From NCBI GenBank assembly GCA_963777505.1, contig CAVZQN010000003.1, positions 288,001 through 352,000 of the forward strand: DNA of 64,000 bases. The letters are read 5' to 3'. This document shows, piece after piece, positions 1 through 64,000 of this stretch (the first letter of the stretch is position 1; each line of letters opens with the position of its first letter). Source of the DNA: an uncultured bacterium. GTDB taxonomy: Bacteria > Acidobacteriota > HRBIN11 > JAKEFK01. Below the pieces are notes generated by a model. The model had not been told where the DNA came from and searched no databases. It worked only from the letters and a program-made list of their open reading frames with translations. The position numbers were made by a program, and so were the translations under genes.

Positions 1-366
1 CGGAACATGTTCAATGACCTCAACACAGAGAACACCTTCAAATCGTGCATCAGGCAAAGTTGAGGTTGTCATATCTTCCAGCACCAAGGCATTGATATTG
101 GACCGCTTCTGCCGAATTTCTTCCAGCATCGTTTCTGTGAGTCCAAGATTCAGGCTTTGTTGAACTTCACTTTCTCGCGGCAAATCAACAACTGTAACTT
201 CAGCATGAAGCCCGACAGTGTAAGGAGATTTTCTACCGCCGACGTCCAGCAGTTGAATCGAGCTTCTTTTTTCACGAACTAATCGTTTCAAATCTCTTTT
301 TACTTTTGCTACATGGGCTGGAAGAAAAGGTCCGGCCAGAAAATGCATCCATTCGTAGGGTTTCAT
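1..366 (-). CDS. Class I SAM-dependent methyltransferase (3' end runs off the window)
   Basis: Manual translation from ATG at 366: MKPYEWMHFL...LLDVGGRKSPY...LEDMTTSTLPDARFEGVLCVEVIEHVP. It has the motif I (LDVGG) and VIEHV signatures and follows wzc on the same strand. Confidence 0.8.
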   Translation of the reverse strand, partial: MKPYEWMHFLAGPFLPAHVAKVKRDLKRLVREKRSSIQLLDVGGRKSPYTVGLHAEVTVVDLPRESEVQQSLNLGLTETMLEEIRQKRSNINALVLEDMTTSTLPDARFEGVLCVEVIEHVP

Positions 367-378
367 TTGTTCGGTACG

Positions 379-2556
379 TTAAGCTTTCTTGCGTTTCTTA
401 GGCTCAGAGATTGATGCTAATGGAATTTCTGTGGTTTGTTCTTCATCCATTTTTTCAAATGGTTTTTTGTAGTAGGAATAGTATTGCCTGTAGTACTGAT
501 AATGAGAAAAACGTTCTTGTAAATTTACCTTATTTAAGACCGTTCCTAAAACGTTTACGTTCATTTGTTTTAGAAGGTCGTCAGCCATTTTCAAAGTTTT
601 TGTAGTCGTATAATCGTTTCGCACTACAAGAACAAGGCCGTCTACGCCAACGCAAGCAGCAAGAGTTTCCGGGGTAAGAAGTACCGGACCACTATCCATA
701 ATGATGTATTCGAAGTAACCCATCGCATTTGTGAGCGCATCCAGAAAATCAGATCCATCTAATGAAGCTGCCAGTTCTAGACGGTCTGCATGATCGACAG
801 GAATAACCGTTAGATTTTCGAGAGGGGAAGGGAACTTCGTGAAGTCTGGCGGCTTTGCATTGAGAAATTCATGGAGTCCAATCTGCCGGCGGACTCCAAT
901 GACTTCATGGACACTTGGCCTTTGCACATCAACGTCAATTAACAAAACGCGTTTGCCCATTCTCGCAAGCGCTTTTGCGAGGTTTGTGCTGACGAAGGTT
1001 TTTCCTTCACTGGGTTGCGCGCTGGTCACAATAAAAACCCGCGGAGGTTTGTCCATTTCATCTACCGCAGAAATATGCCTCCATAAAAAGCGGAAAGAAT
1101 TGTAGATTAATTCTTCCTCTTCTTTGTCCGCATCCGGAATGAAAGTAAGAAATCGGAAAGAAGACGCAAGCTCAATATCTGCCTGGGTACGGATTTTTGT
1201 ATCAACAAAATTTAGAAGCATTGCAACTCCTATTCCAGCAAACAGGCCTGCAAAAAGCCCCACAGCGCTGGATTGGAGTCTGCGCGGCTTAATCGGTCTT
1301 CCAGGTGTTCGGGCATTTTCTACAATTCTCATTTGAACACTACCCTGCATTCCGCCCGTGCCTGTGATATCTGCAGATTGGCGTTGTTGAATCATTTGAT
1401 CCAGAAGTTTGCGTTCATTCTCCTGATCGGTTAGCAATCTCTGGTATTCGGATGTTTCTGAATTCAAGTTATTCAAAGAATTGCGAACTTGATCAAACTC
1501 TTGTTGCACCGCCGCTTGCTTCGAACGTGCCGATTCAACTTCTCCCCGGCTGGATGCCAGAACCAGGCTAAAAACATTCTGTATTTCACGATTGCTTTGA
1601 CCGCAGATCTCATCCCTTTTGTTTTTGAGTTGTTGCAGACCGGGCCAACCTGCTTTAAAGATTTTGCTTTTTTCTGCATACTCCTGTTCAACCTGTGAAC
1701 ATTGAGTTTGGAAGTTAATCACTGTTGCGGAAGAATTTACTTCTGGTAATGAACCTGGTGAACTTCTTTGGATCCGATTGTAATTTCCCTGTTTTTCGAT
1801 CACTTCTGCTTGAGCCGCTTGTAGTTGTTCTTGCAGGCCTTGCATGTTTTGCATCGCAACATTCATCTGCTCCCCAAGAGCTTGAACCTGGGTCGATTTT
1901 GATAATGCCGAGAGTTTATCGTTCTTTTCTGCGATTGATTTTTGAAGACGTTCGATTTGTATCGAAATTGATTCGCTGGCAAATTGGCTTTGTTTTACAT
2001 TGACCTGACGGCTGGATTCAATCAAACTCTCGGCCCAAGTGTTGGCAAGAATTGCAGCACCTTTTGGCACCGGTGATTCAACGCCGACTTCCAGGATAAA
2101 TGTGTCAGGACGTTGCGCCATTTGTACACTGCGTAGCAGATGTGGATAAAGCTCTTCCGGAGAGCGCTTCCAGCTCACCGCGGGCATACCCAGTAACTTT
2201 GCAGTTTCGTCAGGGCCTATCTTTCGAACAAGAATGTTGAGCACGTCCGGAGTCCGGGCCAGCTCCATTTGCGTGCTAAAAAACATTTCACTGGAATATT
2301 CAAAAGAGTCTTTGTAAGCCTCGCCACCGAGATCAAGCTGTTGAGGCAAAATTTCGAGGGAGGCGCCAGCAGAATAGATTGATTTCTCTAGTACTACCCT
2401 TATAGTATTACCAGCTACGATAATAATTGCGATCAGCAGGATTAGCTTCCATCGCTTCAGGATTCCGTAATATTCCAACGAAGGCCCGGCTGTAGGCCTT
2501 GCCATCGATGCCGGAATCGGGACACTTCGCTTTAATGCTTTTTGACTAATGCCCAT
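379..2556 (-). CDS. wzc: Polysaccharide copolymerase / BY-tyrosine kinase (Wzc/GumC family)
   Basis: Two TM segments flank a coiled-coil periplasmic region; Walker A SAQPSEGKT, Walker A' LIDVD, Walker B IIMDSGP; C-terminal Tyr cluster YQYYRQYYSYY. Confidence 0.92.
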   Translation of the reverse strand: MGISQKALKRSVPIPASMARPTAGPSLEYYGILKRWKLILLIAIIIVAGNTIRVVLEKSIYSAGASLEILPQQLDLGGEAYKDSFEYSSEMFFSTQMELARTPDVLNILVRKIGPDETAKLLGMPAVSWKRSPEELYPHLLRSVQMAQRPDTFILEVGVESPVPKGAAILANTWAESLIESSRQVNVKQSQFASESISIQIERLQKSIAEKNDKLSALSKSTQVQALGEQMNVAMQNMQGLQEQLQAAQAEVIEKQGNYNRIQRSSPGSLPEVNSSATVINFQTQCSQVEQEYAEKSKIFKAGWPGLQQLKNKRDEICGQSNREIQNVFSLVLASSRGEVESARSKQAAVQQEFDQVRNSLNNLNSETSEYQRLLTDQENERKLLDQMIQQRQSADITGTGGMQGSVQMRIVENARTPGRPIKPRRLQSSAVGLFAGLFAGIGVAMLLNFVDTKIRTQADIELASSFRFLTFIPDADKEEEELIYNSFRFLWRHISAVDEMDKPPRVFIVTSAQPSEGKTFVSTNLAKALARMGKRVLLIDVDVQRPSVHEVIGVRRQIGLHEFLNAKPPDFTKFPSPLENLTVIPVDHADRLELAASLDGSDFLDALTNAMGYFEYIIMDSGPVLLTPETLAACVGVDGLVLVVRNDYTTTKTLKMADDLLKQMNVNVLGTVLNKVNLQERFSHYQYYRQYYSYYKKPFEKMDEEQTTEIPLASISEPKKRKKA

Positions 2557-2593
2557 CTCTCTTTAACTCCAAGCCCCCCAGAAAACGGATAAG

Positions 2594-2648
2594 AATGTAA
2601 ACATTGGCAACGTAACTGGAATGTGCATAATCTATGATACTTATCATA
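2594..2648. promoter_or_regulatory. Divergent promoter region (wzc / degT operons) with two short palindromes
   Basis: AATGT-AA-ACATT (2594-2605) and TATGATA-CT-TATCATA (2633-2648) lie between divergent starts; SD GAGGAGG precedes ATG 2686. Confidence 0.4.
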
Positions 2649-2685
2649 AATATTCAAATTGTAATTTAGGCTTCGAGGAGGGGAA

Positions 2686-3972
2686 ATGAAAAGAAGGAGC
2701 ACATTTTTACCTTTTGCCCTTCCTGATATAGGTCCAAAAGAAGTTCAACTGGTACAAGAAGTACTTGAATCAGGGTGGCTAACCACTGGGCCAAAAACCA
2801 GGCAACTCGAGAATGAATTTGCCAGTTTTTTGGGCGTAAGAAATGCCATAGCAGTCAATTCGTGTACTGCAGGTCTACATCTGGCATTGGATGCTATCGG
2901 AGTTGCGCCTGGTGATTTTGTTTTAACTTCGCCTTATACCTTTGCAGCCACTGCAGAAGTCGTCCGTTATTTTGATGCAATCCCCGTCTTTGTTGACGTT
3001 CAACCAGATACGATCAATTTGGATCCCCAAAAACTGACAGAAACGATTCAGGATTTAAATCAATGTATTCTAAATGGAACAAGTCCTCAATTGACGTCAG
3101 TTCGCCGTGCCTTATCGGTCAATTCTGTCCGCCGAGGCATCATCCGGGCAATTATTCCTGTTCATTATGGCGGTCATCCTTGCGAAGTGGATTCGATTTA
3201 TTCCATTGCCTGCGAATCAGGTCTTGCTTACATCGATGATGCTGCTCATTCATTGCCAGCTCGTTACAAAGGGCGGCTTATTGGTTCACCAATGCAAGGG
3301 ACATCCCCAATTCTTTCCTGTTTTAGTTTTTATGCTACCAAAAGCATGACGACAGGAGAGGGAGGAATGATTACAACCGAAGATGATCGGTTGGCGGATC
3401 GCTGCAGGATGATGTGTCTTCATGGAATTAGCAAAGACGCATGGAAACGCTACACCGCTGAAGGGTCGTGGTATTACGAAATTCTTGCCGCAGGATATAA
3501 ATACAATCTTACCGACCTTGCGGCTGCTTTAGGGATTGCTCAGCTTTCTCGTCTCGAAGAAATGTGGGAAAGACGTAAAAAGATTGCAGCATCATACACC
3601 GCGGCTTTTTCATCATTTCCGGAGTTGCAACTTCCATCAGTTCGAGATGGATATGAATCCGCATGGCATCTCTATCCAATTCGATTCAACCTGAATTATT
3701 TTGAAAATAAAGGTGCATCCGGACTTTTTAGAAATAATTTTATAGAAGGTATGAAACAGCGAAATATTGGCACCAGTGTCCATTTCATCCCGCTTCACAT
3801 TCATCCTTATTACCGAGAAACCTATGGTTATGAACCGGATGATTTTCCGGTGGCACTGGATCAATATCAGCGCCTTGTTTCGCTTCCTCTTTATTCTCGA
3901 ATGTCGGACGATGACGTCGAGAATGTAAAGGACGCCGTAGTTGACATTGTTGAGAGAAATAGGAGACACTAA
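2686..3972 (+). CDS. DegT/DnrJ/EryC1/StrS family PLP-dependent sugar aminotransferase
   Basis: GWLTTGPK, NSCTAGLHLAL, DDAAH, FSFYATKSMTTGEGGM (PLP Lys), GYKYNLTD. Confidence 0.93.
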   Translation: MKRRSTFLPFALPDIGPKEVQLVQEVLESGWLTTGPKTRQLENEFASFLGVRNAIAVNSCTAGLHLALDAIGVAPGDFVLTSPYTFAATAEVVRYFDAIPVFVDVQPDTINLDPQKLTETIQDLNQCILNGTSPQLTSVRRALSVNSVRRGIIRAIIPVHYGGHPCEVDSIYSIACESGLAYIDDAAHSLPARYKGRLIGSPMQGTSPILSCFSFYATKSMTTGEGGMITTEDDRLADRCRMMCLHGISKDAWKRYTAEGSWYYEILAAGYKYNLTDLAAALGIAQLSRLEEMWERRKKIAASYTAAFSSFPELQLPSVRDGYESAWHLYPIRFNLNYFENKGASGLFRNNFIEGMKQRNIGTSVHFIPLHIHPYYRETYGYEPDDFPVALDQYQRLVSLPLYSRMSDDDVENVKDAVVDIVERNRRH

Positions 3973-4013
3973 ATACGTAGATAAGGGGTTGAGGGTAAAA
4001 GGGTTGTACGATT

Positions 4014-4160
4014 GTGACCCACAATAAGAAGGGCTAGGATCGGAGTTCCTTCCTCATGTTCATCAAGCGGCAATCCGCAACACCACCCTGGGTTCTCCAT
4101 TTCTCTGTGAGTGACGGGGCGGAGCTGTGCCTCGGAGACATGGATCAACTCGTGAGTCAC
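4014..4160 (-). ncRNA. Candidate structured non-coding element (rod-like RNA or MITE-like insert)
   Basis: Intergenic, 55% GC (81/147). Nested complementary segments; the mismatches read as G-U pairs only on the minus strand. Confidence 0.4.
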
Positions 4161-4205
4161 GTCGATGTTTTGGGCTATTATTCAAACAAAATCTTTTCAT
4201 AAATT

Positions 4206-5075
4206 ATGGTAGAAAACATGCAAGCTAATTCCATTTCAGAAACTGCACTGCCGGTACAAAGCCACAAATTGATTCTTGAACCCACGAAAGGCTGGGTTTC
4301 TTTACAACTAAAGGATTTATGGGTTTACAGGGAACTTTTGTACTTTCTTATCTGGCGTGACATCAAGGTACGCTACAAGCAAACAGCGCTTGGTGCTGCG
4401 TGGGCAATTATTCAACCCGTTACTACGATGGTTGTATTCACAATATTTTTTGGAAAATTAGGGAAAATCCCATCTGATGGAATCCCTTATCCACTCTTTG
4501 CATATGCCGCTTTGCTTCCGTGGAATTTCTTTTCACAGGCAATGACCGAATCTTCAAACAGTCTTGTAGGAAGTTCCAACTTAATTCGAAAAGTTTATTT
4601 TCCACGGCTCGTAATTCCATTGTCCGGGGTGCTATCAGGTTTAGTTGATTTTGGAATTGCTTTTTGTGTTCTTATTGTGATGCTTTTCTTCTACAAGATT
4701 CGCGTAACCCTCAATGTCTTTTTGTTGCCATTGTTTCTTTTGCTTGCTGTAGGTACTGCGCTTGGAGTCGGGCTTTGGTTGTCGGCAATGAACGTAAAAT
4801 ATCGTGATGTTCGTTTTATCGTTCCTTTTTTGACTCAGTTCTGGTTGTTTGCAACGCCAGTTGCATATCCAAGCAGCATGCTTCAGGAACCATGGAGAAC
4901 ACTTTACGGTCTTAATCCAATGGCGGGAGTTGTTGAAGGTTTCCGCTGGGCACTTCTAAATACCAATCCTCCAGGGCCGATGATAATGTTGTCTGTGGTC
5001 GTAACGATTGTTCTCGTTGTTTCGGGAGCTTTTTATTTCCGTAGAATGGAGACGACGTTTGCCGATCTGGTTTAA
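4206..5075 (+). CDS. wzm: ABC-2 polysaccharide transporter permease (Wzm)
   Basis: YRELLYFLIWRDIKVRYKQTALGAAW, NLIRKVYFPR, YRDV, LNPMAGVVEGFR, FADLV. Confidence 0.93.
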   Translation: MVENMQANSISETALPVQSHKLILEPTKGWVSLQLKDLWVYRELLYFLIWRDIKVRYKQTALGAAWAIIQPVTTMVVFTIFFGKLGKIPSDGIPYPLFAYAALLPWNFFSQAMTESSNSLVGSSNLIRKVYFPRLVIPLSGVLSGLVDFGIAFCVLIVMLFFYKIRVTLNVFLLPLFLLLAVGTALGVGLWLSAMNVKYRDVRFIVPFLTQFWLFATPVAYPSSMLQEPWRTLYGLNPMAGVVEGFRWALLNTNPPGPMIMLSVVVTIVLVVSGAFYFRRMETTFADLV

Positions 5076-5182
5076 GGCGATTGAGTTCAAAAGTTCATTA
5101 GCATAAACGCCACGAAATTCTAACTCCCACAGATGAGATTCTGATTTGAACACTTCGAAAGTTTTTACAGCCAAAAACTAAT

Positions 5183-7066
5183 ATGTGTGGAATATACGGT
5201 CAGCTTTCTTTTAAAAATAAGATTGGGGCTGCGGATAGAGAGGAATGTCAGCGGGCTGTTGCAATGATGCAGCGGCGCGGTCCAGATGACGAAGGTATTT
5301 GGACAGACTCGGAAGCTTGCATTTTAGGTTTCCGAAGACTTTCTATTCTTGATCTGAGTCCTGCCGGACATCAGCCGATGCTCACGCGGGATGGCAGATT
5401 TGCCCTGGTTATGAATGGTGAAATTTATAACTATAAGGAAATTGCCAAAGAATTAATAAGCAAAGGGTTCACGCCGCGTTCCACCGGCGATTCGGAAATT
5501 GTTCTCGGTGCGATTGCTGAATGGGGCGTGCAGGCGCTTGAGCGATTCCAGGGAATGTTTGCGCTTGCAGTTTATGACAAACTAGAAGGGAAACTTCTGC
5601 TCGCACGGGATCATGCTGGAATAAAACCGCTCTACTATCTACTTACCTCTAACGGGTTAGTTTTTGCATCGCAATATGATCAGATTCTGATGCATCATTG
5701 GAGCCGGACACTTCCCGTATCGACCGAAGGTCTGGGGCTTTATTTGCGGCTGGGTTACATCCCTGCGCCTTATGCGATGCTGGAGCAAACATATCTATTG
5801 GAAGCGGGTTCATGGGTTCAAATCGATCGCAAAGGAAAGATTCAGCGAGGCGTTTTTTTTGAGTTTCCCGTTTATCCCGAACCCGATCTAAAGGGTGAAG
5901 AAGCAGTTGATGCAGTCGATGAGGCGATCTCACGTGCGGTGAAACGTCATCTTGTCAGTGACGTTCCTGTTGGTACCTTTCTTTCAGGAGGAATCGATTC
6001 ACCTTTAATTGCTGCAAAAATGAAATTGGAAATGGGAGGAAGTCCTCGTGCATTCACAGTCGGTGTAACCGATCCTGACATGGATGAATCATGGGATGCG
6101 CGAGAGTACGCCCGGTTGATTGGCCTGGAACATTATTGGGAAATGGTAACACCAGACTATGGAGTATCACTCATTGAAGATGCAATTGAAGCTTGCGGTG
6201 AACCACTTGCTGATATCTCCATCATTCCCACGATGATTGTTTGTAAGCAGGCTCGTCGTCATGTGAAGGTTATGCTTTCAGGAGATGGTGGCGATGAATT
6301 GTTCTGGGGATATGATCGAGCGTTTTCAGTACTAAAAAGTACAATGGACTTCCGCGAGCCTTATTGGTTACGAAGCGCACGATGGGGCATGAAGAAGCTT
6401 TTCAATATCGGAGATGGATATTGGAATCTGCGATATCCAACGATCGGAAAATGGTTTCAAGATAAACACAGTAAACTGACAGACGGCACGCTTGAAACAA
6501 TTTTTGCGGAACCTCCAGAATGGCCTGAATCCTGCGAATTGTTTCACTATGATGGTTGGACACCAGAACGAACAGCTAATTGGGTGCGATGGAACGAATT
6601 TCGAGCCCATCTAACAATGGTTCTTATGAAAGTTGATCGCGCCAGCATGTATCATTCACTGGAAGTCCGAGTGCCATTACTTGATAAGGAAGTAATTCAA
6701 GTTGCTTTAAGAATCGATTGGCAAGACTGTCTTGATGCAGGGCAAAATACGGGGAAAATTCCTTTACGAAAAGTATTAACCCGTCATGTCAAACATCAAA
6801 GTCAAATGAAACGTGGATTTGACGTGCCACTCAATCAATGGTTAAAAGGCCCTTTGATGCCGATGCTTGAAGAAGATTTATTGCAAAGGAAAGAAATTTT
6901 AGGCATCAATTTTTTGACAGACGGTGTTCGCGCGATGGCAAAAAGACATTTCTCAGGCGAAACTGATGAAGCAGCATCTTTATGGAATCTATTAAATCTA
7001 TCGCTATGGGAACAAAAACATTACAAGCGTACGTCAAAACAATTTCTTCAAGGAGTTTTAAGCTAA
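5183..7066 (+). CDS. asnB: Asparagine synthase (glutamine-hydrolysing)-like amidotransferase, probably for polysaccharide amidation
   Basis: N-terminal MCGI (Ntn Cys), RRGPD, RLSILDL, NGEIYNY, LSGGIDS, SGDGGDELFWGY, EVRVPLLD. Confidence 0.92.
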   Translation: MCGIYGQLSFKNKIGAADREECQRAVAMMQRRGPDDEGIWTDSEACILGFRRLSILDLSPAGHQPMLTRDGRFALVMNGEIYNYKEIAKELISKGFTPRSTGDSEIVLGAIAEWGVQALERFQGMFALAVYDKLEGKLLLARDHAGIKPLYYLLTSNGLVFASQYDQILMHHWSRTLPVSTEGLGLYLRLGYIPAPYAMLEQTYLLEAGSWVQIDRKGKIQRGVFFEFPVYPEPDLKGEEAVDAVDEAISRAVKRHLVSDVPVGTFLSGGIDSPLIAAKMKLEMGGSPRAFTVGVTDPDMDESWDAREYARLIGLEHYWEMVTPDYGVSLIEDAIEACGEPLADISIIPTMIVCKQARRHVKVMLSGDGGDELFWGYDRAFSVLKSTMDFREPYWLRSARWGMKKLFNIGDGYWNLRYPTIGKWFQDKHSKLTDGTLETIFAEPPEWPESCELFHYDGWTPERTANWVRWNEFRAHLTMVLMKVDRASMYHSLEVRVPLLDKEVIQVALRIDWQDCLDAGQNTGKIPLRKVLTRHVKHQSQMKRGFDVPLNQWLKGPLMPMLEEDLLQRKEILGINFLTDGVRAMAKRHFSGETDEAASLWNLLNLSLWEQKHYKRTSKQFLQGVLS

Positions 7067-7201
7067 GATAATAAAAAGAACACGCAAAGACATTTTTCTT
7101 TGCAATATGAATGTTCTGAATTGTTTTTTGTTCTTGGTGGGCTAACAGTAGAAAACCGGATCTTCCGGTAAGCGTTTTTTCGACTAGATGAGGGGTGTTC
7201 A

Positions 7202-9016
7202 ATGTGTCTCGCCAGGAGCCTAATTCGTAATTCGGGCTTAATAGGGCTGCTATGCCTTTTTGCTCTGAGTGTGTTTCCATTTTCATCTGCATTCGCGATT
7301 AATCTTCCACCTGGGTTTCAAGAAGAAATTGTTTTTCAGGGGCTGACGAATCCTACAGTAATCCGGTTTGCACCCGACGGCCGTGTTTTTATCGCTGAAA
7401 AAAGCGGTCGAGTTAAAATTTTTAATGGGCTAACGGATACAACGCCCGACACGTTTGTTGATTTATCAGTAAACGTCCACAACTTTTGGGATCGTGGACT
7501 TCTTGGCATGGCTATCGATCCCGACTTTCCTGCGCGGCCTTTTATCTACGTCCTCTACTCATACGATTTCGATCCTAACTATGTAGGGCCTCAACCACCC
7601 AGATGGGGTGATACATGTCCAAACCCTCCCGGAGCAACGGGAGATGGATGTGTTGTCAATGGACGTTTATCAAAATTAGAAGTTGCCTCGAACAATACAC
7701 TTGTAGGCGCCGAACAAGTACTCCTTGAAAACAATTGGTGTCAACAATATCCGAGCCACTCAATCGGAAATCTGCAATTTGGGTCTGAAGGTGCGTTGTA
7801 TCTAAGCGCCGGTGATGGAGCCAGTTTTAGTTTTGGCGATTATGGCCAGGATGGAAATCCGTTAAACCCTTGCGGTGATCCTCCTACCGGGATTGGCGGA
7901 GTTCAAACAGTTCCAACTGCTGAAGGTGGCGCGCTCAGGAGTCAGGATTTGCAAACATCGGGTGATAGCGTAACTTTTGACGGCGCAATTCTGCGCGTCG
8001 ATCCTGATACTGGCGAAGCCTGGGCGGATAATCCACTCATCGGTGGTGACGCGCAGGATGATCGAATTATTGCATATGGTTTGAGAAATCCTTTTCGTAT
8101 TACACCACGGCCAGAAACGGATGAATTGTGGATCGGAGACGTAGGCTGGAGCACATTCGAAGAAATAAATCGAATAACAAATCCCCATGTTCTTACGAAT
8201 TTTGGCTGGCCCTGTTATGAAGGCAACGCTGCGACCGGCGGAGGTTACGCCGGTACGAATATTTGCGCTAATCTTTTTTCCGCTGGAACGGCAAAAACAC
8301 CGTTTTACGCATATCAACACAATGCCGATGTGACGCCTGGTGGCGATGGCTGCCGTCCAAATCCGCCCGGGGCAGGCACAAGTTCATCCATCTCTGGAAT
8401 TGCATTTCATACGGAAGGAACGTTTCCTGTTTCTTATCAAGGTGCAATCTTCTTTTCTGATTATTCACGCGATTGCATCTACGCTATGTTTGCCGGCGAG
8501 AATGGCGTTCCGGAACAAAATACTCGTTTTGCATTTGGTGTTGATGCAACCAACCCTGTCTATCTTGAAATAGGTCCAGGCGGTGATCTTTTTTACGCGG
8601 ACTTTGATACAGGCAGAATTCGCCGAATCAAGTTTACTGCAGCAAATAATCCACCAACCGCAGCAATTCATGCGGATCCAACTTTTGGCAATCCACCACT
8701 TTTTGTTCAATTTGACGGTTCCGATTCCACCGATCCTGACCCGGGAGCAACACTTTTTTATAATTGGGATCTTGATGGTGATGGACAGTATGACGATGCA
8801 ACTATCGTAAATCCTGTTTTCACCTATGCCGATACCGGATCTTCATACCAGGTGAGCGTAGGATTGAAGGTTACAGATGATGATGGCGGTCAGGATACAG
8901 AATCGATACTAATTACTGTTGGTAATACACCTCCTGTTGCATCGATTCGAATTGCCTCTTTCATCTTTCACGTGGAAAGTAGAAGATGCAATCGATTTCA
9001 AAGGATCGGCAAATGA
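7202..9016 (+). CDS. Secreted PQQ-dependent glucose/sorbosone dehydrogenase + PKD domain; N-terminal part of a frameshifted ~1380-aa protein (7202-11345)
   Basis: Signal peptide; DRGLLGMAIDPDF, GALYLSAGDG, AYGLRNPFR, GDVGWSTFEEIN, NFGWPCYEG; PKD (FDGSDSTDPD...YNWDLDGDG). A +1 shift occurs at ~8946-8948. Confidence 0.85.
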   Translation: MCLARSLIRNSGLIGLLCLFALSVFPFSSAFAINLPPGFQEEIVFQGLTNPTVIRFAPDGRVFIAEKSGRVKIFNGLTDTTPDTFVDLSVNVHNFWDRGLLGMAIDPDFPARPFIYVLYSYDFDPNYVGPQPPRWGDTCPNPPGATGDGCVVNGRLSKLEVASNNTLVGAEQVLLENNWCQQYPSHSIGNLQFGSEGALYLSAGDGASFSFGDYGQDGNPLNPCGDPPTGIGGVQTVPTAEGGALRSQDLQTSGDSVTFDGAILRVDPDTGEAWADNPLIGGDAQDDRIIAYGLRNPFRITPRPETDELWIGDVGWSTFEEINRITNPHVLTNFGWPCYEGNAATGGGYAGTNICANLFSAGTAKTPFYAYQHNADVTPGGDGCRPNPPGAGTSSSISGIAFHTEGTFPVSYQGAIFFSDYSRDCIYAMFAGENGVPEQNTRFAFGVDATNPVYLEIGPGGDLFYADFDTGRIRRIKFTAANNPPTAAIHADPTFGNPPLFVQFDGSDSTDPDPGATLFYNWDLDGDGQYDDATIVNPVFTYADTGSSYQVSVGLKVTDDDGGQDTESILITVGNTPPVASIRIASFIFHVESRRCNRFQRIGK

Positions 9017-11345
9017 CATTCAAGATGGAAACATGCCGGCGAGTTCAATGCATTGGGATGTCATTATTCATCACTGCCCCGGCGGAACACCCGATTGTCA
9101 TCCACATACGATTGAGAGCTTTAACGGTGTAAGTGAGGATGAATTCACAGCACCCGATCATGAATGGTATTCCTATCTTGAATTTAAGCTCACTGTTACT
9201 GATTCCGGTAATTTAACGGACCAAGAAAGTGTTTTCATTGATCCGCAGGTTGTAACCTTAAGCTACAATTCTGTGCCATCCGGTCTGTCGATTAATGTTG
9301 GCGATGTGGCTGAAAATGCGCCGTTCACACGACCAGCTATCATTGGGTCATTAAATACCATCACGGCTCCGCCTATTCAGACTCTTGGTACAGATCAATA
9401 TTTCTGGGTTTCCTGGTCCGATGGAGGCTCACAATCACACGAAGTGCTTGCCGGTGAAAATCCTGCAACTTACACTGCGAACTACTCTCTCTGTCTTTCA
9501 AGTGATGAAAGTTGCAATGGTATTGATGAAGATTGTAATGGAACAAAAGACGAAGACTATATTCCCAATGCAACAAGCTGCGGTATTGGAGCCTGCGCCA
9601 GTACAGGGTTGACATCGTGTGTTAACGGCATCGTTCAGGATGGTTGCGCGCCAGGCAACCCTGCGCCAAATGATATTACTTGCAATGGAATCGATGACAA
9701 TTGCAATGGGACGAATGATGAAAATTACATTTCGGTTGGAACGAGTTGCGGTGTCGGGGCCTGTGCAGATACAGGTGCTACATCGTGTGTGAACGGCAGC
9801 GTTCAGAACAGTTGCATACCAGGAAATCCTGCGCCAAACGATATTACCTGCAATGGAATCGATGACAACTGCAATGGGACCAATGATGAAAATTATCTTT
9901 CCGTTGGAACAAGTTGCGGCGTTGGGGCTTGTGCAGATACAGGTGCTACATCGTGTGTGAACGGCGATATTCAAGATAGTTGTACGCCTGGAAATCCTGC
10001 GCCAAACGATGCAAGTTGCAATGGAATTGATGACAACTGCAATGGAACCAATGATGAAAACTATCTTTCCGTTGGAACGAGTTGCGGCGTTGGGGCTTGT
10101 GCAGATACAGGTGCTACATCGTGTGTGAACGGCGATATTCAAAACAGTTGCACGCCAGGAAATCCTGCGCCTAGCGATGCAAGTTGCAATGGAATCGATG
10201 ACAACTGCAATGGAAGCAATGATGAAAACTACATTCCGGTTGGAACGAGTTGCGGTATCGGAGTCTGTGCAAACACAGGTGTTACAGCTTGCGTGAATGG
10301 TGGTGTTCTGGACAATTGCACGCCGGGCAACCCTGCGCCAAATGATACAACTTGCAATGGAATTGATGATGATTGCAATGGAACCAATGATGAAGATTAT
10401 CTTCCTGTTGTTACGAATTGTGGGATTGGTGCCTGCGCTGCATCAGGTTTAACAGCTTGTATAAATGGCGGAGTTCAAGATGGTTGTAGCCCCGGTGCGC
10501 CTGCTCCCAACGATTCTGTATGCAACAGCATTGACGATGATTGCGACGGACCAATAGACGAAGAAGTTCCACCTGTTACTGTTGCGCCATCAAGCCAAAC
10601 ATTCAGTGTATTTGGAGGAAGCGGAACAATCGAAGTAATAGTTCCACCAGGAGCCTGCAATTGGACCGCGATCAGTCAAGAAACCTGGATCACAATCGTT
10701 TCAGGCGGCAGCGGAAATTCAGATGGAACAATTCAATTTGATGTTGCACCCAATGCATCTGGCTCGCAGAGAAATGGAAACATAATCGTTAATTCTCAAA
10801 CTTTTGTTGTCACTCAGGATAGCAGTCAGACGCCCGTCATCTTTTTAGACGATTTCGAAGACAACGATGTTTCGAACTGGAATCAAATAAAACCGGCATG
10901 GACAGCTGTAAGTGGGAAACTCAATGGAAGCACAAACAAAATGGCATATCTCACATCGCCTGATTTTGGGAAATGCAGTGTCTGCGTTTTCGAAACGGAC
11001 ATCACGCTTGAGAATGCAGCCACACGTGCGTCACTTCTTGCCTGGCACCAGGATAAGAAGAATCTTGTTGAGTTAACACTCCTTGCCGATAAGAACAAAA
11101 TCGATCTTCGTCATAAAGTCGCAGGGAAAACGGTTCAAAGAAAGAAAATGAAGAAAACGCTTGAATTGAACCGAAGTTATCACCTGCGGGTTGTATATGA
11201 TGGAACAAAGGTTCGCGCTTACCTGGATCAAGCATTGATCCTGGAATTTAACGCATCTGTGATTCCAAACGGAAATGCGGGCTACCGAATAAAGACTGTA
11301 AATGGGCCAGCGTCTTCTAAGGCCGGCCAGCTTCTAATATATTAG
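8919..11345 (+). CDS. C-terminal part of the same protein: Ig-like domains, Cys-rich MopE-like repeats, BACON-like domain, C-terminal beta-sandwich
   Basis: Continues as ...ELPLSSFTWKVEDAIDFKGSANDIQDG; 6 x 56-aa CNGIDDNCNG repeats; CNWTAISQETWITI...GNSDGTIQFDVAPN (BACON-like). Confidence 0.8.
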   Translation: MVIHLLLHRFELPLSSFTWKVEDAIDFKGSANDIQDGNMPASSMHWDVIIHHCPGGTPDCHPHTIESFNGVSEDEFTAPDHEWYSYLEFKLTVTDSGNLTDQESVFIDPQVVTLSYNSVPSGLSINVGDVAENAPFTRPAIIGSLNTITAPPIQTLGTDQYFWVSWSDGGSQSHEVLAGENPATYTANYSLCLSSDESCNGIDEDCNGTKDEDYIPNATSCGIGACASTGLTSCVNGIVQDGCAPGNPAPNDITCNGIDDNCNGTNDENYISVGTSCGVGACADTGATSCVNGSVQNSCIPGNPAPNDITCNGIDDNCNGTNDENYLSVGTSCGVGACADTGATSCVNGDIQDSCTPGNPAPNDASCNGIDDNCNGTNDENYLSVGTSCGVGACADTGATSCVNGDIQNSCTPGNPAPSDASCNGIDDNCNGSNDENYIPVGTSCGIGVCANTGVTACVNGGVLDNCTPGNPAPNDTTCNGIDDDCNGTNDEDYLPVVTNCGIGACAASGLTACINGGVQDGCSPGAPAPNDSVCNSIDDDCDGPIDEEVPPVTVAPSSQTFSVFGGSGTIEVIVPPGACNWTAISQETWITIVSGGSGNSDGTIQFDVAPNASGSQRNGNIIVNSQTFVVTQDSSQTPVIFLDDFEDNDVSNWNQIKPAWTAVSGKLNGSTNKMAYLTSPDFGKCSVCVFETDITLENAATRASLLAWHQDKKNLVELTLLADKNKIDLRHKVAGKTVQRKKMKKTLELNRSYHLRVVYDGTKVRAYLDQALILEFNASVIPNGNAGYRIKTVNGPASSKAGQLLIY
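9513..10565 (+). repeat. Intragenic tandem repeat, 168-bp unit, 6 full copies plus a partial 7th
   Basis: Units start with TGC at 9513, 9681, 9849, 10017, 10185, 10353 and 10521; each full unit encodes 6 Cys. Confidence 0.95.
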
Positions 11346-11368
11346 TAATTTACTTTTAGCAAGGACCT

Positions 11369-12502
11369 ATGGAACCCGTAAGGATCTTATTTACGATTCC
11401 GAATTTCATTACTGCTGGTTCCGGTAGAGCTATGTTGAATATTGTAGAGAATCTCGACCGGAAGCTTTTTGCACCAGCAATTTGTGTTTTAAAAAAAGGC
11501 GGGACTCTCGATGGCGAAGTAGAAAAGCTTGGAATCCCTTTTCTGGAAGCTCCTTTCACGGTGCCTGCGAACCCGAAATGGAGTTTCTTGAGTCGGGCTG
11601 CAAAAGTTTCACGCTTTTTTCGTCCGTATCGATTTCAGTTGTGGCATTCTTTTCATTACTTAGATGATTATTCTGAGCCTGTCATTGCTTATTTTGCCGG
11701 CGCTTCATCCTGGATTTATACGAAAAAGAATATGAGCTGGTATCACAAATCCTGGTATCTCAGAACATTTCTTGCATCAAGAATCGCTGCGCAAAACCAT
11801 GATATGGTGAAGAGTTTTTTTAACCACAGATTGTTTCGGAACAAGGTCACAGTTATTCCAACCAGCGTAGATATTGATGTTTATCATCCTGATACGCCGT
11901 CGAGATTGAATCTGCGATCTTCTCTCAACATTCCCGCGAATACAGTCGTCGTAGGATGTGTGGCCCAGCTTGTGCCTGTTAAGGGTCATCCTGTGTTATT
12001 GAAAGCCATTTCTACGATACCTGATGTGCATTTGTGGATTGCGGGTGCACCTTTAGATCAGGAGTATGTCAAGACATTGCAGAATCTGGTTCAGGAACTT
12101 CAAATCGCAGACAGGGTACACTTTTTGGGCCGTGTGCAGGACATTCCTGCGTTGCTTTCTGAAATGGATATTTTTGTTTTGCCTTCCGGACTCAAAGGTG
12201 TGGGTGAAGGTTGTCCTGTGGCGTTATTAGAAGCAATGTCAGCAGCGAAAGCGTGTGTTGCAACGGATGCTTCTGGGAGTCGCGATATTCTGAAGGGTTG
12301 TTACGGCGGCTGGATCGTCCCGCCAGAAAATTCGGAAGCGCTCGCAAGCGCATTGGGTAAACTAGTGGCTTCAAAAGAACTTCGCGAAAAAATTGGCCTT
12401 GAAGCCAGGAAAAAAATTTGCGAAGAGTACAAAATTGAGCGGGAAGTCAATCAGTATGTTTCGCTCTATGATTCGGTCATTGATGGGAGACGACCCGTAT
12501 GA
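11369..12502 (+). CDS. Glycosyltransferase family 4
   Basis: VAQLVPVKGH, DIFVLPS, EGCPVALLEAM (EX7E). Confidence 0.9.
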   Translation: MEPVRILFTIPNFITAGSGRAMLNIVENLDRKLFAPAICVLKKGGTLDGEVEKLGIPFLEAPFTVPANPKWSFLSRAAKVSRFFRPYRFQLWHSFHYLDDYSEPVIAYFAGASSWIYTKKNMSWYHKSWYLRTFLASRIAAQNHDMVKSFFNHRLFRNKVTVIPTSVDIDVYHPDTPSRLNLRSSLNIPANTVVVGCVAQLVPVKGHPVLLKAISTIPDVHLWIAGAPLDQEYVKTLQNLVQELQIADRVHFLGRVQDIPALLSEMDIFVLPSGLKGVGEGCPVALLEAMSAAKACVATDASGSRDILKGCYGGWIVPPENSEALASALGKLVASKELREKIGLEARKKICEEYKIEREVNQYVSLYDSVIDGRRPV

Positions 12503-14307
12503 TCGGAGGTGTTACTGAAGCAGTGGAACAACGGAATGCAGATTGCAAAGACAGCAAATTTGTTGGTGACTTGCTTTTGATTTTCGGACCTGAAGGGGGC
12601 GTTCTTCACGGTCGCAATCGAACAAGTCCATCATCGATTCTTGCTCAAACGAATGAATGGTCGCTGTATTCATTCCCCACAACGCCTCACTGGAAAGGCT
12701 ATCCGTTGATGGATTTTTCATTTGGAAACTGGCAGGTGTGGCTGCTAGGTGAAATTTATGGAGTATCGGATACAGAAGAAGCACAGCGTTTAGTTAAGGA
12801 TTCGATCGAAGGGGTACGGAATTTTTCTAAACTCAACGGACACTATTTAGTCCTTGCATGGAATTCTGAAAAACTGCAATGGAATCTTTGGACAAATCGT
12901 CTAGGGACCTTGCATGCTTACAGGGCTAAAAATGCGATTGGTACTTGTTTCAATACAATCGCCAGAGTTGCAGGGAATTCCGATTTAGACATCGAAGGGA
13001 TTTTGGGCTTTTTTGCTTTTGGTTTTTTTCCACAAAATCGAACATATTGCAAAGCCATTCAAATCATTCGTCCGTCAACTCATGAAGTCTTTGATGCTTC
13101 CGGAAGAAAAATTAGTGAAAAGCGTTACTGGTCCTGGTTATTTAATCCGGACACTGCACGAAATTATGAAAACACAGTTGATGAATTCGGAAGCGTACTT
13201 CATGAGGTAATGGCTGATTTGTGCCGCGATGGAAAAATCATGATCCCGATTTCCGGCGGACTTGATTCACGCAGCACAGTTGCAGCGATTTATGAAAACA
13301 ACAACAGCACCATAGAAGATCTTCGAGCGTTCTCCTATGGTTATACGCCTCACTCTGTTGAACTAAGAATTGCACGCAGAATCGCAATGGCGAGGAATAT
13401 TCCATTTGATAGTGTTTTGATTTCGAAATACTTGTTCGAATCACTTTCTGACATCCTGGACGCGGTTGAAGGATTCCAGGATGTAACGCAGTCCCGCCAG
13501 GCATCCGTTGCTCAGCATTTGCGCGGGCACGGCGATTATGTCATTGCTGCGCATTGGGGCGACGTCTGGTTGGATGATACTGATGCAGGAGTAATGCGAA
13601 ATGATAATGAAATTCAATCAGCTGCAATGAAAAAATTCCGAAAACCCAGCCGTTGGCTTCTTGAAAATTTCAACTTTTCTCTTCCGGGGACAAAATCTAT
13701 AGATGATGTGCTTTTACAAATGATAGATGAAGAGTTATCCGGTTTGAATGGGATAGACGATTCAGAGTTCAAGCTTAAAGCTCTTAAAACCGAGCAATGG
13801 TCCTTCCGGTGGACGACCTCAAGTTTAAGAGCCTATCAACTGGGAGCTTTTCCCCGCTTGCCTTTTTATGACACAAGAATCATTGATTTCTTTTCGACAG
13901 TTCCTTCTGATTTTGTCCGTGAAAGAAGACTACAGGTAGACTATTTGAAACGATTTGCACCTGATCTGGCTCGAATTTCGTGGCAGGTTTTCGATGCAAA
14001 TCTTTATTCCTATCAGCACTATCAGACCTGGCTACTGCCAAAGCGTGTATTCAAGAAGTTGCGAAGGGTGTTCTCCTCGCGTCCGGAAATACACAGGAAC
14101 TGGGAAGCACAGTTTCTGCATGACGAAGGTCGTACAGCATTAAGGCATTATCTGAGTAGCGGACCTGGTTCAAACATTGAAGAATTTTTTCCAACCGCAA
14201 AAATTCAGAGCCTACTAGATGAACTATTTGTTTCCCCGTCTCCCGAAAATGGTTATGTAGTTGCGATGCTATTAACATTCGCTGCATGGTTGGGGAAGGA
14301 TGCCTGA
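12499..14307 (+). CDS. Asparagine synthase-related protein lacking the N-terminal glutaminase Cys
   Basis: IPISGGLDSR PP-loop and RLPFYDTRIIDF; no MCG start. Confidence 0.75.
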   Translation: MIGGVTEAVEQRNADCKDSKFVGDLLLIFGPEGGVLHGRNRTSPSSILAQTNEWSLYSFPTTPHWKGYPLMDFSFGNWQVWLLGEIYGVSDTEEAQRLVKDSIEGVRNFSKLNGHYLVLAWNSEKLQWNLWTNRLGTLHAYRAKNAIGTCFNTIARVAGNSDLDIEGILGFFAFGFFPQNRTYCKAIQIIRPSTHEVFDASGRKISEKRYWSWLFNPDTARNYENTVDEFGSVLHEVMADLCRDGKIMIPISGGLDSRSTVAAIYENNNSTIEDLRAFSYGYTPHSVELRIARRIAMARNIPFDSVLISKYLFESLSDILDAVEGFQDVTQSRQASVAQHLRGHGDYVIAAHWGDVWLDDTDAGVMRNDNEIQSAAMKKFRKPSRWLLENFNFSLPGTKSIDDVLLQMIDEELSGLNGIDDSEFKLKALKTEQWSFRWTTSSLRAYQLGAFPRLPFYDTRIIDFFSTVPSDFVRERRLQVDYLKRFAPDLARISWQVFDANLYSYQHYQTWLLPKRVFKKLRRVFSSRPEIHRNWEAQFLHDEGRTALRHYLSSGPGSNIEEFFPTAKIQSLLDELFVSPSPENGYVVAMLLTFAAWLGKDA

Positions 14308-15571
14308 AGCCATCGGAGAATTTTCATCAACGGATATCAAGAGCATTCCTGCTGTGAAAACGCACGTAAACAAACCTTCAATGATCGTAATTGGTGCAAA
14401 TTGGCCTATGGAAACGTTCCTATATCGCTTGTTATCAGGACTCGCTGATGCAGGTTTTTCTATAACCATAACAACTGCTCAACGGCCTGATTCAAGTTCC
14501 TTTTCTAAATTTAATTGGTTCAAGTTGCCCGGGACTGAGAAAAATTCAGTAACAAGATTGCTTCGGTTTTTTATTAATTTATTACGCTCAAAAATACTCT
14601 TCAGAAAAGATTACAACCGGTTGAAATCATCGTTTGAAGGTAATTCGTGGCGTGAAACTGCATATGAACTGCATCGATTTCTGCCGTTCGCTGGAAGGCG
14701 GTGGGATCTTGTTTATTTCCCCTGGAATGCGACCGCTATTTCGTTTCTTCCGCTTTTTAATCTTGGTATCCCCGTAATTGTGAGTTGTAGAGGCTCACAT
14801 GTCACGGTGACACCTCATAATCCCAAGAAGCCATACATGCGAACTGAATTAAAAAGAACATTTCAACTTGCATCAGCCGTCCACTGTGTATCGGATGTGA
14901 CTTTAAATGAAGCAAAGAAATATGGCCTGGATGCGGAAAAATCCCGGGTCATTCGTCCTGCAATTGATCCTGACTTTTTTACCGCTATAGACGACAAAAA
15001 TTCTGATACCCTATTGCTAAGGATTATCTCTATCGGCAGCTTGATTTGGAGGAAGGGATACACAGACGCGTTGATTGCAATCCGTAGACTTGTGGACAAA
15101 GGTATATCGATACAATATGAAATCATCGGTGACGGAGAAGATTACCAAGCGATTTTATTTTCTATACAGGATATGGAACTGCAAGATTATGTAACGCTTC
15201 ACGGCAAGTTGTCGGCCGAAGAAATTAGAGACAGATTGCAAAGATCGGATGTATTTCTTTTGACAAGTTTATCCGAAGGAATTTCAAACGCTGCACTTGA
15301 AGCTATGTCTTGTGGTTTGCCAGTTGTAACAACTGAAAGTGGCGGGATGCGAGAAGCCGTTACTGATGGGGTAGAAGGTTTGGTCGTACCTATAATGGAT
15401 CCGGATGCCGTTGCAAATGCATTGGAAACATTAAGAAGCGATCCGGAGCTTCGAAAGAAAATGGGAGATGCTGCCAGGTTAAGAATATTAAGAGACTTTA
15501 CTTTGGCGCAGCAAATAAATCAATTTCAAGAATTATGCCTTGAAGTTGTTAACAGGAACAAAGATCAGTAA
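14300..15571 (+). CDS. Glycosyltransferase family 4 (WcaL-like)
   Basis: SIGSLIWRKGY, SEGISNAALEAMSCGLPVV. Confidence 0.9.
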   Translation: MPEAIGEFSSTDIKSIPAVKTHVNKPSMIVIGANWPMETFLYRLLSGLADAGFSITITTAQRPDSSSFSKFNWFKLPGTEKNSVTRLLRFFINLLRSKILFRKDYNRLKSSFEGNSWRETAYELHRFLPFAGRRWDLVYFPWNATAISFLPLFNLGIPVIVSCRGSHVTVTPHNPKKPYMRTELKRTFQLASAVHCVSDVTLNEAKKYGLDAEKSRVIRPAIDPDFFTAIDDKNSDTLLLRIISIGSLIWRKGYTDALIAIRRLVDKGISIQYEIIGDGEDYQAILFSIQDMELQDYVTLHGKLSAEEIRDRLQRSDVFLLTSLSEGISNAALEAMSCGLPVVTTESGGMREAVTDGVEGLVVPIMDPDAVANALETLRSDPELRKKMGDAARLRILRDFTLAQQINQFQELCLEVVNRNKDQ

Positions 15572-15572
15572 C

Positions 15573-16619
15573 ATGCGAATCCTGGTAACGGGACATCAAG
15601 GTTATATCGGTTCGGTGATGGTCCCTATGCTTTTAGCAGAAGGCCATTCTGTCGTTGGTTTTGATACCGACTTTTTTAATGAGTGTACATTTGGCGACCC
15701 ACCAAAAGTAATTCCCGGTCTGAAAAAAGATATACGAGATGTCACGCGCGTTGATCTTGAAGGGTATGATGCCGTAATTCATCTTGCTGCTTTATCAAAT
15801 GATCCACTGGGAAATCTTAATCCTGAACTTACTTTCGATATTAATTGTCATGCCACGCTTCGGTTGGCCCAGGCCGCAAAAGATGCAGGCGTGCCGCGGT
15901 TTTTATTTTCATCATCCTGCAGCAACTATGGCGCGGCAGGAGATTCTCTACTAACTGAAGAAGCAGCTTTTAATCCTGTTACTCCTTACGGTGAATCGAA
16001 AGTGCTTGCAGAAAAGGGGCTACGGTTACTTGCTGATGACAGCTTCACTCCTATCTATTTGAGAAGTACCACCGCCTATGGCATTTCGCCACGCCATCGC
16101 TTCGATGTTGTTCTGAACAATTTAGTAGCATGGGCTTTAACCACAGGATTGATTTATCTGAAAAGTGATGGGTCACCATGGAGACCGATCGTTCATATAG
16201 AAGATATCAGTCGCGCATTTATTGCCATTCTTCATGCTCCACGGGAAGTAGTCCATGATCAAGCATTTAATGTAGGAATCACCTCTGAAAATTATCAGAT
16301 CCGTCAGCTTGCCGAAATTGTGAATGAAATAATACCGGAATGCCGGATCGAAGTTGCGCGAGATGCTGGCCCTGACTTACGTTCTTATCGAGTTGATTTC
16401 AGCAAAATCGCTCGCTTAATTCCATCGTTTCAGCCGCGTTGGAATGCCCGTCTTGGGACACAGCAACTTTGTGAAAGCTATCGCAAATCGGGACTTCGAC
16501 TCGAAGATTTTGAAGGTCCTCGGTACCGTAGAATTGATCGCATTCAAAATCTACTTGCAAGTCATCAACTCGATTCGGCTCTTCGATGGCGGCAGGATCA
16601 TTCAAGTATCGAATCATGA
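15573..16619 (+). CDS. NAD-dependent epimerase/dehydratase (extended SDR)
   Basis: Start moved to ATG 15573: MRILVTGHQGYIG; SSSCSNYG; YGESK (YxxxK). Confidence 0.9.
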   Translation: MRILVTGHQGYIGSVMVPMLLAEGHSVVGFDTDFFNECTFGDPPKVIPGLKKDIRDVTRVDLEGYDAVIHLAALSNDPLGNLNPELTFDINCHATLRLAQAAKDAGVPRFLFSSSCSNYGAAGDSLLTEEAAFNPVTPYGESKVLAEKGLRLLADDSFTPIYLRSTTAYGISPRHRFDVVLNNLVAWALTTGLIYLKSDGSPWRPIVHIEDISRAFIAILHAPREVVHDQAFNVGITSENYQIRQLAEIVNEIIPECRIEVARDAGPDLRSYRVDFSKIARLIPSFQPRWNARLGTQQLCESYRKSGLRLEDFEGPRYRRIDRIQNLLASHQLDSALRWRQDHSSIES

Positions 16620-17146
16620 TTTTTAGTGAAACCGAACTGAAAGGCGCATTCTTAATCGAACCTGAAAGAAAAGAGGATTATCGTGGCTTTTTTGCGCGGA
16701 CATGGTGCCAGCAAGAATTTGAAAGCCATGGCCTGAACTCGCATCTTGTTCAGTGCAGTCTCTCTTTTAATAAGAAAAAAGGAACACTTCGCGGAATGCA
16801 CTATCAAACACGCCCTTATGAAGAAGCCAAATTGGTTCGATGCACAAAAGGCGAACTTTTTGATGTGATTATCGATCTTCGTCCCAATTCTTCTACTTTT
16901 AAAAGCTATTTTTCAGTTGTTTTAAACGATGAGAATCGGATGATGTTATATATACCTGAAGGATTCGCTCATGGATTTCAAACATTAGCGGATAATACAG
17001 AAATTTTTTATCAAATGAGCCAGTTCTATTCACCGGACCACTCTGCCGGAATACGGTGGAATGATCCTGCGTTTGGAATCAAGTGGCCAAACGATACTCG
17101 TATTATTTTAGAACGGGATATGAACTATCCCGATTTTGCGTCATGA
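16616..17146 (+). CDS. rfbC: dTDP-4-dehydrorhamnose 3,5-epimerase family (RfbC/RmlC)
   Basis: ATG 16616 overlaps the previous stop; DYRGFFAR, GTLRGMHYQ, GFAHGFQTL, IRWNDPAFGIKWP. Confidence 0.9.
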   Translation: MIFSETELKGAFLIEPERKEDYRGFFARTWCQQEFESHGLNSHLVQCSLSFNKKKGTLRGMHYQTRPYEEAKLVRCTKGELFDVIIDLRPNSSTFKSYFSVVLNDENRMMLYIPEGFAHGFQTLADNTEIFYQMSQFYSPDHSAGIRWNDPAFGIKWPNDTRIILERDMNYPDFAS

Positions 17147-18459
17147 CGGTTTCAGATTTCGCGAAAGCTGGACAAGAAATGCACCGACTGATGGCAGAGC
17201 TTTATCCAATTTGCCGCAGCATTTCGGGGGAAGGATTTCGTCAAACTCTACGGATCCTGCAAAATATGATTCCGTTAAATATCACCGAAATTCCAACGGG
17301 AACAGCAGTGTTTGATTGGACTGTGCCGCCGGAGTGGAACATTCGCGATGCATACATTAAAGATTCCAGCGGACGAAAAATCGTCGATTTTCAAAGCTCC
17401 AATCTTCACGTGATGTCGTACAGCGTTCCAACAAATCGTAAGATGACTCTTCAAGAACTGAAACCGCATTTATATAGCCTTCCAGATCATCCTGACTGGA
17501 TTCCTTACAGGACATCTTATTTCAAGGAGAATTGGGGATTTTGCATTACACATCGTCAGCTGCTGGACCTATCAGACGGCGAGTATGAAGTTGTAATCGA
17601 TTCTACTTTGACCAATGGGAGTCTTACGTATGGTGAGTGTCTTCTTCCGGGTCGAAGTAAGAAGGAAGTTCTTATCTCATCTCACGCATGTCACCCATCG
17701 CTTTGCAATGATAACTTGTCGGGGGTCGTGTTGGCCGCTCAGCTTGCTCAAACTCTGCGTGGTCATTCCCTGGAATATTCATATCGCTTTTTATTCGCTC
17801 CGGGAACAATCGGATCGATCACATGGCTTAGCCAAAATCAGAATCAAGCAAAACAAATTGTAAATGGACTGGTACTTGCGTGTGTTGGAGATTCTGGCAA
17901 TACAACATACAAAAAAAGCCGCAGGGGAAATGCGGAAATTGACAGAGCTGCCGAACATTTACTAAAACATTCGAAGAGCACTTATGATATTTTGGAATTC
18001 AGCCCATATGGTTATGATGAAAGACAGTTTTGCTCCCCTGGTTTTAATTTACCTGTGGGGTGTTTTATGAGAACTCCTTTCGCAAAATTTCCGGAATATC
18101 ATACGAGTGCTGACAATCTGGACTTCGTACGTCCTGAATTTCTCGCTGATTCGTTTGCAAAGTCTTATGGAATTATCAACATCCTGGAAAACAACAAAAC
18201 GTATATGAATTTAAGCCCTCTCTGCGAGCCGCAACTCGGCAAAAGAGGACTCTATCGCACTGTAGGCGGTGACTCTTCTGAGGATGTAAATGAGTTAGCA
18301 CTTTTGTGGGTGTTGAATCAGTCGGATGGCAGCCAATCACTTTTGGAAATCGCTGAAAAATCAGAAATACCATTTCATGATGTTGCGAAAGCCGCCAGGA
18401 GTTTGGTCAATCATTCCTTATTGAAAGATGTAGAGGCCGGACAACAGGAGCTTATATGA
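17143..18459 (+). CDS. DUF4910/DUF2172 aminopeptidase-like protein with C-terminal HTH
   Basis: LYPICRSISGEG, FDWTVPPEWNIRDAYI, HACHPSLCNDNLSG, GYDERQFCSPGFNLP, EYHTSADNL, CEPQLGKRGLY. Confidence 0.88.
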   Translation: MTVSDFAKAGQEMHRLMAELYPICRSISGEGFRQTLRILQNMIPLNITEIPTGTAVFDWTVPPEWNIRDAYIKDSSGRKIVDFQSSNLHVMSYSVPTNRKMTLQELKPHLYSLPDHPDWIPYRTSYFKENWGFCITHRQLLDLSDGEYEVVIDSTLTNGSLTYGECLLPGRSKKEVLISSHACHPSLCNDNLSGVVLAAQLAQTLRGHSLEYSYRFLFAPGTIGSITWLSQNQNQAKQIVNGLVLACVGDSGNTTYKKSRRGNAEIDRAAEHLLKHSKSTYDILEFSPYGYDERQFCSPGFNLPVGCFMRTPFAKFPEYHTSADNLDFVRPEFLADSFAKSYGIINILENNKTYMNLSPLCEPQLGKRGLYRTVGGDSSEDVNELALLWVLNQSDGSQSLLEIAEKSEIPFHDVAKAARSLVNHSLLKDVEAGQQELI

Positions 18460-19379
18460 CAGGAATTTATCATGATGCTTCAGTTAACGATGATCAAAGA
18501 AGGAATCTGATCTATCAGGGCAATTTGTTTGTTTACTCACCCACAACCGCCTCGCTAGAATTCTGTGCATTCGCGTCTGAAATGATTGCTTCTGCTTTTC
18601 ATCCATTGAGTCCTCAATCGGCTCAGGATCATATGCCAGTCGAAGAATATGCTGCATTGCTTGCCACGTTAAAACCAAAGTTTATTCATCATCCTCAATC
18701 TAAGGAGATGATTAAGCGAATTCTTATTGAATTGGAATGTGATCCATCAAAAACATACTTTGATGTTCCACGAATGCGGACATCGACCCACAGCGGATAC
18801 TTAACGTCAGGAATTTCCTATGCTTTTCATCCTCACCGTGACACATGGTATTCCGCGCCTGCGTGCCAGCTTAATTGGTGGATACCAATTTTTCAGGTTG
18901 AATCAGAAAATATTATGGCCTTTCATCCATATTATTTTGATCATCCCGTTAAGAATGGATCACGTGAATATAATTATTTTGAGTGGAACAAAGAAAGCAG
19001 AAAAGAAGCGGCAAAACATATTAAGGCGGATACGAGAAGACAGCCAAAACCCGAAGAACCCGTTAACCTGGAACCTCAAATCCGCATCGTGACACCTCCC
19101 GGTGGAATTTTGATATTTTCAGCAGCTCAACTCCATTCAACCGTTCCCAATACCACGCAAAAAACCAGATTCAGCATTGATTTCCGTACAGTAAATATCC
19201 AGGATGTTAGAAACAAAACAGGAGCACACAATGTTGATTCAGAATGTACAGGTACAACGCTTCGCGATTATCTGCGGTGTACGGATTTTGGAAAAATTCC
19301 GGAAGAAATGGTAAAACTCTATGATCCCAATGCTCCCGATGTAAATTCTGAAATACTTTCTACTGAACCTCATCATTGA
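18456..19379 (+). CDS. Putative 2OG-Fe(II)/PhyH-like oxygenase
   Basis: HPHRDTWY (HxD), distal H in QLHSTVPN, RFSIDFR (RxS). Confidence 0.6.
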   Translation: MTGIYHDASVNDDQRRNLIYQGNLFVYSPTTASLEFCAFASEMIASAFHPLSPQSAQDHMPVEEYAALLATLKPKFIHHPQSKEMIKRILIELECDPSKTYFDVPRMRTSTHSGYLTSGISYAFHPHRDTWYSAPACQLNWWIPIFQVESENIMAFHPYYFDHPVKNGSREYNYFEWNKESRKEAAKHIKADTRRQPKPEEPVNLEPQIRIVTPPGGILIFSAAQLHSTVPNTTQKTRFSIDFRTVNIQDVRNKTGAHNVDSECTGTTLRDYLRCTDFGKIPEEMVKLYDPNAPDVNSEILSTEPHH

Positions 19380-19384
19380 TAAAA

Positions 19385-20668
19385 ATGGAAAATTCAACAA
19401 CGACTATTTCAAAAGGGGTCGAAAGTAGCATCCCTGAAGCTGCACCAAATTGCCGGTTTTGCGGTTCCGCGTTGAAGCATACATTGGTGGATTTGGGCAT
19501 GTCTCCACTTTGTGAAAGTTTTCTCAGTGCACAGGAGTTGAACTGTGCGGAAAAATTTTATCCATTGCACGTTTTTGTTTGCAGCGAATGCTTTTTAGTT
19601 CAACTGGAAGAATATGTTAGTCCGGAGAAAATCTTCAGCCATTACGCATACTTCTCCTCATTTTCAGAAACGTGGCTCGAACATGCGCGCCGCTATTCTG
19701 AAATGGTAATCGATCGCTTTCATCTGTCGCAGGATAGCTTCGTCATTGAAGTCGCCAGCAATGATGGATATTTACTTCAGAATTTTGTTTCCCGCGGAAT
19801 TCCTGTATTGGGAATCGAGCCTGCAATCAATGTGGCCGAAGCAGCCGTGATGAAAGGGATCTCAACTTTAAGTGCGTTCTTTTCTCAGGAAACTGCGCGA
19901 AACTTAATAGCTACCGGGAAAAAAGCTGATTTAGTCATTGGAAACAATGTACTGGCACAGGTTCCAGCGCTGAATGATTTCGTTGCGGGGCTAAAAATAA
20001 TTCTCCAACCCAGAGGAGTTGTCACACTCGAATTTCCAGATCTTTTCCAACTATTGAAGGGCAACCAGTTTGACACCATCTATCATGAACATTTTTCATA
20101 TTTTTCTTTTTATTCTGCTGAAAGGATTTTTCGGAAACATGGGCTGGAAATTTTCGATATTGAAGAATTGCCGACTCATGGAGGCTCCATTCGAATCTTT
20201 TTGCATCATATAGAAGACGATTTTCATCAAGTCTCAAAAAACGTCGATGCATTCCGCCGTCAAGAGTTGAAGGATGGCGTCAATCAGCTTGAAACGTATT
20301 CCTCTTTTGGCGAAAGAGTGCACGAAACGAAAAGGAAATTATTAGAATTCTTAATTGCGGCTAAACGTTCAGGAAAAAAAATTGCCGGTTATGGCGCACC
20401 AGGCAAGGGTAATACACTACTGAACTATTGCGGCATACGAACCGATTTTCTGGAATACACTGTCGATAAGAGTCCATTTAAACAAGGAAAGTTTTTACCG
20501 GGAACCCATATTCCGATTTTTCCTCCAGAACAAATTCTCTCGACTCGTCCGGACTACCTGTTAATTCTTCCCTGGAATTTGAAAGACGAGATAATAAAGC
20601 AGATGGCTGTGATCAGGGATTGGGGTGGAAAATTTGTTGTGCCAATACCAGAAGTGACAGTTTATTAA
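19385..20668 (+). CDS. NDP-sugar C-methyltransferase (Zn-binding N-terminus, Methyltransf_13/14-type)
   Basis: CRFC...CSEC, EVASNDGYLL, FDTIYHEH, THGGSIR, GYGAPGKGNTLLNYCG, ILPWNL. Confidence 0.9.
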   Translation: MENSTTTISKGVESSIPEAAPNCRFCGSALKHTLVDLGMSPLCESFLSAQELNCAEKFYPLHVFVCSECFLVQLEEYVSPEKIFSHYAYFSSFSETWLEHARRYSEMVIDRFHLSQDSFVIEVASNDGYLLQNFVSRGIPVLGIEPAINVAEAAVMKGISTLSAFFSQETARNLIATGKKADLVIGNNVLAQVPALNDFVAGLKIILQPRGVVTLEFPDLFQLLKGNQFDTIYHEHFSYFSFYSAERIFRKHGLEIFDIEELPTHGGSIRIFLHHIEDDFHQVSKNVDAFRRQELKDGVNQLETYSSFGERVHETKRKLLEFLIAAKRSGKKIAGYGAPGKGNTLLNYCGIRTDFLEYTVDKSPFKQGKFLPGTHIPIFPPEQILSTRPDYLLILPWNLKDEIIKQMAVIRDWGGKFVVPIPEVTVY

Positions 20669-20698
20669 GTTTTAACATTTGAATTAGGAGATACGCTG

Positions 20699-21475
20699 AT
20701 GAAGGTTGTCCTGTTTTGTGGGGGATTGGGAATGCGTTTGCGTGAATTTTCCGAAATCATTCCCAAGCCGATGGTGACGATTGGGTATAGGCCCATTCTG
20801 TGGCATGTAATGAAATACTACGCGCATCATGGGCATAAAGAATTCATCTTATGCCTCGGATACAAAGCCGATTTGATCAAAGACTATTTTTTGAATTACA
20901 ACGAATATCTTTCGAATGATTTCACTATGACTTCAGGAGGCAAGAGCATTGAACTTGCCAATAGTGACATCGATGATTGGAAGATTCATTTTGTCGATAC
21001 CGGACTGACTGCGAACATTGGCCAACGCTTAAAAGCCGCGGAGAAATATCTGGACGGCGACGAAGTTTTTCTCGCAAATTACACTGATAATCTTACAGAC
21101 CTTCATCTCCCTCGTTTAGTCGACTTCTTCCAACGTGAAAACAAAGTAGCAGTTTTTGTTTGCTCACGTCCAAACGTAAGTTTCCATCTAGTAACCGCAT
21201 CGGAAAACGGTCAGGTCGAGGACATTCAAGATGTGGTCAAATCCGTTTTTTGGATCAACGGCGGGTTCTTTGTCTTTAAAAAAGAAATTTTCAAATATAT
21301 CAAGCACGGTGAAGAATTGGTGATGGAGCCATTTCAGAGACTGATAAAAGAAGGTCAGCTTGCTACCATTAGATATGATGGATTTTTTGTCAGCATGGAT
21401 ACGTTTAAAGAAAAGCAGATTTTGGATGACATGTATTCCCGTGGTGAAACTCCGTGGGAAGTTTGGAAGAAGTAG
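20699..21475 (+). CDS. rfbF: Glucose-1-phosphate cytidylyltransferase-like
   Basis: MKVVLFCGGLGMRL, PKPMVTIG, LCLGYK, VDTG, WINGGFF, SMDTFKEK, PWEVW. Confidence 0.85.
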   Translation: MKVVLFCGGLGMRLREFSEIIPKPMVTIGYRPILWHVMKYYAHHGHKEFILCLGYKADLIKDYFLNYNEYLSNDFTMTSGGKSIELANSDIDDWKIHFVDTGLTANIGQRLKAAEKYLDGDEVFLANYTDNLTDLHLPRLVDFFQRENKVAVFVCSRPNVSFHLVTASENGQVEDIQDVVKSVFWINGGFFVFKKEIFKYIKHGEELVMEPFQRLIKEGQLATIRYDGFFVSMDTFKEKQILDDMYSRGETPWEVWKK

Positions 21476-21577
21476 AACTAGCCCCCCATAGTTCATTTAT
21501 AAAGAAAGTTCCTGTAGAATATCTTATTAATACACGATAAAGCATTCTAATTGTGAGAGGAGAGGATAGGAGAACCC

Positions 21578-22855
21578 TTGGCGGATCCTGTAATTCGATC
21601 TATCGGTCTATCTAAAAGATATCGGATATCGCAAGAAGATAAGGCGAAGTACGGCACTTTACGGGATAGTCTGGCGGGAGTATTTAAGAATACCTTCGCA
21701 GCTTTTAATAAACTTGGAAGTAATCACAAACGAACGAACAACAATGAAGATAATCATATTTGGGCTCTCAAAGATGTTTCGTTTGAAATTCATCCAGGAG
21801 AAGCGATCGGGCTTATTGGAGCAAATGGAGCAGGAAAAAGCACACTATTAAAAATCCTTTCTCGCATTACAGACCCGACGGAGGGCCGTGTTGAGATATA
21901 TGGAAGAGTAGGATCGCTGCTCGAAGTAGGCACAGGATTTCATCCAGAACTAACGGGGCGAGAAAATCTTTTTCTCAGTGGTGCAATTCTCGGGATGAAG
22001 AAAACCGAGATCATTGCGAAGCTCGATGAGATTATTGCTTTCTCCGGCCTGGAAAAGTTTGTAGATACACCTTTGAAATTCTACTCAAGCGGGATGTTCA
22101 TCCGGCTTGCCTTTGCGGTCGCTGCACATCTCGAACCGGATATCTTACTTGTAGACGAAGTTCTTGCTGTGGGAGATGCTGAGTTCCAGCAAAAGTGTCT
22201 CGGTAAACTGGGAGGAGTCACAAATCAGGGTAGAACAGTAATTTTTGTAAGTCACAATATGGGTGCGATTCAATCTCTATGTACCAGAGCTCTCCTGTTA
22301 CAGAACGGCAATCTTGTCGAGTCAGGAGATCCAAGGCGCGTGATAGGAGACTATTTGTCAGGAATACATTCTGAACCGATGGATAGTCTCAAATTAGACC
22401 TGGACAGCGAACATCTGACTGTCCATAGAATCACCGTCGAGCAGGACGGACATTATGAGGGCGCTCCCCTTAGAGCAGACGAGGAAACCCGCGTCCTTGT
22501 GCATTATTTCGTCAAGCAGCCACTTTCTCAGGTCGAACTCGGCTTTGATGTTATTAGCAGTAGTGACGTTCATTTGTTTCGGACGTATGATTTAGCTATT
22601 CATGGAATGGGCGTACGAAAGCCGGGCGAATATATTTCCGTACTTAGATTCCCGGCGAGATTGTTTCAATACGGAACATATTTCCTCGATTTTCTTCTTG
22701 GAGTTGTTTGGATGAAAGGATGGATTTCGAAAGGAGAGATCCGTATGAAGCTTGTATTTGAGGGAGCGAAAGTTCGAAAAGCAGACTACCCTGGTGTGAT
22801 TCAGGAGCAAGGTACTTGGGAAGTAAGGGCACTAGAATCTCAAAACAGGGTTTAG
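21578..22855 (+). CDS. wzt: Polysaccharide ABC transporter ATPase (Wzt) with C-terminal carbohydrate-binding domain
   Basis: GANGAGKST, GTGFHPELTGREN, YSSGM, DEVLAVGD, VSH; C-terminal extension of ~160 aa. Confidence 0.93.
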   Translation: MADPVIRSIGLSKRYRISQEDKAKYGTLRDSLAGVFKNTFAAFNKLGSNHKRTNNNEDNHIWALKDVSFEIHPGEAIGLIGANGAGKSTLLKILSRITDPTEGRVEIYGRVGSLLEVGTGFHPELTGRENLFLSGAILGMKKTEIIAKLDEIIAFSGLEKFVDTPLKFYSSGMFIRLAFAVAAHLEPDILLVDEVLAVGDAEFQQKCLGKLGGVTNQGRTVIFVSHNMGAIQSLCTRALLLQNGNLVESGDPRRVIGDYLSGIHSEPMDSLKLDLDSEHLTVHRITVEQDGHYEGAPLRADEETRVLVHYFVKQPLSQVELGFDVISSSDVHLFRTYDLAIHGMGVRKPGEYISVLRFPARLFQYGTYFLDFLLGVVWMKGWISKGEIRMKLVFEGAKVRKADYPGVIQEQGTWEVRALESQNRV

Positions 22856-22871
22856 TCTTGCAGGGGGAAAG

Positions 22872-23804
22872 ATGAGTCCGAAAGTTAGCATTGGGATGCC
22901 TGTCTACAATGCTGAAAGTTTTTTAGAAGAAGCAATTGACTCAATTCTTTCCCAAACGTTCACTGATTTTCAAGTAATTATTTCCGACAATGCCTCGACC
23001 GATTCAACTGCCGCCATCTGCCAGAAATATGTAGATCAGGATTCTCGCGTTAAATATTTCCGGAATAAAGTAAATCTGGGAATTTCAAGAAACTATCGCG
23101 CTGCCTTTGAGCGTACTTCTGAGACTCCGTATTTTAAGTGGGCTGCATATGATGACGTATTGGATCCACAATATTTGGAAAAATGTGTTTCAGCATTGGA
23201 TGAAGATCCTATGCGCGTCTGTGTGCATACTTTTCAAAAAGAAATTGACGGAGACGGAAAAGTAGCCGGACTTTTTGCGGAATTACGTTGTAGTGAATCT
23301 CCATCACCGCATATCCGTTTCGGCGAAGTTATTCATTGTTCTCCAGATTTGATCTTTGTTGGCGATTCTGTGATTCGAAGATCTGTGTTGGAACGCACAT
23401 CTCTTTTTAGAGGATATCCACGCGATGACTTTACACTCCTCGGAGAACTGGCTTTGTATGGAAAACTTTTTGTAATCCCCGAATATTTATTTTCCAGACG
23501 CTTCCATAAGGATAGAGTTTGCAATACAAGTGTCTATAACCGAATCATCGTTGAAGACCCATCGAAGGCAGGTAAACTAGTTTTGCCGGCCTGGTGTTTA
23601 TGGCGTGATTATTTTTCTCTTTCTTTTGGCGTGCCGTTAAGCCTAAAGGAACGGTTTCTTTGCTCGGTGAAGGCGCTAACCAGTGTATTTAACCAGGAAT
23701 CCTATTACCTGCTTAAGCGTGATTTAAAGTGGGCTGCAGTTCAAGTGGTCAAACACAGGCAAGAACGCGCAGTGCTCCGCGAAACCGTGAAAAGGAAATA
23801 TTAG
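22872..23804 (+). CDS. Glycosyltransferase family 2
   Basis: VSIGMPVYNAE, SDNASTDST, YFKWAAYDD. Confidence 0.9.
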   Translation: MSPKVSIGMPVYNAESFLEEAIDSILSQTFTDFQVIISDNASTDSTAAICQKYVDQDSRVKYFRNKVNLGISRNYRAAFERTSETPYFKWAAYDDVLDPQYLEKCVSALDEDPMRVCVHTFQKEIDGDGKVAGLFAELRCSESPSPHIRFGEVIHCSPDLIFVGDSVIRRSVLERTSLFRGYPRDDFTLLGELALYGKLFVIPEYLFSRRFHKDRVCNTSVYNRIIVEDPSKAGKLVLPAWCLWRDYFSLSFGVPLSLKERFLCSVKALTSVFNQESYYLLKRDLKWAAVQVVKHRQERAVLRETVKRKY

Positions 23805-23916
23805 ATTTATTCAGTCTGATCCAAACATTCCCTTTTTGGTTTTAGCAATTGTTAACAATCACCATTAGATAAGGTTGATCCATAGTTATTTCTTGGGTTG
23901 AAGAGAATCATTTTTA

Positions 23917-25224
23917 ATGAAATTTGAAAAATCGAAAGAACTGCGGAAAAGAATGCATCGTTTGATTCCTGGCGGTGCTCATACATATGCAAAAGGGGAT
24001 GATCAATTTCCTGAAGATTCTCCTGCTTTGATAGTTCGTGGACAAGGGTGTCGAGTTCAAGATGTTGATGGCAACGAATTTATTGAATATGGAATGGGAC
24101 TTCGTACTGTCACACTTGGCCACGCTCATCCGCGAGTTGTTGATGCTGCGTCAAAGCAGCTTCAATCAGGATGCAATTTCACGCGTCCTTCACTTTTAGA
24201 ATTAGAGTGTGCGGAAGAATTTTTAAGTTTTGTTCCGACTGCCGAAATGGTCAAGTTTTCTAAAAATGGTTCCGATGCTACTAGCGCTGCAGTCAGACTT
24301 GCTCGCGCTTACACCGGTCGCGATATGGTTGCTATTTGTGCCGAACATCCATTCTTTTCCATAAACGATTGGTTCATTGGAACGATGGAGATGAATGCAG
24401 GAATACCCGAAACGACGCGAGCGCTGACGCTGAAGTTTCATTACAATGATGCTGAATCCCTTGCTAAAATCTTTCACAAATTCGCCAATCGGATTGCTTG
24501 TGTCATGCTTGAAGCTGCCACATGGATTGAACCTAAAAACAATTTTCTTTCGGATGTCCAGACTATATGCAAAGAAAACAATGCAATATTTATCCTGGAT
24601 GAAATGATTACGGGTTTTCGATGGGATAATGGCGGTGCCCAAAAGGTCTATGGAATCACACCTGATCTTTCCTCTTTTGGAAAAGCGATGGCAAACGGAT
24701 TTGCTCTGTCGGCCCTGGCTGGAAAAAAAGAAATTATGGAACGAGGTGGGATTCAGCATGACGGTGAACGCGTTTTTGTTTTATCGACAACTCATGGCGC
24801 CGAAACTCATGCATTGGCAGCTGCAATAGAAACGATGAAAGTATATCGAGAGGAAAATGTGATTGGGACTCTATATCGTCAGGGCAGCCGTCTTTCAAAC
24901 GGAATCAATCGCATCATTTCCGAATTGGAGTTAGAAGATTATTTCCAGATTGCAGGCCGCGCATGTAACTTAATCTATATGACTCGTGATTCGAATCGTG
25001 TTCCTTCACAGGCTTTTCGTACTCTTTTTATGCAGGAAATGATCAGGCATGGATTCTTAGCGCCATCATTTGTTGTTAGTATTGCTCATACAGATGACAT
25101 TATTGATCAGACAATTGATTGTGTTGAAGAGTCCTTGCGCATTTACAAGCGCGCCCTGGAAGAGGGAATAGAAAAATATCTTACTGGCAGACCGGTAAAG
25201 CCCGTAAATCGACGTTTTAATTAG
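23917..25224 (+). CDS. Class III PLP aminotransferase (glutamate-1-semialdehyde aminomutase-like), polysaccharide-associated
   Basis: IPGGAHTYAKGDDQFP, FSKNGSDAT, DEMITGFR, FGKAMANG, STTHG. Confidence 0.85.
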   Translation: MKFEKSKELRKRMHRLIPGGAHTYAKGDDQFPEDSPALIVRGQGCRVQDVDGNEFIEYGMGLRTVTLGHAHPRVVDAASKQLQSGCNFTRPSLLELECAEEFLSFVPTAEMVKFSKNGSDATSAAVRLARAYTGRDMVAICAEHPFFSINDWFIGTMEMNAGIPETTRALTLKFHYNDAESLAKIFHKFANRIACVMLEAATWIEPKNNFLSDVQTICKENNAIFILDEMITGFRWDNGGAQKVYGITPDLSSFGKAMANGFALSALAGKKEIMERGGIQHDGERVFVLSTTHGAETHALAAAIETMKVYREENVIGTLYRQGSRLSNGINRIISELELEDYFQIAGRACNLIYMTRDSNRVPSQAFRTLFMQEMIRHGFLAPSFVVSIAHTDDIIDQTIDCVEESLRIYKRALEEGIEKYLTGRPVKPVNRRFN

Positions 25225-25225
25225 T

Positions 25226-25870
25226 ATGTTTAAGCCTCAAATAATTGCACCTTCAAATAAACCTTTAAAGGTACTTTGTCTTGGCGCTCATTCAGACGAT
25301 ATCGAAATTGGATGTGGAGCAACTGTACTCAAACTTTCAGAAGCCATGCCGGTAGAATTTTCCTGGGTTGTTTTCAGTTCAGGTGAAGTAAGAGAAAAGG
25401 AAGCGAAAAAAAGTGCTGAACTTTTTCTCGAAAAGGCAATTTCAAAGGAAGTTATTGTAAAGGATTTTCGGAATGGTTTTTTTCCGTATATCGCAGTTGA
25501 AATTAAGGAATATTTTGAATCCCTGAAAAGTACGATTCATCCCGATCTGATTTTTACCCATTGCAACAAAGATTTGCATCAAGACCACCGTTTGATCTCA
25601 GAACTCACATGGAATACTTTTCGGAACCACTGGATCCTCGAATTTGAAATCCCCAAATATGATGGTGATTTTGGTACGCCAAATATCTTTTTTGAAATCG
25701 ACGAACAGATTGCCAGAAGAAAAGCAAACTACATAATCGAATCTTTCCCGAGTCAAAAAAGCAAACATTGGTTCACCGCTGATACATTCCTTTCCCTCCT
25801 CAGGCTCAGAGGTGTTGAATCAGCATCTCCATTCGCGGAAGCATTTTACTGCCGCAAAACAATCCTCTAG
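25226..25870 (+). CDS. PIG-L/LmbE family deacetylase
   Basis: LGAHSDDIEIGCG, HQDH, FPSQ. Confidence 0.88.
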   Translation: MFKPQIIAPSNKPLKVLCLGAHSDDIEIGCGATVLKLSEAMPVEFSWVVFSSGEVREKEAKKSAELFLEKAISKEVIVKDFRNGFFPYIAVEIKEYFESLKSTIHPDLIFTHCNKDLHQDHRLISELTWNTFRNHWILEFEIPKYDGDFGTPNIFFEIDEQIARRKANYIIESFPSQKSKHWFTADTFLSLLRLRGVESASPFAEAFYCRKTIL

Positions 25871-25880
25871 GACTTTCGAA

Positions 25881-27008
25881 ATGCCCAGAAAAATCAGAGT
25901 CTTGTTAACGGTTCCTCATCTTCATAGCACCCAGAGTCCCTACAGGGAAATGATTGCGATTGTCCGCTATCTTCCGAGAACTGAGTTTGAATTGACAGTA
26001 TGTGCCCTGCGGGATACTCCAAATGAGGATACAGTTTCAGTGCTGAATTTGTATCGAATTCCATGGATGATTGCGCGTTTCCGGCCGCGAGGGAAAACGT
26101 TTAAGAAAATGTTTGAAAGCCTTCGGGATCAAAAGGTTATCGATCAAAAAGGTCCTTTTGATATTCAACATTCATTAGACTTCACCTCATCTCCATTTGA
26201 AGCCTATATGGCTCACAGGAAAGGGAGACTATATATTTTTAGCCAACGAAATCTAAATGAAGGCGGAAATAGCGCATTACTTCGTCTAAAGTCTCTTCTT
26301 GCAGACAAAATTATTGCCATTTCAGATCAGACGTTGAACCTGGCGCTGAATCACGGTGCATCCGCTTCGAAACTAAAAAAAATTCATAACGGAATTGATA
26401 TTCAGGATATTAAGAAAGAAGACGGGTTATCCGAACAATTACCTTTCAAAAGATTTGTTCTTTCCGTTGGGCACGTGGAGCGTCGAAAACGGCATGAAGA
26501 TGCAATTAGAGCTTTAGCTAAACTGGATCCTAAAGAGGATGAACTTCATCTCGCAATTGCCGGCGGCATTCATGATCAAGATTATTTTCAGGAATTGCAA
26601 AAACTCATCCAGAAGCTCAATCTGAGCGACCGTGTGAGTTTTTTGGGAAGCAGAAAAGACATTATTAGTTTAATGAAAAGGGCTGAACTTCTAATTCTGT
26701 GTTCTGAAAGTGAAGGAGGCGGACCACCCTGGGTCTTACTGGAAGCCATGGCGGTGGGACTGCCTATTGTAGTTTCTGATATCGATGGAAATACCAAAGC
26801 GATCACAAATGGAGAAACCGGAATTATTGTCCCTGTGGCAAACGTACCGGCATACGCTCAAGCTATTTCATTGTTGTTGAATGATCATACTGTTCGAAAT
26901 ACTCTTGCTGAAAATTCTGAGAAGCTCTTGAATGAGAGGTTTTCTGCACAAGCGATGGTTGATAATGTGTCAAATGTGTATAGAGAACTCATAAATTCAA
27001 GCAACTAA
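25881..27008 (+). CDS. Glycosyltransferase family 4
   Basis: Start moved to ATG 25881; VGHVERRKRH, EGGGPPWVLLEAMAVGLP. Confidence 0.88.
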   Translation: MPRKIRVLLTVPHLHSTQSPYREMIAIVRYLPRTEFELTVCALRDTPNEDTVSVLNLYRIPWMIARFRPRGKTFKKMFESLRDQKVIDQKGPFDIQHSLDFTSSPFEAYMAHRKGRLYIFSQRNLNEGGNSALLRLKSLLADKIIAISDQTLNLALNHGASASKLKKIHNGIDIQDIKKEDGLSEQLPFKRFVLSVGHVERRKRHEDAIRALAKLDPKEDELHLAIAGGIHDQDYFQELQKLIQKLNLSDRVSFLGSRKDIISLMKRAELLILCSESEGGGPPWVLLEAMAVGLPIVVSDIDGNTKAITNGETGIIVPVANVPAYAQAISLLLNDHTVRNTLAENSEKLLNERFSAQAMVDNVSNVYRELINSSN

Positions 27009-27051
27009 CATTGGATCTCTACGAAAAAAAATCTTATTGTCCTTCTAATAT

Positions 27052-28263
27052 ATGAGAATTGTTCTTTCCGTAATTCATTTTCCGAGATACTCGGAATCTT
27101 TTATCGTAAATAAATTTGTAGGTTTACTGGATCAGGGCTTGGACGTTCGTCTGGTGTGTTCTGCCAGTAATTTTGGCGAATGGCGCCGATTGTATTCGAG
27201 TATTGGAAATTACAAACGCATCTGGTCGCGAATCTATGAAAGCTGGCCGCAAGAGCCCGTCTGGCTGGCTGCGCTGTTGTTGCCCTTCATATTCATTAAA
27301 TGTTTCTTAATAAACCCTAAGGGAACATGGAGATATATATCAAAAGGAAAGGCTCTTTTTCCCGGAAAGCTCCTGCGGAATTTTTATTCGGATGCAGTCT
27401 ACATTGCATTGAAGCCGGATGTTCTCCATTTTGAATTTGGAACGCTTGCCGTGGGAAGAATGCACTTGAAAGAAATATTAGAATGCAGAGTCTTTGTGAG
27501 TTTCAGAGGATATGACTTGAATTATGTCGGGCTTAACAAACCAGATTATTACCGTGATGTATTTGAGCAAGCAGATATGATCCATTTGCTTGGTGAGGAT
27601 CTCTGGAAAAGAGCACAACGTCGAGGCTGTAGCCCCGAAAAGAAACATGTGCTCATCAGCCCAGCAATTGATCCGTCCCTTTTCCAAATCGATGAGAACA
27701 GAATTGCTCCGAACGGGAAAATTCGCATTATCAGTGTAGGAAGATTGGAATGGAAAAAAGGATATGAATATGCTCTGCAGGCAATCCGCTCACTGCGAGA
27801 TCAGGGCATTGATTGCGAGTACAAGATTATAGGAGATGGAAAATACTTAGAATCCCTTTCATTCATTCGATCAATCCTTGGATTGGAGGAAGTAGTCACA
27901 TTTTTAGCATCGTGTGAGCAGAAAAAAGTTCGCGAAGAATTATTGAATGCTGACATATTTTTGCACGCGGCAGTTTCAGAAGGATTTTGCAATGCAGTCA
28001 TTGAAGCGCAAGCAATGAAACTTCCTGTAGTTTGTTCTGATGCAGACGGGCTTTCTGAAAATGTTGAAGATGGCGTTACTGGTTTTGTGGTCTCCCGCAG
28101 GAATGGAGCCGCTTTAGCTGAAAAAATCAGCATTCTCGCCAGAGATCAGCAGCTGCGACAGCAAATGGGGGAAGCGGGCAGACAAAGAGTTTTGCAACAT
28201 TTCTCCAAGGCAGATCAAATTGAGGCATTCCGAAATTTGTACCAACAATTCGGGAATTCATAA
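27052..28263 (+). CDS. Glycosyltransferase family 4 (WcaL-like)
   Basis: FPRYSESFI, SVGRLEWKKGY, SEGFCNAVIEAQAMKLPVV. Confidence 0.9.
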   Translation: MRIVLSVIHFPRYSESFIVNKFVGLLDQGLDVRLVCSASNFGEWRRLYSSIGNYKRIWSRIYESWPQEPVWLAALLLPFIFIKCFLINPKGTWRYISKGKALFPGKLLRNFYSDAVYIALKPDVLHFEFGTLAVGRMHLKEILECRVFVSFRGYDLNYVGLNKPDYYRDVFEQADMIHLLGEDLWKRAQRRGCSPEKKHVLISPAIDPSLFQIDENRIAPNGKIRIISVGRLEWKKGYEYALQAIRSLRDQGIDCEYKIIGDGKYLESLSFIRSILGLEEVVTFLASCEQKKVREELLNADIFLHAAVSEGFCNAVIEAQAMKLPVVCSDADGLSENVEDGVTGFVVSRRNGAALAEKISILARDQQLRQQMGEAGRQRVLQHFSKADQIEAFRNLYQQFGNS

Positions 28264-28268
28264 CTGAT

Positions 28269-29897
28269 ATGCAGTCAAAAGAAAAACAGATCGATCTCAT
28301 TTGGTTGGGTAATAGTGCGTCAGCTCCATCGTGGAATTTGGGTCGTGTTCTTGAAGTAAAAGCAACAGTACGTGATCTGCGAGACGCTGTCGCGAAACAT
28401 CTTCTGGATTCCCCTGGAGATTTATTACTCTTCTGGGATAGCCGCTTACCGGCGCCAGATCCCGTTACTATTCAAACGATTCAGGCGACCAGAGGTGATC
28501 TCTGGCATGCCGGACTTCGACTCGGCTTGCAAGGTAAACCTTCATTAGTTTATTCGGTAGTATCTACCTGGCTGCTCAATGCCGATTCTGATCCGATGAT
28601 TTCTTCCACTTCATGGCGTTTATCTCTGCGGGCTGCATTAATTCCTTCGAGTGTATTAAGTCGATTTGATTTCATTCGACCTGAATTTGAAAGCATTGAT
28701 ACGGCATCACTTGAGTTGGGGTACAGATTGCTAACCAACGGAGTATTGATGCGTCATACGCCTGAACTTGTTCCGCAGCCTCACAATGAAATTGCCACAG
28801 AAATTTCGTTTAGCGATGAAGTTCGCTTTATATCTTCGTGCTATGGAAGATTTTGGACGAAATGGGCATTGTTTCGCGCCGCGCTTAACAAAAGGATCGA
28901 TTTTGGTTCCATTCGCAAGGAACTAAAAACAAATGTGCTTTCTGCTTCGAAAAAATACAAACCGTATCACTCATGGACTGATCACAATAAGCCATCCGTT
29001 GATAAAGGTAATGTAACCGTACTCATTCCAACCCTCGACCGATATATGTACTTACGCAAATTGCTCGGGCAGTTAAGGCACCAGACTGTGAAACCACTTG
29101 AGATTTTGGTTATCGATCAGTCTAAAGACCGCGATGTTTCATTGGCGGCTGATTTTAAGGATCTTCCTTTACAAGTTCTTCATCGGGATCAAGCAGGTCA
29201 ATGCTCTTCCAGAAATGCTGGACTGCAGATCGCAAAAGGAGAATATGTTCTATTTCTTGATGATGATTCTGAAATACCAAATGATTTGATTGAAAAACAT
29301 TTGAAGAGCATTCGCCATTTTCAGGCTGATGCATCTTCCGGAGTAGCGGAAGAGATTGGTGCCGAACCGCTTCCAGAGTATTTCAAATTGATTCGCGCAA
29401 GCGATGTTTTCCCTACGAATAATACTTTGATTCATCGTTCTGTTTTAGAGCGTTCAGGTTTATTTGATCTTGCATATGAACGCGGTCAGCGTGCTGATGG
29501 AGATCTCGGCATGCGAGTTTATTTAAGCGGGGGATTCATGGTGTTAAATCCTGAAATTCGTATCCTGCATTATCATGCTCCCAGTGGAGGGCTTCGCGCG
29601 CACAAGGCACGTGTTATTACATACGCAAGCAGCAGGAATACTCTGATGCACCGGCATCTACCAAGTACGACCGAAATTTATTTGTCTAAAAGATATTATT
29701 CCTCCGAAATTTTGAAGGAAATGTTGTGGCTTCGCGTGGCCGGAACATTCAGCATCCGCGGCTCCAAGATTAAGAAAGCCGCAAAAGTTTTGGTAAGCGG
29801 ATTGCTGCTTCCCCATAGTCTGATTGTAATTAAACGGAGAATAAAAGAAGCAAACGAAATGTCTCAACACTTTCCTCAAATTCCTTTTCCAAGCTGA
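28269..29897 (+). CDS. Glycosyltransferase family 2 with N-terminal extension
   Basis: C-terminal half has VTVLIPTLDR, VIDQS, SRNAG, LFLDDD. Confidence 0.85.
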   Translation: MQSKEKQIDLIWLGNSASAPSWNLGRVLEVKATVRDLRDAVAKHLLDSPGDLLLFWDSRLPAPDPVTIQTIQATRGDLWHAGLRLGLQGKPSLVYSVVSTWLLNADSDPMISSTSWRLSLRAALIPSSVLSRFDFIRPEFESIDTASLELGYRLLTNGVLMRHTPELVPQPHNEIATEISFSDEVRFISSCYGRFWTKWALFRAALNKRIDFGSIRKELKTNVLSASKKYKPYHSWTDHNKPSVDKGNVTVLIPTLDRYMYLRKLLGQLRHQTVKPLEILVIDQSKDRDVSLAADFKDLPLQVLHRDQAGQCSSRNAGLQIAKGEYVLFLDDDSEIPNDLIEKHLKSIRHFQADASSGVAEEIGAEPLPEYFKLIRASDVFPTNNTLIHRSVLERSGLFDLAYERGQRADGDLGMRVYLSGGFMVLNPEIRILHYHAPSGGLRAHKARVITYASSRNTLMHRHLPSTTEIYLSKRYYSSEILKEMLWLRVAGTFSIRGSKIKKAAKVLVSGLLLPHSLIVIKRRIKEANEMSQHFPQIPFPS

Positions 29898-29916
29898 AAC
29901 ATACCGGACAAAAATC

Positions 29917-31041
29917 ATGAACCTGCATGTTCTACATCTTATTGATACACTTTCAAACGGTGGTGCTGAAAGGATGCTTGTAGACATTGCCAATCAAACA
30001 ATTCAAGACGGAGGGCGTGCTTCTGTTTGTGTAACCCGGTCCGGTGCAGAAATTGCAGGCGAGCTCGATTCTAAAATCGAACTTTGCATATTAAACAGGA
30101 AGAAAAGGTTTGATTCGAAAGCAATGGGCCAGCTGGCAGATTTCGTAAAAACACGAAATGTAGACATCGTTCATTGTCACGGAAGATCTACTTTTAGTCT
30201 TGCCGCTGTTTCACGCGCAATCGGCGGTATTCAAACTCCACTCTTGCTCCATGATCATTACGGAAAGATAGAAATGGATACTTCAATACCTTTCTGGTTC
30301 AGAATATGGGGGAAGCACTATGTCAACGCATATGTAGGAGTCTCTGAAAATTTGGGAAGATGGGCTCATTCAGCGGGTGTGAAAGGTAGAAAAATTAATG
30401 TAATTGACAATGCATTAAATCTTGCAAGGGTTCAACAGAGCAATTTGTTAAATCTTCGTGAGAAATTTGGAATCCCTGAACAATCTTTGATTGGAATTGT
30501 AGTTGCAGGGCTGCGTTATGAAAAAGGGATCGATTTCCTGATTGAAGCCCTTTCAAAATCAAAGAGTTTGTCAAAGTTTCACGTTGTGATTGTCGGCGGT
30601 CAACGTGAAAATGGATATCTTACGCAATGCAACGCTTTGGCAAACAAGTTAGGTATTTCTGATCGGATTATTTTTGCCGGCGAGCAGAACGATTCCGCTG
30701 CGTGGGTTCGGGGTGCGGATTTTGCAATCATTTCTTCCCGTTCAGAATCGGGACCGCTTGTTTTAATTGAATATCTTGCAGCAGGTCTTCCTTTTGTAGC
30801 AACACTGGCAGGTTCTATTGCACGAACTGCGGCCGATAACGGCGTTCCTGGATTTGTAAAGCGAGACAACCTCATTGAATTTACACGCGAAATCGATGCT
30901 CTTGTTCAACTGGATCCCAGAGCTAGAGCAGAAAGGGGGAAGATTGGAAAGGCTGTTGCTGAGAGAATGTTTGATATTCGACAATCGATGCCGCAATGGT
31001 ATCGAGTCTATGGCGACGCACTGAATCAACAATCAGCGTGA
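29917..31041 (+). CDS. Glycosyltransferase family 4
   Basis: GGAERML, AGLRYEKG, SESGPLVLIEYLAAGLP. Confidence 0.88.
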   Translation: MNLHVLHLIDTLSNGGAERMLVDIANQTIQDGGRASVCVTRSGAEIAGELDSKIELCILNRKKRFDSKAMGQLADFVKTRNVDIVHCHGRSTFSLAAVSRAIGGIQTPLLLHDHYGKIEMDTSIPFWFRIWGKHYVNAYVGVSENLGRWAHSAGVKGRKINVIDNALNLARVQQSNLLNLREKFGIPEQSLIGIVVAGLRYEKGIDFLIEALSKSKSLSKFHVVIVGGQRENGYLTQCNALANKLGISDRIIFAGEQNDSAAWVRGADFAIISSRSESGPLVLIEYLAAGLPFVATLAGSIARTAADNGVPGFVKRDNLIEFTREIDALVQLDPRARAERGKIGKAVAERMFDIRQSMPQWYRVYGDALNQQSA

Positions 31042-32150
31042 GACTTTTAATCATTTCTAATATGTCGCATTACCTCAAAGACGGCCGTGTCTTTGGTTGG
31101 GGTCCAACTGTGCAGGAAATAAACCATCTATCTAAACTTTTTGATAGTGTGAGGCATATCGCATTTTTACATCCGGAGCAGGCGCCGGCTTCTTCCTTGC
31201 CCTATGAGTCTAAGAATATTTACCTTGTTCCTATGAGTCCCAGCGGAGGCAAGAGATGGTACAACAAATTCAAGATTTTATTCCTGGCGCCAAAATATGT
31301 TTGGACAATTCATAAAGAGTTGAAGAATGCTGATGTCGTTCACCTTCGTTGTCCTGCAAATATCACTCTGCTTGCTCTTTTGTATTTATCATTTTCAAAG
31401 AATCCTGCAAAAAGATGGATCAAATATGCAGGCAACTGGAAGCCTGATCAAAAGGAAGCCTGGTCTTACACCGCTCAACGGTGGTTGTCGCGGCGCGGCT
31501 TTCATTGCGGTGTTGTGACTGTCAATGGAAATTGGAAAGGTGAACCTGAGTTCATACACTCTTTCCCTAACCCGTGTCTGGACAAAAATGAATTGGATTC
31601 TGCAAAAGAAATCGGAATTCGAAAGGAAATCGCCGATCCGATTCAGCTGATGTACAGTGGCCGATTAGATGAAGAAAAAGGAGTAGGCCGGTGTCTCCAA
31701 ATCGTATCCATTCTTAAAAAGAGAAATATCTCTGCGCGATTGGATGTGGTTGGCGACGGCGCTCTGCGGAAAACCTTCGAAGGGATGGCTCGATCTCTCA
31801 ATGTTGATGACATCGTGAATTTCTACGGTTGGCTTCCGCGTACAAAACTTCCTGAAATTTATGCAAAGGGCCATATATTCTTATTCCCGAGTTCAAGCAG
31901 TGAAGGCTGGCCCAAAGTCTTGAGTGAATCGATGGCATATGGAATGGTTCCGATAGCCGGACGTATCAGCAGTATTCCGCAGTACTTAGAAATGTTCGAG
32001 TGCGGCACTGTATTAGACCCTTTCGATATTGAGGGTTTTGCTGATGCAATTTACAGCTATCGAAATGATCCTGAGAAGTGGCGGATTCAATCCCGCAAAG
32101 GAATCAGTTCCGCTTCTCTTTTTCCTATGAGAACTACCTTAAGAAAGTGA
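31038..32150 (+). CDS. Glycosyltransferase family 4 (true end probably 32215; -1 slip in T5 at 32119-32123)
   Basis: GTG start overlaps the previous TGA; SGRLDEEKG, SEGWPKVLSESMAYG. Adding one T gives the typical tail LFSYENYLKKVTELL... Confidence 0.85.
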   Translation: MRLLIISNMSHYLKDGRVFGWGPTVQEINHLSKLFDSVRHIAFLHPEQAPASSLPYESKNIYLVPMSPSGGKRWYNKFKILFLAPKYVWTIHKELKNADVVHLRCPANITLLALLYLSFSKNPAKRWIKYAGNWKPDQKEAWSYTAQRWLSRRGFHCGVVTVNGNWKGEPEFIHSFPNPCLDKNELDSAKEIGIRKEIADPIQLMYSGRLDEEKGVGRCLQIVSILKKRNISARLDVVGDGALRKTFEGMARSLNVDDIVNFYGWLPRTKLPEIYAKGHIFLFPSSSSEGWPKVLSESMAYGMVPIAGRISSIPQYLEMFECGTVLDPFDIEGFADAIYSYRNDPEKWRIQSRKGISSASLFPMRTTLRK

Positions 32151-32225
32151 CCGAGCTTCTCCAGTTAAACGATAAGATGATAGAAAGAGGAATGACGCCA
32201 GTTCCAACTGATTAAATAACTCACT

Positions 32226-33209
32226 ATGGAAATCCTAACAAACGCATCTCCGCCGTTAACGCGTGAGCTTCACCCCGTTACGATTGAATCGACTAAGCCA
32301 GCGAATATATTGCCGCTCCTGTTCATTCTGATTCACGTTCCTTTGGCTTTACAGATGGATAAATATGAACAGATTTCCACAGCTCACGCGTACGTCGTTC
32401 TGGCCGTAGGTATCATTGCAGCGATTGCAAAAAGGCTTGATATTGCAGCAGCTGCGGCTGCATATATTACAGGCGCAGAAGTCTTATGGCGAATGACACA
32501 CGCAAACGTCTTCTGGGAGTTTGGAAAATATGCAACGGTTGCTATCTTTATTGTTGGCTTGATCCGTTCAGGAATTCGAAACTCGGTTTTACCTTTTATT
32601 TACTTTGGTCTTCTCATTCCTTCAACAATCCTTACGGCTGAAGGATTATCAATCGCTCTTGCTCGATCGGAACTTAGTTTTAATCTTTCCGGACCTCTTG
32701 CGCTTCTCGTAACTACTTGCTTTTTTTCTGGATTGTCGTTCACCAGGAAACAAATAGGAAATATTTTTATTTCTATGCTGGCACCGATTAGTGGAATTGC
32801 CTCGATTGCAGCCTATTCAACATTGACCGCCACCGCTATTCATTGGAGTGGTGAATCGAATTGGACAACAAGCGGTGGGTTTGGTCCCAATCAAGTTTCA
32901 TCGATGCTAGGCCTTGGTGCACTAACAACACTGTGGTGTTTTATCGCACTGAAATCCACAAAATTCTTGAAACTGGTACTGATGGGTCTGGGTATTGTTT
33001 TGATCACACAAGCGCTGCTCACATTTTCAAGGGGCGGCGTGTATCTCGCTGTTGCCAGTATTTTGGTTGTCGATAATTTTTCTGGTCAGACAACCCCGGC
33101 AGCTCATTCAGCTTCTTTTTGGAGCTGTTGTAGTAAGCGTAATCATGTTTGCACTGGTGAGGCCATGGCTGAATTCATTTACCGGAAATCGCTTAGAGGA
33201 GCGCTATAA
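32226..33209 (+). CDS. O-antigen ligase/polymerase (Wzy/WaaL-like) membrane protein, N-terminal part (frameshift ~33066)
   Basis: Many TM helices; GGFGPNQ, LLTFSRGG motif. Confidence 0.75.
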   Translation: MEILTNASPPLTRELHPVTIESTKPANILPLLFILIHVPLALQMDKYEQISTAHAYVVLAVGIIAAIAKRLDIAAAAAAYITGAEVLWRMTHANVFWEFGKYATVAIFIVGLIRSGIRNSVLPFIYFGLLIPSTILTAEGLSIALARSELSFNLSGPLALLVTTCFFSGLSFTRKQIGNIFISMLAPISGIASIAAYSTLTATAIHWSGESNWTTSGGFGPNQVSSMLGLGALTTLWCFIALKSTKFLKLVLMGLGIVLITQALLTFSRGGVYLAVASILVVDNFSGQTTPAAHSASFWSCCSKRNHVCTGEAMAEFIYRKSLRGAL

Positions 33210-33624
33210 GAATGTCGGAACAACTGGACGTATAGAAATTATCGAAGATGATTTGAGAATCTGGAGCGAGCATCCATTTCTTGGAGTAGGACCAGGTCAA
33301 GCTATGGATTATAGAAGATTATTTGAGCGCGGAGCGCTTGCCCATACTGAGTTTACACGCATGCTTGCTGAACATGGCATGCTCGGTCTTGCTGCCATCG
33401 GTATATTAATAGCAATTGCATTTCGAAATATGCATCAAACACCGTCAGGAGTTGGGAGAGCGGTTAACGGTTCGCTCATATTTTGGAGTATTTCTTTTAT
33501 GGCAATTTATGCAATGAGGCTTGCTGCTCCAGCATTTTTATTTGGTCTGAGCTCAGCGTATACCGTTGAGGATGACGATTATGTCATAGCAGGCGACGAA
33601 GTTGATGAAGAGAACAGCGAATGA
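33052..33624 (+). CDS. O-antigen ligase/polymerase-like protein, C-terminal part
   Basis: TTGRIEI...HPFLGVGPG...AHTEFTRMLAEHGMLG (Wzy_C signature); the joined protein is ~465 aa. Confidence 0.75.
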   Translation: MPVFWLSIIFLVRQPRQLIQLLFGAVVVSVIMFALVRPWLNSFTGNRLEERYKNVGTTGRIEIIEDDLRIWSEHPFLGVGPGQAMDYRRLFERGALAHTEFTRMLAEHGMLGLAAIGILIAIAFRNMHQTPSGVGRAVNGSLIFWSISFMAIYAMRLAAPAFLFGLSSAYTVEDDDYVIAGDEVDEENSE

Positions 33625-34682
33625 AGCATCGTTCACTTCTCATTGTAGGAAATTTCCTTTCACAAGCTTCGAAGACTAGAAGCGTTTGCGAAGATCTGGC
33701 AGAGCGCTTAACCGATTCCGGATGGTCTGTAATTACAACTTCTTCAAGAAAACCTCGCGCTGCACGCCTGATGGATATGCTTTCCACAATTTGGAAAAAA
33801 AGAAATGAGTATGAAATTGCACAGGTTGATGTTTATAGCGGACGTGCTTTTTTATGGGCAGAAGCTTCTTGCTGGACGCTTCGTCAGGCGCGAAAGGATT
33901 ATGTTTTAACTCTTCATGGTGGCAACCTTCCAGAATTTTCACGGAAGCATCCAGAAAGAGTTCGCAAGCTTCTAAATTCAGCAATTGCTGTAACGTCACC
34001 TTCTTTGTATCTGGCAGAATTAATGGGCCAGTATCGGCAGGATTTGATCCTGCTGCCGAATCCAATTGATGTAAATGCATTTTCATATCGAATGCGAAAA
34101 GATCCTAAACCAAGATTGGTCTGGCTTCGTGCATTTCATAGAATCTACAATCCACAGCTAGCTGTTAAGGTGCTTGCACTGTTGACTCAAGATTTTCCGG
34201 AGATTCAACTCATTATGGGCGGACCAGATAAAGATGGTGTGACATTGAAAGAATTTAGAGAGACAGCGGAGACACTTAAAGTCTGGGACAGAATTGAAAT
34301 ATCTGGATCCATCCAACGCAGTAATATCAGTGCTTTTCTAAACCGGGGCGATATTTTTCTTAACACAACTTTTTTTGATAACACTCCAGTTAGTGTGATG
34401 GAAGCCATGGCATGCGGGCTTTGTATAGTCAGTACGAATGTCGGCGGAATACCAAAACTCCTTGAGCATGAAAAAGATGCTTTATTGGTGCCGCCAGATG
34501 ATCACAATGCGATGGCCGCAGCTGTATCCCGCCTTTTAACTGAAACGGAATTTTCTTCAAAAATTTCAGCGGGCGCTCGCTCTAAAGTGGAAAATTTTGA
34601 TTGGTCTCAGATTCTTCCAAAATGGCAATCTCTTTTTGTGGCCTGCTCCAAGCAAAACCAAATCACTCCCATCGGAAACTAA
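33621..34682 (+). CDS. Glycosyltransferase family 4
   Basis: LHGGNLP, WLRAFHRIYNP, DNTPVSVMEAMACGL. Confidence 0.9.
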   Translation: MKHRSLLIVGNFLSQASKTRSVCEDLAERLTDSGWSVITTSSRKPRAARLMDMLSTIWKKRNEYEIAQVDVYSGRAFLWAEASCWTLRQARKDYVLTLHGGNLPEFSRKHPERVRKLLNSAIAVTSPSLYLAELMGQYRQDLILLPNPIDVNAFSYRMRKDPKPRLVWLRAFHRIYNPQLAVKVLALLTQDFPEIQLIMGGPDKDGVTLKEFRETAETLKVWDRIEISGSIQRSNISAFLNRGDIFLNTTFFDNTPVSVMEAMACGLCIVSTNVGGIPKLLEHEKDALLVPPDDHNAMAAAVSRLLTETEFSSKISAGARSKVENFDWSQILPKWQSLFVACSKQNQITPIGN

Positions 34683-34685
34683 GAA

Positions 34686-36062
34686 ATGTCACTTCCAGAA
34701 CAGAATTCATGGAATCGAATTTTGCGAAATTGGATTTTACCCGTTGGCGATTTCGCTTTCGGACAGGGAATGATTGAACGATTCAATTATCTTGAAAAAG
34801 CACAATGGTGGGATCAAGAAAAAATTCATAAAGTACGAAACGAAAGTCTGCAAAAACTAATTCAAATTGCCTTTCATGAAGTTCCGTACTACCGCGAGCA
34901 AATGATGCGCGCAAACGTCAAGCCAGAAGATATAAGGACAATCTCTGATCTGCAAAAAATTCCGATTTCAACAAAAGACATGTTTCGGGAAAATCATCCA
35001 GCCAAGACAGTCAGACAAACGAAACAAAGACATTACGAAGTACGAACATCAGGTTCTACGGGAAAGAATTTTTCTGTAATTGAAGATGCGGCAACGGCTG
35101 GCTCATACCGGGCATGCCACCTTCTCTCACTTAGTTGGGCAGGATGGAATATTGGTGACCCTCATCTTCAAACTGGAATGACATTGAAAAGAAGTTTGGA
35201 CAGAAAGCTCAAAGATGCTTTCATGCGATGTCACTATGTTTCAGCATTTGATCTAACCGATGAAAATTTGGATCGAAGTCTAGAGCGAATCGAACGTAAC
35301 AAATTGAAGCATGTTTGGGGTTATCCTGGCAGTATATTTTTTCTTGCGCGTAGAGCATTACAAAATGGATTTCTCGAAAAGCTGAATTCAGTTGTAACCT
35401 GGGGGGACACTCTCTACAGCAACTATCGTGAAACAATTGAAAAGGCATTTCAGGTTCGTGTTCATGACACATATGGTTGTGGTGAGGGAATACAAATCTC
35501 CGCGCAATGCGGTGTGGGCAGCAACTATCATATCCATTCACTGGATACGATTGTTGAGTTCATCAATGATGATGGCACTCCCGCAGCTTCAGGTGAACCA
35601 GCAAACATTATTCTTACGCGATTACATCCCGGTCCGATGCCTTTGATCCGTTACAGGGTTGGAGATGTTGGAATTTCTTCTTTAGATAAAAAATGCGAAT
35701 GTGGAAGAGGATTTGATTTAATGCATAGCATCCAGGGGCGGGATACAGATGTGGTAATCACTCCGAATGGCAACAAATTGATCGTCCATTTTTTTACTGG
35801 AGTCCTTGAACATTTCCATGAAATTGACTCCTTCCAGGTAATTCAAGAATCAATCGATTCTATCCTCATCCGAATGGTGCTTAACACGCCTTTAACAAAA
35901 GAACTCGATAATAGGATTGTGAAGGCTCTTCAAGAAAAAGGAGCAACCGGTTTGCGTATCGAGCTTGAGACAGTCAGCGACATTCCAATTTCAAAGAACG
36001 GTAAAAGAAGGTTTGTTATTAGCAGTGTTGGAAAATCGAACATAAGCTCAAATGTTGTATAA
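34686..36062 (+). CDS. Phenylacetate-CoA ligase-like / CapK family protein
   Basis: TSGSTGK P-loop, YGCGE, MPLIRYRVGD, IQGRDTD, NGKRRFV. Confidence 0.85.
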   Translation: MSLPEQNSWNRILRNWILPVGDFAFGQGMIERFNYLEKAQWWDQEKIHKVRNESLQKLIQIAFHEVPYYREQMMRANVKPEDIRTISDLQKIPISTKDMFRENHPAKTVRQTKQRHYEVRTSGSTGKNFSVIEDAATAGSYRACHLLSLSWAGWNIGDPHLQTGMTLKRSLDRKLKDAFMRCHYVSAFDLTDENLDRSLERIERNKLKHVWGYPGSIFFLARRALQNGFLEKLNSVVTWGDTLYSNYRETIEKAFQVRVHDTYGCGEGIQISAQCGVGSNYHIHSLDTIVEFINDDGTPAASGEPANIILTRLHPGPMPLIRYRVGDVGISSLDKKCECGRGFDLMHSIQGRDTDVVITPNGNKLIVHFFTGVLEHFHEIDSFQVIQESIDSILIRMVLNTPLTKELDNRIVKALQEKGATGLRIELETVSDIPISKNGKRRFVISSVGKSNISSNVV

Positions 36063-36155
36063 GAACTGGAGTTCCTCCTCTAGATTTAGTGCTTCTCCCG
36101 TTTGAAATTCGGACAAATCTCATACAAAAACGGCGATTTTGAGAGGAGTGGTCTG

Positions 36156-36171
36156 TGGCTTAACTCTTGCA
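36156..36171 (+). promoter_or_regulatory. Putative sigma54 (-24/-12) promoter
   Basis: TGGCTT-AACTC-TTGCA, with GG (36157-58) and GC (36169-70) exactly 10 bp apart, in a long intergenic region. Confidence 0.5.
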
Positions 36172-36196
36172 TACTTCTTGTCGAACTTAGAATGCC

Positions 36197-36223
36197 GATG
36201 ATCGGACTGGACCACCGATCATC
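36197..36223. repeat. Perfect 9-bp inverted repeat (hairpin)
   Basis: GATGATCGG-actggacca-CCGATCATC; no U-tract on either strand. Confidence 0.7.
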
Positions 36224-36888
36224 AGAAAAGCAATAGATTTTCGACAGATTTCCTAATTAGGAATACAATTGTAGTACTACCGGTTAAGTGGAATCTATTA
36301 AGAAGATCCTATTCGATTAAGATTTTTTGCAAAAAGGTTGATCCGAGATAGCATTTTTTGATTTCGGAGACCATATTTAAAGTGTCTTTTTGCATTAAGT
36401 GTTGTTCGTGGCTGAGTTGGTTTGAATTGGGCAAGTGGAGATTATGGCGTTCGTAATTGATTCGTGTGTTTCCGTGAACATCAGTATAGCCTCTGGAATT
36501 CGTAATAAGAATTCTATGCATTTCGCTTATGGGGGTGGGGTTTTATGCCGCACTGTGGTACTGGACGAGCTTTCAAAGCAACATTGCTGCAGTTCCCAGT
36601 CCAGAGATCTCACACTTCAGCAGTCATATTCAGAGGAAACCAAATCGCAACAATTGACGATAACTTTAATAACTAACAAAAAAGAACTTCTTTCCGGAAA
36701 GACGGAGAACAATGAGGGTTGTTCGAATTGTCTTGAATCGCCGGGAAAATTATTGCAATAGTGACGTGTTTTGAAGCGTGATGCTGCACATTCAATTTCT
36801 AAAATCATTTTCGATTCGTAGAAATTGAAACCTTATTAAAAAAAGCACACGTAACAGTTAGAGGTCTGAAGAGAGAGGAGAAGGGAGT

Positions 36889-38343
36889 ATGCAGTTAACG
36901 GGCGTATTGCGTCTAATAGGACGTTTCGTCGATCGGTATTTAAAGCTAGTTCTGCTCGACGCAGTCGTAGTCATGCTGAGTTTATGGACTGCGTGGTCGA
37001 TTCGAGCACTCACAACGGATCTCGATAGAGGTCCGGTTCTGCTATTTACATCTCTGTCCGTTCTAATTTATTGGCTTTCCAACCTCTGGTTCCGTATGTA
37101 TCAACGGATCTGGAAGTATGCCGCCGCTGCCGAAATTATCAGTATTGCAGAAGCAAATATGTGCTCTGTTTCCATTATTGTGATACTCGATTTATTGTGG
37201 CCCGATACACGGCCCATTCCGATTAGTGTCCTTTTACTGAGCGGCGTTTTTTCGTTTTGTGGTTTTATCATGGTTCGTTATCGACAAAGACTGTGGACCG
37301 GGCTTAATTGGAGATGGAATGCCTATCGAAAGCCCGCCGGACAGGATCAAGAGCGCGTTCTAATTGTCGGTGCCGGAGAAGCGGGTGAAATCTTTGCACG
37401 CCGTATCCTTTATTCGCCGACCGGTGGAAAACGACATGAAATAGTCGGCTTTATTGATGATGATTCTGCGAAGCATAGAATGAGGCTGCATGATTTGCCG
37501 ATTTTTGGCGGATATACATTAATTCCTGAAATCGTTGCCAAGTATGAAGTTGATTTGCTTGTCATCGCAATCTATAACATCACCGGCCCCAACTTCAGAA
37601 ATATTTTGGATGTTTGCGAGAATACACCTGCGCGAATCAAAATCATCCCGGACCCAATGGAGTTTCTGGAACTTCAATCTGATGCGCCGCCTATTCGTGA
37701 CGTTTCTTCCGAAGATCTCTTAGGAAGAAAAGCAGTAGAAATTGATGCTAGTGCTTGCAGCAAGTTGTTGGAAGGTTGTCGTGTCCTTGTTACAGGAGCT
37801 GCTGGCTCAATCGGTTCTGAGCTGTGTGAACAGATTCTATCTTTTAATCCCCAGCAACTCATTCTCCTGGATAATAACGAATCAGGATTATATGAAATTC
37901 ACAATCATCTAAAGCGGCTACTGGCAGCTCAAGCGATCAAAACGCGAATGACTTCAATAGATAAACTGATTCCTATCGTGTGCAGTATTACCAATCGTTC
38001 AAAAATGAATTTTGTATTCAGTAAATATCGTCCAGAGATCGTGTTCCATGCCGCAGCCTATAAACATGTTCCGATGATGGAAGATCAACCGGATGAAGCT
38101 TTATGGGTGAACGTATACGGTACAAAAAATCTTGTTGAACTATCGCGAGAATACGAAGTAGAACGTTTTGTATTTGTTTCGACCGACAAAGCAGTTCAAC
38201 CGGTATGTATGATGGGCGCAACAAAATGGTTGGCTGAACTGATGATCATGAATCCTGATGCCTGGTCCCGCAGAGGACGTGAAGTAGGGGCAGAAGAACG
38301 TCGAAAACAACAGAGAACATCAGCCGAGACATCAAGCGGCTGA
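36889..38343 (+). CDS. CapD/PglF/WbpM-type membrane-anchored UDP-GlcNAc 4,6-dehydratase, N-terminal part (frameshift between 38288 and 38343)
   Basis: 4 TM helices, VLIVGAGEAG, EDLLGR, VTGAAGSIGSEL, FHAAAYKHVP, STDKAV, MGATK; SD GAGGAG upstream. Confidence 0.88.
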   Translation: MQLTGVLRLIGRFVDRYLKLVLLDAVVVMLSLWTAWSIRALTTDLDRGPVLLFTSLSVLIYWLSNLWFRMYQRIWKYAAAAEIISIAEANMCSVSIIVILDLLWPDTRPIPISVLLLSGVFSFCGFIMVRYRQRLWTGLNWRWNAYRKPAGQDQERVLIVGAGEAGEIFARRILYSPTGGKRHEIVGFIDDDSAKHRMRLHDLPIFGGYTLIPEIVAKYEVDLLVIAIYNITGPNFRNILDVCENTPARIKIIPDPMEFLELQSDAPPIRDVSSEDLLGRKAVEIDASACSKLLEGCRVLVTGAAGSIGSELCEQILSFNPQQLILLDNNESGLYEIHNHLKRLLAAQAIKTRMTSIDKLIPIVCSITNRSKMNFVFSKYRPEIVFHAAAYKHVPMMEDQPDEALWVNVYGTKNLVELSREYEVERFVFVSTDKAVQPVCMMGATKWLAELMIMNPDAWSRRGREVGAEERRKQQRTSAETSSG

Positions 38344-38371
38344 AACGGACAGCTCGAATTTTGATGGCACT

Positions 38372-40627
38372 TTGTATACAGCTGTACGTTTTGGAAATGT
38401 GCTTGCGAGCCGCGGAAGTGTTGTGCCTGCTTTTGAACAACAGATCCGCGCAGGCGGTCCTGTGATGGTTACACATCCTGAAATGACACGCTACTTCTTA
38501 AGTATTAAGGAAGCGGTCAGGCTCATTATTCAGGCGGCTACTTTTACACAAGGCTGCGATATTTTCATGCTGCACATGGGAGAGCGAATTAAGATTGATG
38601 ATCTTGCGCGCCGATTAATCAGGCTTCGCGGAGCACGTCCGGATATCGATATCCCGATCGTCTATACAGGAATCAGACCGGGCGAAAAAATGCATGAAGA
38701 ATTGGTAGCACCAGGTGAATTAAAACTTGATACGCAGCATTCACGAATCTTCAGGATCAGAAAAAATCAGATGCCTGCTCCCGAACTTCTTGCAGATGAA
38801 ATCGATGAATTACAAAAGCTTGCGAAGGATCATGAACATGCAGATCTTGCTGACAGATTGCAAAAATTCGTTTCAGTAACTGAGGGTCAGCAACCTGGCG
38901 GACATACAATCATGTTCCGCGGAAAAATTTCAGAACTTATGACAAACGCGCGTGATGCAGAATCTAGCGAAAATTGGGATCTCGCCCTTGAACATTATGG
39001 TGATGCACTCAGATTGAGTGAAGGAATTCAAAATCGTTCTGCTGATTTGCTCTGCAAAATGGCAGCGATTCATTTGAAGAAATGGAACATCGGCGAAGCC
39101 ACTGAAATGCTGAATCAAAGCAAGGATCTCAGCAGAAGGAACGGTTACATTCCTGGATTACTTCAATCCAGCATCTTGCTAGGCAAAACGGCTGAACTCG
39201 CGGGAGATTATCTACTCGCGATTAAACATTATCGTTCTGCAATGCGCATGGAAGCCTTGTATAAAACGAATGAAAACAAAGCAACGATTCTAGCCAGCAT
39301 TGGCCGCGTACTTGAAAAGCAAGGTAAATTTCATAAGGCAGTTCCATATTTGAAAAAAGCAGTTGATTGCATGAAAGAGGAGCCTATTTCATCTGAGAAA
39401 GCCGAAGCAATTTACCGGCTGGGTTCCTGTGCAGCTCAATTATCATGGCCCCAGCGCGCGGAAAAATGTTTGTATCAAGCTCTTATACTGTCGCGTCAAC
39501 TTCAAGACAGAAATCTTCAAGCGGAAATTTATATACAGCTTTCACGTTTGAGTCTTATGAGAAAGCAAAGATTGAAAGCTCGTGAGCTTGCAGAACAATC
39601 ACTCGAAATTTTGCTCTCCGGTGGCTCTAAACTAAAACTTGCGGAAGCATACTTAATACTTGGAAGCATTCTTCGTGAAGAACTGAAGTTGGGACTCGCT
39701 GAAGAGCATTTGCAAAAATGTTTGAATCTTTGTGCCGAAACTGGCCAGGTTATGTTAACAGGCGATGTGTATGTTGCACTCTCTGTGCTTTACATGGATC
39801 AGGAACAAATTACAAAGGCCCTTCAGCACCTTTCACTGGCTCAAACGCAATTCAGCCGTGTGACAAAACCTGCCGAGTTAGTTCAAACCAGAGCAAAAAT
39901 GGAAGAACTCGAAAAATTGTTTGTTCGCGCTTGCCGTGAGCTTGCAAGTAATTCGGGTCGAGGTTGGGATGAGGATCATGGCTTACGCGTCGCATTGCAC
40001 TGTCTTGAACTCGCAGAATGGCTCGGTCTAACTGGCGATCAAAAGAAAGCTCTCGTTTCAGCTGCACTGTTGCACGATATCGGCACATCAAAAGTGTGTG
40101 AAGAAATTCTTATGAAACGTGGATTGCTTACAGAAGAGGAGCTGACTGAAGTTAAGAAACACGTGCTGCATTCTGCAGCCATGATTGAGGATATTCAATT
40201 CCCGTGGCCGGAAGTCCTTGCATACGTGAAATATCATCACGAAAGATATGATGGTGAAGGATATCCCTTAGGGCTGCGAAAGGATGAAATTCACCTTGGT
40301 GCTCGCATCCTTGCATTAGCTGATTTTTATGTCGCACTGACATCTGACAGAAGCCATCGAAAAGCATTTCCCGTGCAGGAAGCCCTAGAAATGGTTCGTC
40401 AGGAATCGGGAAGAATGTTCGATCCGAAAGTTGTTGAAGTATTTTTGCATCCGCGTTTTGTAGATATGCTTCTTTCAATGACTGGAAATGTAGAAGACAG
40501 GATGGATTCATCTCCATTATGGACGAGATTACAGAATGTTGCGACAGCCTCTCCTTCTCTTAAACTAAAAAATGCGACTTCCACCGGAAATCGTGTTGAT
40601 GAACGGGATGGCACATTCGGCTTATAG
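38372..40627 (+). CDS. CapD C-terminal subdomain fused to TPR repeats and an HD-GYP domain (joined protein ~1245 aa)
   Basis: AVRFGNVLASRGSVVP, MTRYF, GIRPGEKMHEEL; then ~8 TPR-like helical repeats; then HGLRV...LLHDIG...KKH...HHERYDGEGYP...ADFY...DRSHRKA. Confidence 0.88.
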   Translation: MYTAVRFGNVLASRGSVVPAFEQQIRAGGPVMVTHPEMTRYFLSIKEAVRLIIQAATFTQGCDIFMLHMGERIKIDDLARRLIRLRGARPDIDIPIVYTGIRPGEKMHEELVAPGELKLDTQHSRIFRIRKNQMPAPELLADEIDELQKLAKDHEHADLADRLQKFVSVTEGQQPGGHTIMFRGKISELMTNARDAESSENWDLALEHYGDALRLSEGIQNRSADLLCKMAAIHLKKWNIGEATEMLNQSKDLSRRNGYIPGLLQSSILLGKTAELAGDYLLAIKHYRSAMRMEALYKTNENKATILASIGRVLEKQGKFHKAVPYLKKAVDCMKEEPISSEKAEAIYRLGSCAAQLSWPQRAEKCLYQALILSRQLQDRNLQAEIYIQLSRLSLMRKQRLKARELAEQSLEILLSGGSKLKLAEAYLILGSILREELKLGLAEEHLQKCLNLCAETGQVMLTGDVYVALSVLYMDQEQITKALQHLSLAQTQFSRVTKPAELVQTRAKMEELEKLFVRACRELASNSGRGWDEDHGLRVALHCLELAEWLGLTGDQKKALVSAALLHDIGTSKVCEEILMKRGLLTEEELTEVKKHVLHSAAMIEDIQFPWPEVLAYVKYHHERYDGEGYPLGLRKDEIHLGARILALADFYVALTSDRSHRKAFPVQEALEMVRQESGRMFDPKVVEVFLHPRFVDMLLSMTGNVEDRMDSSPLWTRLQNVATASPSLKLKNATSTGNRVDERDGTFGL

Positions 40628-40738
40628 CATCTAAAGCTTCCATTGATGTGTGATTCATAATAGTAATAGAGATGGCAGAGCTCTAGGCAGTCTACTGATT
40701 AATGTTTCTTAAAATTCGCCTGGCTTAGAATACAAAAA

Positions 40739-42982
40739 TTGAAAATCGCAATTTTAGTCGGTACCCGCCCTGAAATCATAAAGATGTCTCCAGTTATTCT
40801 GGAGTGTCAGCGGCGTGGACTTCCATTCTTCATCATTCATTCCAAACAACACTATTCAGAAAAATTGGATTCTATTTTTTTTGAAGAATTACAGCTTCCA
40901 CTGCCGAAATACAATCTGAACGCAGGATCAGGAGGGCATGCCAATCAAACCGGCCGAATCTTGATTGAAATCGAACCTATTCTGGAAAACGAAAAACCAG
41001 ATCTACTGCTTGTTCAAGGTGACACCAATACGGTTGTTGCCGGAGCATTGGCAGCTCAAAAAATGCAGATTAAGGTCGGCCATATCGAAGCGGGCTTGCG
41101 ATCTTTTGATAAAACGATGCCTGAAGAGAGCAATCGTATTATTGCCGATCACATTTCGGATTTTTTATTTGCAGTAACGGATATCCAGGTTGACATTCTA
41201 AAGCGCGAAGGAATCGCAGATGAAAAAATATTCAAAGTTGGAAACACAATTGTAGATGCATTGCTTCGCAACATTGCAGTTGCTTCCAGTAAGAGCCGGA
41301 TAGTCTCTGAGCTTCAATTGAAACCCAAGGAATATTATCTTTTTACTGCGCATCGTGGTTCAAATGTTGATGAAGATCAATCTTTAAAAGAAGTGGTTGA
41401 TCTCATTGAATCGATTCCTGGAAAAGTTGTCTGGCCGCTTCATTATCGTACTCAGAAAAGATTGAATCAGACCGGATTAATTCCACCCGGCAATGCATTG
41501 ATTATTGAACCACTTGGATATTGGGATTTTCTGGAATTGCTTGATCAGTGCAAAAAAGTAATTACTGATTCAGGAGGCGTTCAAGAGGAAGCGTGTATTC
41601 TGGGAGTGCCTTGTATAACAATTCGTGCCAATACAGAAAGGCCAGAAACGGTCAAGATTGGAGCTAACGATGTCGTTTACCATGACCGTGAAAAACTTCT
41701 GGCTGCAATCCATAAGAGCCCGTCAAAATGGGAGAATCCTTTCGGCGATGGTCAAACGGCTCAACGTATTTTGGATATTGTTACGCCTAAATCTTTGCAC
41801 TCGAAATCTCTTTTTCCCGAAACTGTAAGTGTTATCGGCTTAGGCTATATGGGACTGCCGACAGCTCTTTTGCTTGCGACTAATGGCGTGAAGGTAAATG
41901 GAATCGATATCAATGAAAAGAAAGTGGAATCAATCCGGTCAGGCAAATGTCCGTTCGATGAACGTGGAATGGAGAGTCTGCTGAAAGAAGCGCTTGAAAC
42001 CGGACTTTTCAATGTCACCACAGAACTTAAAAGAGCTGATATTTATATTGTTGCTGTTCCAACTCCGCATGTGGATCGTCGTTGCGATTTGACGTATGTT
42101 CTGCAAGCCGTTTCTAATTTATTGCCTGTCTTTAAAAATGGCGATCTTCTAATCATAGAATCCACAATAAAGCCTGGTACGTGCTCAAACCACATAATGC
42201 CACTGTTAAAAAAAGCGGGAATCAATGTCGAAGTAGCACATTGTCCGGAACGGGCCATTCCTGGAAATACGCTGCATGAGATTCTTCACAACGACAGAAT
42301 CGTTGGAGGTTCGGCATCGGCTGTAACACGCGCTAAAGCGCTCTATTCGACGTTTGTTCGCGGTAAACTTCACGAAGCGGATCTTATTACTGCTGAGTGT
42401 GCCAAACTCATGGAAAATACTTACCGTGACGTCAATATCGCTTTAGCAAATGAATTTTCGATTGTTGCTGAGGAATTGGGCTTCGACGTTTTTAAAGCGA
42501 TTCGTCTGGCAAACCTTCATCCACGCGTGAGCATTTTGAATCCCGGTGTCGGTGTTGGTGGACATTGCATTGCAATTGACCCATGGTTTTTGATTGAGGA
42601 TGTGAAGAAGTCGACATTGATCCGAGCATCACGTGAACTGAACGATAGTATGCCAAAGAGAACTGTCGAACGAATTGAAAGCAAGATTCCAAAAGGAACG
42701 AAACGTCTCGGATTGCTTGGCGTTAGCTACAAGCCCAATGTGGACGATGCACGGGAAACTCCGGCGCTCAAAGTTGCCAGGGCATTGTTAGAAAAAAAAT
42801 ACGAAATCCGATGTCAGGATCCCTATGTGAAAGAGTGGGATCTACCATTATTTCCTTTTGAAAATGTAGAACAATGGGCTGAGGTACTCATTGTATTGAG
42901 CGAACACGATGTCTACAATAATTTAACGTCACATCTCCCGATTCTTCATCTGCACGATATTTTAAATCCCTCAACTTTGTAA
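40739..42982 (+). CDS. wecB: Fused UDP-GlcNAc 2-epimerase (WecB) / UDP-ManNAc dehydrogenase (WecC)
   Basis: N-half: GTRPEIIK, QGDT, HIEAGLRS, TDSGGVQEEA, NPFGDG. C-half: IGLGYMGLP, AVPTP, EST, CPER, KLMENTYRDVNIA, GGHCI, YKPNVDDARETP. Confidence 0.92.
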   Translation: MKIAILVGTRPEIIKMSPVILECQRRGLPFFIIHSKQHYSEKLDSIFFEELQLPLPKYNLNAGSGGHANQTGRILIEIEPILENEKPDLLLVQGDTNTVVAGALAAQKMQIKVGHIEAGLRSFDKTMPEESNRIIADHISDFLFAVTDIQVDILKREGIADEKIFKVGNTIVDALLRNIAVASSKSRIVSELQLKPKEYYLFTAHRGSNVDEDQSLKEVVDLIESIPGKVVWPLHYRTQKRLNQTGLIPPGNALIIEPLGYWDFLELLDQCKKVITDSGGVQEEACILGVPCITIRANTERPETVKIGANDVVYHDREKLLAAIHKSPSKWENPFGDGQTAQRILDIVTPKSLHSKSLFPETVSVIGLGYMGLPTALLLATNGVKVNGIDINEKKVESIRSGKCPFDERGMESLLKEALETGLFNVTTELKRADIYIVAVPTPHVDRRCDLTYVLQAVSNLLPVFKNGDLLIIESTIKPGTCSNHIMPLLKKAGINVEVAHCPERAIPGNTLHEILHNDRIVGGSASAVTRAKALYSTFVRGKLHEADLITAECAKLMENTYRDVNIALANEFSIVAEELGFDVFKAIRLANLHPRVSILNPGVGVGGHCIAIDPWFLIEDVKKSTLIRASRELNDSMPKRTVERIESKIPKGTKRLGLLGVSYKPNVDDARETPALKVARALLEKKYEIRCQDPYVKEWDLPLFPFENVEQWAEVLIVLSEHDVYNNLTSHLPILHLHDILNPSTL

Positions 42983-44202
42983 TGCGCTTCCTTATTCTGA
43001 CTCAGTATTTCGAACCTGAGATTGGCGCGCCTCAAGTGCGATTCAGATCATTCATCTCCAACTTAGTAAAGCTAGGTCATCAGGTTGAAGTAGTTACAGC
43101 GCTTCCAAATTATCCAACCGGAAAGATATTTCCCGGATACACCGGCAAGTTCTACAAGTATGAAATGGGTAACGATGGTGTACCTGTTCACCGGGTTTGG
43201 ATCTATGCAGCATTAGGAGGTGGTGCAGGTCGAATGCTGAACTATTTGAGCTTTGCGTTCTTCAGCCTTTACTGCATTTTCAAAGTGAAACGCCCAGACT
43301 ACGTTTTTGTCGAGTCTCCACCTTTATCGCTCGGAGTGGTGGGTTGGCTATATGCGAAGATTTTTCGCTGCAAAGTTATCTTTAACGTTGCTGATCTTTG
43401 GCCGGATTCGGTAAAGGAACTCGGCATTATACAAAATGGAACCGTACTGAAAATGGCTTATTGGCTTGAAGACTTTATCTATCGTCATTCAAACTACGTC
43501 AACTCCGTGACAATTCAGACAACTCGTACTTTGAATGAAAAGAAAAACGTTCCCATGAATAAACTAAAATTCTTGCCCAATGGAGTTGATACCGAAATTT
43601 TTTTTCCTGCTGAAAGTAGTGAAAGTGTTCGTACCGAACTCGGTTGGGAAGGCAAATTCGTAATTATCTATGCAGGCACGGTTGGCATTGCTCAAGGTTT
43701 ACTCACAGTCATTAAAGCAGCAGATCGACTCAAGCGGATGCCTGAATTCAACAATGTTCTCCTTTGCATTGTCGGAGGTGGGTCAGAAAAGAATTTGCTA
43801 TTAAAAGAAGTCGAGCAAAATGGATATCAAGGAGTGCGTTTTATTGATCCTATGCCACCAAAACAGCTGGTTCAACTGCTGCGGAACGCTGATTGCGGTT
43901 ATGTAGGCCTGATCGACAAAGAACTTTTTCTGGAAGTAAGGCCTTCTAAAATGTTTCCAAAAATTGCGTGTGGACTGCCGCTTGTTTTTGCGGGCCGCGG
44001 TGAAGCAGCTTCCATTGTCCATGAACTTGATGCCGGGATTGTCGTGCCGCCAGAAGACACGCACGCACTGGAATCCGCGCTGATGGATATGTACCTAAAG
44101 TTGCCGGAGTATCGAGCTCGACTTAAAAAAGCACAAGAAATTATTCAGACACGTTACTCATGGGAGCACAATACAAAGGAATGGTTAGCCAGCCTTGACT
44201 GA
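42982..44202 (+). CDS. Glycosyltransferase family 4 (WbuB-like)
   Basis: LTQYFEPEIGAP, ALPNYPTG, RMLNYLSF, DLWPDS, YAGTVGIAQGL, RPSKMF. Confidence 0.9.
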   Translation: MRFLILTQYFEPEIGAPQVRFRSFISNLVKLGHQVEVVTALPNYPTGKIFPGYTGKFYKYEMGNDGVPVHRVWIYAALGGGAGRMLNYLSFAFFSLYCIFKVKRPDYVFVESPPLSLGVVGWLYAKIFRCKVIFNVADLWPDSVKELGIIQNGTVLKMAYWLEDFIYRHSNYVNSVTIQTTRTLNEKKNVPMNKLKFLPNGVDTEIFFPAESSESVRTELGWEGKFVIIYAGTVGIAQGLLTVIKAADRLKRMPEFNNVLLCIVGGGSEKNLLLKEVEQNGYQGVRFIDPMPPKQLVQLLRNADCGYVGLIDKELFLEVRPSKMFPKIACGLPLVFAGRGEAASIVHELDAGIVVPPEDTHALESALMDMYLKLPEYRARLKKAQEIIQTRYSWEHNTKEWLASLD

Positions 44203-45682
44203 TCAATCATTGTTTCTAAAAAGATCTATTGTCAAACGCTTTCTTTTCTTTTCAATTTTGAGTCTTTTAGTTTCTTCAGTTTTCGATTGCTTTGGGGAAG
44301 GCAAGTCTGATGCCTTTCCATGGTTTCAGGCGTTCACTCCACAGAGGACGTTTTATGTAAGTCCTTCGAAGGACGGTGATGGTAAATCCCCTGAGACCGC
44401 CATGAGTTTCAAAAAGGCATTAACCAGTGGAAAACCTGGAGATTTATTTTGGGTGATGGAAGGAAGATATACCGGAGCATTTAGTGCTACTCAAGCTGGG
44501 ACGGAGAAAGATCCTATTGTTTTTCGCGCAGAAAAAGGCCGGCATGTAATTATTGAAGGGGGAGTCAGGTTGGAAGCACCCTATAACTGGATTTGGGGTT
44601 TCGAGATTACTGACCCTAAGGGAATTAAGCCTGTCGGTGGTGGGATTGAATTGCTTGCACCAGGAAACCGCGCGATTAATAACGTCATCCATGATCATCT
44701 TGGCAAAATTGGTATCGGTGCATGGCAACAAGGCAAAGGCCATGTAATTTATGGAAATATCATTTACAGTCAACTGCCGAAGTCTAACAATCCTCACAAT
44801 CTTTACGCCCAAAATGATTTTGAAAGCTGGGGATATAAATATTTTGTGAACAATATTCTTGCCGATTCTGAGGAAGCTACCGATAAGACTTTTAATGTTC
44901 ATTGTTATACGCAGGGCGGACTTCTAACGGGTTTGTGGTTTGAGAAAAACATAATACGAAATGGGAAGTTTCTAATTGGAGGATTTAACGCGCCCGCTGA
45001 ACATGATGTCGTTAAAGAAAATTATTTTTATAAATCAACTATACAATTCGGGTTTAGACGTCCGACTCAGGTTCAATTTCAGAATAATTATGTCGCCCGC
45101 ACACCTCTCGTAACAGAATGGTTTTGGGGTGCAGGTGAAACTCAATTCAAACAGACCACTCCAAGCGTTTACACCGGTAATGAATTTGTAAATCCGCCTG
45201 GACCGCACATACGATTTTCAACATCTGCATATTTGCCTTCAGGCAGGTGTGAAGGATGCCCAAGAATTCGGCCTGATGACATTTTCGATGAAAACAAATA
45301 TTCAGCTCCATTCCAGGCCACATTCTATGCGGATTCCAGGAACGCGGGAATTGTTGATCTCGAAAAATGGAGACGGCTTACGGCTCATGCCGGAAAAGGT
45401 TTTGATGCAAATTCTGAACAAGTTGCGTCTCCAAAGGGAGTGAAGACTGTTATCTTAAAGAATGAGTACGATCCCCTTCGAGCTCATGTGGCTGTATACA
45501 ATTGGTCGGAAGAATCAACGGTTCGTCTGGATCTAGGAGCTTATCTGCCTATGGGGACAAAGTTTGCGATCCATGATGTAAAGCAAATATTTCAAGCTCC
45601 GGTCCTTGCAGGTACATATTCCGGTCCGATCGAAATCCCCGCAGATGGCGAATTTCGTGTCTTTGTAGTAACTCGCCAGTAA
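44195..45682 (+). CDS. Exported right-handed beta-helix protein (pectate lyase-like; putative polysaccharide lyase/modifier)
   Basis: Hydrophobic N-terminus; FYVSP..DG.G, PGD..WV..GRY, GTEKDPIVFRA, repeated IxNNxI/ExN turns. Confidence 0.65.
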   Translation: MTDQSLFLKRSIVKRFLFFSILSLLVSSVFDCFGEGKSDAFPWFQAFTPQRTFYVSPSKDGDGKSPETAMSFKKALTSGKPGDLFWVMEGRYTGAFSATQAGTEKDPIVFRAEKGRHVIIEGGVRLEAPYNWIWGFEITDPKGIKPVGGGIELLAPGNRAINNVIHDHLGKIGIGAWQQGKGHVIYGNIIYSQLPKSNNPHNLYAQNDFESWGYKYFVNNILADSEEATDKTFNVHCYTQGGLLTGLWFEKNIIRNGKFLIGGFNAPAEHDVVKENYFYKSTIQFGFRRPTQVQFQNNYVARTPLVTEWFWGAGETQFKQTTPSVYTGNEFVNPPGPHIRFSTSAYLPSGRCEGCPRIRPDDIFDENKYSAPFQATFYADSRNAGIVDLEKWRRLTAHAGKGFDANSEQVASPKGVKTVILKNEYDPLRAHVAVYNWSEESTVRLDLGAYLPMGTKFAIHDVKQIFQAPVLAGTYSGPIEIPADGEFRVFVVTRQ

Positions 45683-45687
45683 AAAAA

Positions 45688-46974
45688 TCAAAAAGCTAGC
45701 TGTACTCCTGCGCCAATAATATTCCTTTCTTTGTCGCTGTTTGGAGCGTTAGAATCCCGATTCAGTCTGGTTCCTGAAATAAAAATCTGCCAGATCCTTG
45801 CAACTCTAAATCGTACTGAAAGCATCGAATCGATTGCACTGTCGTCAATTTCACCGGGAACAAGCTCTCCGGTTGGTGTGAGAACCAAACTTGGTTCCAC
45901 GTACGAGTTTTTTTCAAAGGCTACCAAAGCGAAAAGAGAGACGTCTCTTGTAATATAAAATTCAACATTCGGCGCAATACGACTTTCTATGAAAAACCAG
46001 TTATTCTCGACGATTGATGGGGGAGTGCTACGCGAATATGCAAGTCCCAAAACTGTTCGCTCTCCAACTCTAAAATTTACTGAACCCAAACCAACAAGAC
46101 CACTGAACTCTGGTTCTCCTTCAACTTCAGGAACCATATTTTTGTAGCCTAAAATTACTTGTCCAGTGATGTTTCCTTTGGCCGCAAAGGAAAACCCGCC
46201 TTCTACGCCGACAATATCGGCATCCGGTTGAAGCGAAAAATCTGCGAAGTCCCACTTTTCATAGTAAGTGTTGAAAAGGAAAGTTGTGAATTCTGAAACA
46301 TGCCGGCGGAATCCGCCAATAACTCGGAATGTGTCCTCATCATAAAACTGGGAAAGGGGCGTGTCAGTGGGATTTACTATTTCGTTCGCAATATCAGTCG
46401 AAGTACTTTGTACTCCGATGACAGCTTCTGATTTACGTCCTATGCCAACCATCAAAGAAGAATCAAAATTGTTAGTGCGCTGGTCGGTTGGAAAATCAAA
46501 CTCTTGCGATGGCCTGGTTCGTCTGAATAGGTAGGTATCGCCGATCGTAAATAGAACCCGATTACCACCAATCGTAAATCGTGCGCCTACAGTATTGAAA
46601 ACACCCCGCAGATCCTCTGTATCTCTGTAATAAATAAAATTAACTTCATCTTCAATTTGAAGTAACGCTCTCTCATGAAAAGGTAAATATGCAACGACGC
46701 CAGGATCTGCTTGAATCGTGAGGTCATCGACTACATCAGTTGAAAGCAAGAGACTGTTTGAATCGTAGGCGCTAAAGACGTTGAGCTTAGGCTCAATCCA
46801 AAATGCACCGGCTTGAAATAGGCTTTTTGCAATCGCCTCCTCAATGGTGTTCCCCATAAGTCCTTTCGGCAGCTCTTCTTCCTCAACATTTCCAACCACC
46901 TCTTGAGCAGACACTTCGACAGCCAAAAGCAGCGATAAAACTAGACACAAGAGTAACTTTGACCTAATCCCCAT
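45688..46974 (-). CDS. Outer-membrane beta-barrel of polysaccharide export (BBP2/EpsX-like)
   Basis: Start moved to ATG 46974 (SD AAGGGGGA); signal peptide, YDSN motif, alternating beta-strands, C-terminal Phe (VQLAF). Confidence 0.75.
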   Translation of the reverse strand: MGIRSKLLLCLVLSLLLAVEVSAQEVVGNVEEEELPKGLMGNTIEEAIAKSLFQAGAFWIEPKLNVFSAYDSNSLLLSTDVVDDLTIQADPGVVAYLPFHERALLQIEDEVNFIYYRDTEDLRGVFNTVGARFTIGGNRVLFTIGDTYLFRRTRPSQEFDFPTDQRTNNFDSSLMVGIGRKSEAVIGVQSTSTDIANEIVNPTDTPLSQFYDEDTFRVIGGFRRHVSEFTTFLFNTYYEKWDFADFSLQPDADIVGVEGGFSFAAKGNITGQVILGYKNMVPEVEGEPEFSGLVGLGSVNFRVGERTVLGLAYSRSTPPSIVENNWFFIESRIAPNVEFYITRDVSLFALVAFEKNSYVEPSLVLTPTGELVPGEIDDSAIDSMLSVRFRVARIWQIFISGTRLNRDSNAPNSDKERNIIGAGVQLAF

Positions 46975-47047
46975 GGATCTTCCCCCTTTACACGGTTCAA
47001 TCATTTTACAACATTAAGAGCATCCTAAACCTATATTTTCTAATGTT

Positions 47048-47076
47048 TTGACAGTCTAAACACATAAATCTATAAT
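47048..47076 (+). promoter_or_regulatory. Consensus sigma70 promoter upstream of the OPX gene
   Basis: TTGACA (47048-53), 17-bp spacer, TATAAT (47071-76). Confidence 0.75.
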
Positions 47077-47105
47077 CAAAGTCCGCTAAACGGCATATTA
47101 TTCGC

Positions 47106-48650
47106 ATGATGTTCATTTTTCGTCTTGTCTTTGTCCTCTTATTTATTCCCATTTTGGCTTCAGCACAAGAGGAAGCCCTGCCTTTGGCATCTCCAGGATT
47201 ATTTAAGAAAACCTCAAGTACTGGTAATCCTGCCAAGTTTGTGAATTCGCTGCAGCTTATCGAAACGCCTACAGGCGCTGACATCGATCTTTCTGGTGAC
47301 GGCTTTCTGGAGTATGCATATTACAGCCTGGTACAACCGGCGCGCTTAATTCTCGATATAAGAAATGTGCAGAGCCAATTGAACTGTAATCCTGTGGAGA
47401 ATCAATATATCGCAGCTATCCGGTGTTTCGATCTATGGCGTTCTGGTGAAATAGAAAACGCTGTTCGCATTGTTCTTGAATTCAAAGCTCACATGAGATT
47501 CATGGCAAATTCGCGTGCGAATGGTCTGACGTTGCAGTTTACGGCCGTGCAACCATCAGCACCCGCGACTCAACCAGTCCAAACCGAACGTTCGCCGAAT
47601 ATGAGTAGTAATAATCAGACGCCACCTCAGCAAAATCCACCATCCGAGTCGAATGCGAATTTGCAGCAAAAAAAGAATGAGGAACCTGCTCCAACATCTG
47701 AACAACCGAAGCCTCCTCCAAATATTCAAGAACCTCCAGCTCAAAAGGAACCGATAAAGAATGAAACACCTCCTTCTGCGCCGCCTTCTACTGATGCGCG
47801 TAAAGGTGTAGTTCTTTTGCCAGCGGGCAAAGTCGATCTTGAACCAGCAGCCGCTGATCCAGCTTTGTTCTTTACTGTCCCTTCAAATTCTACAGATTAC
47901 GTACTGGGGCCTGAAGATGTAATCGACCTCAAAGTGCAGCAGTTGGAGGAATTGAATGTGACTGTGCGAATTGCTGGTGATGGCGCAATCACTCTTCCGT
48001 TTCTTGGATCCGTTTCCGTTGCCGGTCTTACTGCTGTCGAAGTTGCCCAAAAAATTGCAAAGCAATTGGGTGAGCAATTTTTGCAGAATCCTCAAGTCAG
48101 TGTCTTTGCAAAAGAATTTAACTCTCAAAAAGTTTCTGTTATCGGAGCTGTTTCAACTCCGGGAACATATCCTCTTACGGGACCCCGAACGATCATTCAA
48201 ATGCTTGCACAGTCCGGTGGCATGAGACCCGATGCAGGATCAAACATTCTAATTTTTCGACAAGATGCAAAGGGTATAAGCACAAGGTTATCGATCCAGC
48301 GTGAGGATTTGCTCGTAAAGGGAGACCCCGCATGGAACATCTGGCTTCGTGCAGGCGATGTCGTTAACATTCCGCCTTTAATTCAAATCAGCGTTTCCCT
48401 TTTTGGAGCTGTTGGTACACCTGGTGTATATACATTGGCCGAAGGAAGTGAATCAACCTTGTTAAAAGCGATTGCCAAAGCTGGCGGATTGCAGCGTGCT
48501 TCAAAAAGTGGAGTAAAGATAAAAAGGAAAGGGGCGGACGGAAAAGAAGAAATTATTACAATCAATTTAGGGGATATTCTTTCCGGTAAGAAACCGGATA
48601 TTACTCTTGAAGATGGGGATTTGATCATCATTAACGAAAGCTTTTTCTAA
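47106..48650 (+). CDS. wza: OPX/Wza-family polysaccharide export protein with N-terminal AMIN-like domain and Pro/Gln-rich linker
   Basis: Signal peptide; LVQPARLILDI...VRIVLEF (AMIN-like); YVLGPEDVI...DGAITLPFLG...NPQVSV (Poly_export); two SLBB domains; ends ESFF. Confidence 0.85.
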   Translation: MMFIFRLVFVLLFIPILASAQEEALPLASPGLFKKTSSTGNPAKFVNSLQLIETPTGADIDLSGDGFLEYAYYSLVQPARLILDIRNVQSQLNCNPVENQYIAAIRCFDLWRSGEIENAVRIVLEFKAHMRFMANSRANGLTLQFTAVQPSAPATQPVQTERSPNMSSNNQTPPQQNPPSESNANLQQKKNEEPAPTSEQPKPPPNIQEPPAQKEPIKNETPPSAPPSTDARKGVVLLPAGKVDLEPAAADPALFFTVPSNSTDYVLGPEDVIDLKVQQLEELNVTVRIAGDGAITLPFLGSVSVAGLTAVEVAQKIAKQLGEQFLQNPQVSVFAKEFNSQKVSVIGAVSTPGTYPLTGPRTIIQMLAQSGGMRPDAGSNILIFRQDAKGISTRLSIQREDLLVKGDPAWNIWLRAGDVVNIPPLIQISVSLFGAVGTPGVYTLAEGSESTLLKAIAKAGGLQRASKSGVKIKRKGADGKEEIITINLGDILSGKKPDITLEDGDLIIINESFF

Positions 48651-48736
48651 TCGCGTACAATCTCCTACACAGCCGCAAGATAAAACAATTCGATGTTGCC
48701 TCTTGTGCGCCTTCGTTAAGTCAAAAGGTGAAATAG

Positions 48737-50878
48737 ATGCAAAAAGAGCGTATCGGTACATTGCTGCAGCAACTCAACCCCCCGCAGAGGGAAGCAGTTT
48801 CTACTGTGGATGGGCCGGTAGTTGTTGTTGCAGGGGCTGGTTCCGGTAAGACCCGCGTCATTACGTATCGAATACCCTACCTGTTATTGAGCGGTGCTGC
48901 GACTTCGAAAAATATCCTCGCACTTACATTTACAAATAAAGCGGCAAACGAGATGAAGGCAAGAACACAAGTGCTCGCTGGATCTGAATTTCAGCCGCCC
49001 TTAATTTCCACTTTTCATTCTTTCGGCGCAATCCTACTTCGCAAACACATTAACGTACTGGGTTTTTCTCGTGACTTCATGGTCTTTGATGAAGAGGATC
49101 AGTTAAATGTCGTTAAAGAGACTTGCAAGCAATTAAATTTGAATGAACAACGGTATGAGCCGCGTGAAGTTCAATATTCCATCAAATGGCACAAGTCGCG
49201 GATGGAGCCGCCTCCCATTTACGATTTGAATATGCAAAGCATCATACAAAAATACGAACAGAATCTACGACAATCAAACGGAGTGGATTTCGATGACCTT
49301 CTGCATTTGCCTCTTAGGATTTTGAACAATTTTCCAGAGATTCGTGAATCGTATCAGCAAATATTCAAGTATGTGATGGTTGATGAATATCAAGATACGA
49401 ATGAAATCCAGTATGAAATTCTAAAAATGCTTACTGGCCAACGAGCAAATGTTCTTGTCGTTGGAGATGAGGATCAATCCATCTATCGTTTTCGCGGTGC
49501 AAGGCCGGAAAATATTCAGCATTTTTTAAAAGATTATCCGCGGGCTCGCATTATCAAGCTCGAACAAAACTATCGTTCTACAAAAACAATTCTAAAAGCT
49601 GCACAGGCAGTTATTTCCATCAACCGTTCCCGCATTAAGAAAGAGCTGTGGACAGAGAACAATCCCGGAGAACCAATTGAGGTTTATCACGCTTTTGATG
49701 AATATGATGAGGCCGCCTACGTTACGTTGCGTGTGATGGCTGAACTCAAAGGAAAGAGTGCATCGCAAATTGCAGTTTTGTACAGGGCGAATGCTCAGTC
49801 CCGCGCCGTGGAAGAATCATTCGTAAAAGCACAAATTCCGCATCGTATCGTAGGTGCGGTTGGGTTTTATGAGCGCCGGGAAATTCGAGATATGATTGCG
49901 TTCTCACGTTTACTTGTGAATCATGCCGATTCAACAAGTCTCCTGCGCATCATTAATGTGCCGCCACGCGGTGTAGGCAAAAAAATGTTGGAACAAATAC
50001 AGCTCGCATCAACACAATCTGGAATTTCACTTTTCGAAGCTGCACAAAATTTGGGTGGCTCCGCGGTTCAGGATTTTTTAAGGAATTATGAGCCTTCATT
50101 AGATTCAAAATCTCCGTCCGAGTTTTTACAGATGTTGCTTGAGAGGATCGGATACGCGGATTATCTGCGAAAGGACGAACCTGTAACGGTCGATGATCGT
50201 CTGGAAAATATTGCTGAATTTCTGGCATACCTTCGCGATAACGAAATACAGGAAGGTTTTGATCTCATTGAATTCATCGGAAATTTGCCACTACAATCCC
50301 GCGCTGAAAAGTCCGATGATGCTGTTACTTTATTGACCGTTCATAGCGCAAAGGGTCTTGAATTTGATGTGTTGTTTGTCATTGGGATGGAGGAAGGTTT
50401 ATTCCCTCACGTGAAATCCTTGGAATCTTCAGAAGACGTTGAAGAAGAACGACGCCTTTTTTATGTTGCTATGACGCGCGCACGCTCCAAACTCTTATTA
50501 AGCTGGGCCCAACGAAGAGGCATGTTTGGCACAGGCATGTCGAATCGTCCTTCGCGATTCCTCGAAGAAGTTCCATCATGGTTTAAAGTTCATAAATATT
50601 CGGAACGATTTCAAACCTCCATTGAACGTCCTGAGCCAGCCGTCTCGCGAAGAACTTCGAAATCAAGCACGTCCTCCACTGTCTCAAAACCACAAAAACC
50701 ATCCGATCCTTCAGCGCCATATAAACCAGGATCTACTATTAGTCATGAAAAATTAGGCCGTGGGACTGTACTCAGCGTTGAAGGTGCGCCAAACGATTGG
50801 AAATTGACTATCCGATTTCAGGATGGTGTCAAAACAATCATGAGCCGTTACGCAAAACTGACAATCGAGAGTCTGTAG
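48737..50878 (+). CDS. uvrD: ATP-dependent DNA helicase UvrD/PcrA
   Basis: AGAGSGKT, TFTNKAA, VDEYQDTN, VGDEDQSIYRFRGA, QNYRST, LTVHSAKGLEF, EERRLFYVAMTRA; C-terminal Tudor-like domain. Confidence 0.95.
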   Translation: MQKERIGTLLQQLNPPQREAVSTVDGPVVVVAGAGSGKTRVITYRIPYLLLSGAATSKNILALTFTNKAANEMKARTQVLAGSEFQPPLISTFHSFGAILLRKHINVLGFSRDFMVFDEEDQLNVVKETCKQLNLNEQRYEPREVQYSIKWHKSRMEPPPIYDLNMQSIIQKYEQNLRQSNGVDFDDLLHLPLRILNNFPEIRESYQQIFKYVMVDEYQDTNEIQYEILKMLTGQRANVLVVGDEDQSIYRFRGARPENIQHFLKDYPRARIIKLEQNYRSTKTILKAAQAVISINRSRIKKELWTENNPGEPIEVYHAFDEYDEAAYVTLRVMAELKGKSASQIAVLYRANAQSRAVEESFVKAQIPHRIVGAVGFYERREIRDMIAFSRLLVNHADSTSLLRIINVPPRGVGKKMLEQIQLASTQSGISLFEAAQNLGGSAVQDFLRNYEPSLDSKSPSEFLQMLLERIGYADYLRKDEPVTVDDRLENIAEFLAYLRDNEIQEGFDLIEFIGNLPLQSRAEKSDDAVTLLTVHSAKGLEFDVLFVIGMEEGLFPHVKSLESSEDVEEERRLFYVAMTRARSKLLLSWAQRRGMFGTGMSNRPSRFLEEVPSWFKVHKYSERFQTSIERPEPAVSRRTSKSSTSSTVSKPQKPSDPSAPYKPGSTISHEKLGRGTVLSVEGAPNDWKLTIRFQDGVKTIMSRYAKLTIESL

Positions 50879-51466
50879 CTATTCATTCTTGCGTTTTTTC
50901 GATAAATTGAGCCTCATGATTGGCCGGGTTTTAGATCTGCGAGCGACTTCGCGAAAGCCCGCTTTTTTGAACGCTGAAGCTAAGCCTGTAAAGGCAAAGA
51001 CTTCAGGAAATGTTCCGGTAGGAGGTTCAACAGGATAACCTTCTAGAATCTGTGCTCCATTTTCTTTCGCATATTTTGCTGCATTCTCAAGCAATTTTAT
51101 AGTTAATCCCTGTCGGCGATATTTCTTGGCAACAAAAAAACAAACGATTGACCATACACGATTGTTGTCTACGGGACTTAAGATTCTTGAACGGTTCAGA
51201 ACAGAATAACTTTCGCGTGGAGCAAAGGAGCACCAACCAACAGGAGTGTTCGCGTCATAAGCCAGGATGCCGGGTGAAGATTTGGAATGCACGATTGTTT
51301 TCATCGCGCGGCGGTTTGCAGCTCCCTTCTTTCTTTCATATTCAGCGCGAGGAATCCGCCAGTACATACACCAGCATCCCCCACACGCCCCACGGTCTCC
51401 AAACAAGGACTCCATATCCTTCCAGCGTGCCGCCGTAACAGGATGAAACTTGAATGTTTCTGGCAT
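50879..51466 (-). CDS. GNAT family N-acetyltransferase
   Basis: Start moved to ATG 51466; CGGCWCMYWR, PVGWC, WSIVCFFV...YRRQG, EGYP, FKKAGF. Confidence 0.88.
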   Translation of the reverse strand: MPETFKFHPVTAARWKDMESLFGDRGACGGCWCMYWRIPRAEYERKKGAANRRAMKTIVHSKSSPGILAYDANTPVGWCSFAPRESYSVLNRSRILSPVDNNRVWSIVCFFVAKKYRRQGLTIKLLENAAKYAKENGAQILEGYPVEPPTGTFPEVFAFTGLASAFKKAGFREVARRSKTRPIMRLNLSKKRKNE

Positions 51467-51597
51467 AGCCGTCCATTTTAGCTCATGGAAGCCTAATCGT
51501 ATTGGAGTTAATTGCTCTGATTTACATCTCCCCTGAACACTAATACAATAGAAACAGTTGTCCTTAATCTGGTTTGTGTCGTAGCTCTGAGCGTACG

Positions 51598-54500
51598 ATG
51601 CCCAAACGCTATTTATCACCTCTCTCTTTCGAAAAAACGCGGCTTCTAATCAGAAGCCGGAATGCCGAACTTTGGGAAGGTCGTATTGATGGACGACTTC
51701 ATGCATTAAAACGGATTATCTCTGGGCGTCCCGGAGCATGGAATGACTACACGATCCTGAGCCAAATCCGTCATTCACTTTTGATCCAGCCTGGATATGC
51801 CGGCGTTGTTCGAGGCGATTTATCATTTCTAATGCCTCTTGAATTTCAACCCGAACCGCTTCCTGCGGATTGGAATTTTCCAGCATTTTGTGCACAGCTC
51901 ATATCATTAGCCAACCTCTTGCATCACCGGGGATTGGTATTCCGTTGTGATCCCCAATTCCTTCTTTACGATTCCCAGACACCTCGTTTTCATTTCGCTG
52001 GTATTAGTAATTTACGTGTGAGCACGGATTGGGAAATTGAAGAGCACTCACGACAATTACTCGAGACCTTGCGAAATTGGCCCGCAATACCAGATGGATC
52101 CAAGCAAAGAGTTATTAAGATCTTAAAAAGCTGGGAGCGTCGAAAACAAATTCATCTTGGAGAGTGTCTTAAAGATTTCCTCTTAGAATTTTCGATTTCT
52201 CCGGAATTATTGATGTGCGGCTCCGAAAGTCTTAGACGACGAGAAGTTGAACTTGTTACCGGTTTGTTTCAATTGGCTTTGCGATCCTGCGGCAGGGCCA
52301 TTTTGTTTCAGGCTGATCCAGGCGAAGGAAAGTCAACATTACTCAGGCAAATTTTTCGTGAACTTGCGGGAAGAAATGCTCACATTACATTTTGTTCTGC
52401 ATTCCGTGATGATCGACCGAATCACTTAATCAAGCAACTCCTCGATCGATTTTTTGAAAACACAGAATCCTATTCGCGTTGCAAATCGGAGCTGGCAGCT
52501 GCAAAATGGTCGCACTTCCTTCATGGTTCTGGGAGCGTTTCTGAAGAGCGGATTGTATCTCTTTTTCTTCAAGTTCTTGATTCTCTAAACTCCTCCCAAT
52601 CTCAATGCTTCGTCTTTCTTGTGGATGATTTGGATCAAGCAGATCCACAATCACTCGCACTGCTTTCCAGGATCTTGCGGCATATCGCTTCTTATCAAGT
52701 TCTTTTTGTCTTTACTTCTTCAATGCGCTTCCATGAATTTTCTGAGGTTACAATCGGTCTGCCTCTTGAGACTTTGACTCTTCATGAACTTTCCTCGGCA
52801 TTTAGTGTTCCAATGTGGAAGAAGGAACAAAAACAAATCCTGCTTGAAGAGATCTATACAAGTACTTCGGGAAACCCACTTCTTTTCCAGGAATATCTTA
52901 AAGAAGTTTTTCACAATGAGGGTGCTTCCTTAAAATGGGAAGACACAGGTTGGACAATTCCAAAGAAACAACTTCCGGCTTTTCCTGGAAAGTTATCCGG
53001 CTTTTATTTGAACAAGATTGCAGAGCTGAACAACGATGAGCGTCGATTTCTGGAATGCGCTTCCGTTCAAGGTGCATCGTTTAATCCAGCCTTTGTTGAA
53101 ATTATCGGTGAATTAAGTGCCGATGTTATTCCTTCTTTGCAAGAGAAAGGCGTCATCATTCAGGCTGATGGTTATTTTCAATTCAGCAAACCACTTCTTG
53201 CAGATTTTATATACAGGCAGACCGATCCTGAACGTCTCCGGGGATTTCATAAAAAAATTGCACGCTCCTTGTTGAAGGATTCTGACGCAGAAATAGACCC
53301 AAGAATTTCACAACACCTTCTTAAGGGCGGAGAATTCGGCCTTGCTCTGGAACATGCGTGCAAAGCGATTGATGAGAACCGGCCAGGCACGATGCAATTT
53401 GTTCTTCCAGTATTAGAAGAATTGGAACAGCAAGATTCAGAACTGAATACTCAAAAAAAGTTTGAACTCTACAGCCGGAAGGGTGATTTGTTGTTCAGGA
53501 AAGGTAATTACCCGACTGCCGCTGAATCGTATAGAAAAGCACTCACTCAATGTGACACAGATCAAAATGCCCGGTTTGATTTGTCTGTTCGAATTGCAAA
53601 ATGTCACCTTTTGAATAACGACATTCTGCTGTCTTTGAAAATGATCAAGAGCATTGCTCCGGAAGCGGCTCGCATTCAGGATCCGCGGCTGCTCTTGCCT
53701 TATTACTTTACGAGCGGCGTTTGCGCATGGCATCGCGGCAGCCGTGAAGATGAAGATTTTGACAGAGCTCTAAAGATTGCAGAAGAAGTACAGGATTATG
53801 AAGCGCTCTCTTCCGGTTACAGGCAACGCGCTGAACTGGCACTTCGTGATGGAAACTTTGCTGAAGCGCAACGGCATGCACAGAAGGTTTTACGGTATTC
53901 AAGCAAAATGGGGAACGATACTGAAACTGGTTTGGCACTGCGCATTTTGGGCTCGGCTGCATTTCATCGTTCTATGTACGAAAAAGCGGAACGAACCTAC
54001 AAACGAAGTATCCGTTATCTGCGGCGTGCTGAAAGTATGGACGGGATCGCCAGAGTTTGGAATCAACTTGGAAACCTATACCTTGAAATGTATCGCTTTG
54101 GTGAAGCAATCAAAGCTTTCAGGACCGCAGCAGGTTTGTTTAGCCAGCTTGATCATCCTTTGGAAGTAGGTCTTGCTCATTTCAATATGGGTTTGATTTT
54201 TATTGAACAAGGGAAATTAAAAGAAGCGGAGAAAATTTATTTACGCTGCCGTGCAATCGATAAGAAAGCCGGAAACAGACTCTATTTTGCGTACGATATT
54301 CGAGCACTCGCAGTCATCGCTTTCCAACGCGGCTTTTTTAGAAAAGCTGACAGGCTTTTGAAACGAACGATAGAAATTTGTGAAGAGCTTCACGCAGAAG
54401 CTGATGTCTTGCAGACAAAAATGATTTTGCTTTACAGTCTGTTAGAACAAAAAAAACACCGTGAATGTAAGCCACTTGTGGAATATGTAAGTGACAAGCT

Positions 54501-56409
54501 TTCTTCATTACCGCAGGAGCCAATGGCTCGATCGGAAATTCATTATCTTCTTGCGCAATATAGTGGACAAACGGAGCGTGTTCCTGATGCGATTCAACAT
54601 CTGGATGAGTCGTTAAAACTTGCTCGAAAAATTCAGCACTACAAGTTGATCGGCATGAGTCTTATTTTACGAATTGTGCTGCAGGGTTCTGTTCCTTCTC
54701 GTGGAGATAAGGAATTGCGGGCAGCAATCCGAAATTTTAGGAAAAGCCGCAATGAACTCCGGTTTTACGATTCAATGCTGAAACTGTATGAGGCTTATCC
54801 AGTTTTACTTCAAGATCGTTGGCATGCAAAGTTTTTGTCACGAATGGAAAAAGGGTATCGTGAAATTCTGAATCGTTCCAGGCATCGTCAGGTACGAAAG
54901 CTTGTGCGGGCTGTAGCGCCAAATCATGTGCGCACAGAACCATTGTACGAATGGTGGCAATCATTGTTAGCGAGTCTTAGCGGTGCTGAAACTTTAGATG
55001 AGCGGTTCACCCGGGTGTTGTCGCGATTGTCCGAAGAACTTCATGCATCGCAGTCAGTCCTCATATACGAGGAATCCGGAGGTGAAATGAATGAACATGT
55101 TTATCCGGAAGATCCTGCGATTGAAGTACTCCGTGATTTGAGGAAGAAAATTTACTCGCGACTTCGAAAGAATATGCAGCCTCTTCAGATTAATCCTGAA
55201 CATGAGTCAGAATTGATGGAACATCCTGCGGTACGTTTGCACAACATTACTTCCATTCTTGCAATTCCCATTAAGATGGAAAGTCAAATTGGAATGTGGT
55301 ATTTCGAACGTTGGGAGCCGGAGCCTGAGTTTACAAGGAGTGATTTAGGCAAAGCTTCTTTTTTTGCAGCCGCTTCTGCACCAGCTCTTGCCAATGCATT
55401 ACGCAGCCATCTACAATTCCGACCCAAGGAAGTGCAGATCGTTCGCACTCCGTATTCGGATCTAATCGGCAGCTCACCGCGAATGCAGACGCTGTACAGA
55501 CATATGTCACGCGCAGCACCAGTGGATATTTCAGTATTGATTCTTGGAGAAAGCGGCACTGGAAAGGAACTGGTAGCAAGAAATTTGCATCGTAGCAGTC
55601 AGCGTTCATCCGGTCCGTTTCAAGCGCTTAACTGCAGCGCACTTCCTGAGACTTTGTTGGAAAGCGAACTGTTTGGTTATGCACGAGGCGCCTTTACAGG
55701 AGCGACGATGAGCCGGCAGGGCATGATTGAGAAGGCTAATGGCGGAACTCTTTTCCTGGATGAAATTGGTGATCTTACGCCTGCTGCGCAGGTAAAACTA
55801 CTTCGAGTTATGCAAGAACGTGAAATCCAACGATTAGGTGAAAATGTAACTCGCAAAGTGGATGTACGATTTATTTTTGCAACGCATAAAGATTTGAAAA
55901 AAATGATTCAGGATGGCACATACCGTGAGGATTTGTTTTACCGTGTTAGCGTTCACTCACTTCATGTTCCGCCTCTCCGTGAACGAAAGGAAGATATTCC
56001 TGCGTTGATTTCATATTTTACGGAAAAGTATTGTAAGTCATTTGGGAAGGATAAAATTACTTTTGCAGGATCTGCAGTTCGCGCGATGTCTGAATATGAA
56101 TGGCCGGGCAATGTGCGTGAACTTGAAAATATAATTCAAAGCATGCTTGTTACCTGCGAATCAGGCAAAAATGTAGAAATCGATGATTTGCCTTCATCAA
56201 TTACGGGTGGTCAGCGTTTTCAACGTTTCGCAGGCCATACACTTGAAGAAGCAAAGAATGAATTTGAACGTGAATTTTTGCAGGCGGCATTGAATAGAAA
56301 CCGCTGGAACAAAACTCAAACCTCCAAGGAATTGAAGATTACGCGCCAGGGTCTCATGAATATGATTCAACGGTTGGGGATTCGTGAACCCGGCGGTGGA
56401 AAGGACTAA
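51598..56409 (+). CDS. Multidomain sigma54-dependent activator: degenerate kinase-like N-terminus, STAND-type AAA ATPase, TPRs, GAF, sigma54 AAA+, Fis HTH
   Basis: ADPGEGKST / LVDDLDQAD / SGNPLL; TPR array; GESGTGKELVA, ESELFGYARGAFTGA, LFLDEIG, REDLFYR, WPGNVREL; HTH NKTQTSKELKITR. Confidence 0.88.
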   Translation: MPKRYLSPLSFEKTRLLIRSRNAELWEGRIDGRLHALKRIISGRPGAWNDYTILSQIRHSLLIQPGYAGVVRGDLSFLMPLEFQPEPLPADWNFPAFCAQLISLANLLHHRGLVFRCDPQFLLYDSQTPRFHFAGISNLRVSTDWEIEEHSRQLLETLRNWPAIPDGSKQRVIKILKSWERRKQIHLGECLKDFLLEFSISPELLMCGSESLRRREVELVTGLFQLALRSCGRAILFQADPGEGKSTLLRQIFRELAGRNAHITFCSAFRDDRPNHLIKQLLDRFFENTESYSRCKSELAAAKWSHFLHGSGSVSEERIVSLFLQVLDSLNSSQSQCFVFLVDDLDQADPQSLALLSRILRHIASYQVLFVFTSSMRFHEFSEVTIGLPLETLTLHELSSAFSVPMWKKEQKQILLEEIYTSTSGNPLLFQEYLKEVFHNEGASLKWEDTGWTIPKKQLPAFPGKLSGFYLNKIAELNNDERRFLECASVQGASFNPAFVEIIGELSADVIPSLQEKGVIIQADGYFQFSKPLLADFIYRQTDPERLRGFHKKIARSLLKDSDAEIDPRISQHLLKGGEFGLALEHACKAIDENRPGTMQFVLPVLEELEQQDSELNTQKKFELYSRKGDLLFRKGNYPTAAESYRKALTQCDTDQNARFDLSVRIAKCHLLNNDILLSLKMIKSIAPEAARIQDPRLLLPYYFTSGVCAWHRGSREDEDFDRALKIAEEVQDYEALSSGYRQRAELALRDGNFAEAQRHAQKVLRYSSKMGNDTETGLALRILGSAAFHRSMYEKAERTYKRSIRYLRRAESMDGIARVWNQLGNLYLEMYRFGEAIKAFRTAAGLFSQLDHPLEVGLAHFNMGLIFIEQGKLKEAEKIYLRCRAIDKKAGNRLYFAYDIRALAVIAFQRGFFRKADRLLKRTIEICEELHAEADVLQTKMILLYSLLEQKKHRECKPLVEYVSDKLSSLPQEPMARSEIHYLLAQYSGQTERVPDAIQHLDESLKLARKIQHYKLIGMSLILRIVLQGSVPSRGDKELRAAIRNFRKSRNELRFYDSMLKLYEAYPVLLQDRWHAKFLSRMEKGYREILNRSRHRQVRKLVRAVAPNHVRTEPLYEWWQSLLASLSGAETLDERFTRVLSRLSEELHASQSVLIYEESGGEMNEHVYPEDPAIEVLRDLRKKIYSRLRKNMQPLQINPEHESELMEHPAVRLHNITSILAIPIKMESQIGMWYFERWEPEPEFTRSDLGKASFFAAASAPALANALRSHLQFRPKEVQIVRTPYSDLIGSSPRMQTLYRHMSRAAPVDISVLILGESGTGKELVARNLHRSSQRSSGPFQALNCSALPETLLESELFGYARGAFTGATMSRQGMIEKANGGTLFLDEIGDLTPAAQVKLLRVMQEREIQRLGENVTRKVDVRFIFATHKDLKKMIQDGTYREDLFYRVSVHSLHVPPLRERKEDIPALISYFTEKYCKSFGKDKITFAGSAVRAMSEYEWPGNVRELENIIQSMLVTCESGKNVEIDDLPSSITGGQRFQRFAGHTLEEAKNEFEREFLQAALNRNRWNKTQTSKELKITRQGLMNMIQRLGIREPGGGKD

Positions 56410-56428
56410 CCGCAAAGGCACAGTTTCC

Positions 56429-57349
56429 GTGAAACACTATTTTCTTCGACGGGTATTGCTTCTGATTCCAATTCTATTTTCGGTACTTACAGTTGTCTTT
56501 TCATTTTTACGTTTAATACCAGGCGACCCGGTTGAAGCAATGCTGGGTGAAGGTGCGCGTTCAGCTGATGTTGCATCCATGCGAAAGGAATTGCTTCTGG
56601 ATCAACCTTTATACAAACAGTATGGCCGGTACGTGCGAGGCATTTTTCAGGGTGACCTTGGTTATTCCTGGAATACGCGAATGCCGGTTGTTTCTTCGAT
56701 CGCTTCAAGACTGCCTGCCACACTTCAGCTAGCAGCAGGTGGAATGACAATAGCGATTCTTATCTCATTTCCTCTTGGAATTTTTGCAGCAAAAAATGCA
56801 AACCGTCTTCCGGACAAACTGACCATGATTCTTTCAGTCGGCGTGGGGGCAATGCCGCATTTTTGGCTCGCACCTTTATTAATTTTATTTTTCTCAATTT
56901 TTCTTGGATGGCTCCCCGTTTCGGGAAGAGGGACTATCCTGCATATGATCCTGCCGTCACTAACTCTTGGGTTGGCACTGACAGCAATTCTTGTGCGTAT
57001 GATCCGTTCCAGCCTGCTTGAAGAATTACATTCTGACTACATTAGAACCGCCCGCGCAAAAGGCTGCTCAGAACGCAGAGTTTTTCGCATCCATGCGCTG
57101 CGAAATGCGATGCTTCCGGTTGTGACGATCATGGGATTACAATTCGGAAGTCTTTTGACCGGAGCCATCATTACAGAAACTATTTTTTCGTGGCCTGGCA
57201 TCGGACGGCTTCTGATTCAAGCCATTTATTCCCGCGACTATCCGCTTGTTCAAGGATGCATTCTCGTGTTTGCAGCGCTCTATGCCGTCGTTAACCTTGT
57301 GGTCGACTTACTGTACGGTGCGTTAGATCCACGGATCGAACTCAAATGA
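56429..57349 (+). CDS. Peptide/nickel ABC transporter permease (DppB/OppB)
   Basis: Start at GTG 56429; PGDP, GDLGYS, DYIRTARAKG, HALRNA, ETIFSWPGIG, RDYPLVQG, DPRI. Confidence 0.92.
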   Translation: MKHYFLRRVLLLIPILFSVLTVVFSFLRLIPGDPVEAMLGEGARSADVASMRKELLLDQPLYKQYGRYVRGIFQGDLGYSWNTRMPVVSSIASRLPATLQLAAGGMTIAILISFPLGIFAAKNANRLPDKLTMILSVGVGAMPHFWLAPLLILFFSIFLGWLPVSGRGTILHMILPSLTLGLALTAILVRMIRSSLLEELHSDYIRTARAKGCSERRVFRIHALRNAMLPVVTIMGLQFGSLLTGAIITETIFSWPGIGRLLIQAIYSRDYPLVQGCILVFAALYAVVNLVVDLLYGALDPRIELK

Positions 57350-57350
57350 A

Positions 57351-57446
57351 AGAGAATAGAGGATAGAAGATAGATGATAGAAGCTCAAGAGCTGCAATCC
57401 TCCATCCTCCATCCTCTATCCTCTATCTCTATCCTCCATTCTCTCT
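57351..57446. repeat. Inverted array of short heptamer tandem repeats (hairpin, possible terminator)
   Basis: Left arm of GATAGA(G/A/T)-type units (57351-57383); right arm of ATCCTC(C/T) units (57397-57446), complementary to the left. Confidence 0.75.
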
Positions 57447-57452
57447 CCCCTT

Positions 57453-57461
57453 TGCTATAAT
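57453..57461 (+). promoter_or_regulatory. Extended -10 promoter for the gamma-CA-hisS-aspS-moxR operon
   Basis: TGcTATAAT 27 bp upstream of ATG 57489; SD GAGGA. Confidence 0.65.
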
Positions 57462-57488
57462 ACGTGCTTATCTTTAGAGGACAGAAAA

Positions 57489-58007
57489 ATGATCAGGGCA
57501 TATCTCGACAAGACTCCGCAATTTGATGAAACCGTCTTTATAGAGGATAGCGCGCAAGTTATCGGCGATGTTGTGATCGGCCCTCATTCCAGCATCTGGT
57601 TTAATGCTACAGTTCGCGGAGACGTTCATTTCATCAGGATCGGCACTTACACAAATATCCAGGATAATTCTGTGATCCACGTGACAAATGGACGCTTTCC
57701 AACGATCTTGGAGGACTATGTGACTGTTGGTCATAGTGTGACTCTTCATGGATGTCACATAAAATCCAATAACCTGATTGGAATCGGAAGCATTGTTATG
57801 GATGATGTGGTCATTGACGAATATTGCATTATTGGAGCTGGTGCTCTTCTGACTCCCGGAACGAAAGTTCAGGCAAGAAGTGTGATGCTGGGTGCGCCCG
57901 CACGGCGCGTCCGTGAAGTTACTGAAGACGATATTGCATGGATCCGCAAGCATGCAACGAATTATTACGATTACAAAGAAACGTATAAAAAAATGTACGG
58001 AAGGTAA
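57489..58007 (+). CDS. Gamma carbonic anhydrase family protein (YrdA-like)
   Basis: Hexapeptide repeats, IGDV, RGD, NIQDNSVIH, VGHSVTLHGC. Confidence 0.92.
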   Translation: MIRAYLDKTPQFDETVFIEDSAQVIGDVVIGPHSSIWFNATVRGDVHFIRIGTYTNIQDNSVIHVTNGRFPTILEDYVTVGHSVTLHGCHIKSNNLIGIGSIVMDDVVIDEYCIIGAGALLTPGTKVQARSVMLGAPARRVREVTEDDIAWIRKHATNYYDYKETYKKMYGR

Positions 58008-58016
58008 TGATTTTTC

Positions 58017-59258
58017 ATGATTAAAGCTGTAAAAGGAACGCGCGATATCATGTCGCCGGAAATTGAAAAATGGCTTTTTGTTGAAGAAAAGGCCCGGGAA
58101 ATCTGTTCTATATATGGATACGATGAAATCCGTACACCCATGTTCGAAGCGACAGAGCTTTTTGCGCGTGGAATTGGTGAAGTCACCGATATTGTGACGA
58201 AACAAATGTTCACATTTCCGATCGGCCGCGAACAGCAAGTCAGTTTGCGCCCGGAAAATACCGCTCCGGTTGTGCGGGCGTTTGTTGAACATGGAATCGA
58301 TAATGAGCCTTCGATCACAAAATGGTATTACCTTGGCCCCATGTTTCGGTATGAACAGCCTCAAAAAGGGCGGTATCGTCAATTCAGTCAATTCGGAATT
58401 GAAGTTCTGGGAACCGAAAATCCTGCCGTTGATGCAGAGGTCATTGAATTGCTTGTCCGTTTCTTGGAATCCACTGGTCTGCAGAATTTTGAAACGCAAC
58501 TGAATTCAGTTGGATGCTCTCTGTGCCGTCCGCGTTACACTGCCGCATTGCAAGAAATCCTTCGGAATAAAAAGCAGCAGATGTGCGCTGATTGTCAGGA
58601 AAGGATTGAGAAAAATCCATTGCGGGTTTTGGATTGTAAAGTGGAAGCGGATCAGCCAATTATCGAAGCTCTTCCTTCGATTGATGAGTATTTATGTGAA
58701 GAATGCAAAATACATTTTGATGCAGTGCAAAAATATTTGAAGCTTTCCAGTATCGACACTGTTCGAAATAAACGTCTTGTGCGTGGTTTGGATTATTACA
58801 CGAAGACGACGTTTGAAATTGTGGCCGCCGGACTAGGAGCTCAAAACACAGTCGCAGGTGGTGGACGTTACGACGGTCTTGTTGAGGAAGTAGGAGGAAA
58901 GCCGACGAAGGCGATCGGCTTTGCGTTGGGTCTGGATCGATTGGTCCTCGCCATTCCTGAAACCTCAAGCCAACGTGGTGGAGTTCGCGTTTTCATAGTT
59001 GCTCTGGATGACGCTGCCTTCGATTATGCGTTTGAGCAAGTTCAACTACCATTGAGAAAGTCGGGAATTCCAAGTGAGATCGATTATCAGAGGCGGAGTG
59101 TGAAAGCAGCAATGAGGCAGGCCGATCGCAAAAAGGTCGATTGGGCGATTCTTGTTGGTGATCAGGAACGTCAGGAAGGAAAAGTTACATTGAAAAATAT
59201 GAAGACAGGGGAACAGGAGAAATATTCAGTAAGGGAAGTGATTGAGAAAATACGATGA
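58017..59258 (+). CDS. hisS: Histidine--tRNA ligase
   Basis: KGTRD, LRPENTA, FRYEQPQKGRYRQFSQ, LVRGLDYY, GGGRYDGL, GFALGLDRL. Confidence 0.97.
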   Translation: MIKAVKGTRDIMSPEIEKWLFVEEKAREICSIYGYDEIRTPMFEATELFARGIGEVTDIVTKQMFTFPIGREQQVSLRPENTAPVVRAFVEHGIDNEPSITKWYYLGPMFRYEQPQKGRYRQFSQFGIEVLGTENPAVDAEVIELLVRFLESTGLQNFETQLNSVGCSLCRPRYTAALQEILRNKKQQMCADCQERIEKNPLRVLDCKVEADQPIIEALPSIDEYLCEECKIHFDAVQKYLKLSSIDTVRNKRLVRGLDYYTKTTFEIVAAGLGAQNTVAGGGRYDGLVEEVGGKPTKAIGFALGLDRLVLAIPETSSQRGGVRVFIVALDDAAFDYAFEQVQLPLRKSGIPSEIDYQRRSVKAAMRQADRKKVDWAILVGDQERQEGKVTLKNMKTGEQEKYSVREVIEKIR

Positions 59259-61012
59259 AACGGGATTTATATTGCGGCGAAATTCGCAAAGAACATATTG
59301 GCAGAAATGTAGTCATCGCGGGGTGGGTAGCGCGCCGACGCGACCTCGGTTCACTCATTTTTATTGAATTGCGTGACCGCTATGGTTTAGTTCAAGTCGT
59401 GTTTAATCCGCAGGAAAATGAAGAAGCACACAGAATCGCCAAAAATTTGCGGCCTGAATTTGTCGTTCAAATTGAAGGACGAGTAGTCGAAAGAACTGCC
59501 TCAACTGTAAACGCGAATATGCCCTCAGGTGAGATCGAAATGGCAGCTACAAATCTCACGATTCTAAATGAAGCAAAGACTCCTCCATTTCCTATCGAAA
59601 ATGAAGTGAACATATCTGACGACCTCAGATTGAAATATCGATATCTGGATTTACGCCGGCCGAATATGCAGCAGAATTTGATCGTGCGCCATAAGTCCGT
59701 TCTTGCTGCGCGAAAATTCCTGGATGAACAAGGTTTTCTTGAAATTGAGACTCCTATGTTGACAAAATCCACCCCTGAAGGCGCTCGGGATTATCTTGTT
59801 CCAAGCCGTGTAAATGCTGGAAAGTTTTATGCGCTGCCTCAATCTCCACAAATCTTTAAACAACTTTTAATGGTTTCCGGATTCGATAAATATTTCCAGA
59901 TTGTGAGATGTTTTCGCGATGAGGATTTGCGAGCAGACCGCCAGCCCGAATTCACGCAAATCGATATCGAAATGTCATTTGTTGAAATGGACAATGTAAT
60001 TGCACTCGTAGAGCCATTGATTCAGCGTATTTTCTCGGCTGCCGGTTATGACATCAGCATTCCATTTCGAAGAATTCCTTACGATGAAGCGATGAACCGA
60101 TTTGGTTCGGATAAACCGGACCTCCGTTTCGGCGCGGAAATTCAAGATGTAAGTAATTGGGCATCACAAACAGCATTCCGTATATTTCAACAAGCGGAAC
60201 GCGTAAAGGCGATTGTTGCGCCTCAGCTTGGCCGGTATTCGCGAAAAGATCTGGATCAATTGGATGTAAAAGGCAAGGAGTTTGGAGCTGCCGGTCTGAT
60301 CTGGATCAAGAAAACGCAGGAAGGATTTCAGTCATCAATCTTAAAAGCGGTCGGAGAAGAAAAAATTGCCGAAGTGTGGAAGCAAGTCGCTGCGGCCGAT
60401 TCCGATCTTGTATTACTGGTGGCAGGCGGCAACGACGTTGTGAATTCTGCTCTAGGCCAAATGCGGATTTATCTCTCGAGACAGGAAAAATGGTTACGAC
60501 CTGAGGATTATCAATTTGCATGGATTTATCAGTTCCCCCTCTTTGAATTTGATAAAGAAGACAACAGATATGTGTCGTGCCATCATCCATTTACGTCCCC
60601 TATGCCCGAATGGAAAGAAAAGCTTGAGGAGAGTCCAGAAAAAGCTATTGCACAAGCCTATGATGTAGTGTGTAATGGATATGAAATTGGGGGAGGGAGT
60701 ATTAGGATACACGATCCCGCCGTTCAGTCGCGTGTTTTTAAAACACTCAGTTTAAGCCGAGAAGAAGCACAGCAGAAGTTTGGATTTTTGCTGGATGCAC
60801 TTTCTTTTGGAGCTCCTCCTCATGGAGGAATCGCTCTTGGTATGGATCGTCTTGCAATGTTACTTGCAGGCGAAGAGTCAATTCGCGAAGTCATCGCTTT
60901 TCCAAAAACCAGCAGTGCAGTTGACCTAATGTCAGATTCTCCTTCTGAGGTCTCACCTCGACAATTGAAAGATCTGCATATCTCCATTAAAAAAGATGAA
61001 AGTAAGCAATAA
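59255..61012 (+). CDS. aspS: Aspartate--tRNA ligase
   Basis: RRRDLGSLIF, RYLDLRR, STPEGARDY, LPQSPQIFKQ, FRDEDLRADRQPEFTQ, GGGSIRIH, PPHGGIALG. Confidence 0.97.
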   Translation: MKRDLYCGEIRKEHIGRNVVIAGWVARRRDLGSLIFIELRDRYGLVQVVFNPQENEEAHRIAKNLRPEFVVQIEGRVVERTASTVNANMPSGEIEMAATNLTILNEAKTPPFPIENEVNISDDLRLKYRYLDLRRPNMQQNLIVRHKSVLAARKFLDEQGFLEIETPMLTKSTPEGARDYLVPSRVNAGKFYALPQSPQIFKQLLMVSGFDKYFQIVRCFRDEDLRADRQPEFTQIDIEMSFVEMDNVIALVEPLIQRIFSAAGYDISIPFRRIPYDEAMNRFGSDKPDLRFGAEIQDVSNWASQTAFRIFQQAERVKAIVAPQLGRYSRKDLDQLDVKGKEFGAAGLIWIKKTQEGFQSSILKAVGEEKIAEVWKQVAAADSDLVLLVAGGNDVVNSALGQMRIYLSRQEKWLRPEDYQFAWIYQFPLFEFDKEDNRYVSCHHPFTSPMPEWKEKLEESPEKAIAQAYDVVCNGYEIGGGSIRIHDPAVQSRVFKTLSLSREEAQQKFGFLLDALSFGAPPHGGIALGMDRLAMLLAGEESIREVIAFPKTSSAVDLMSDSPSEVSPRQLKDLHISIKKDESKQ

Positions 61013-61967
61013 CACACGCGTCGAGGCCTTATATCTTGACCGCATCAGCCGATTATCTTCATCGATGGCAAGTGTCATCCGCGGAAAACACGAGGCAATT
61101 CAGTTGACACTGACCACTCTTCTTTCAGGAGGACATCTTCTGATTGAAGATGTTCCAGGAATCGGGAAAACAATGCTAGCGCAAACTCTTGCGCGATCTA
61201 TTTCGTGCGATTTTCATCGGATTCAGTTCACTTCAGACTTAATGCCTTCTGATATTACAGGCGTATCAATTTGGAATTCGCGGGATCAGGAATTCGTTTT
61301 TAAAGCCGGTCCGATTTTTTCAAACATTGTGCTGGCAGATGAAATTAATCGCGGCTCTCCGAAAACTCAAAGCGCTTTGCTTGAAGCAATGAGTGAATTT
61401 CAGGTAACAGTTGACAACCTTACATATGAGCTGTCACGGCCATATATGGTAATCGCTACTCAAAATCCTGCCGAACATTATGGAACATATCCATTACCCG
61501 AGTCTCAGTTAGACCGGTTCTTGATGCGGATCCGGATTGGATATCCTGATGAGATGCGCGAAAAGGAGATTATTCGAAGTCAGGAATTTGAGCATCCATT
61601 AAATAAAGTACAGCATGTTCTTGAGCGAAATGAAGTGATCATGTTTCAAGAACAGGTGAAGAATGTACTTGTTGAGGATACTGTTCTTTCTTACTTACTG
61701 AGCATTGTCACTGCAACCCGGAACTCACCGCTGATCTCGGTCGGGTGCAGCCCTCGCGGTTCGCTTTATTATTTCCGTGCAGCACAGGCTCATGCATTCT
61801 TAAAAGGCCGCGACTATGTCATTCCCGATGATATTAAAAGTTTGTCGATCCCATTGCTTGCACATCGGATCCTGTTAAAATCATCAACTGTATTCCAGGA
61901 CCAACGTTCTGAAGAGGCTGAAAGGGTTATCCGTCAGATTGTGGATACCGTGTCTGTGCCGCTTTGA
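60996..61967 (+). CDS. moxR: MoxR family AAA+ ATPase
   Basis: EDVPGIGKT, RIQFTSDLMPSD, LADEINR, ATQNP, PLPESQLDRF, SPRGS. Confidence 0.93.
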   Translation: MKVSNNTRVEALYLDRISRLSSSMASVIRGKHEAIQLTLTTLLSGGHLLIEDVPGIGKTMLAQTLARSISCDFHRIQFTSDLMPSDITGVSIWNSRDQEFVFKAGPIFSNIVLADEINRGSPKTQSALLEAMSEFQVTVDNLTYELSRPYMVIATQNPAEHYGTYPLPESQLDRFLMRIRIGYPDEMREKEIIRSQEFEHPLNKVQHVLERNEVIMFQEQVKNVLVEDTVLSYLLSIVTATRNSPLISVGCSPRGSLYYFRAAQAHAFLKGRDYVIPDDIKSLSIPLLAHRILLKSSTVFQDQRSEEAERVIRQIVDTVSVPL

Positions 61968-61994
61968 TCTTCCGTTTCTAAGAGGTAAAAATAT

Positions 61995-62285
61995 ATGGGA
62001 CAAATTGGGGATACTGCATTCGCAGAAGCAGTCGTTGCTACAAAGAAAGATGCAAAACTAGTCGCTGCCGCAAAGAATGACCGGACAAACTCTCCTTCAT
62101 CGCTGTATCGTGAATTTGAAAAACTACCGGTAGAAAGAAGACGGGATATCATTGCCCAGATTTCTGCTGAGAATTTTGTAGCAGCTCAATGGAAAATTGT
62201 TTTTCCTTTGAACAATTTTTCCGCCGAAGCTCTGCCGCATGCACTCCTTGCCGCCGGCAAAGGCGTTGTTTTTTACGCGCGATGA
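61995..62285 (+). CDS. Hypothetical helical protein, N-terminal part (probable +1 frameshift in T6 at 62269-62274)
   Basis: SD GAGG upstream; overlaps the next ORF in another frame. Confidence 0.5.
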   Translation: MGQIGDTAFAEAVVATKKDAKLVAAAKNDRTNSPSSLYREFEKLPVERRRDIIAQISAENFVAAQWKIVFPLNNFSAEALPHALLAAGKGVVFYAR

Positions 62286-62799
62286 AGATTCTGTGCGAGA
62301 AACAGTTCGAGCAATCAAAATTTATGAGCGAAGTCCTTATTTGAAAAATATTGCCTCAAATTTGGCTCATGCTGCTGAAACGGGAAGTGATTTAGGAAAA
62401 GTTGGTCCAATTTTGACCGAGCCATCTTTGTATGGACTGCTTAAAGATCTCGAACCATCCAACCCAAACTCAGAACGTATCGTGGATGCTGTTTGCAGAA
62501 TCGCAGGCTACACACGCAGCTTGGACAGCGCCCTTGCTGCCACAAAATTCTTATTCGCACGCAGACATTTTGCTTATCTTCCCGAGCTTGCTTCCCTTGT
62601 CGAAAATGCAATTTTTCTTGCTCGTGACCAACGAAGCGTCAAACAGATTCTGGATGGATTCACCGCAGGTTCAATCGATGTGGTGATGCAACGGCAAACG
62701 GGCAATAAGAGTGCACTTTCTGCCATTAGCGATATCGCCTGGAAATCACGAAACTGGAAAACGATCCGCGATCATCTTCAAGAATATCTGGCGAGTTAA
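62239..62799 (+). CDS. Hypothetical helical protein, C-terminal part (joined ~267 aa)
   Basis: Internal similarity FTRDEDSVRE / LARDQRSVKQ suggests helical repeats. Confidence 0.5.
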   Translation: MHSLPPAKALFFTRDEDSVRETVRAIKIYERSPYLKNIASNLAHAAETGSDLGKVGPILTEPSLYGLLKDLEPSNPNSERIVDAVCRIAGYTRSLDSALAATKFLFARRHFAYLPELASLVENAIFLARDQRSVKQILDGFTAGSIDVVMQRQTGNKSALSAISDIAWKSRNWKTIRDHLQEYLAS

Positions 62800-62806
62800 C
62801 ACTCAA

Positions 62807-63598
62807 TTATTCAGGTTTCATCGCGAAGAATACTTTTCTGTAGTTAGTCGCAAGTGGATGCGTGGAAAGAATTGGCGGAAACAAAACATTCTTCAGCACC
62901 ATTGACTCTTCGAAACTCTTTTCATCAATGACGGTTACTTGAAACCCTGCAGCTTGAACAATCTCCGAAAAATTAGCGCCGTAAATTCGCAAATGATCTG
63001 ACTGGCCAAAGACTCGTTCGCGATCTGCAGGATCAGTAATAGTCGAATCCTCATAGGTATCGGCTAGTCCATCTTTTTGAGGTACCGTAAGGATTGCATA
63101 ACCTTGCGGACGCAAAATGCGGAATATTTCTTGTAAGGCCAGATGATCATTTGAAACGTGCTCCAATACATCGCACGCAACCACAGTGTCGTACTTTTCT
63201 TCCTTCAATTGCTTCATGTTTGTAATGTCCAATTTCAGGTCAGCCGAATCGTCCACATTCGCGGTGACATAACTCGCTGAAGATTTTCTAATTAATTTTG
63301 CGAGTACTGTTTCCGGAGCAAAATGTAGCACATCTTTACCACGGATTAACTTTTCCATGGAAAGGCTTTGATTTTTTTGTAAAGCCGCTGCCAGCAGGCG
63401 ATGCCTTATCTCTGAACGGCATTTCCAGCAAATTGTGTATGGATGCCAGTTATCGCTATCAAAATGCCGGCCTGTCCATCCGCAGATGTTACATTCAACC
63501 TTTTTAGGAAAACTGATTTGAGCCGCAAACGCGGCGGACTTTAACTTTCGGATAACACGGTCGACTAAATTCAGACTCACCCTCGCTATTGAGTTCAA
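62807..63598 (-). CDS. Class I SAM-dependent methyltransferase with N-terminal CxxC...CxxC
   Basis: CNICG...CWKCRSEIRHRLL, LHFAPE, DVLEHV, FGQSDHLRIYG. Confidence 0.82.
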   Translation of the reverse strand: MNSIARVSLNLVDRVIRKLKSAAFAAQISFPKKVECNICGWTGRHFDSDNWHPYTICWKCRSEIRHRLLAAALQKNQSLSMEKLIRGKDVLHFAPETVLAKLIRKSSASYVTANVDDSADLKLDITNMKQLKEEKYDTVVACDVLEHVSNDHLALQEIFRILRPQGYAILTVPQKDGLADTYEDSTITDPADRERVFGQSDHLRIYGANFSEIVQAAGFQVTVIDEKSFEESMVLKNVLFPPILSTHPLATNYRKVFFAMKPE

Positions 63599-63718
63599 CT
63601 CCGTGACTGTACGATACCGAATAAGCGCAGCTTAAACAAGCATCGCACGCTGAGACAAGGATGATTCGTAAAATTCGTCTATAACCACTATCGAATGTTA
63701 GAATTATGATTCAAGCCT

Positions 63719-64000
63719 ATGGAAACCGCACGTATTCTGATTATTGAAGATGATCCTGATTTTGGCAGGACTGCAAAATCACTTCTTGAGCAAGAAGGGA
63801 TGGAAGTTGAAACTGCCAAAACCAGTGCAGAAGCATTTGAGCGTTTATTGTATTCACCCTTTGATGTTGTTTTGCTTGATCTGGTTCTTGGTGAAGAATC
63901 CGGATTGAGTATTCTGCGCGAATTAAATACATCAGGCAGCACAATTCCAATCATAATCATGACTGCTCATGCTTCGATCGAAACAGTTACAGAAGCAATG
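63719..64000 (+). CDS. Response regulator receiver domain, NtrC-like (runs off the window)
   Basis: Manual translation: METARILIIEDD...FDVVLLDLVL...SGLSIL...PIIIMTAHASIETVTEAM. Confidence 0.85.
   Translation, partial: METARILIIEDDPDFGRTAKSLLEQEGMEVETAKTSAEAFERLLYSPFDVVLLDLVLGEESGLSILRELNTSGSTIPIIIMTAHASIETVTEAM

Follow-up and report, generated by a model that had tools for sequence, protein, structure and literature searches.

A PglF/WbpM-type dehydratase joined to TPR repeats and an HD-GYP domain in Acidobacteriota: a possible point of c-di-GMP control over nucleotide-sugar supply

Transcription factors and synthase-borne receptor domains are known routes by which c-di-GMP controls exopolysaccharides. 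The PilZ domain of BcsA, Alg44 and PelD are such receptors, located on or beside synthases, and render polysaccharide synthesis c-di-GMP-gated. A gene in a 64,000-nucleotide stretch of DNA from an uncultured acidobacterium (hereafter the window) raises the question of whether the messenger might also act on an enzyme that supplies the sugar precursors. The predicted product is a membrane-anchored UDP-GlcNAc 4,6-dehydratase of the PglF/WbpM type, extended by an eight-repeat TPR array, a helix and an HD-GYP domain.

The gene lies amid genes for surface polysaccharide (Table 1), and a profile search identified it as the sole strong Polysacc_synt_2 gene in the genome. The same genome contains 18 GGDEF matches, and c-di-GMP signalling therefore exists in it.

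Table 1. Positions of the fusion gene, its parts and its surroundings in the window
Feature	Position	Strand	Remarks
Surface-polysaccharide locus	379..48650	.	Encloses the fusion gene. Enzymes: Wzc-like kinase, DegT/PseC-like aminotransferase, C-methyltransferase, PIG-L. Transport: ABC-2 permease and ATPase, beta-barrel porin, Wza-like exporter. Glycosyltransferases: ~10 GT1/GT4, 2 GT2
GT2 remnant	36532..36627	+	Last 32 aa of a GT2; tblastn 56% identity, E 4e-7
N-terminal fragment (ORF1)	36889..38343	+	484 aa, frame 1; 4 TM segments, CoA_binding_3-like domain, N-half of SDR dehydratase; TGA stop at 38341-38343 after out-of-frame residues
GAAGSIG (GxxGxxG nucleotide-binding motif)	37795-37815	+	ORF1
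TDK	38182-38190	+	ORF1
MGATK	38212-38226	+	ORF1
Extra base	38319..38320	+	agaacA/Tcagcc, non-homopolymer; moves frame 1 to frame 2
C-terminal fragment (ORF2)	38372..40627	+	751 aa from first TTG, frame 2, stop-free; SDR C-half, linker, TPR array, long helix, HD-GYP domain, tail
Polysacc_synt_2 (PglF/WbpM-type) C-half	38375..38761	+	ORF2 aa 2-130; profile 163-292; E 1e-48
TPR superhelix	38918..39856	+	ORF2 aa 183-495; 16 helices, i.e. 8 hairpins
Single long helix between TPR array and HD-GYP	39869..39955	+	ORF2 aa 500-528; AF2 model
HD-GYP domain	39977..40534	+	ORF2 aa 536-721
HD	40073-40078	+	HD-GYP domain
HHERYDGEGYP	40235-40267	+	HD-GYP domain
WecB and UDP-ManNAc dehydrogenase fusion	40739-42982		Inside the polysaccharide locus

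One gene in two reading frames

The two ORFs are halves of a single gene. Against Pfam, ORF1 matches CoA_binding_3 and profile positions 1-154 of Polysacc_synt_2 (E 6e-51), while ORF2 carries the remainder of that profile, TPR_12 in four stretches (E 5e-23; also TPR_MalT) and HD_5 at aa 539-687 (E 5e-33). The stop-to-stop frame of ORF2 comprises 779 aa, beginning about 84 nt ahead of the first TTG, before which no ribosome-binding site is evident in the sequence. The first-pass annotation had described ORF2 as running stop-free from the CapD motifs through the TPR repeats into HD-GYP, and had held the fusion to be independent of any repair of the frameshift. Reading the sequence bears out both statements, as the CapD C-half, the TPR array and HD_5 all lie within ORF2. 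In the AF2 model the array is predicted with a pLDDT of ~85-96, and its Foldseek matches are eight-repeat TPR proteins such as LGN/Pins; Pfam, AF2 and Foldseek agree on helix-turn-helix pairs forming a superhelix. The long helix of the model looks like a signalling (S) helix, which often precedes C-terminal HD-GYP domains according to Galperin and Chou.

The fusion is real. One metagenome contig (X3 record 12) spans 36872-40617 with a sole gap of one base, and another (X2 record 9) spans 38596-39482, across the CapD-TPR junction, without a gap. An intact protein of 1245 aa (P0284) is 99.2/99.3% identical to ORF1/ORF2, intact fusion proteins of 1238-1254 aa are known from other sources, and a genome of the same genus (G001) contains an ORF of 1204 aa with 82% identity across ORF2. 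The earlier annotation had named three observations that would speak against the fusion, namely a stop after CapD in relatives, a chimeric assembly, and an architecture already common or described; all three were checked. No relative shows such a stop. An assembly chimera was rejected, given the independent contigs that bridge the junction and the intact proteins found elsewhere. The combination PF02719, TPR and PF13487 occurs in 8 of 120 protein clusters among the matches listed, the ORF2 of the window included, and we found no description of it in the literature.

Thus, known parts are combined here in an architecture for which we found no description. It was met in 2/401 sampled genomes of the phylum and at 1/60 confirmed loci in a scan of species representatives; among the best 150 of 1.84 billion representatives, P0009 was the only one to cover query residues 1-721. 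The fusion nevertheless persists down to ~51% identity. Compared with P0005, distant members show identities of 70-84% (SDR domain), 54-61% (HD-GYP) and 38-39% (TPR array). Between the window and G001, pN is 0.04-0.19 and pS 0.69-0.80 in every domain, and purifying selection acts on each of them. All nine fused proteins trace back to a single fusion, and counts among them, here and below, are not independent.

The reading frame is uninterrupted in P0284, P0005, P0002, P0003 and P0007-P0009, whereas in the window it is broken by one extra base, seen in this assembly only. At this site the intact alleles P0005 and P0284 have ...RKQQRTQPRHQ..., the contigs from two runs omit one base at 38319 (X2) and at 38320 (X3), with one contig per run, and DNA alignment to G001 gives the window a net +1 base. 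The site falls in a charged, poorly conserved loop of the SDR domain that is typical of the clade. If the shift is real, the fused protein would not be made here, and the gene would be a decaying pseudogene in this organism, leaving the fusion informative for its relatives only. We take this possibility seriously, although we lean somewhat away from it. The extra base sits at a non-homopolymer site, and of the two genes found ahead of the fusion in G001, for a PglC-like transferase and a GT2, only the GT2 remnant is left. By annotation, both the GT2 and the PglC-like Bac_transf gene lie upstream of the fusion gene in G001, whereas no Bac_transf match was found in the 64-kb window. On the other hand, the window protein differs so little from the intact allele, and is so free of further stops and indels, that any inactivation would have to be very recent. 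Moreover, both few-contig genomes show indel breaks, compatible with consensus errors: in G001, a MAG, a separate +1 shift affects the fusion gene near codon 35 and the Wza gene is split, and in G000 a GGDEF gene is split. A search for a sequencing run with reads of this strain found none (best word share 0.18).

Residues of the dehydratase and HD-GYP domains

The dehydratase looks competent from its residues. Polysacc_synt_2 scores 173.7 and 166.4 bits, split across the two ORFs, against a curated cut-off of 20.2, and the closest solved structure to ORF1 is PglF/WlaL (5BJU, E 1.7e-70). STDKAV and MGATK align with the same motifs of PglF and give the TDK...Mx3K signature by which PglF/WbpM-class enzymes are recognised, with Met replacing the SDR Tyr (PMC8987622, Table 1 therein); the GxxGxxG motif is present as well. 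By Kyte-Doolittle scan, ORF1 has four hydrophobic segments (aa 17-39, 50-68, 80-104 and 108-132), which, with the CoA_binding_3 match, indicate an N-terminal membrane anchor. PglF of Campylobacter jejuni and WbpM of Pseudomonas aeruginosa share this order of membrane region and SDR domain, but they end after the SDR domain, whereas the fused protein continues for ~585 residues of TPR, helix and HD-GYP. It also differs from other CapD proteins in the spacing from MxxxK to RFGNV, which is 50-59 residues in fused proteins as compared to a median of 21 in 66 others.

The HD-GYP domain retains the fold of PmGH from Persephonella marina (4MCW) together with HD, HHExx(D/N)GxGYP and the seven shared metal ligands. 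On alignment to 4MCW, H189, H221, D222, H250, H276, H277, D305, GYP and R314/K317(R) are preserved. The c-di-GMP contact sites, whose roles follow Galperin and Chou, are likewise present: Y285, R314, K317 as K/R and the KPG Lys read Y, R, R and K (KRG), and the RxxK guanine-contact motif reads RSHR. By contrast, HDIGT stands where HDIGK is expected and ADFYVAL where ADxxDAL is expected. The accessory residues D183, K225 and D308 of PmGH are Arg, Thr and Val in the window, with Arg/Lys at D183 in the fusion, and the third-metal ligand E185 of the trinuclear subgroup is Trp, which would be compatible with the Y/F binuclear subgroup of PMC4159591. In that paper the PmGH mutants D183A, K225A and D308A lost all activity, PmGH being the one protein from which the effect of losing K225 or D308 is known. 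The first-pass reading of both domains stands, for the dehydratase with its GxxGxxG, TDK and MxxxK motifs and four TM helices, and for an HD-GYP domain with its metal ligands present but other residues in place of the Lys that follows HDIG and of the second Asp.

These replacements set the fused clade apart. Lys occupies the K225 position in 1/9 fused proteins, 19/21 free-standing TPR-HD-GYP proteins and 170/196 other HD-GYP domains (26/196 lack it), and Asp the D308 position in 0/9, 19/21 and 158/196 (38/196 lack it), the comparison sets having been picked by similarity to the queries. On these grounds a sensing role seems to suit the domain better than efficient phosphodiesterase activity. 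Nevertheless, it may still hydrolyse c-di-GMP, as the seven core ligands are intact in 8/9 fused proteins. Among its top structural matches is DvhD of Desulfovibrio vulgaris (9RBZ; TM 0.72, normalised to target), an HD-GYP serving as a non-catalytic c-di-GMP receptor (PMC13090378). DvhD has lost HD and HH and binds metal-free, whereas both motifs are kept by the fused clade except in P0009, its most divergent member, which is partly degenerate (D222N, hence HN, and H250Y, with GYP and RxxR retained). The output of DvhD is a periplasmic protease, while the fused protein carries its enzyme partner within one polypeptide. The window protein may thus act like a DvhD-type receptor, although by the loss of HD and HH it is not a member of that group.

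The retained ligands invite a different explanation, namely that an active HD-GYP phosphodiesterase is tethered to the polysaccharide machinery to keep local c-di-GMP low, or that a trigger enzyme is set by the substrate state of the dehydratase, in which case the state of sugar metabolism would inform the messenger pool. The core ligands, GYP and RxxR of 8/9 fused proteins would fit such activity, and Galperin and Chou describe activity in HD-GYPs of the binuclear type that lack E185, PA4781 being an example. However, K225 and D308 are replaced clade-wide by varied residues (T/N/E and V/A/T, respectively), which looks like relaxed constraint on catalysis, and P0009 lacks two metal ligands yet keeps the nucleotide-contact residues. 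We regard this explanation as rather unlikely, and the relatives described below bear on it from both sides.

Free-standing relatives and CapD-EAL fusions

Free-standing TPR-HD-GYP proteins (P0125, P0129 and a gene in G040; ~520-600 aa) lack the dehydratase and are homologous to the fused module across TPR and HD-GYP, with 27-31% identity over ~500 aa. The fused module is likely derived from such proteins. They retain the full catalytic set, which favours a phosphodiesterase to the extent that the module probably descends from an enzyme. At the one locus inspected, the G040 gene sits amid housekeeping rather than polysaccharide genes, and its neighbourhood therefore adds no support for the reading.

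In cyanobacteria, members of this dehydratase family carry another c-di-GMP-type domain, EAL, at their C-terminus in 12/120 clusters among the matches listed (P0185, P0291-P0296, P0335, P0336, P0366, P0401 and P0403; one is named for Moorena). The catalytic base in EGVE and the second Asp of DDFGTG are lost in 12/12 and ExLxR is kept in 9/12, whereas both catalytic motifs are kept in 5/5 GGDEF-EAL controls. Inactive EAL domains have been predicted from loss of the EGVE base (PMC12900916), and the absence of this base throughout these fusions argues against a phosphodiesterase role for the HD-GYP counterpart. The CapD-EAL proteins differ from the window fusion in that the EAL fold is unrelated to HD-GYP, no TPR array is present, the phylum is another, and the SDR loop has 21 residues, without the long loop of the fused HD-GYP clade. 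They evidently arose independently.

This parallel also bears on a third explanation, in which the TPR-HD-GYP module serves, independently of any nucleotide, as a scaffold that recruits partners to the dehydratase (a phosphoglycosyl transferase, the Wzc/Wza machinery or GGDEF proteins would be candidates), the HD-GYP fold being merely an interaction surface. The array models as an LGN/Pins-like peptide-binding superhelix, the block FPWPEVLAYVKYHHE is invariant across the clade, and some HD-GYP domains join regulatory protein-protein interactions (Galperin and Chou). However, the preservation of metal ligands and of an R314/K317-type guanine-contact motif across 51-55% divergence would be hard to explain without nucleotide binding, and the separate joining of the dehydratase to EAL, a c-di-GMP-binding fold of unrelated structure, suggests that the nucleotide is what the two fusions have in common. 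A pure scaffold thus seems quite improbable.

Possible control at the precursor level

The reading that we prefer, and hold with moderate confidence, is that HD-GYP is a c-di-GMP sensor gating the supply of the priming sugar. The domain would mainly sense c-di-GMP, hydrolysing it poorly or not at all, and its nucleotide state would be relayed, via the helix and the TPR array, either to the dehydratase or to partners of that enzyme. c-di-GMP would thereby gate the first committed step to 4-keto-6-deoxy-HexNAc, the precursor of the priming sugar, and polysaccharide synthesis would then be controlled post-translationally, at the level of nucleotide sugars. We infer the mechanism as a whole, and the direction in which dehydratase and second messenger would be coupled, from residues and architecture.

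The logic is that of the BcsA PilZ domain, Alg44, PelD and LapD, where the messenger acts post-translationally on polysaccharide production via a dedicated binding domain. Those cases target polymerases, co-polymerases and secretion, whereas the proposed target here is a nucleotide-sugar precursor enzyme. LapD is itself a degenerate EAL receptor according to a 2025 review of c-di-GMP effectors, in which the terms dehydratase, epimerase, UDP and nucleotide sugar have zero occurrences. The pairing is unusual also for HD-GYP, since catalytic HD-GYPs pair with GAF, REC or PAS signalling domains, whereas the partner here is a metabolic enzyme; the architecture survey of Galperin and Chou likewise gives signalling domains, not housekeeping enzymes, as partners. 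Our literature searches found no report of c-di-GMP acting on a nucleotide-sugar precursor enzyme and none combining Polysacc_synt_2 with c-di-GMP. More tentatively, and leaning slightly towards doubt, we suggest that nucleotide-sugar enzymes might form an unrecognised class of c-di-GMP effector, through HD-GYP in Acidobacteriota and independently through a degenerate EAL in cyanobacteria, in which the receptor would switch the first committed priming-sugar step.

If this wider suggestion is true, surface-polysaccharide output would be set at the precursor level, besides the levels of polymerase and transcription. With sensor and target enzyme on one polypeptide, the fusion offers a convenient system for a direct look at the effect of the messenger, and the convergent CapD-EAL proteins provide a second, independent test case. 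The finding would bear on the regulation of capsule and EPS in the abundant, mostly uncultured Acidobacteriota of soil.

Architecture and distribution of the fused gene

The gene is composed of two ORFs, ORF1 and ORF2. ORF1 contains four hydrophobic segments (aa 17–132). In the Pfam search, the Polysacc_synt_2 domain of the CapD/PglF-type dehydratase is divided between the two ORFs, with profile positions 1–154 at the end of ORF1 and 163–292 at the start of ORF2. In ORF2 the dehydratase C-half is followed by four stretches of TPR_12 and then by HD_5 (aa 539–687). Since ORF2 reads through from the dehydratase C-half to the HD-GYP domain with no stop codon, the fusion stands without any repair of the frameshift, as the first-pass annotation had proposed, and the motif coordinates of that annotation all proved correct on reading the sequence. 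Nine full-length fused proteins align with no stop at the dehydratase–TPR junction, which carries an invariant EGxQPxG linker.

Coordinates of the features discussed, in the window unless a contig is named (G000, the genome of the window; G001, a genome of the same genus with contigs L034 and L035)
Feature	Position	Strand	Description
458-aa protein	34686–36062	+	no Pfam match at E 0.01; 62% identity in G001; weak NCBIfam similarity to PaaK/F390-synthetase-type adenylating ligases
Gap upstream of fused gene	36063–36888		827 nt without a long ORF
GT2 remnant	36532–36627		C-terminal 32 aa of the GT2 located upstream of the fused gene in G001
ORF1	36889–38343	+	484 aa; frame differs from ORF2
Loop of the dehydratase (SDR) domain	38227–38390		Arg/Glu/Gln-rich
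ORF2	38372–40627	+	751 aa; frame differs from ORF1
WecB + UDP-ManNAc dehydrogenase fusion	40739–42982	+	single 747-aa ORF directly downstream of fused gene; UDP-GlcNAc 2-epimerase (WecB) aa 1–349, UDP-ManNAc dehydrogenase (WecC-type) aa 361–731
Wza-like exporter	47106–48650		one 514-aa ORF
AAA_16 + TPR + sigma-54 activator + HTH_8 regulator	51574–56409	+	~1600 aa
Candidate second split gene	61995–62285 and 62239–62799		no Pfam match for either ORF at E 0.01
Same regulator, G001	L034 5327–10129	-	~1600 aa
Wza-like exporter, G001	L034 12517–13889	-	split between two frames, in ORFs of 223 aa and 226 aa
Extra G in fused gene, G001	L035 ~4440–4560	-	close to codon 35, immediately downstream of the first TM segment
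GGDEF domain, G000	G000:C6:93644–94113		over two frames, profile positions 3–92 and 77–161; second broken gene in G000

The best solved relative of the dehydratase is PglF/WlaL (5BJU, E 1.7e-70), and STDKAV...MGATK of the window aligns with STDKAV...MGCTK of PglF. Enzymes of the PglF/WbpM class are described as having the signature TDKxnMx3K, with the chemistry performed by Thr395/Asp396 and Lys397 (PMC8987622). The gene supplies the sole strong Polysacc_synt_2 match in its genome, the two halves scoring 175 and 172 bits and the next match 68 bits. The spacing from MxxxK to RFGNV is 50–59 residues in all 21 clade sequences, as compared to a median of 21 in 66 other CapD proteins. In a few non-fused CapDs, however, this loop is 43–88 residues long.

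An AlphaFold2 model of ORF2, built from an 18-row alignment, contains 16 helices forming eight hairpins (aa 183–495, pLDDT ~85–96), one 29-residue helix (aa 500–528) and a confidently modelled HD-GYP domain (aa 536–721); the SDR half, modelled in isolation, was poor, as expected. In Foldseek searches, the TPR part matched the eight-repeat superhelices of LGN/Pins (TM up to 0.81, target-normalised), and the HD-GYP part matched DvhD, PA4781 and PmGH, the reference phosphodiesterase of Persephonella marina. Free-standing proteins of 520–600 aa match the whole TPR-HD-GYP module at 27–31% identity, suggesting that the module probably predates its joining to the dehydratase. The neighbourhood provided no Rosetta-stone support for the fusion: the free-standing gene of one genome (G040) lies beside L21, Obg, RF-1 and MurA-type genes, with no polysaccharide genes at the locus. 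Predicted docking of the SDR part (residues 271–660 of P0005, an intact allele) with the TPR-HD-GYP part (661–1245), from a nine-row alignment, scored 0.00, a value that counts neither for nor against contact between them.

The dehydratase-TPR-HD-GYP fusion is genuine, and it is both rare and conserved. G001 encodes a 1204-aa ORF with the identical domain order. When the TPR-HD-GYP module was searched against 5.8 billion proteins, with permitted lengths of 662–2107 aa, PF02719, TPR and PF13487 occurred together in eight of the 120 clusters among the matches listed (P0002–P0009, with ORF2 of the window included); in the remaining clusters the HD-GYP domain alone was matched. Among the best 150 phmmer matches from 1.84 billion representatives, only P0009, the most divergent member, covered query residues 1–721. 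Sampling of the phylum revealed the fused gene in two of 401 genomes, G000 and G001, and a free-standing TPR-HD-GYP gene (557–572 aa) in three genomes of one genus. Two peptide patterns taken from the N-half of the dehydratase were used to scan species-representative genomes, an approach that detects only genes with those patterns. Of the 60 loci confirmed, only the G001 contig matches residues 1–1245, and at the other 59 the match stops at or before residue 696. A metagenome scan for TPR-HD-GYP relatives confirmed two of 141 stretches, and its sole fused-type gene (L037) is truncated at the contig start.

Three distant members are 70–84% identical to P0005 in the SDR domain, 54–61% in the HD-GYP domain and 38–39% in the TPR array. 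In every domain, comparison of the window with G001 gives a pN of 0.04–0.19 and a pS of 0.69–0.80, reported as proportions rather than a rate ratio owing to saturated dS. This difference indicates purifying selection on all parts of the fused gene.

The fused gene lies within a polysaccharide locus of ~48 kb that encodes a Wzc-like kinase, a DegT/PseC-like aminotransferase, an ABC-2 transporter pair, a porin, a Wza-like exporter and many glycosyltransferases. The downstream WecB-WecC-type fusion places two consecutive steps to UDP-ManNAcA on one polypeptide. G001 is syntenic with the window; there, a 200-aa PglC-like Bac_transf and a GT2 immediately precede the fusion gene. The window contains no match to this Bac_transf, and G000 has three Bac_transf genes elsewhere. 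The genome as a whole has 18 GGDEF and three HD_5 matches. A candidate breakpoint at 36872, where contigs from two public metagenome runs (X2 and X3) have loose ends, was dropped because the window has similar sequence at 36842–36871. In G000 and G001 alike, the ~1600-aa regulator is conserved just outside the polysaccharide locus.

The extra base at 38319/38320

Three-frame translation and DNA alignment to G001 located a net gain of one base in a loop of low conservation, within the charged SDR stretch of 50–59 residues and outside any homopolymer. We aligned contigs from four public runs to 36800–40700 of the window. A 4736-nt contig from X3 spans 36872–40617 with 215 substitutions, and its sole gap is one base absent at 38320, while the X2 contig over 38218–38629 lacks one base at 38319; no further indel within the gene was present in the aligned contigs. 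The intact alleles P0005 and P0284 read ...ERRKQQRTQPRHQ(V/A)AETDSS..., which is the sequence of the window minus the extra base, and P0284 (1245 aa) shares 99.2% identity with ORF1 and 99.3% with ORF2. This comparison rests on relatives of ~91–99% identity, as the best run contained a fraction of 0.18 of the sampled words of the source strain. We reject programmed frameshifting, because no intact relative has the extra base.

The extra base is compatible with a consensus error in the assembly. The fusion copy of G001, itself a MAG, is shifted by +1 at another site, near codon 35, which leaves its first 34 codons in another frame, and the Wza gene of G001 and a GGDEF gene of G000 are also split; all of these breaks could be assembly indels. 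No further split gene was seen among the 43 other window ORFs scanned with Pfam. Alternatively, the extra base could be a recent mutation, and the gene may be dead in this organism, a question separate from that of mechanism. ORF2 begins with a TTG that has no evident ribosome-binding site upstream, so that a real shift would probably prevent synthesis of the C-terminal part of the protein.

HD-GYP domain as enzyme or sensor

We aligned the HD-GYP domain of the window to PmGH (PDB 4MCW, the chain numbering of which is that of the paper, used here, plus 6). It retains H189, H221, D222, H250, H276, H277, D305, GYP, R314 and, as Arg, K317; in a rival reading, it would be a catalytically active phosphodiesterase acting locally, or a trigger enzyme. 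On the other hand, E185 is replaced by Trp, D183 by Arg, K225 by Thr and D308 by Val. In PmGH, Ala substitution of D183, K225 or D308 is reported to act like Ala substitution of the metal ligands, activity being abolished by D183A or K225A (PMC4159591).

Lys at position 225 occurs in one of nine fused proteins, as compared to 19/21 free-standing TPR-HD-GYP proteins and 170/196 other HD-GYP domains; Asp at position 308 occurs in none of the nine, versus 19/21 and 158/196, respectively. In this comparison the nine fused proteins represent one fusion event, the other sets were chosen by similarity and a single enzyme provided the mutant data. Within the fused clade, K225 is replaced by T, N or E and D308 by V, A or T, and P0009, the only member with Lys at 225, carries D222N and H250Y. 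GYP and RxxR are retained in all nine, and R314 and K317 are described as the guanine contacts (PMC4159591; Galperin and Chou). The loss of K225 and D308 with retention of GYP and RxxR is in keeping with selection to bind the nucleotide rather than to turn it over; another rival reading is that the TPR-HD-GYP part serves as a nucleotide-independent scaffold. DvhD is presented as a recent case of a non-catalytic HD-GYP receptor for c-di-GMP (PMC13090378).

Proposed mechanism and parallel fusions with EAL domains

Given the architecture, conservation, residue pattern and locus shown here, we propose that the dehydratase would supply a 4-keto-6-deoxy-HexNAc intermediate for a priming sugar, and that the HD-GYP domain would bind c-di-GMP, probably with metal. 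The signal may then pass through the long helix and the TPR array to alter dehydratase activity or assembly with partners.

The fused proteins are already in public databases under automatic names. Our literature search found no description of an HD-GYP/TPR/polysaccharide dehydratase architecture, which the supplements of Galperin and Chou (Table S1, Figure S1) could include, and none pairing Polysacc_synt_2 with c-di-GMP. Among the papers listed for c-di-GMP and WbpM, titles and abstract openings named no regulation of the enzyme, and a cyanobacterial domain census (PMC3747582) does not mention polysaccharide, epimerase or dehydratase.

Outside the window, an exhaustive search revealed other CapD fusions, with Wzy_C and TPR (P0189, 1366 aa), with Bac_transf (P0135, 867 aa) and with Glycos_transf_4 (P0231, 913 aa). 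One phmmer match, P0185, is composed of CoA_binding_3, Polysacc_synt_2 and EAL. When its EAL part was used as the query, PF02719 and PF00563 occurred together in 12 of 120 clusters among the matches listed, one of them, P0296, named for Moorena. We aligned the 12 cyanobacterial-type CapD/PglF-EAL fusions (P0185, P0291–P0296, P0335, P0336, P0366, P0401 and P0403) with five GGDEF-EAL controls. The second Asp of DDFGTG is replaced by N or H, and the first Glu of EGVE by T, A or I, in all 12 fusions, whereas both are intact in all five controls; ExLxR is retained in nine of the 12. Loss of the EGVE catalytic base has been used to predict inactive EAL domains (PMC12900916), and LapD is described as binding c-di-GMP through a degenerate EAL domain with ExLxR (PMC12564702). 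Thus, two unrelated c-di-GMP folds, each with catalytic residues lost, have become attached to one enzyme family, each in a different phylum. This sequence pattern suggests that the messenger is what connects the two types of fusion functionally.
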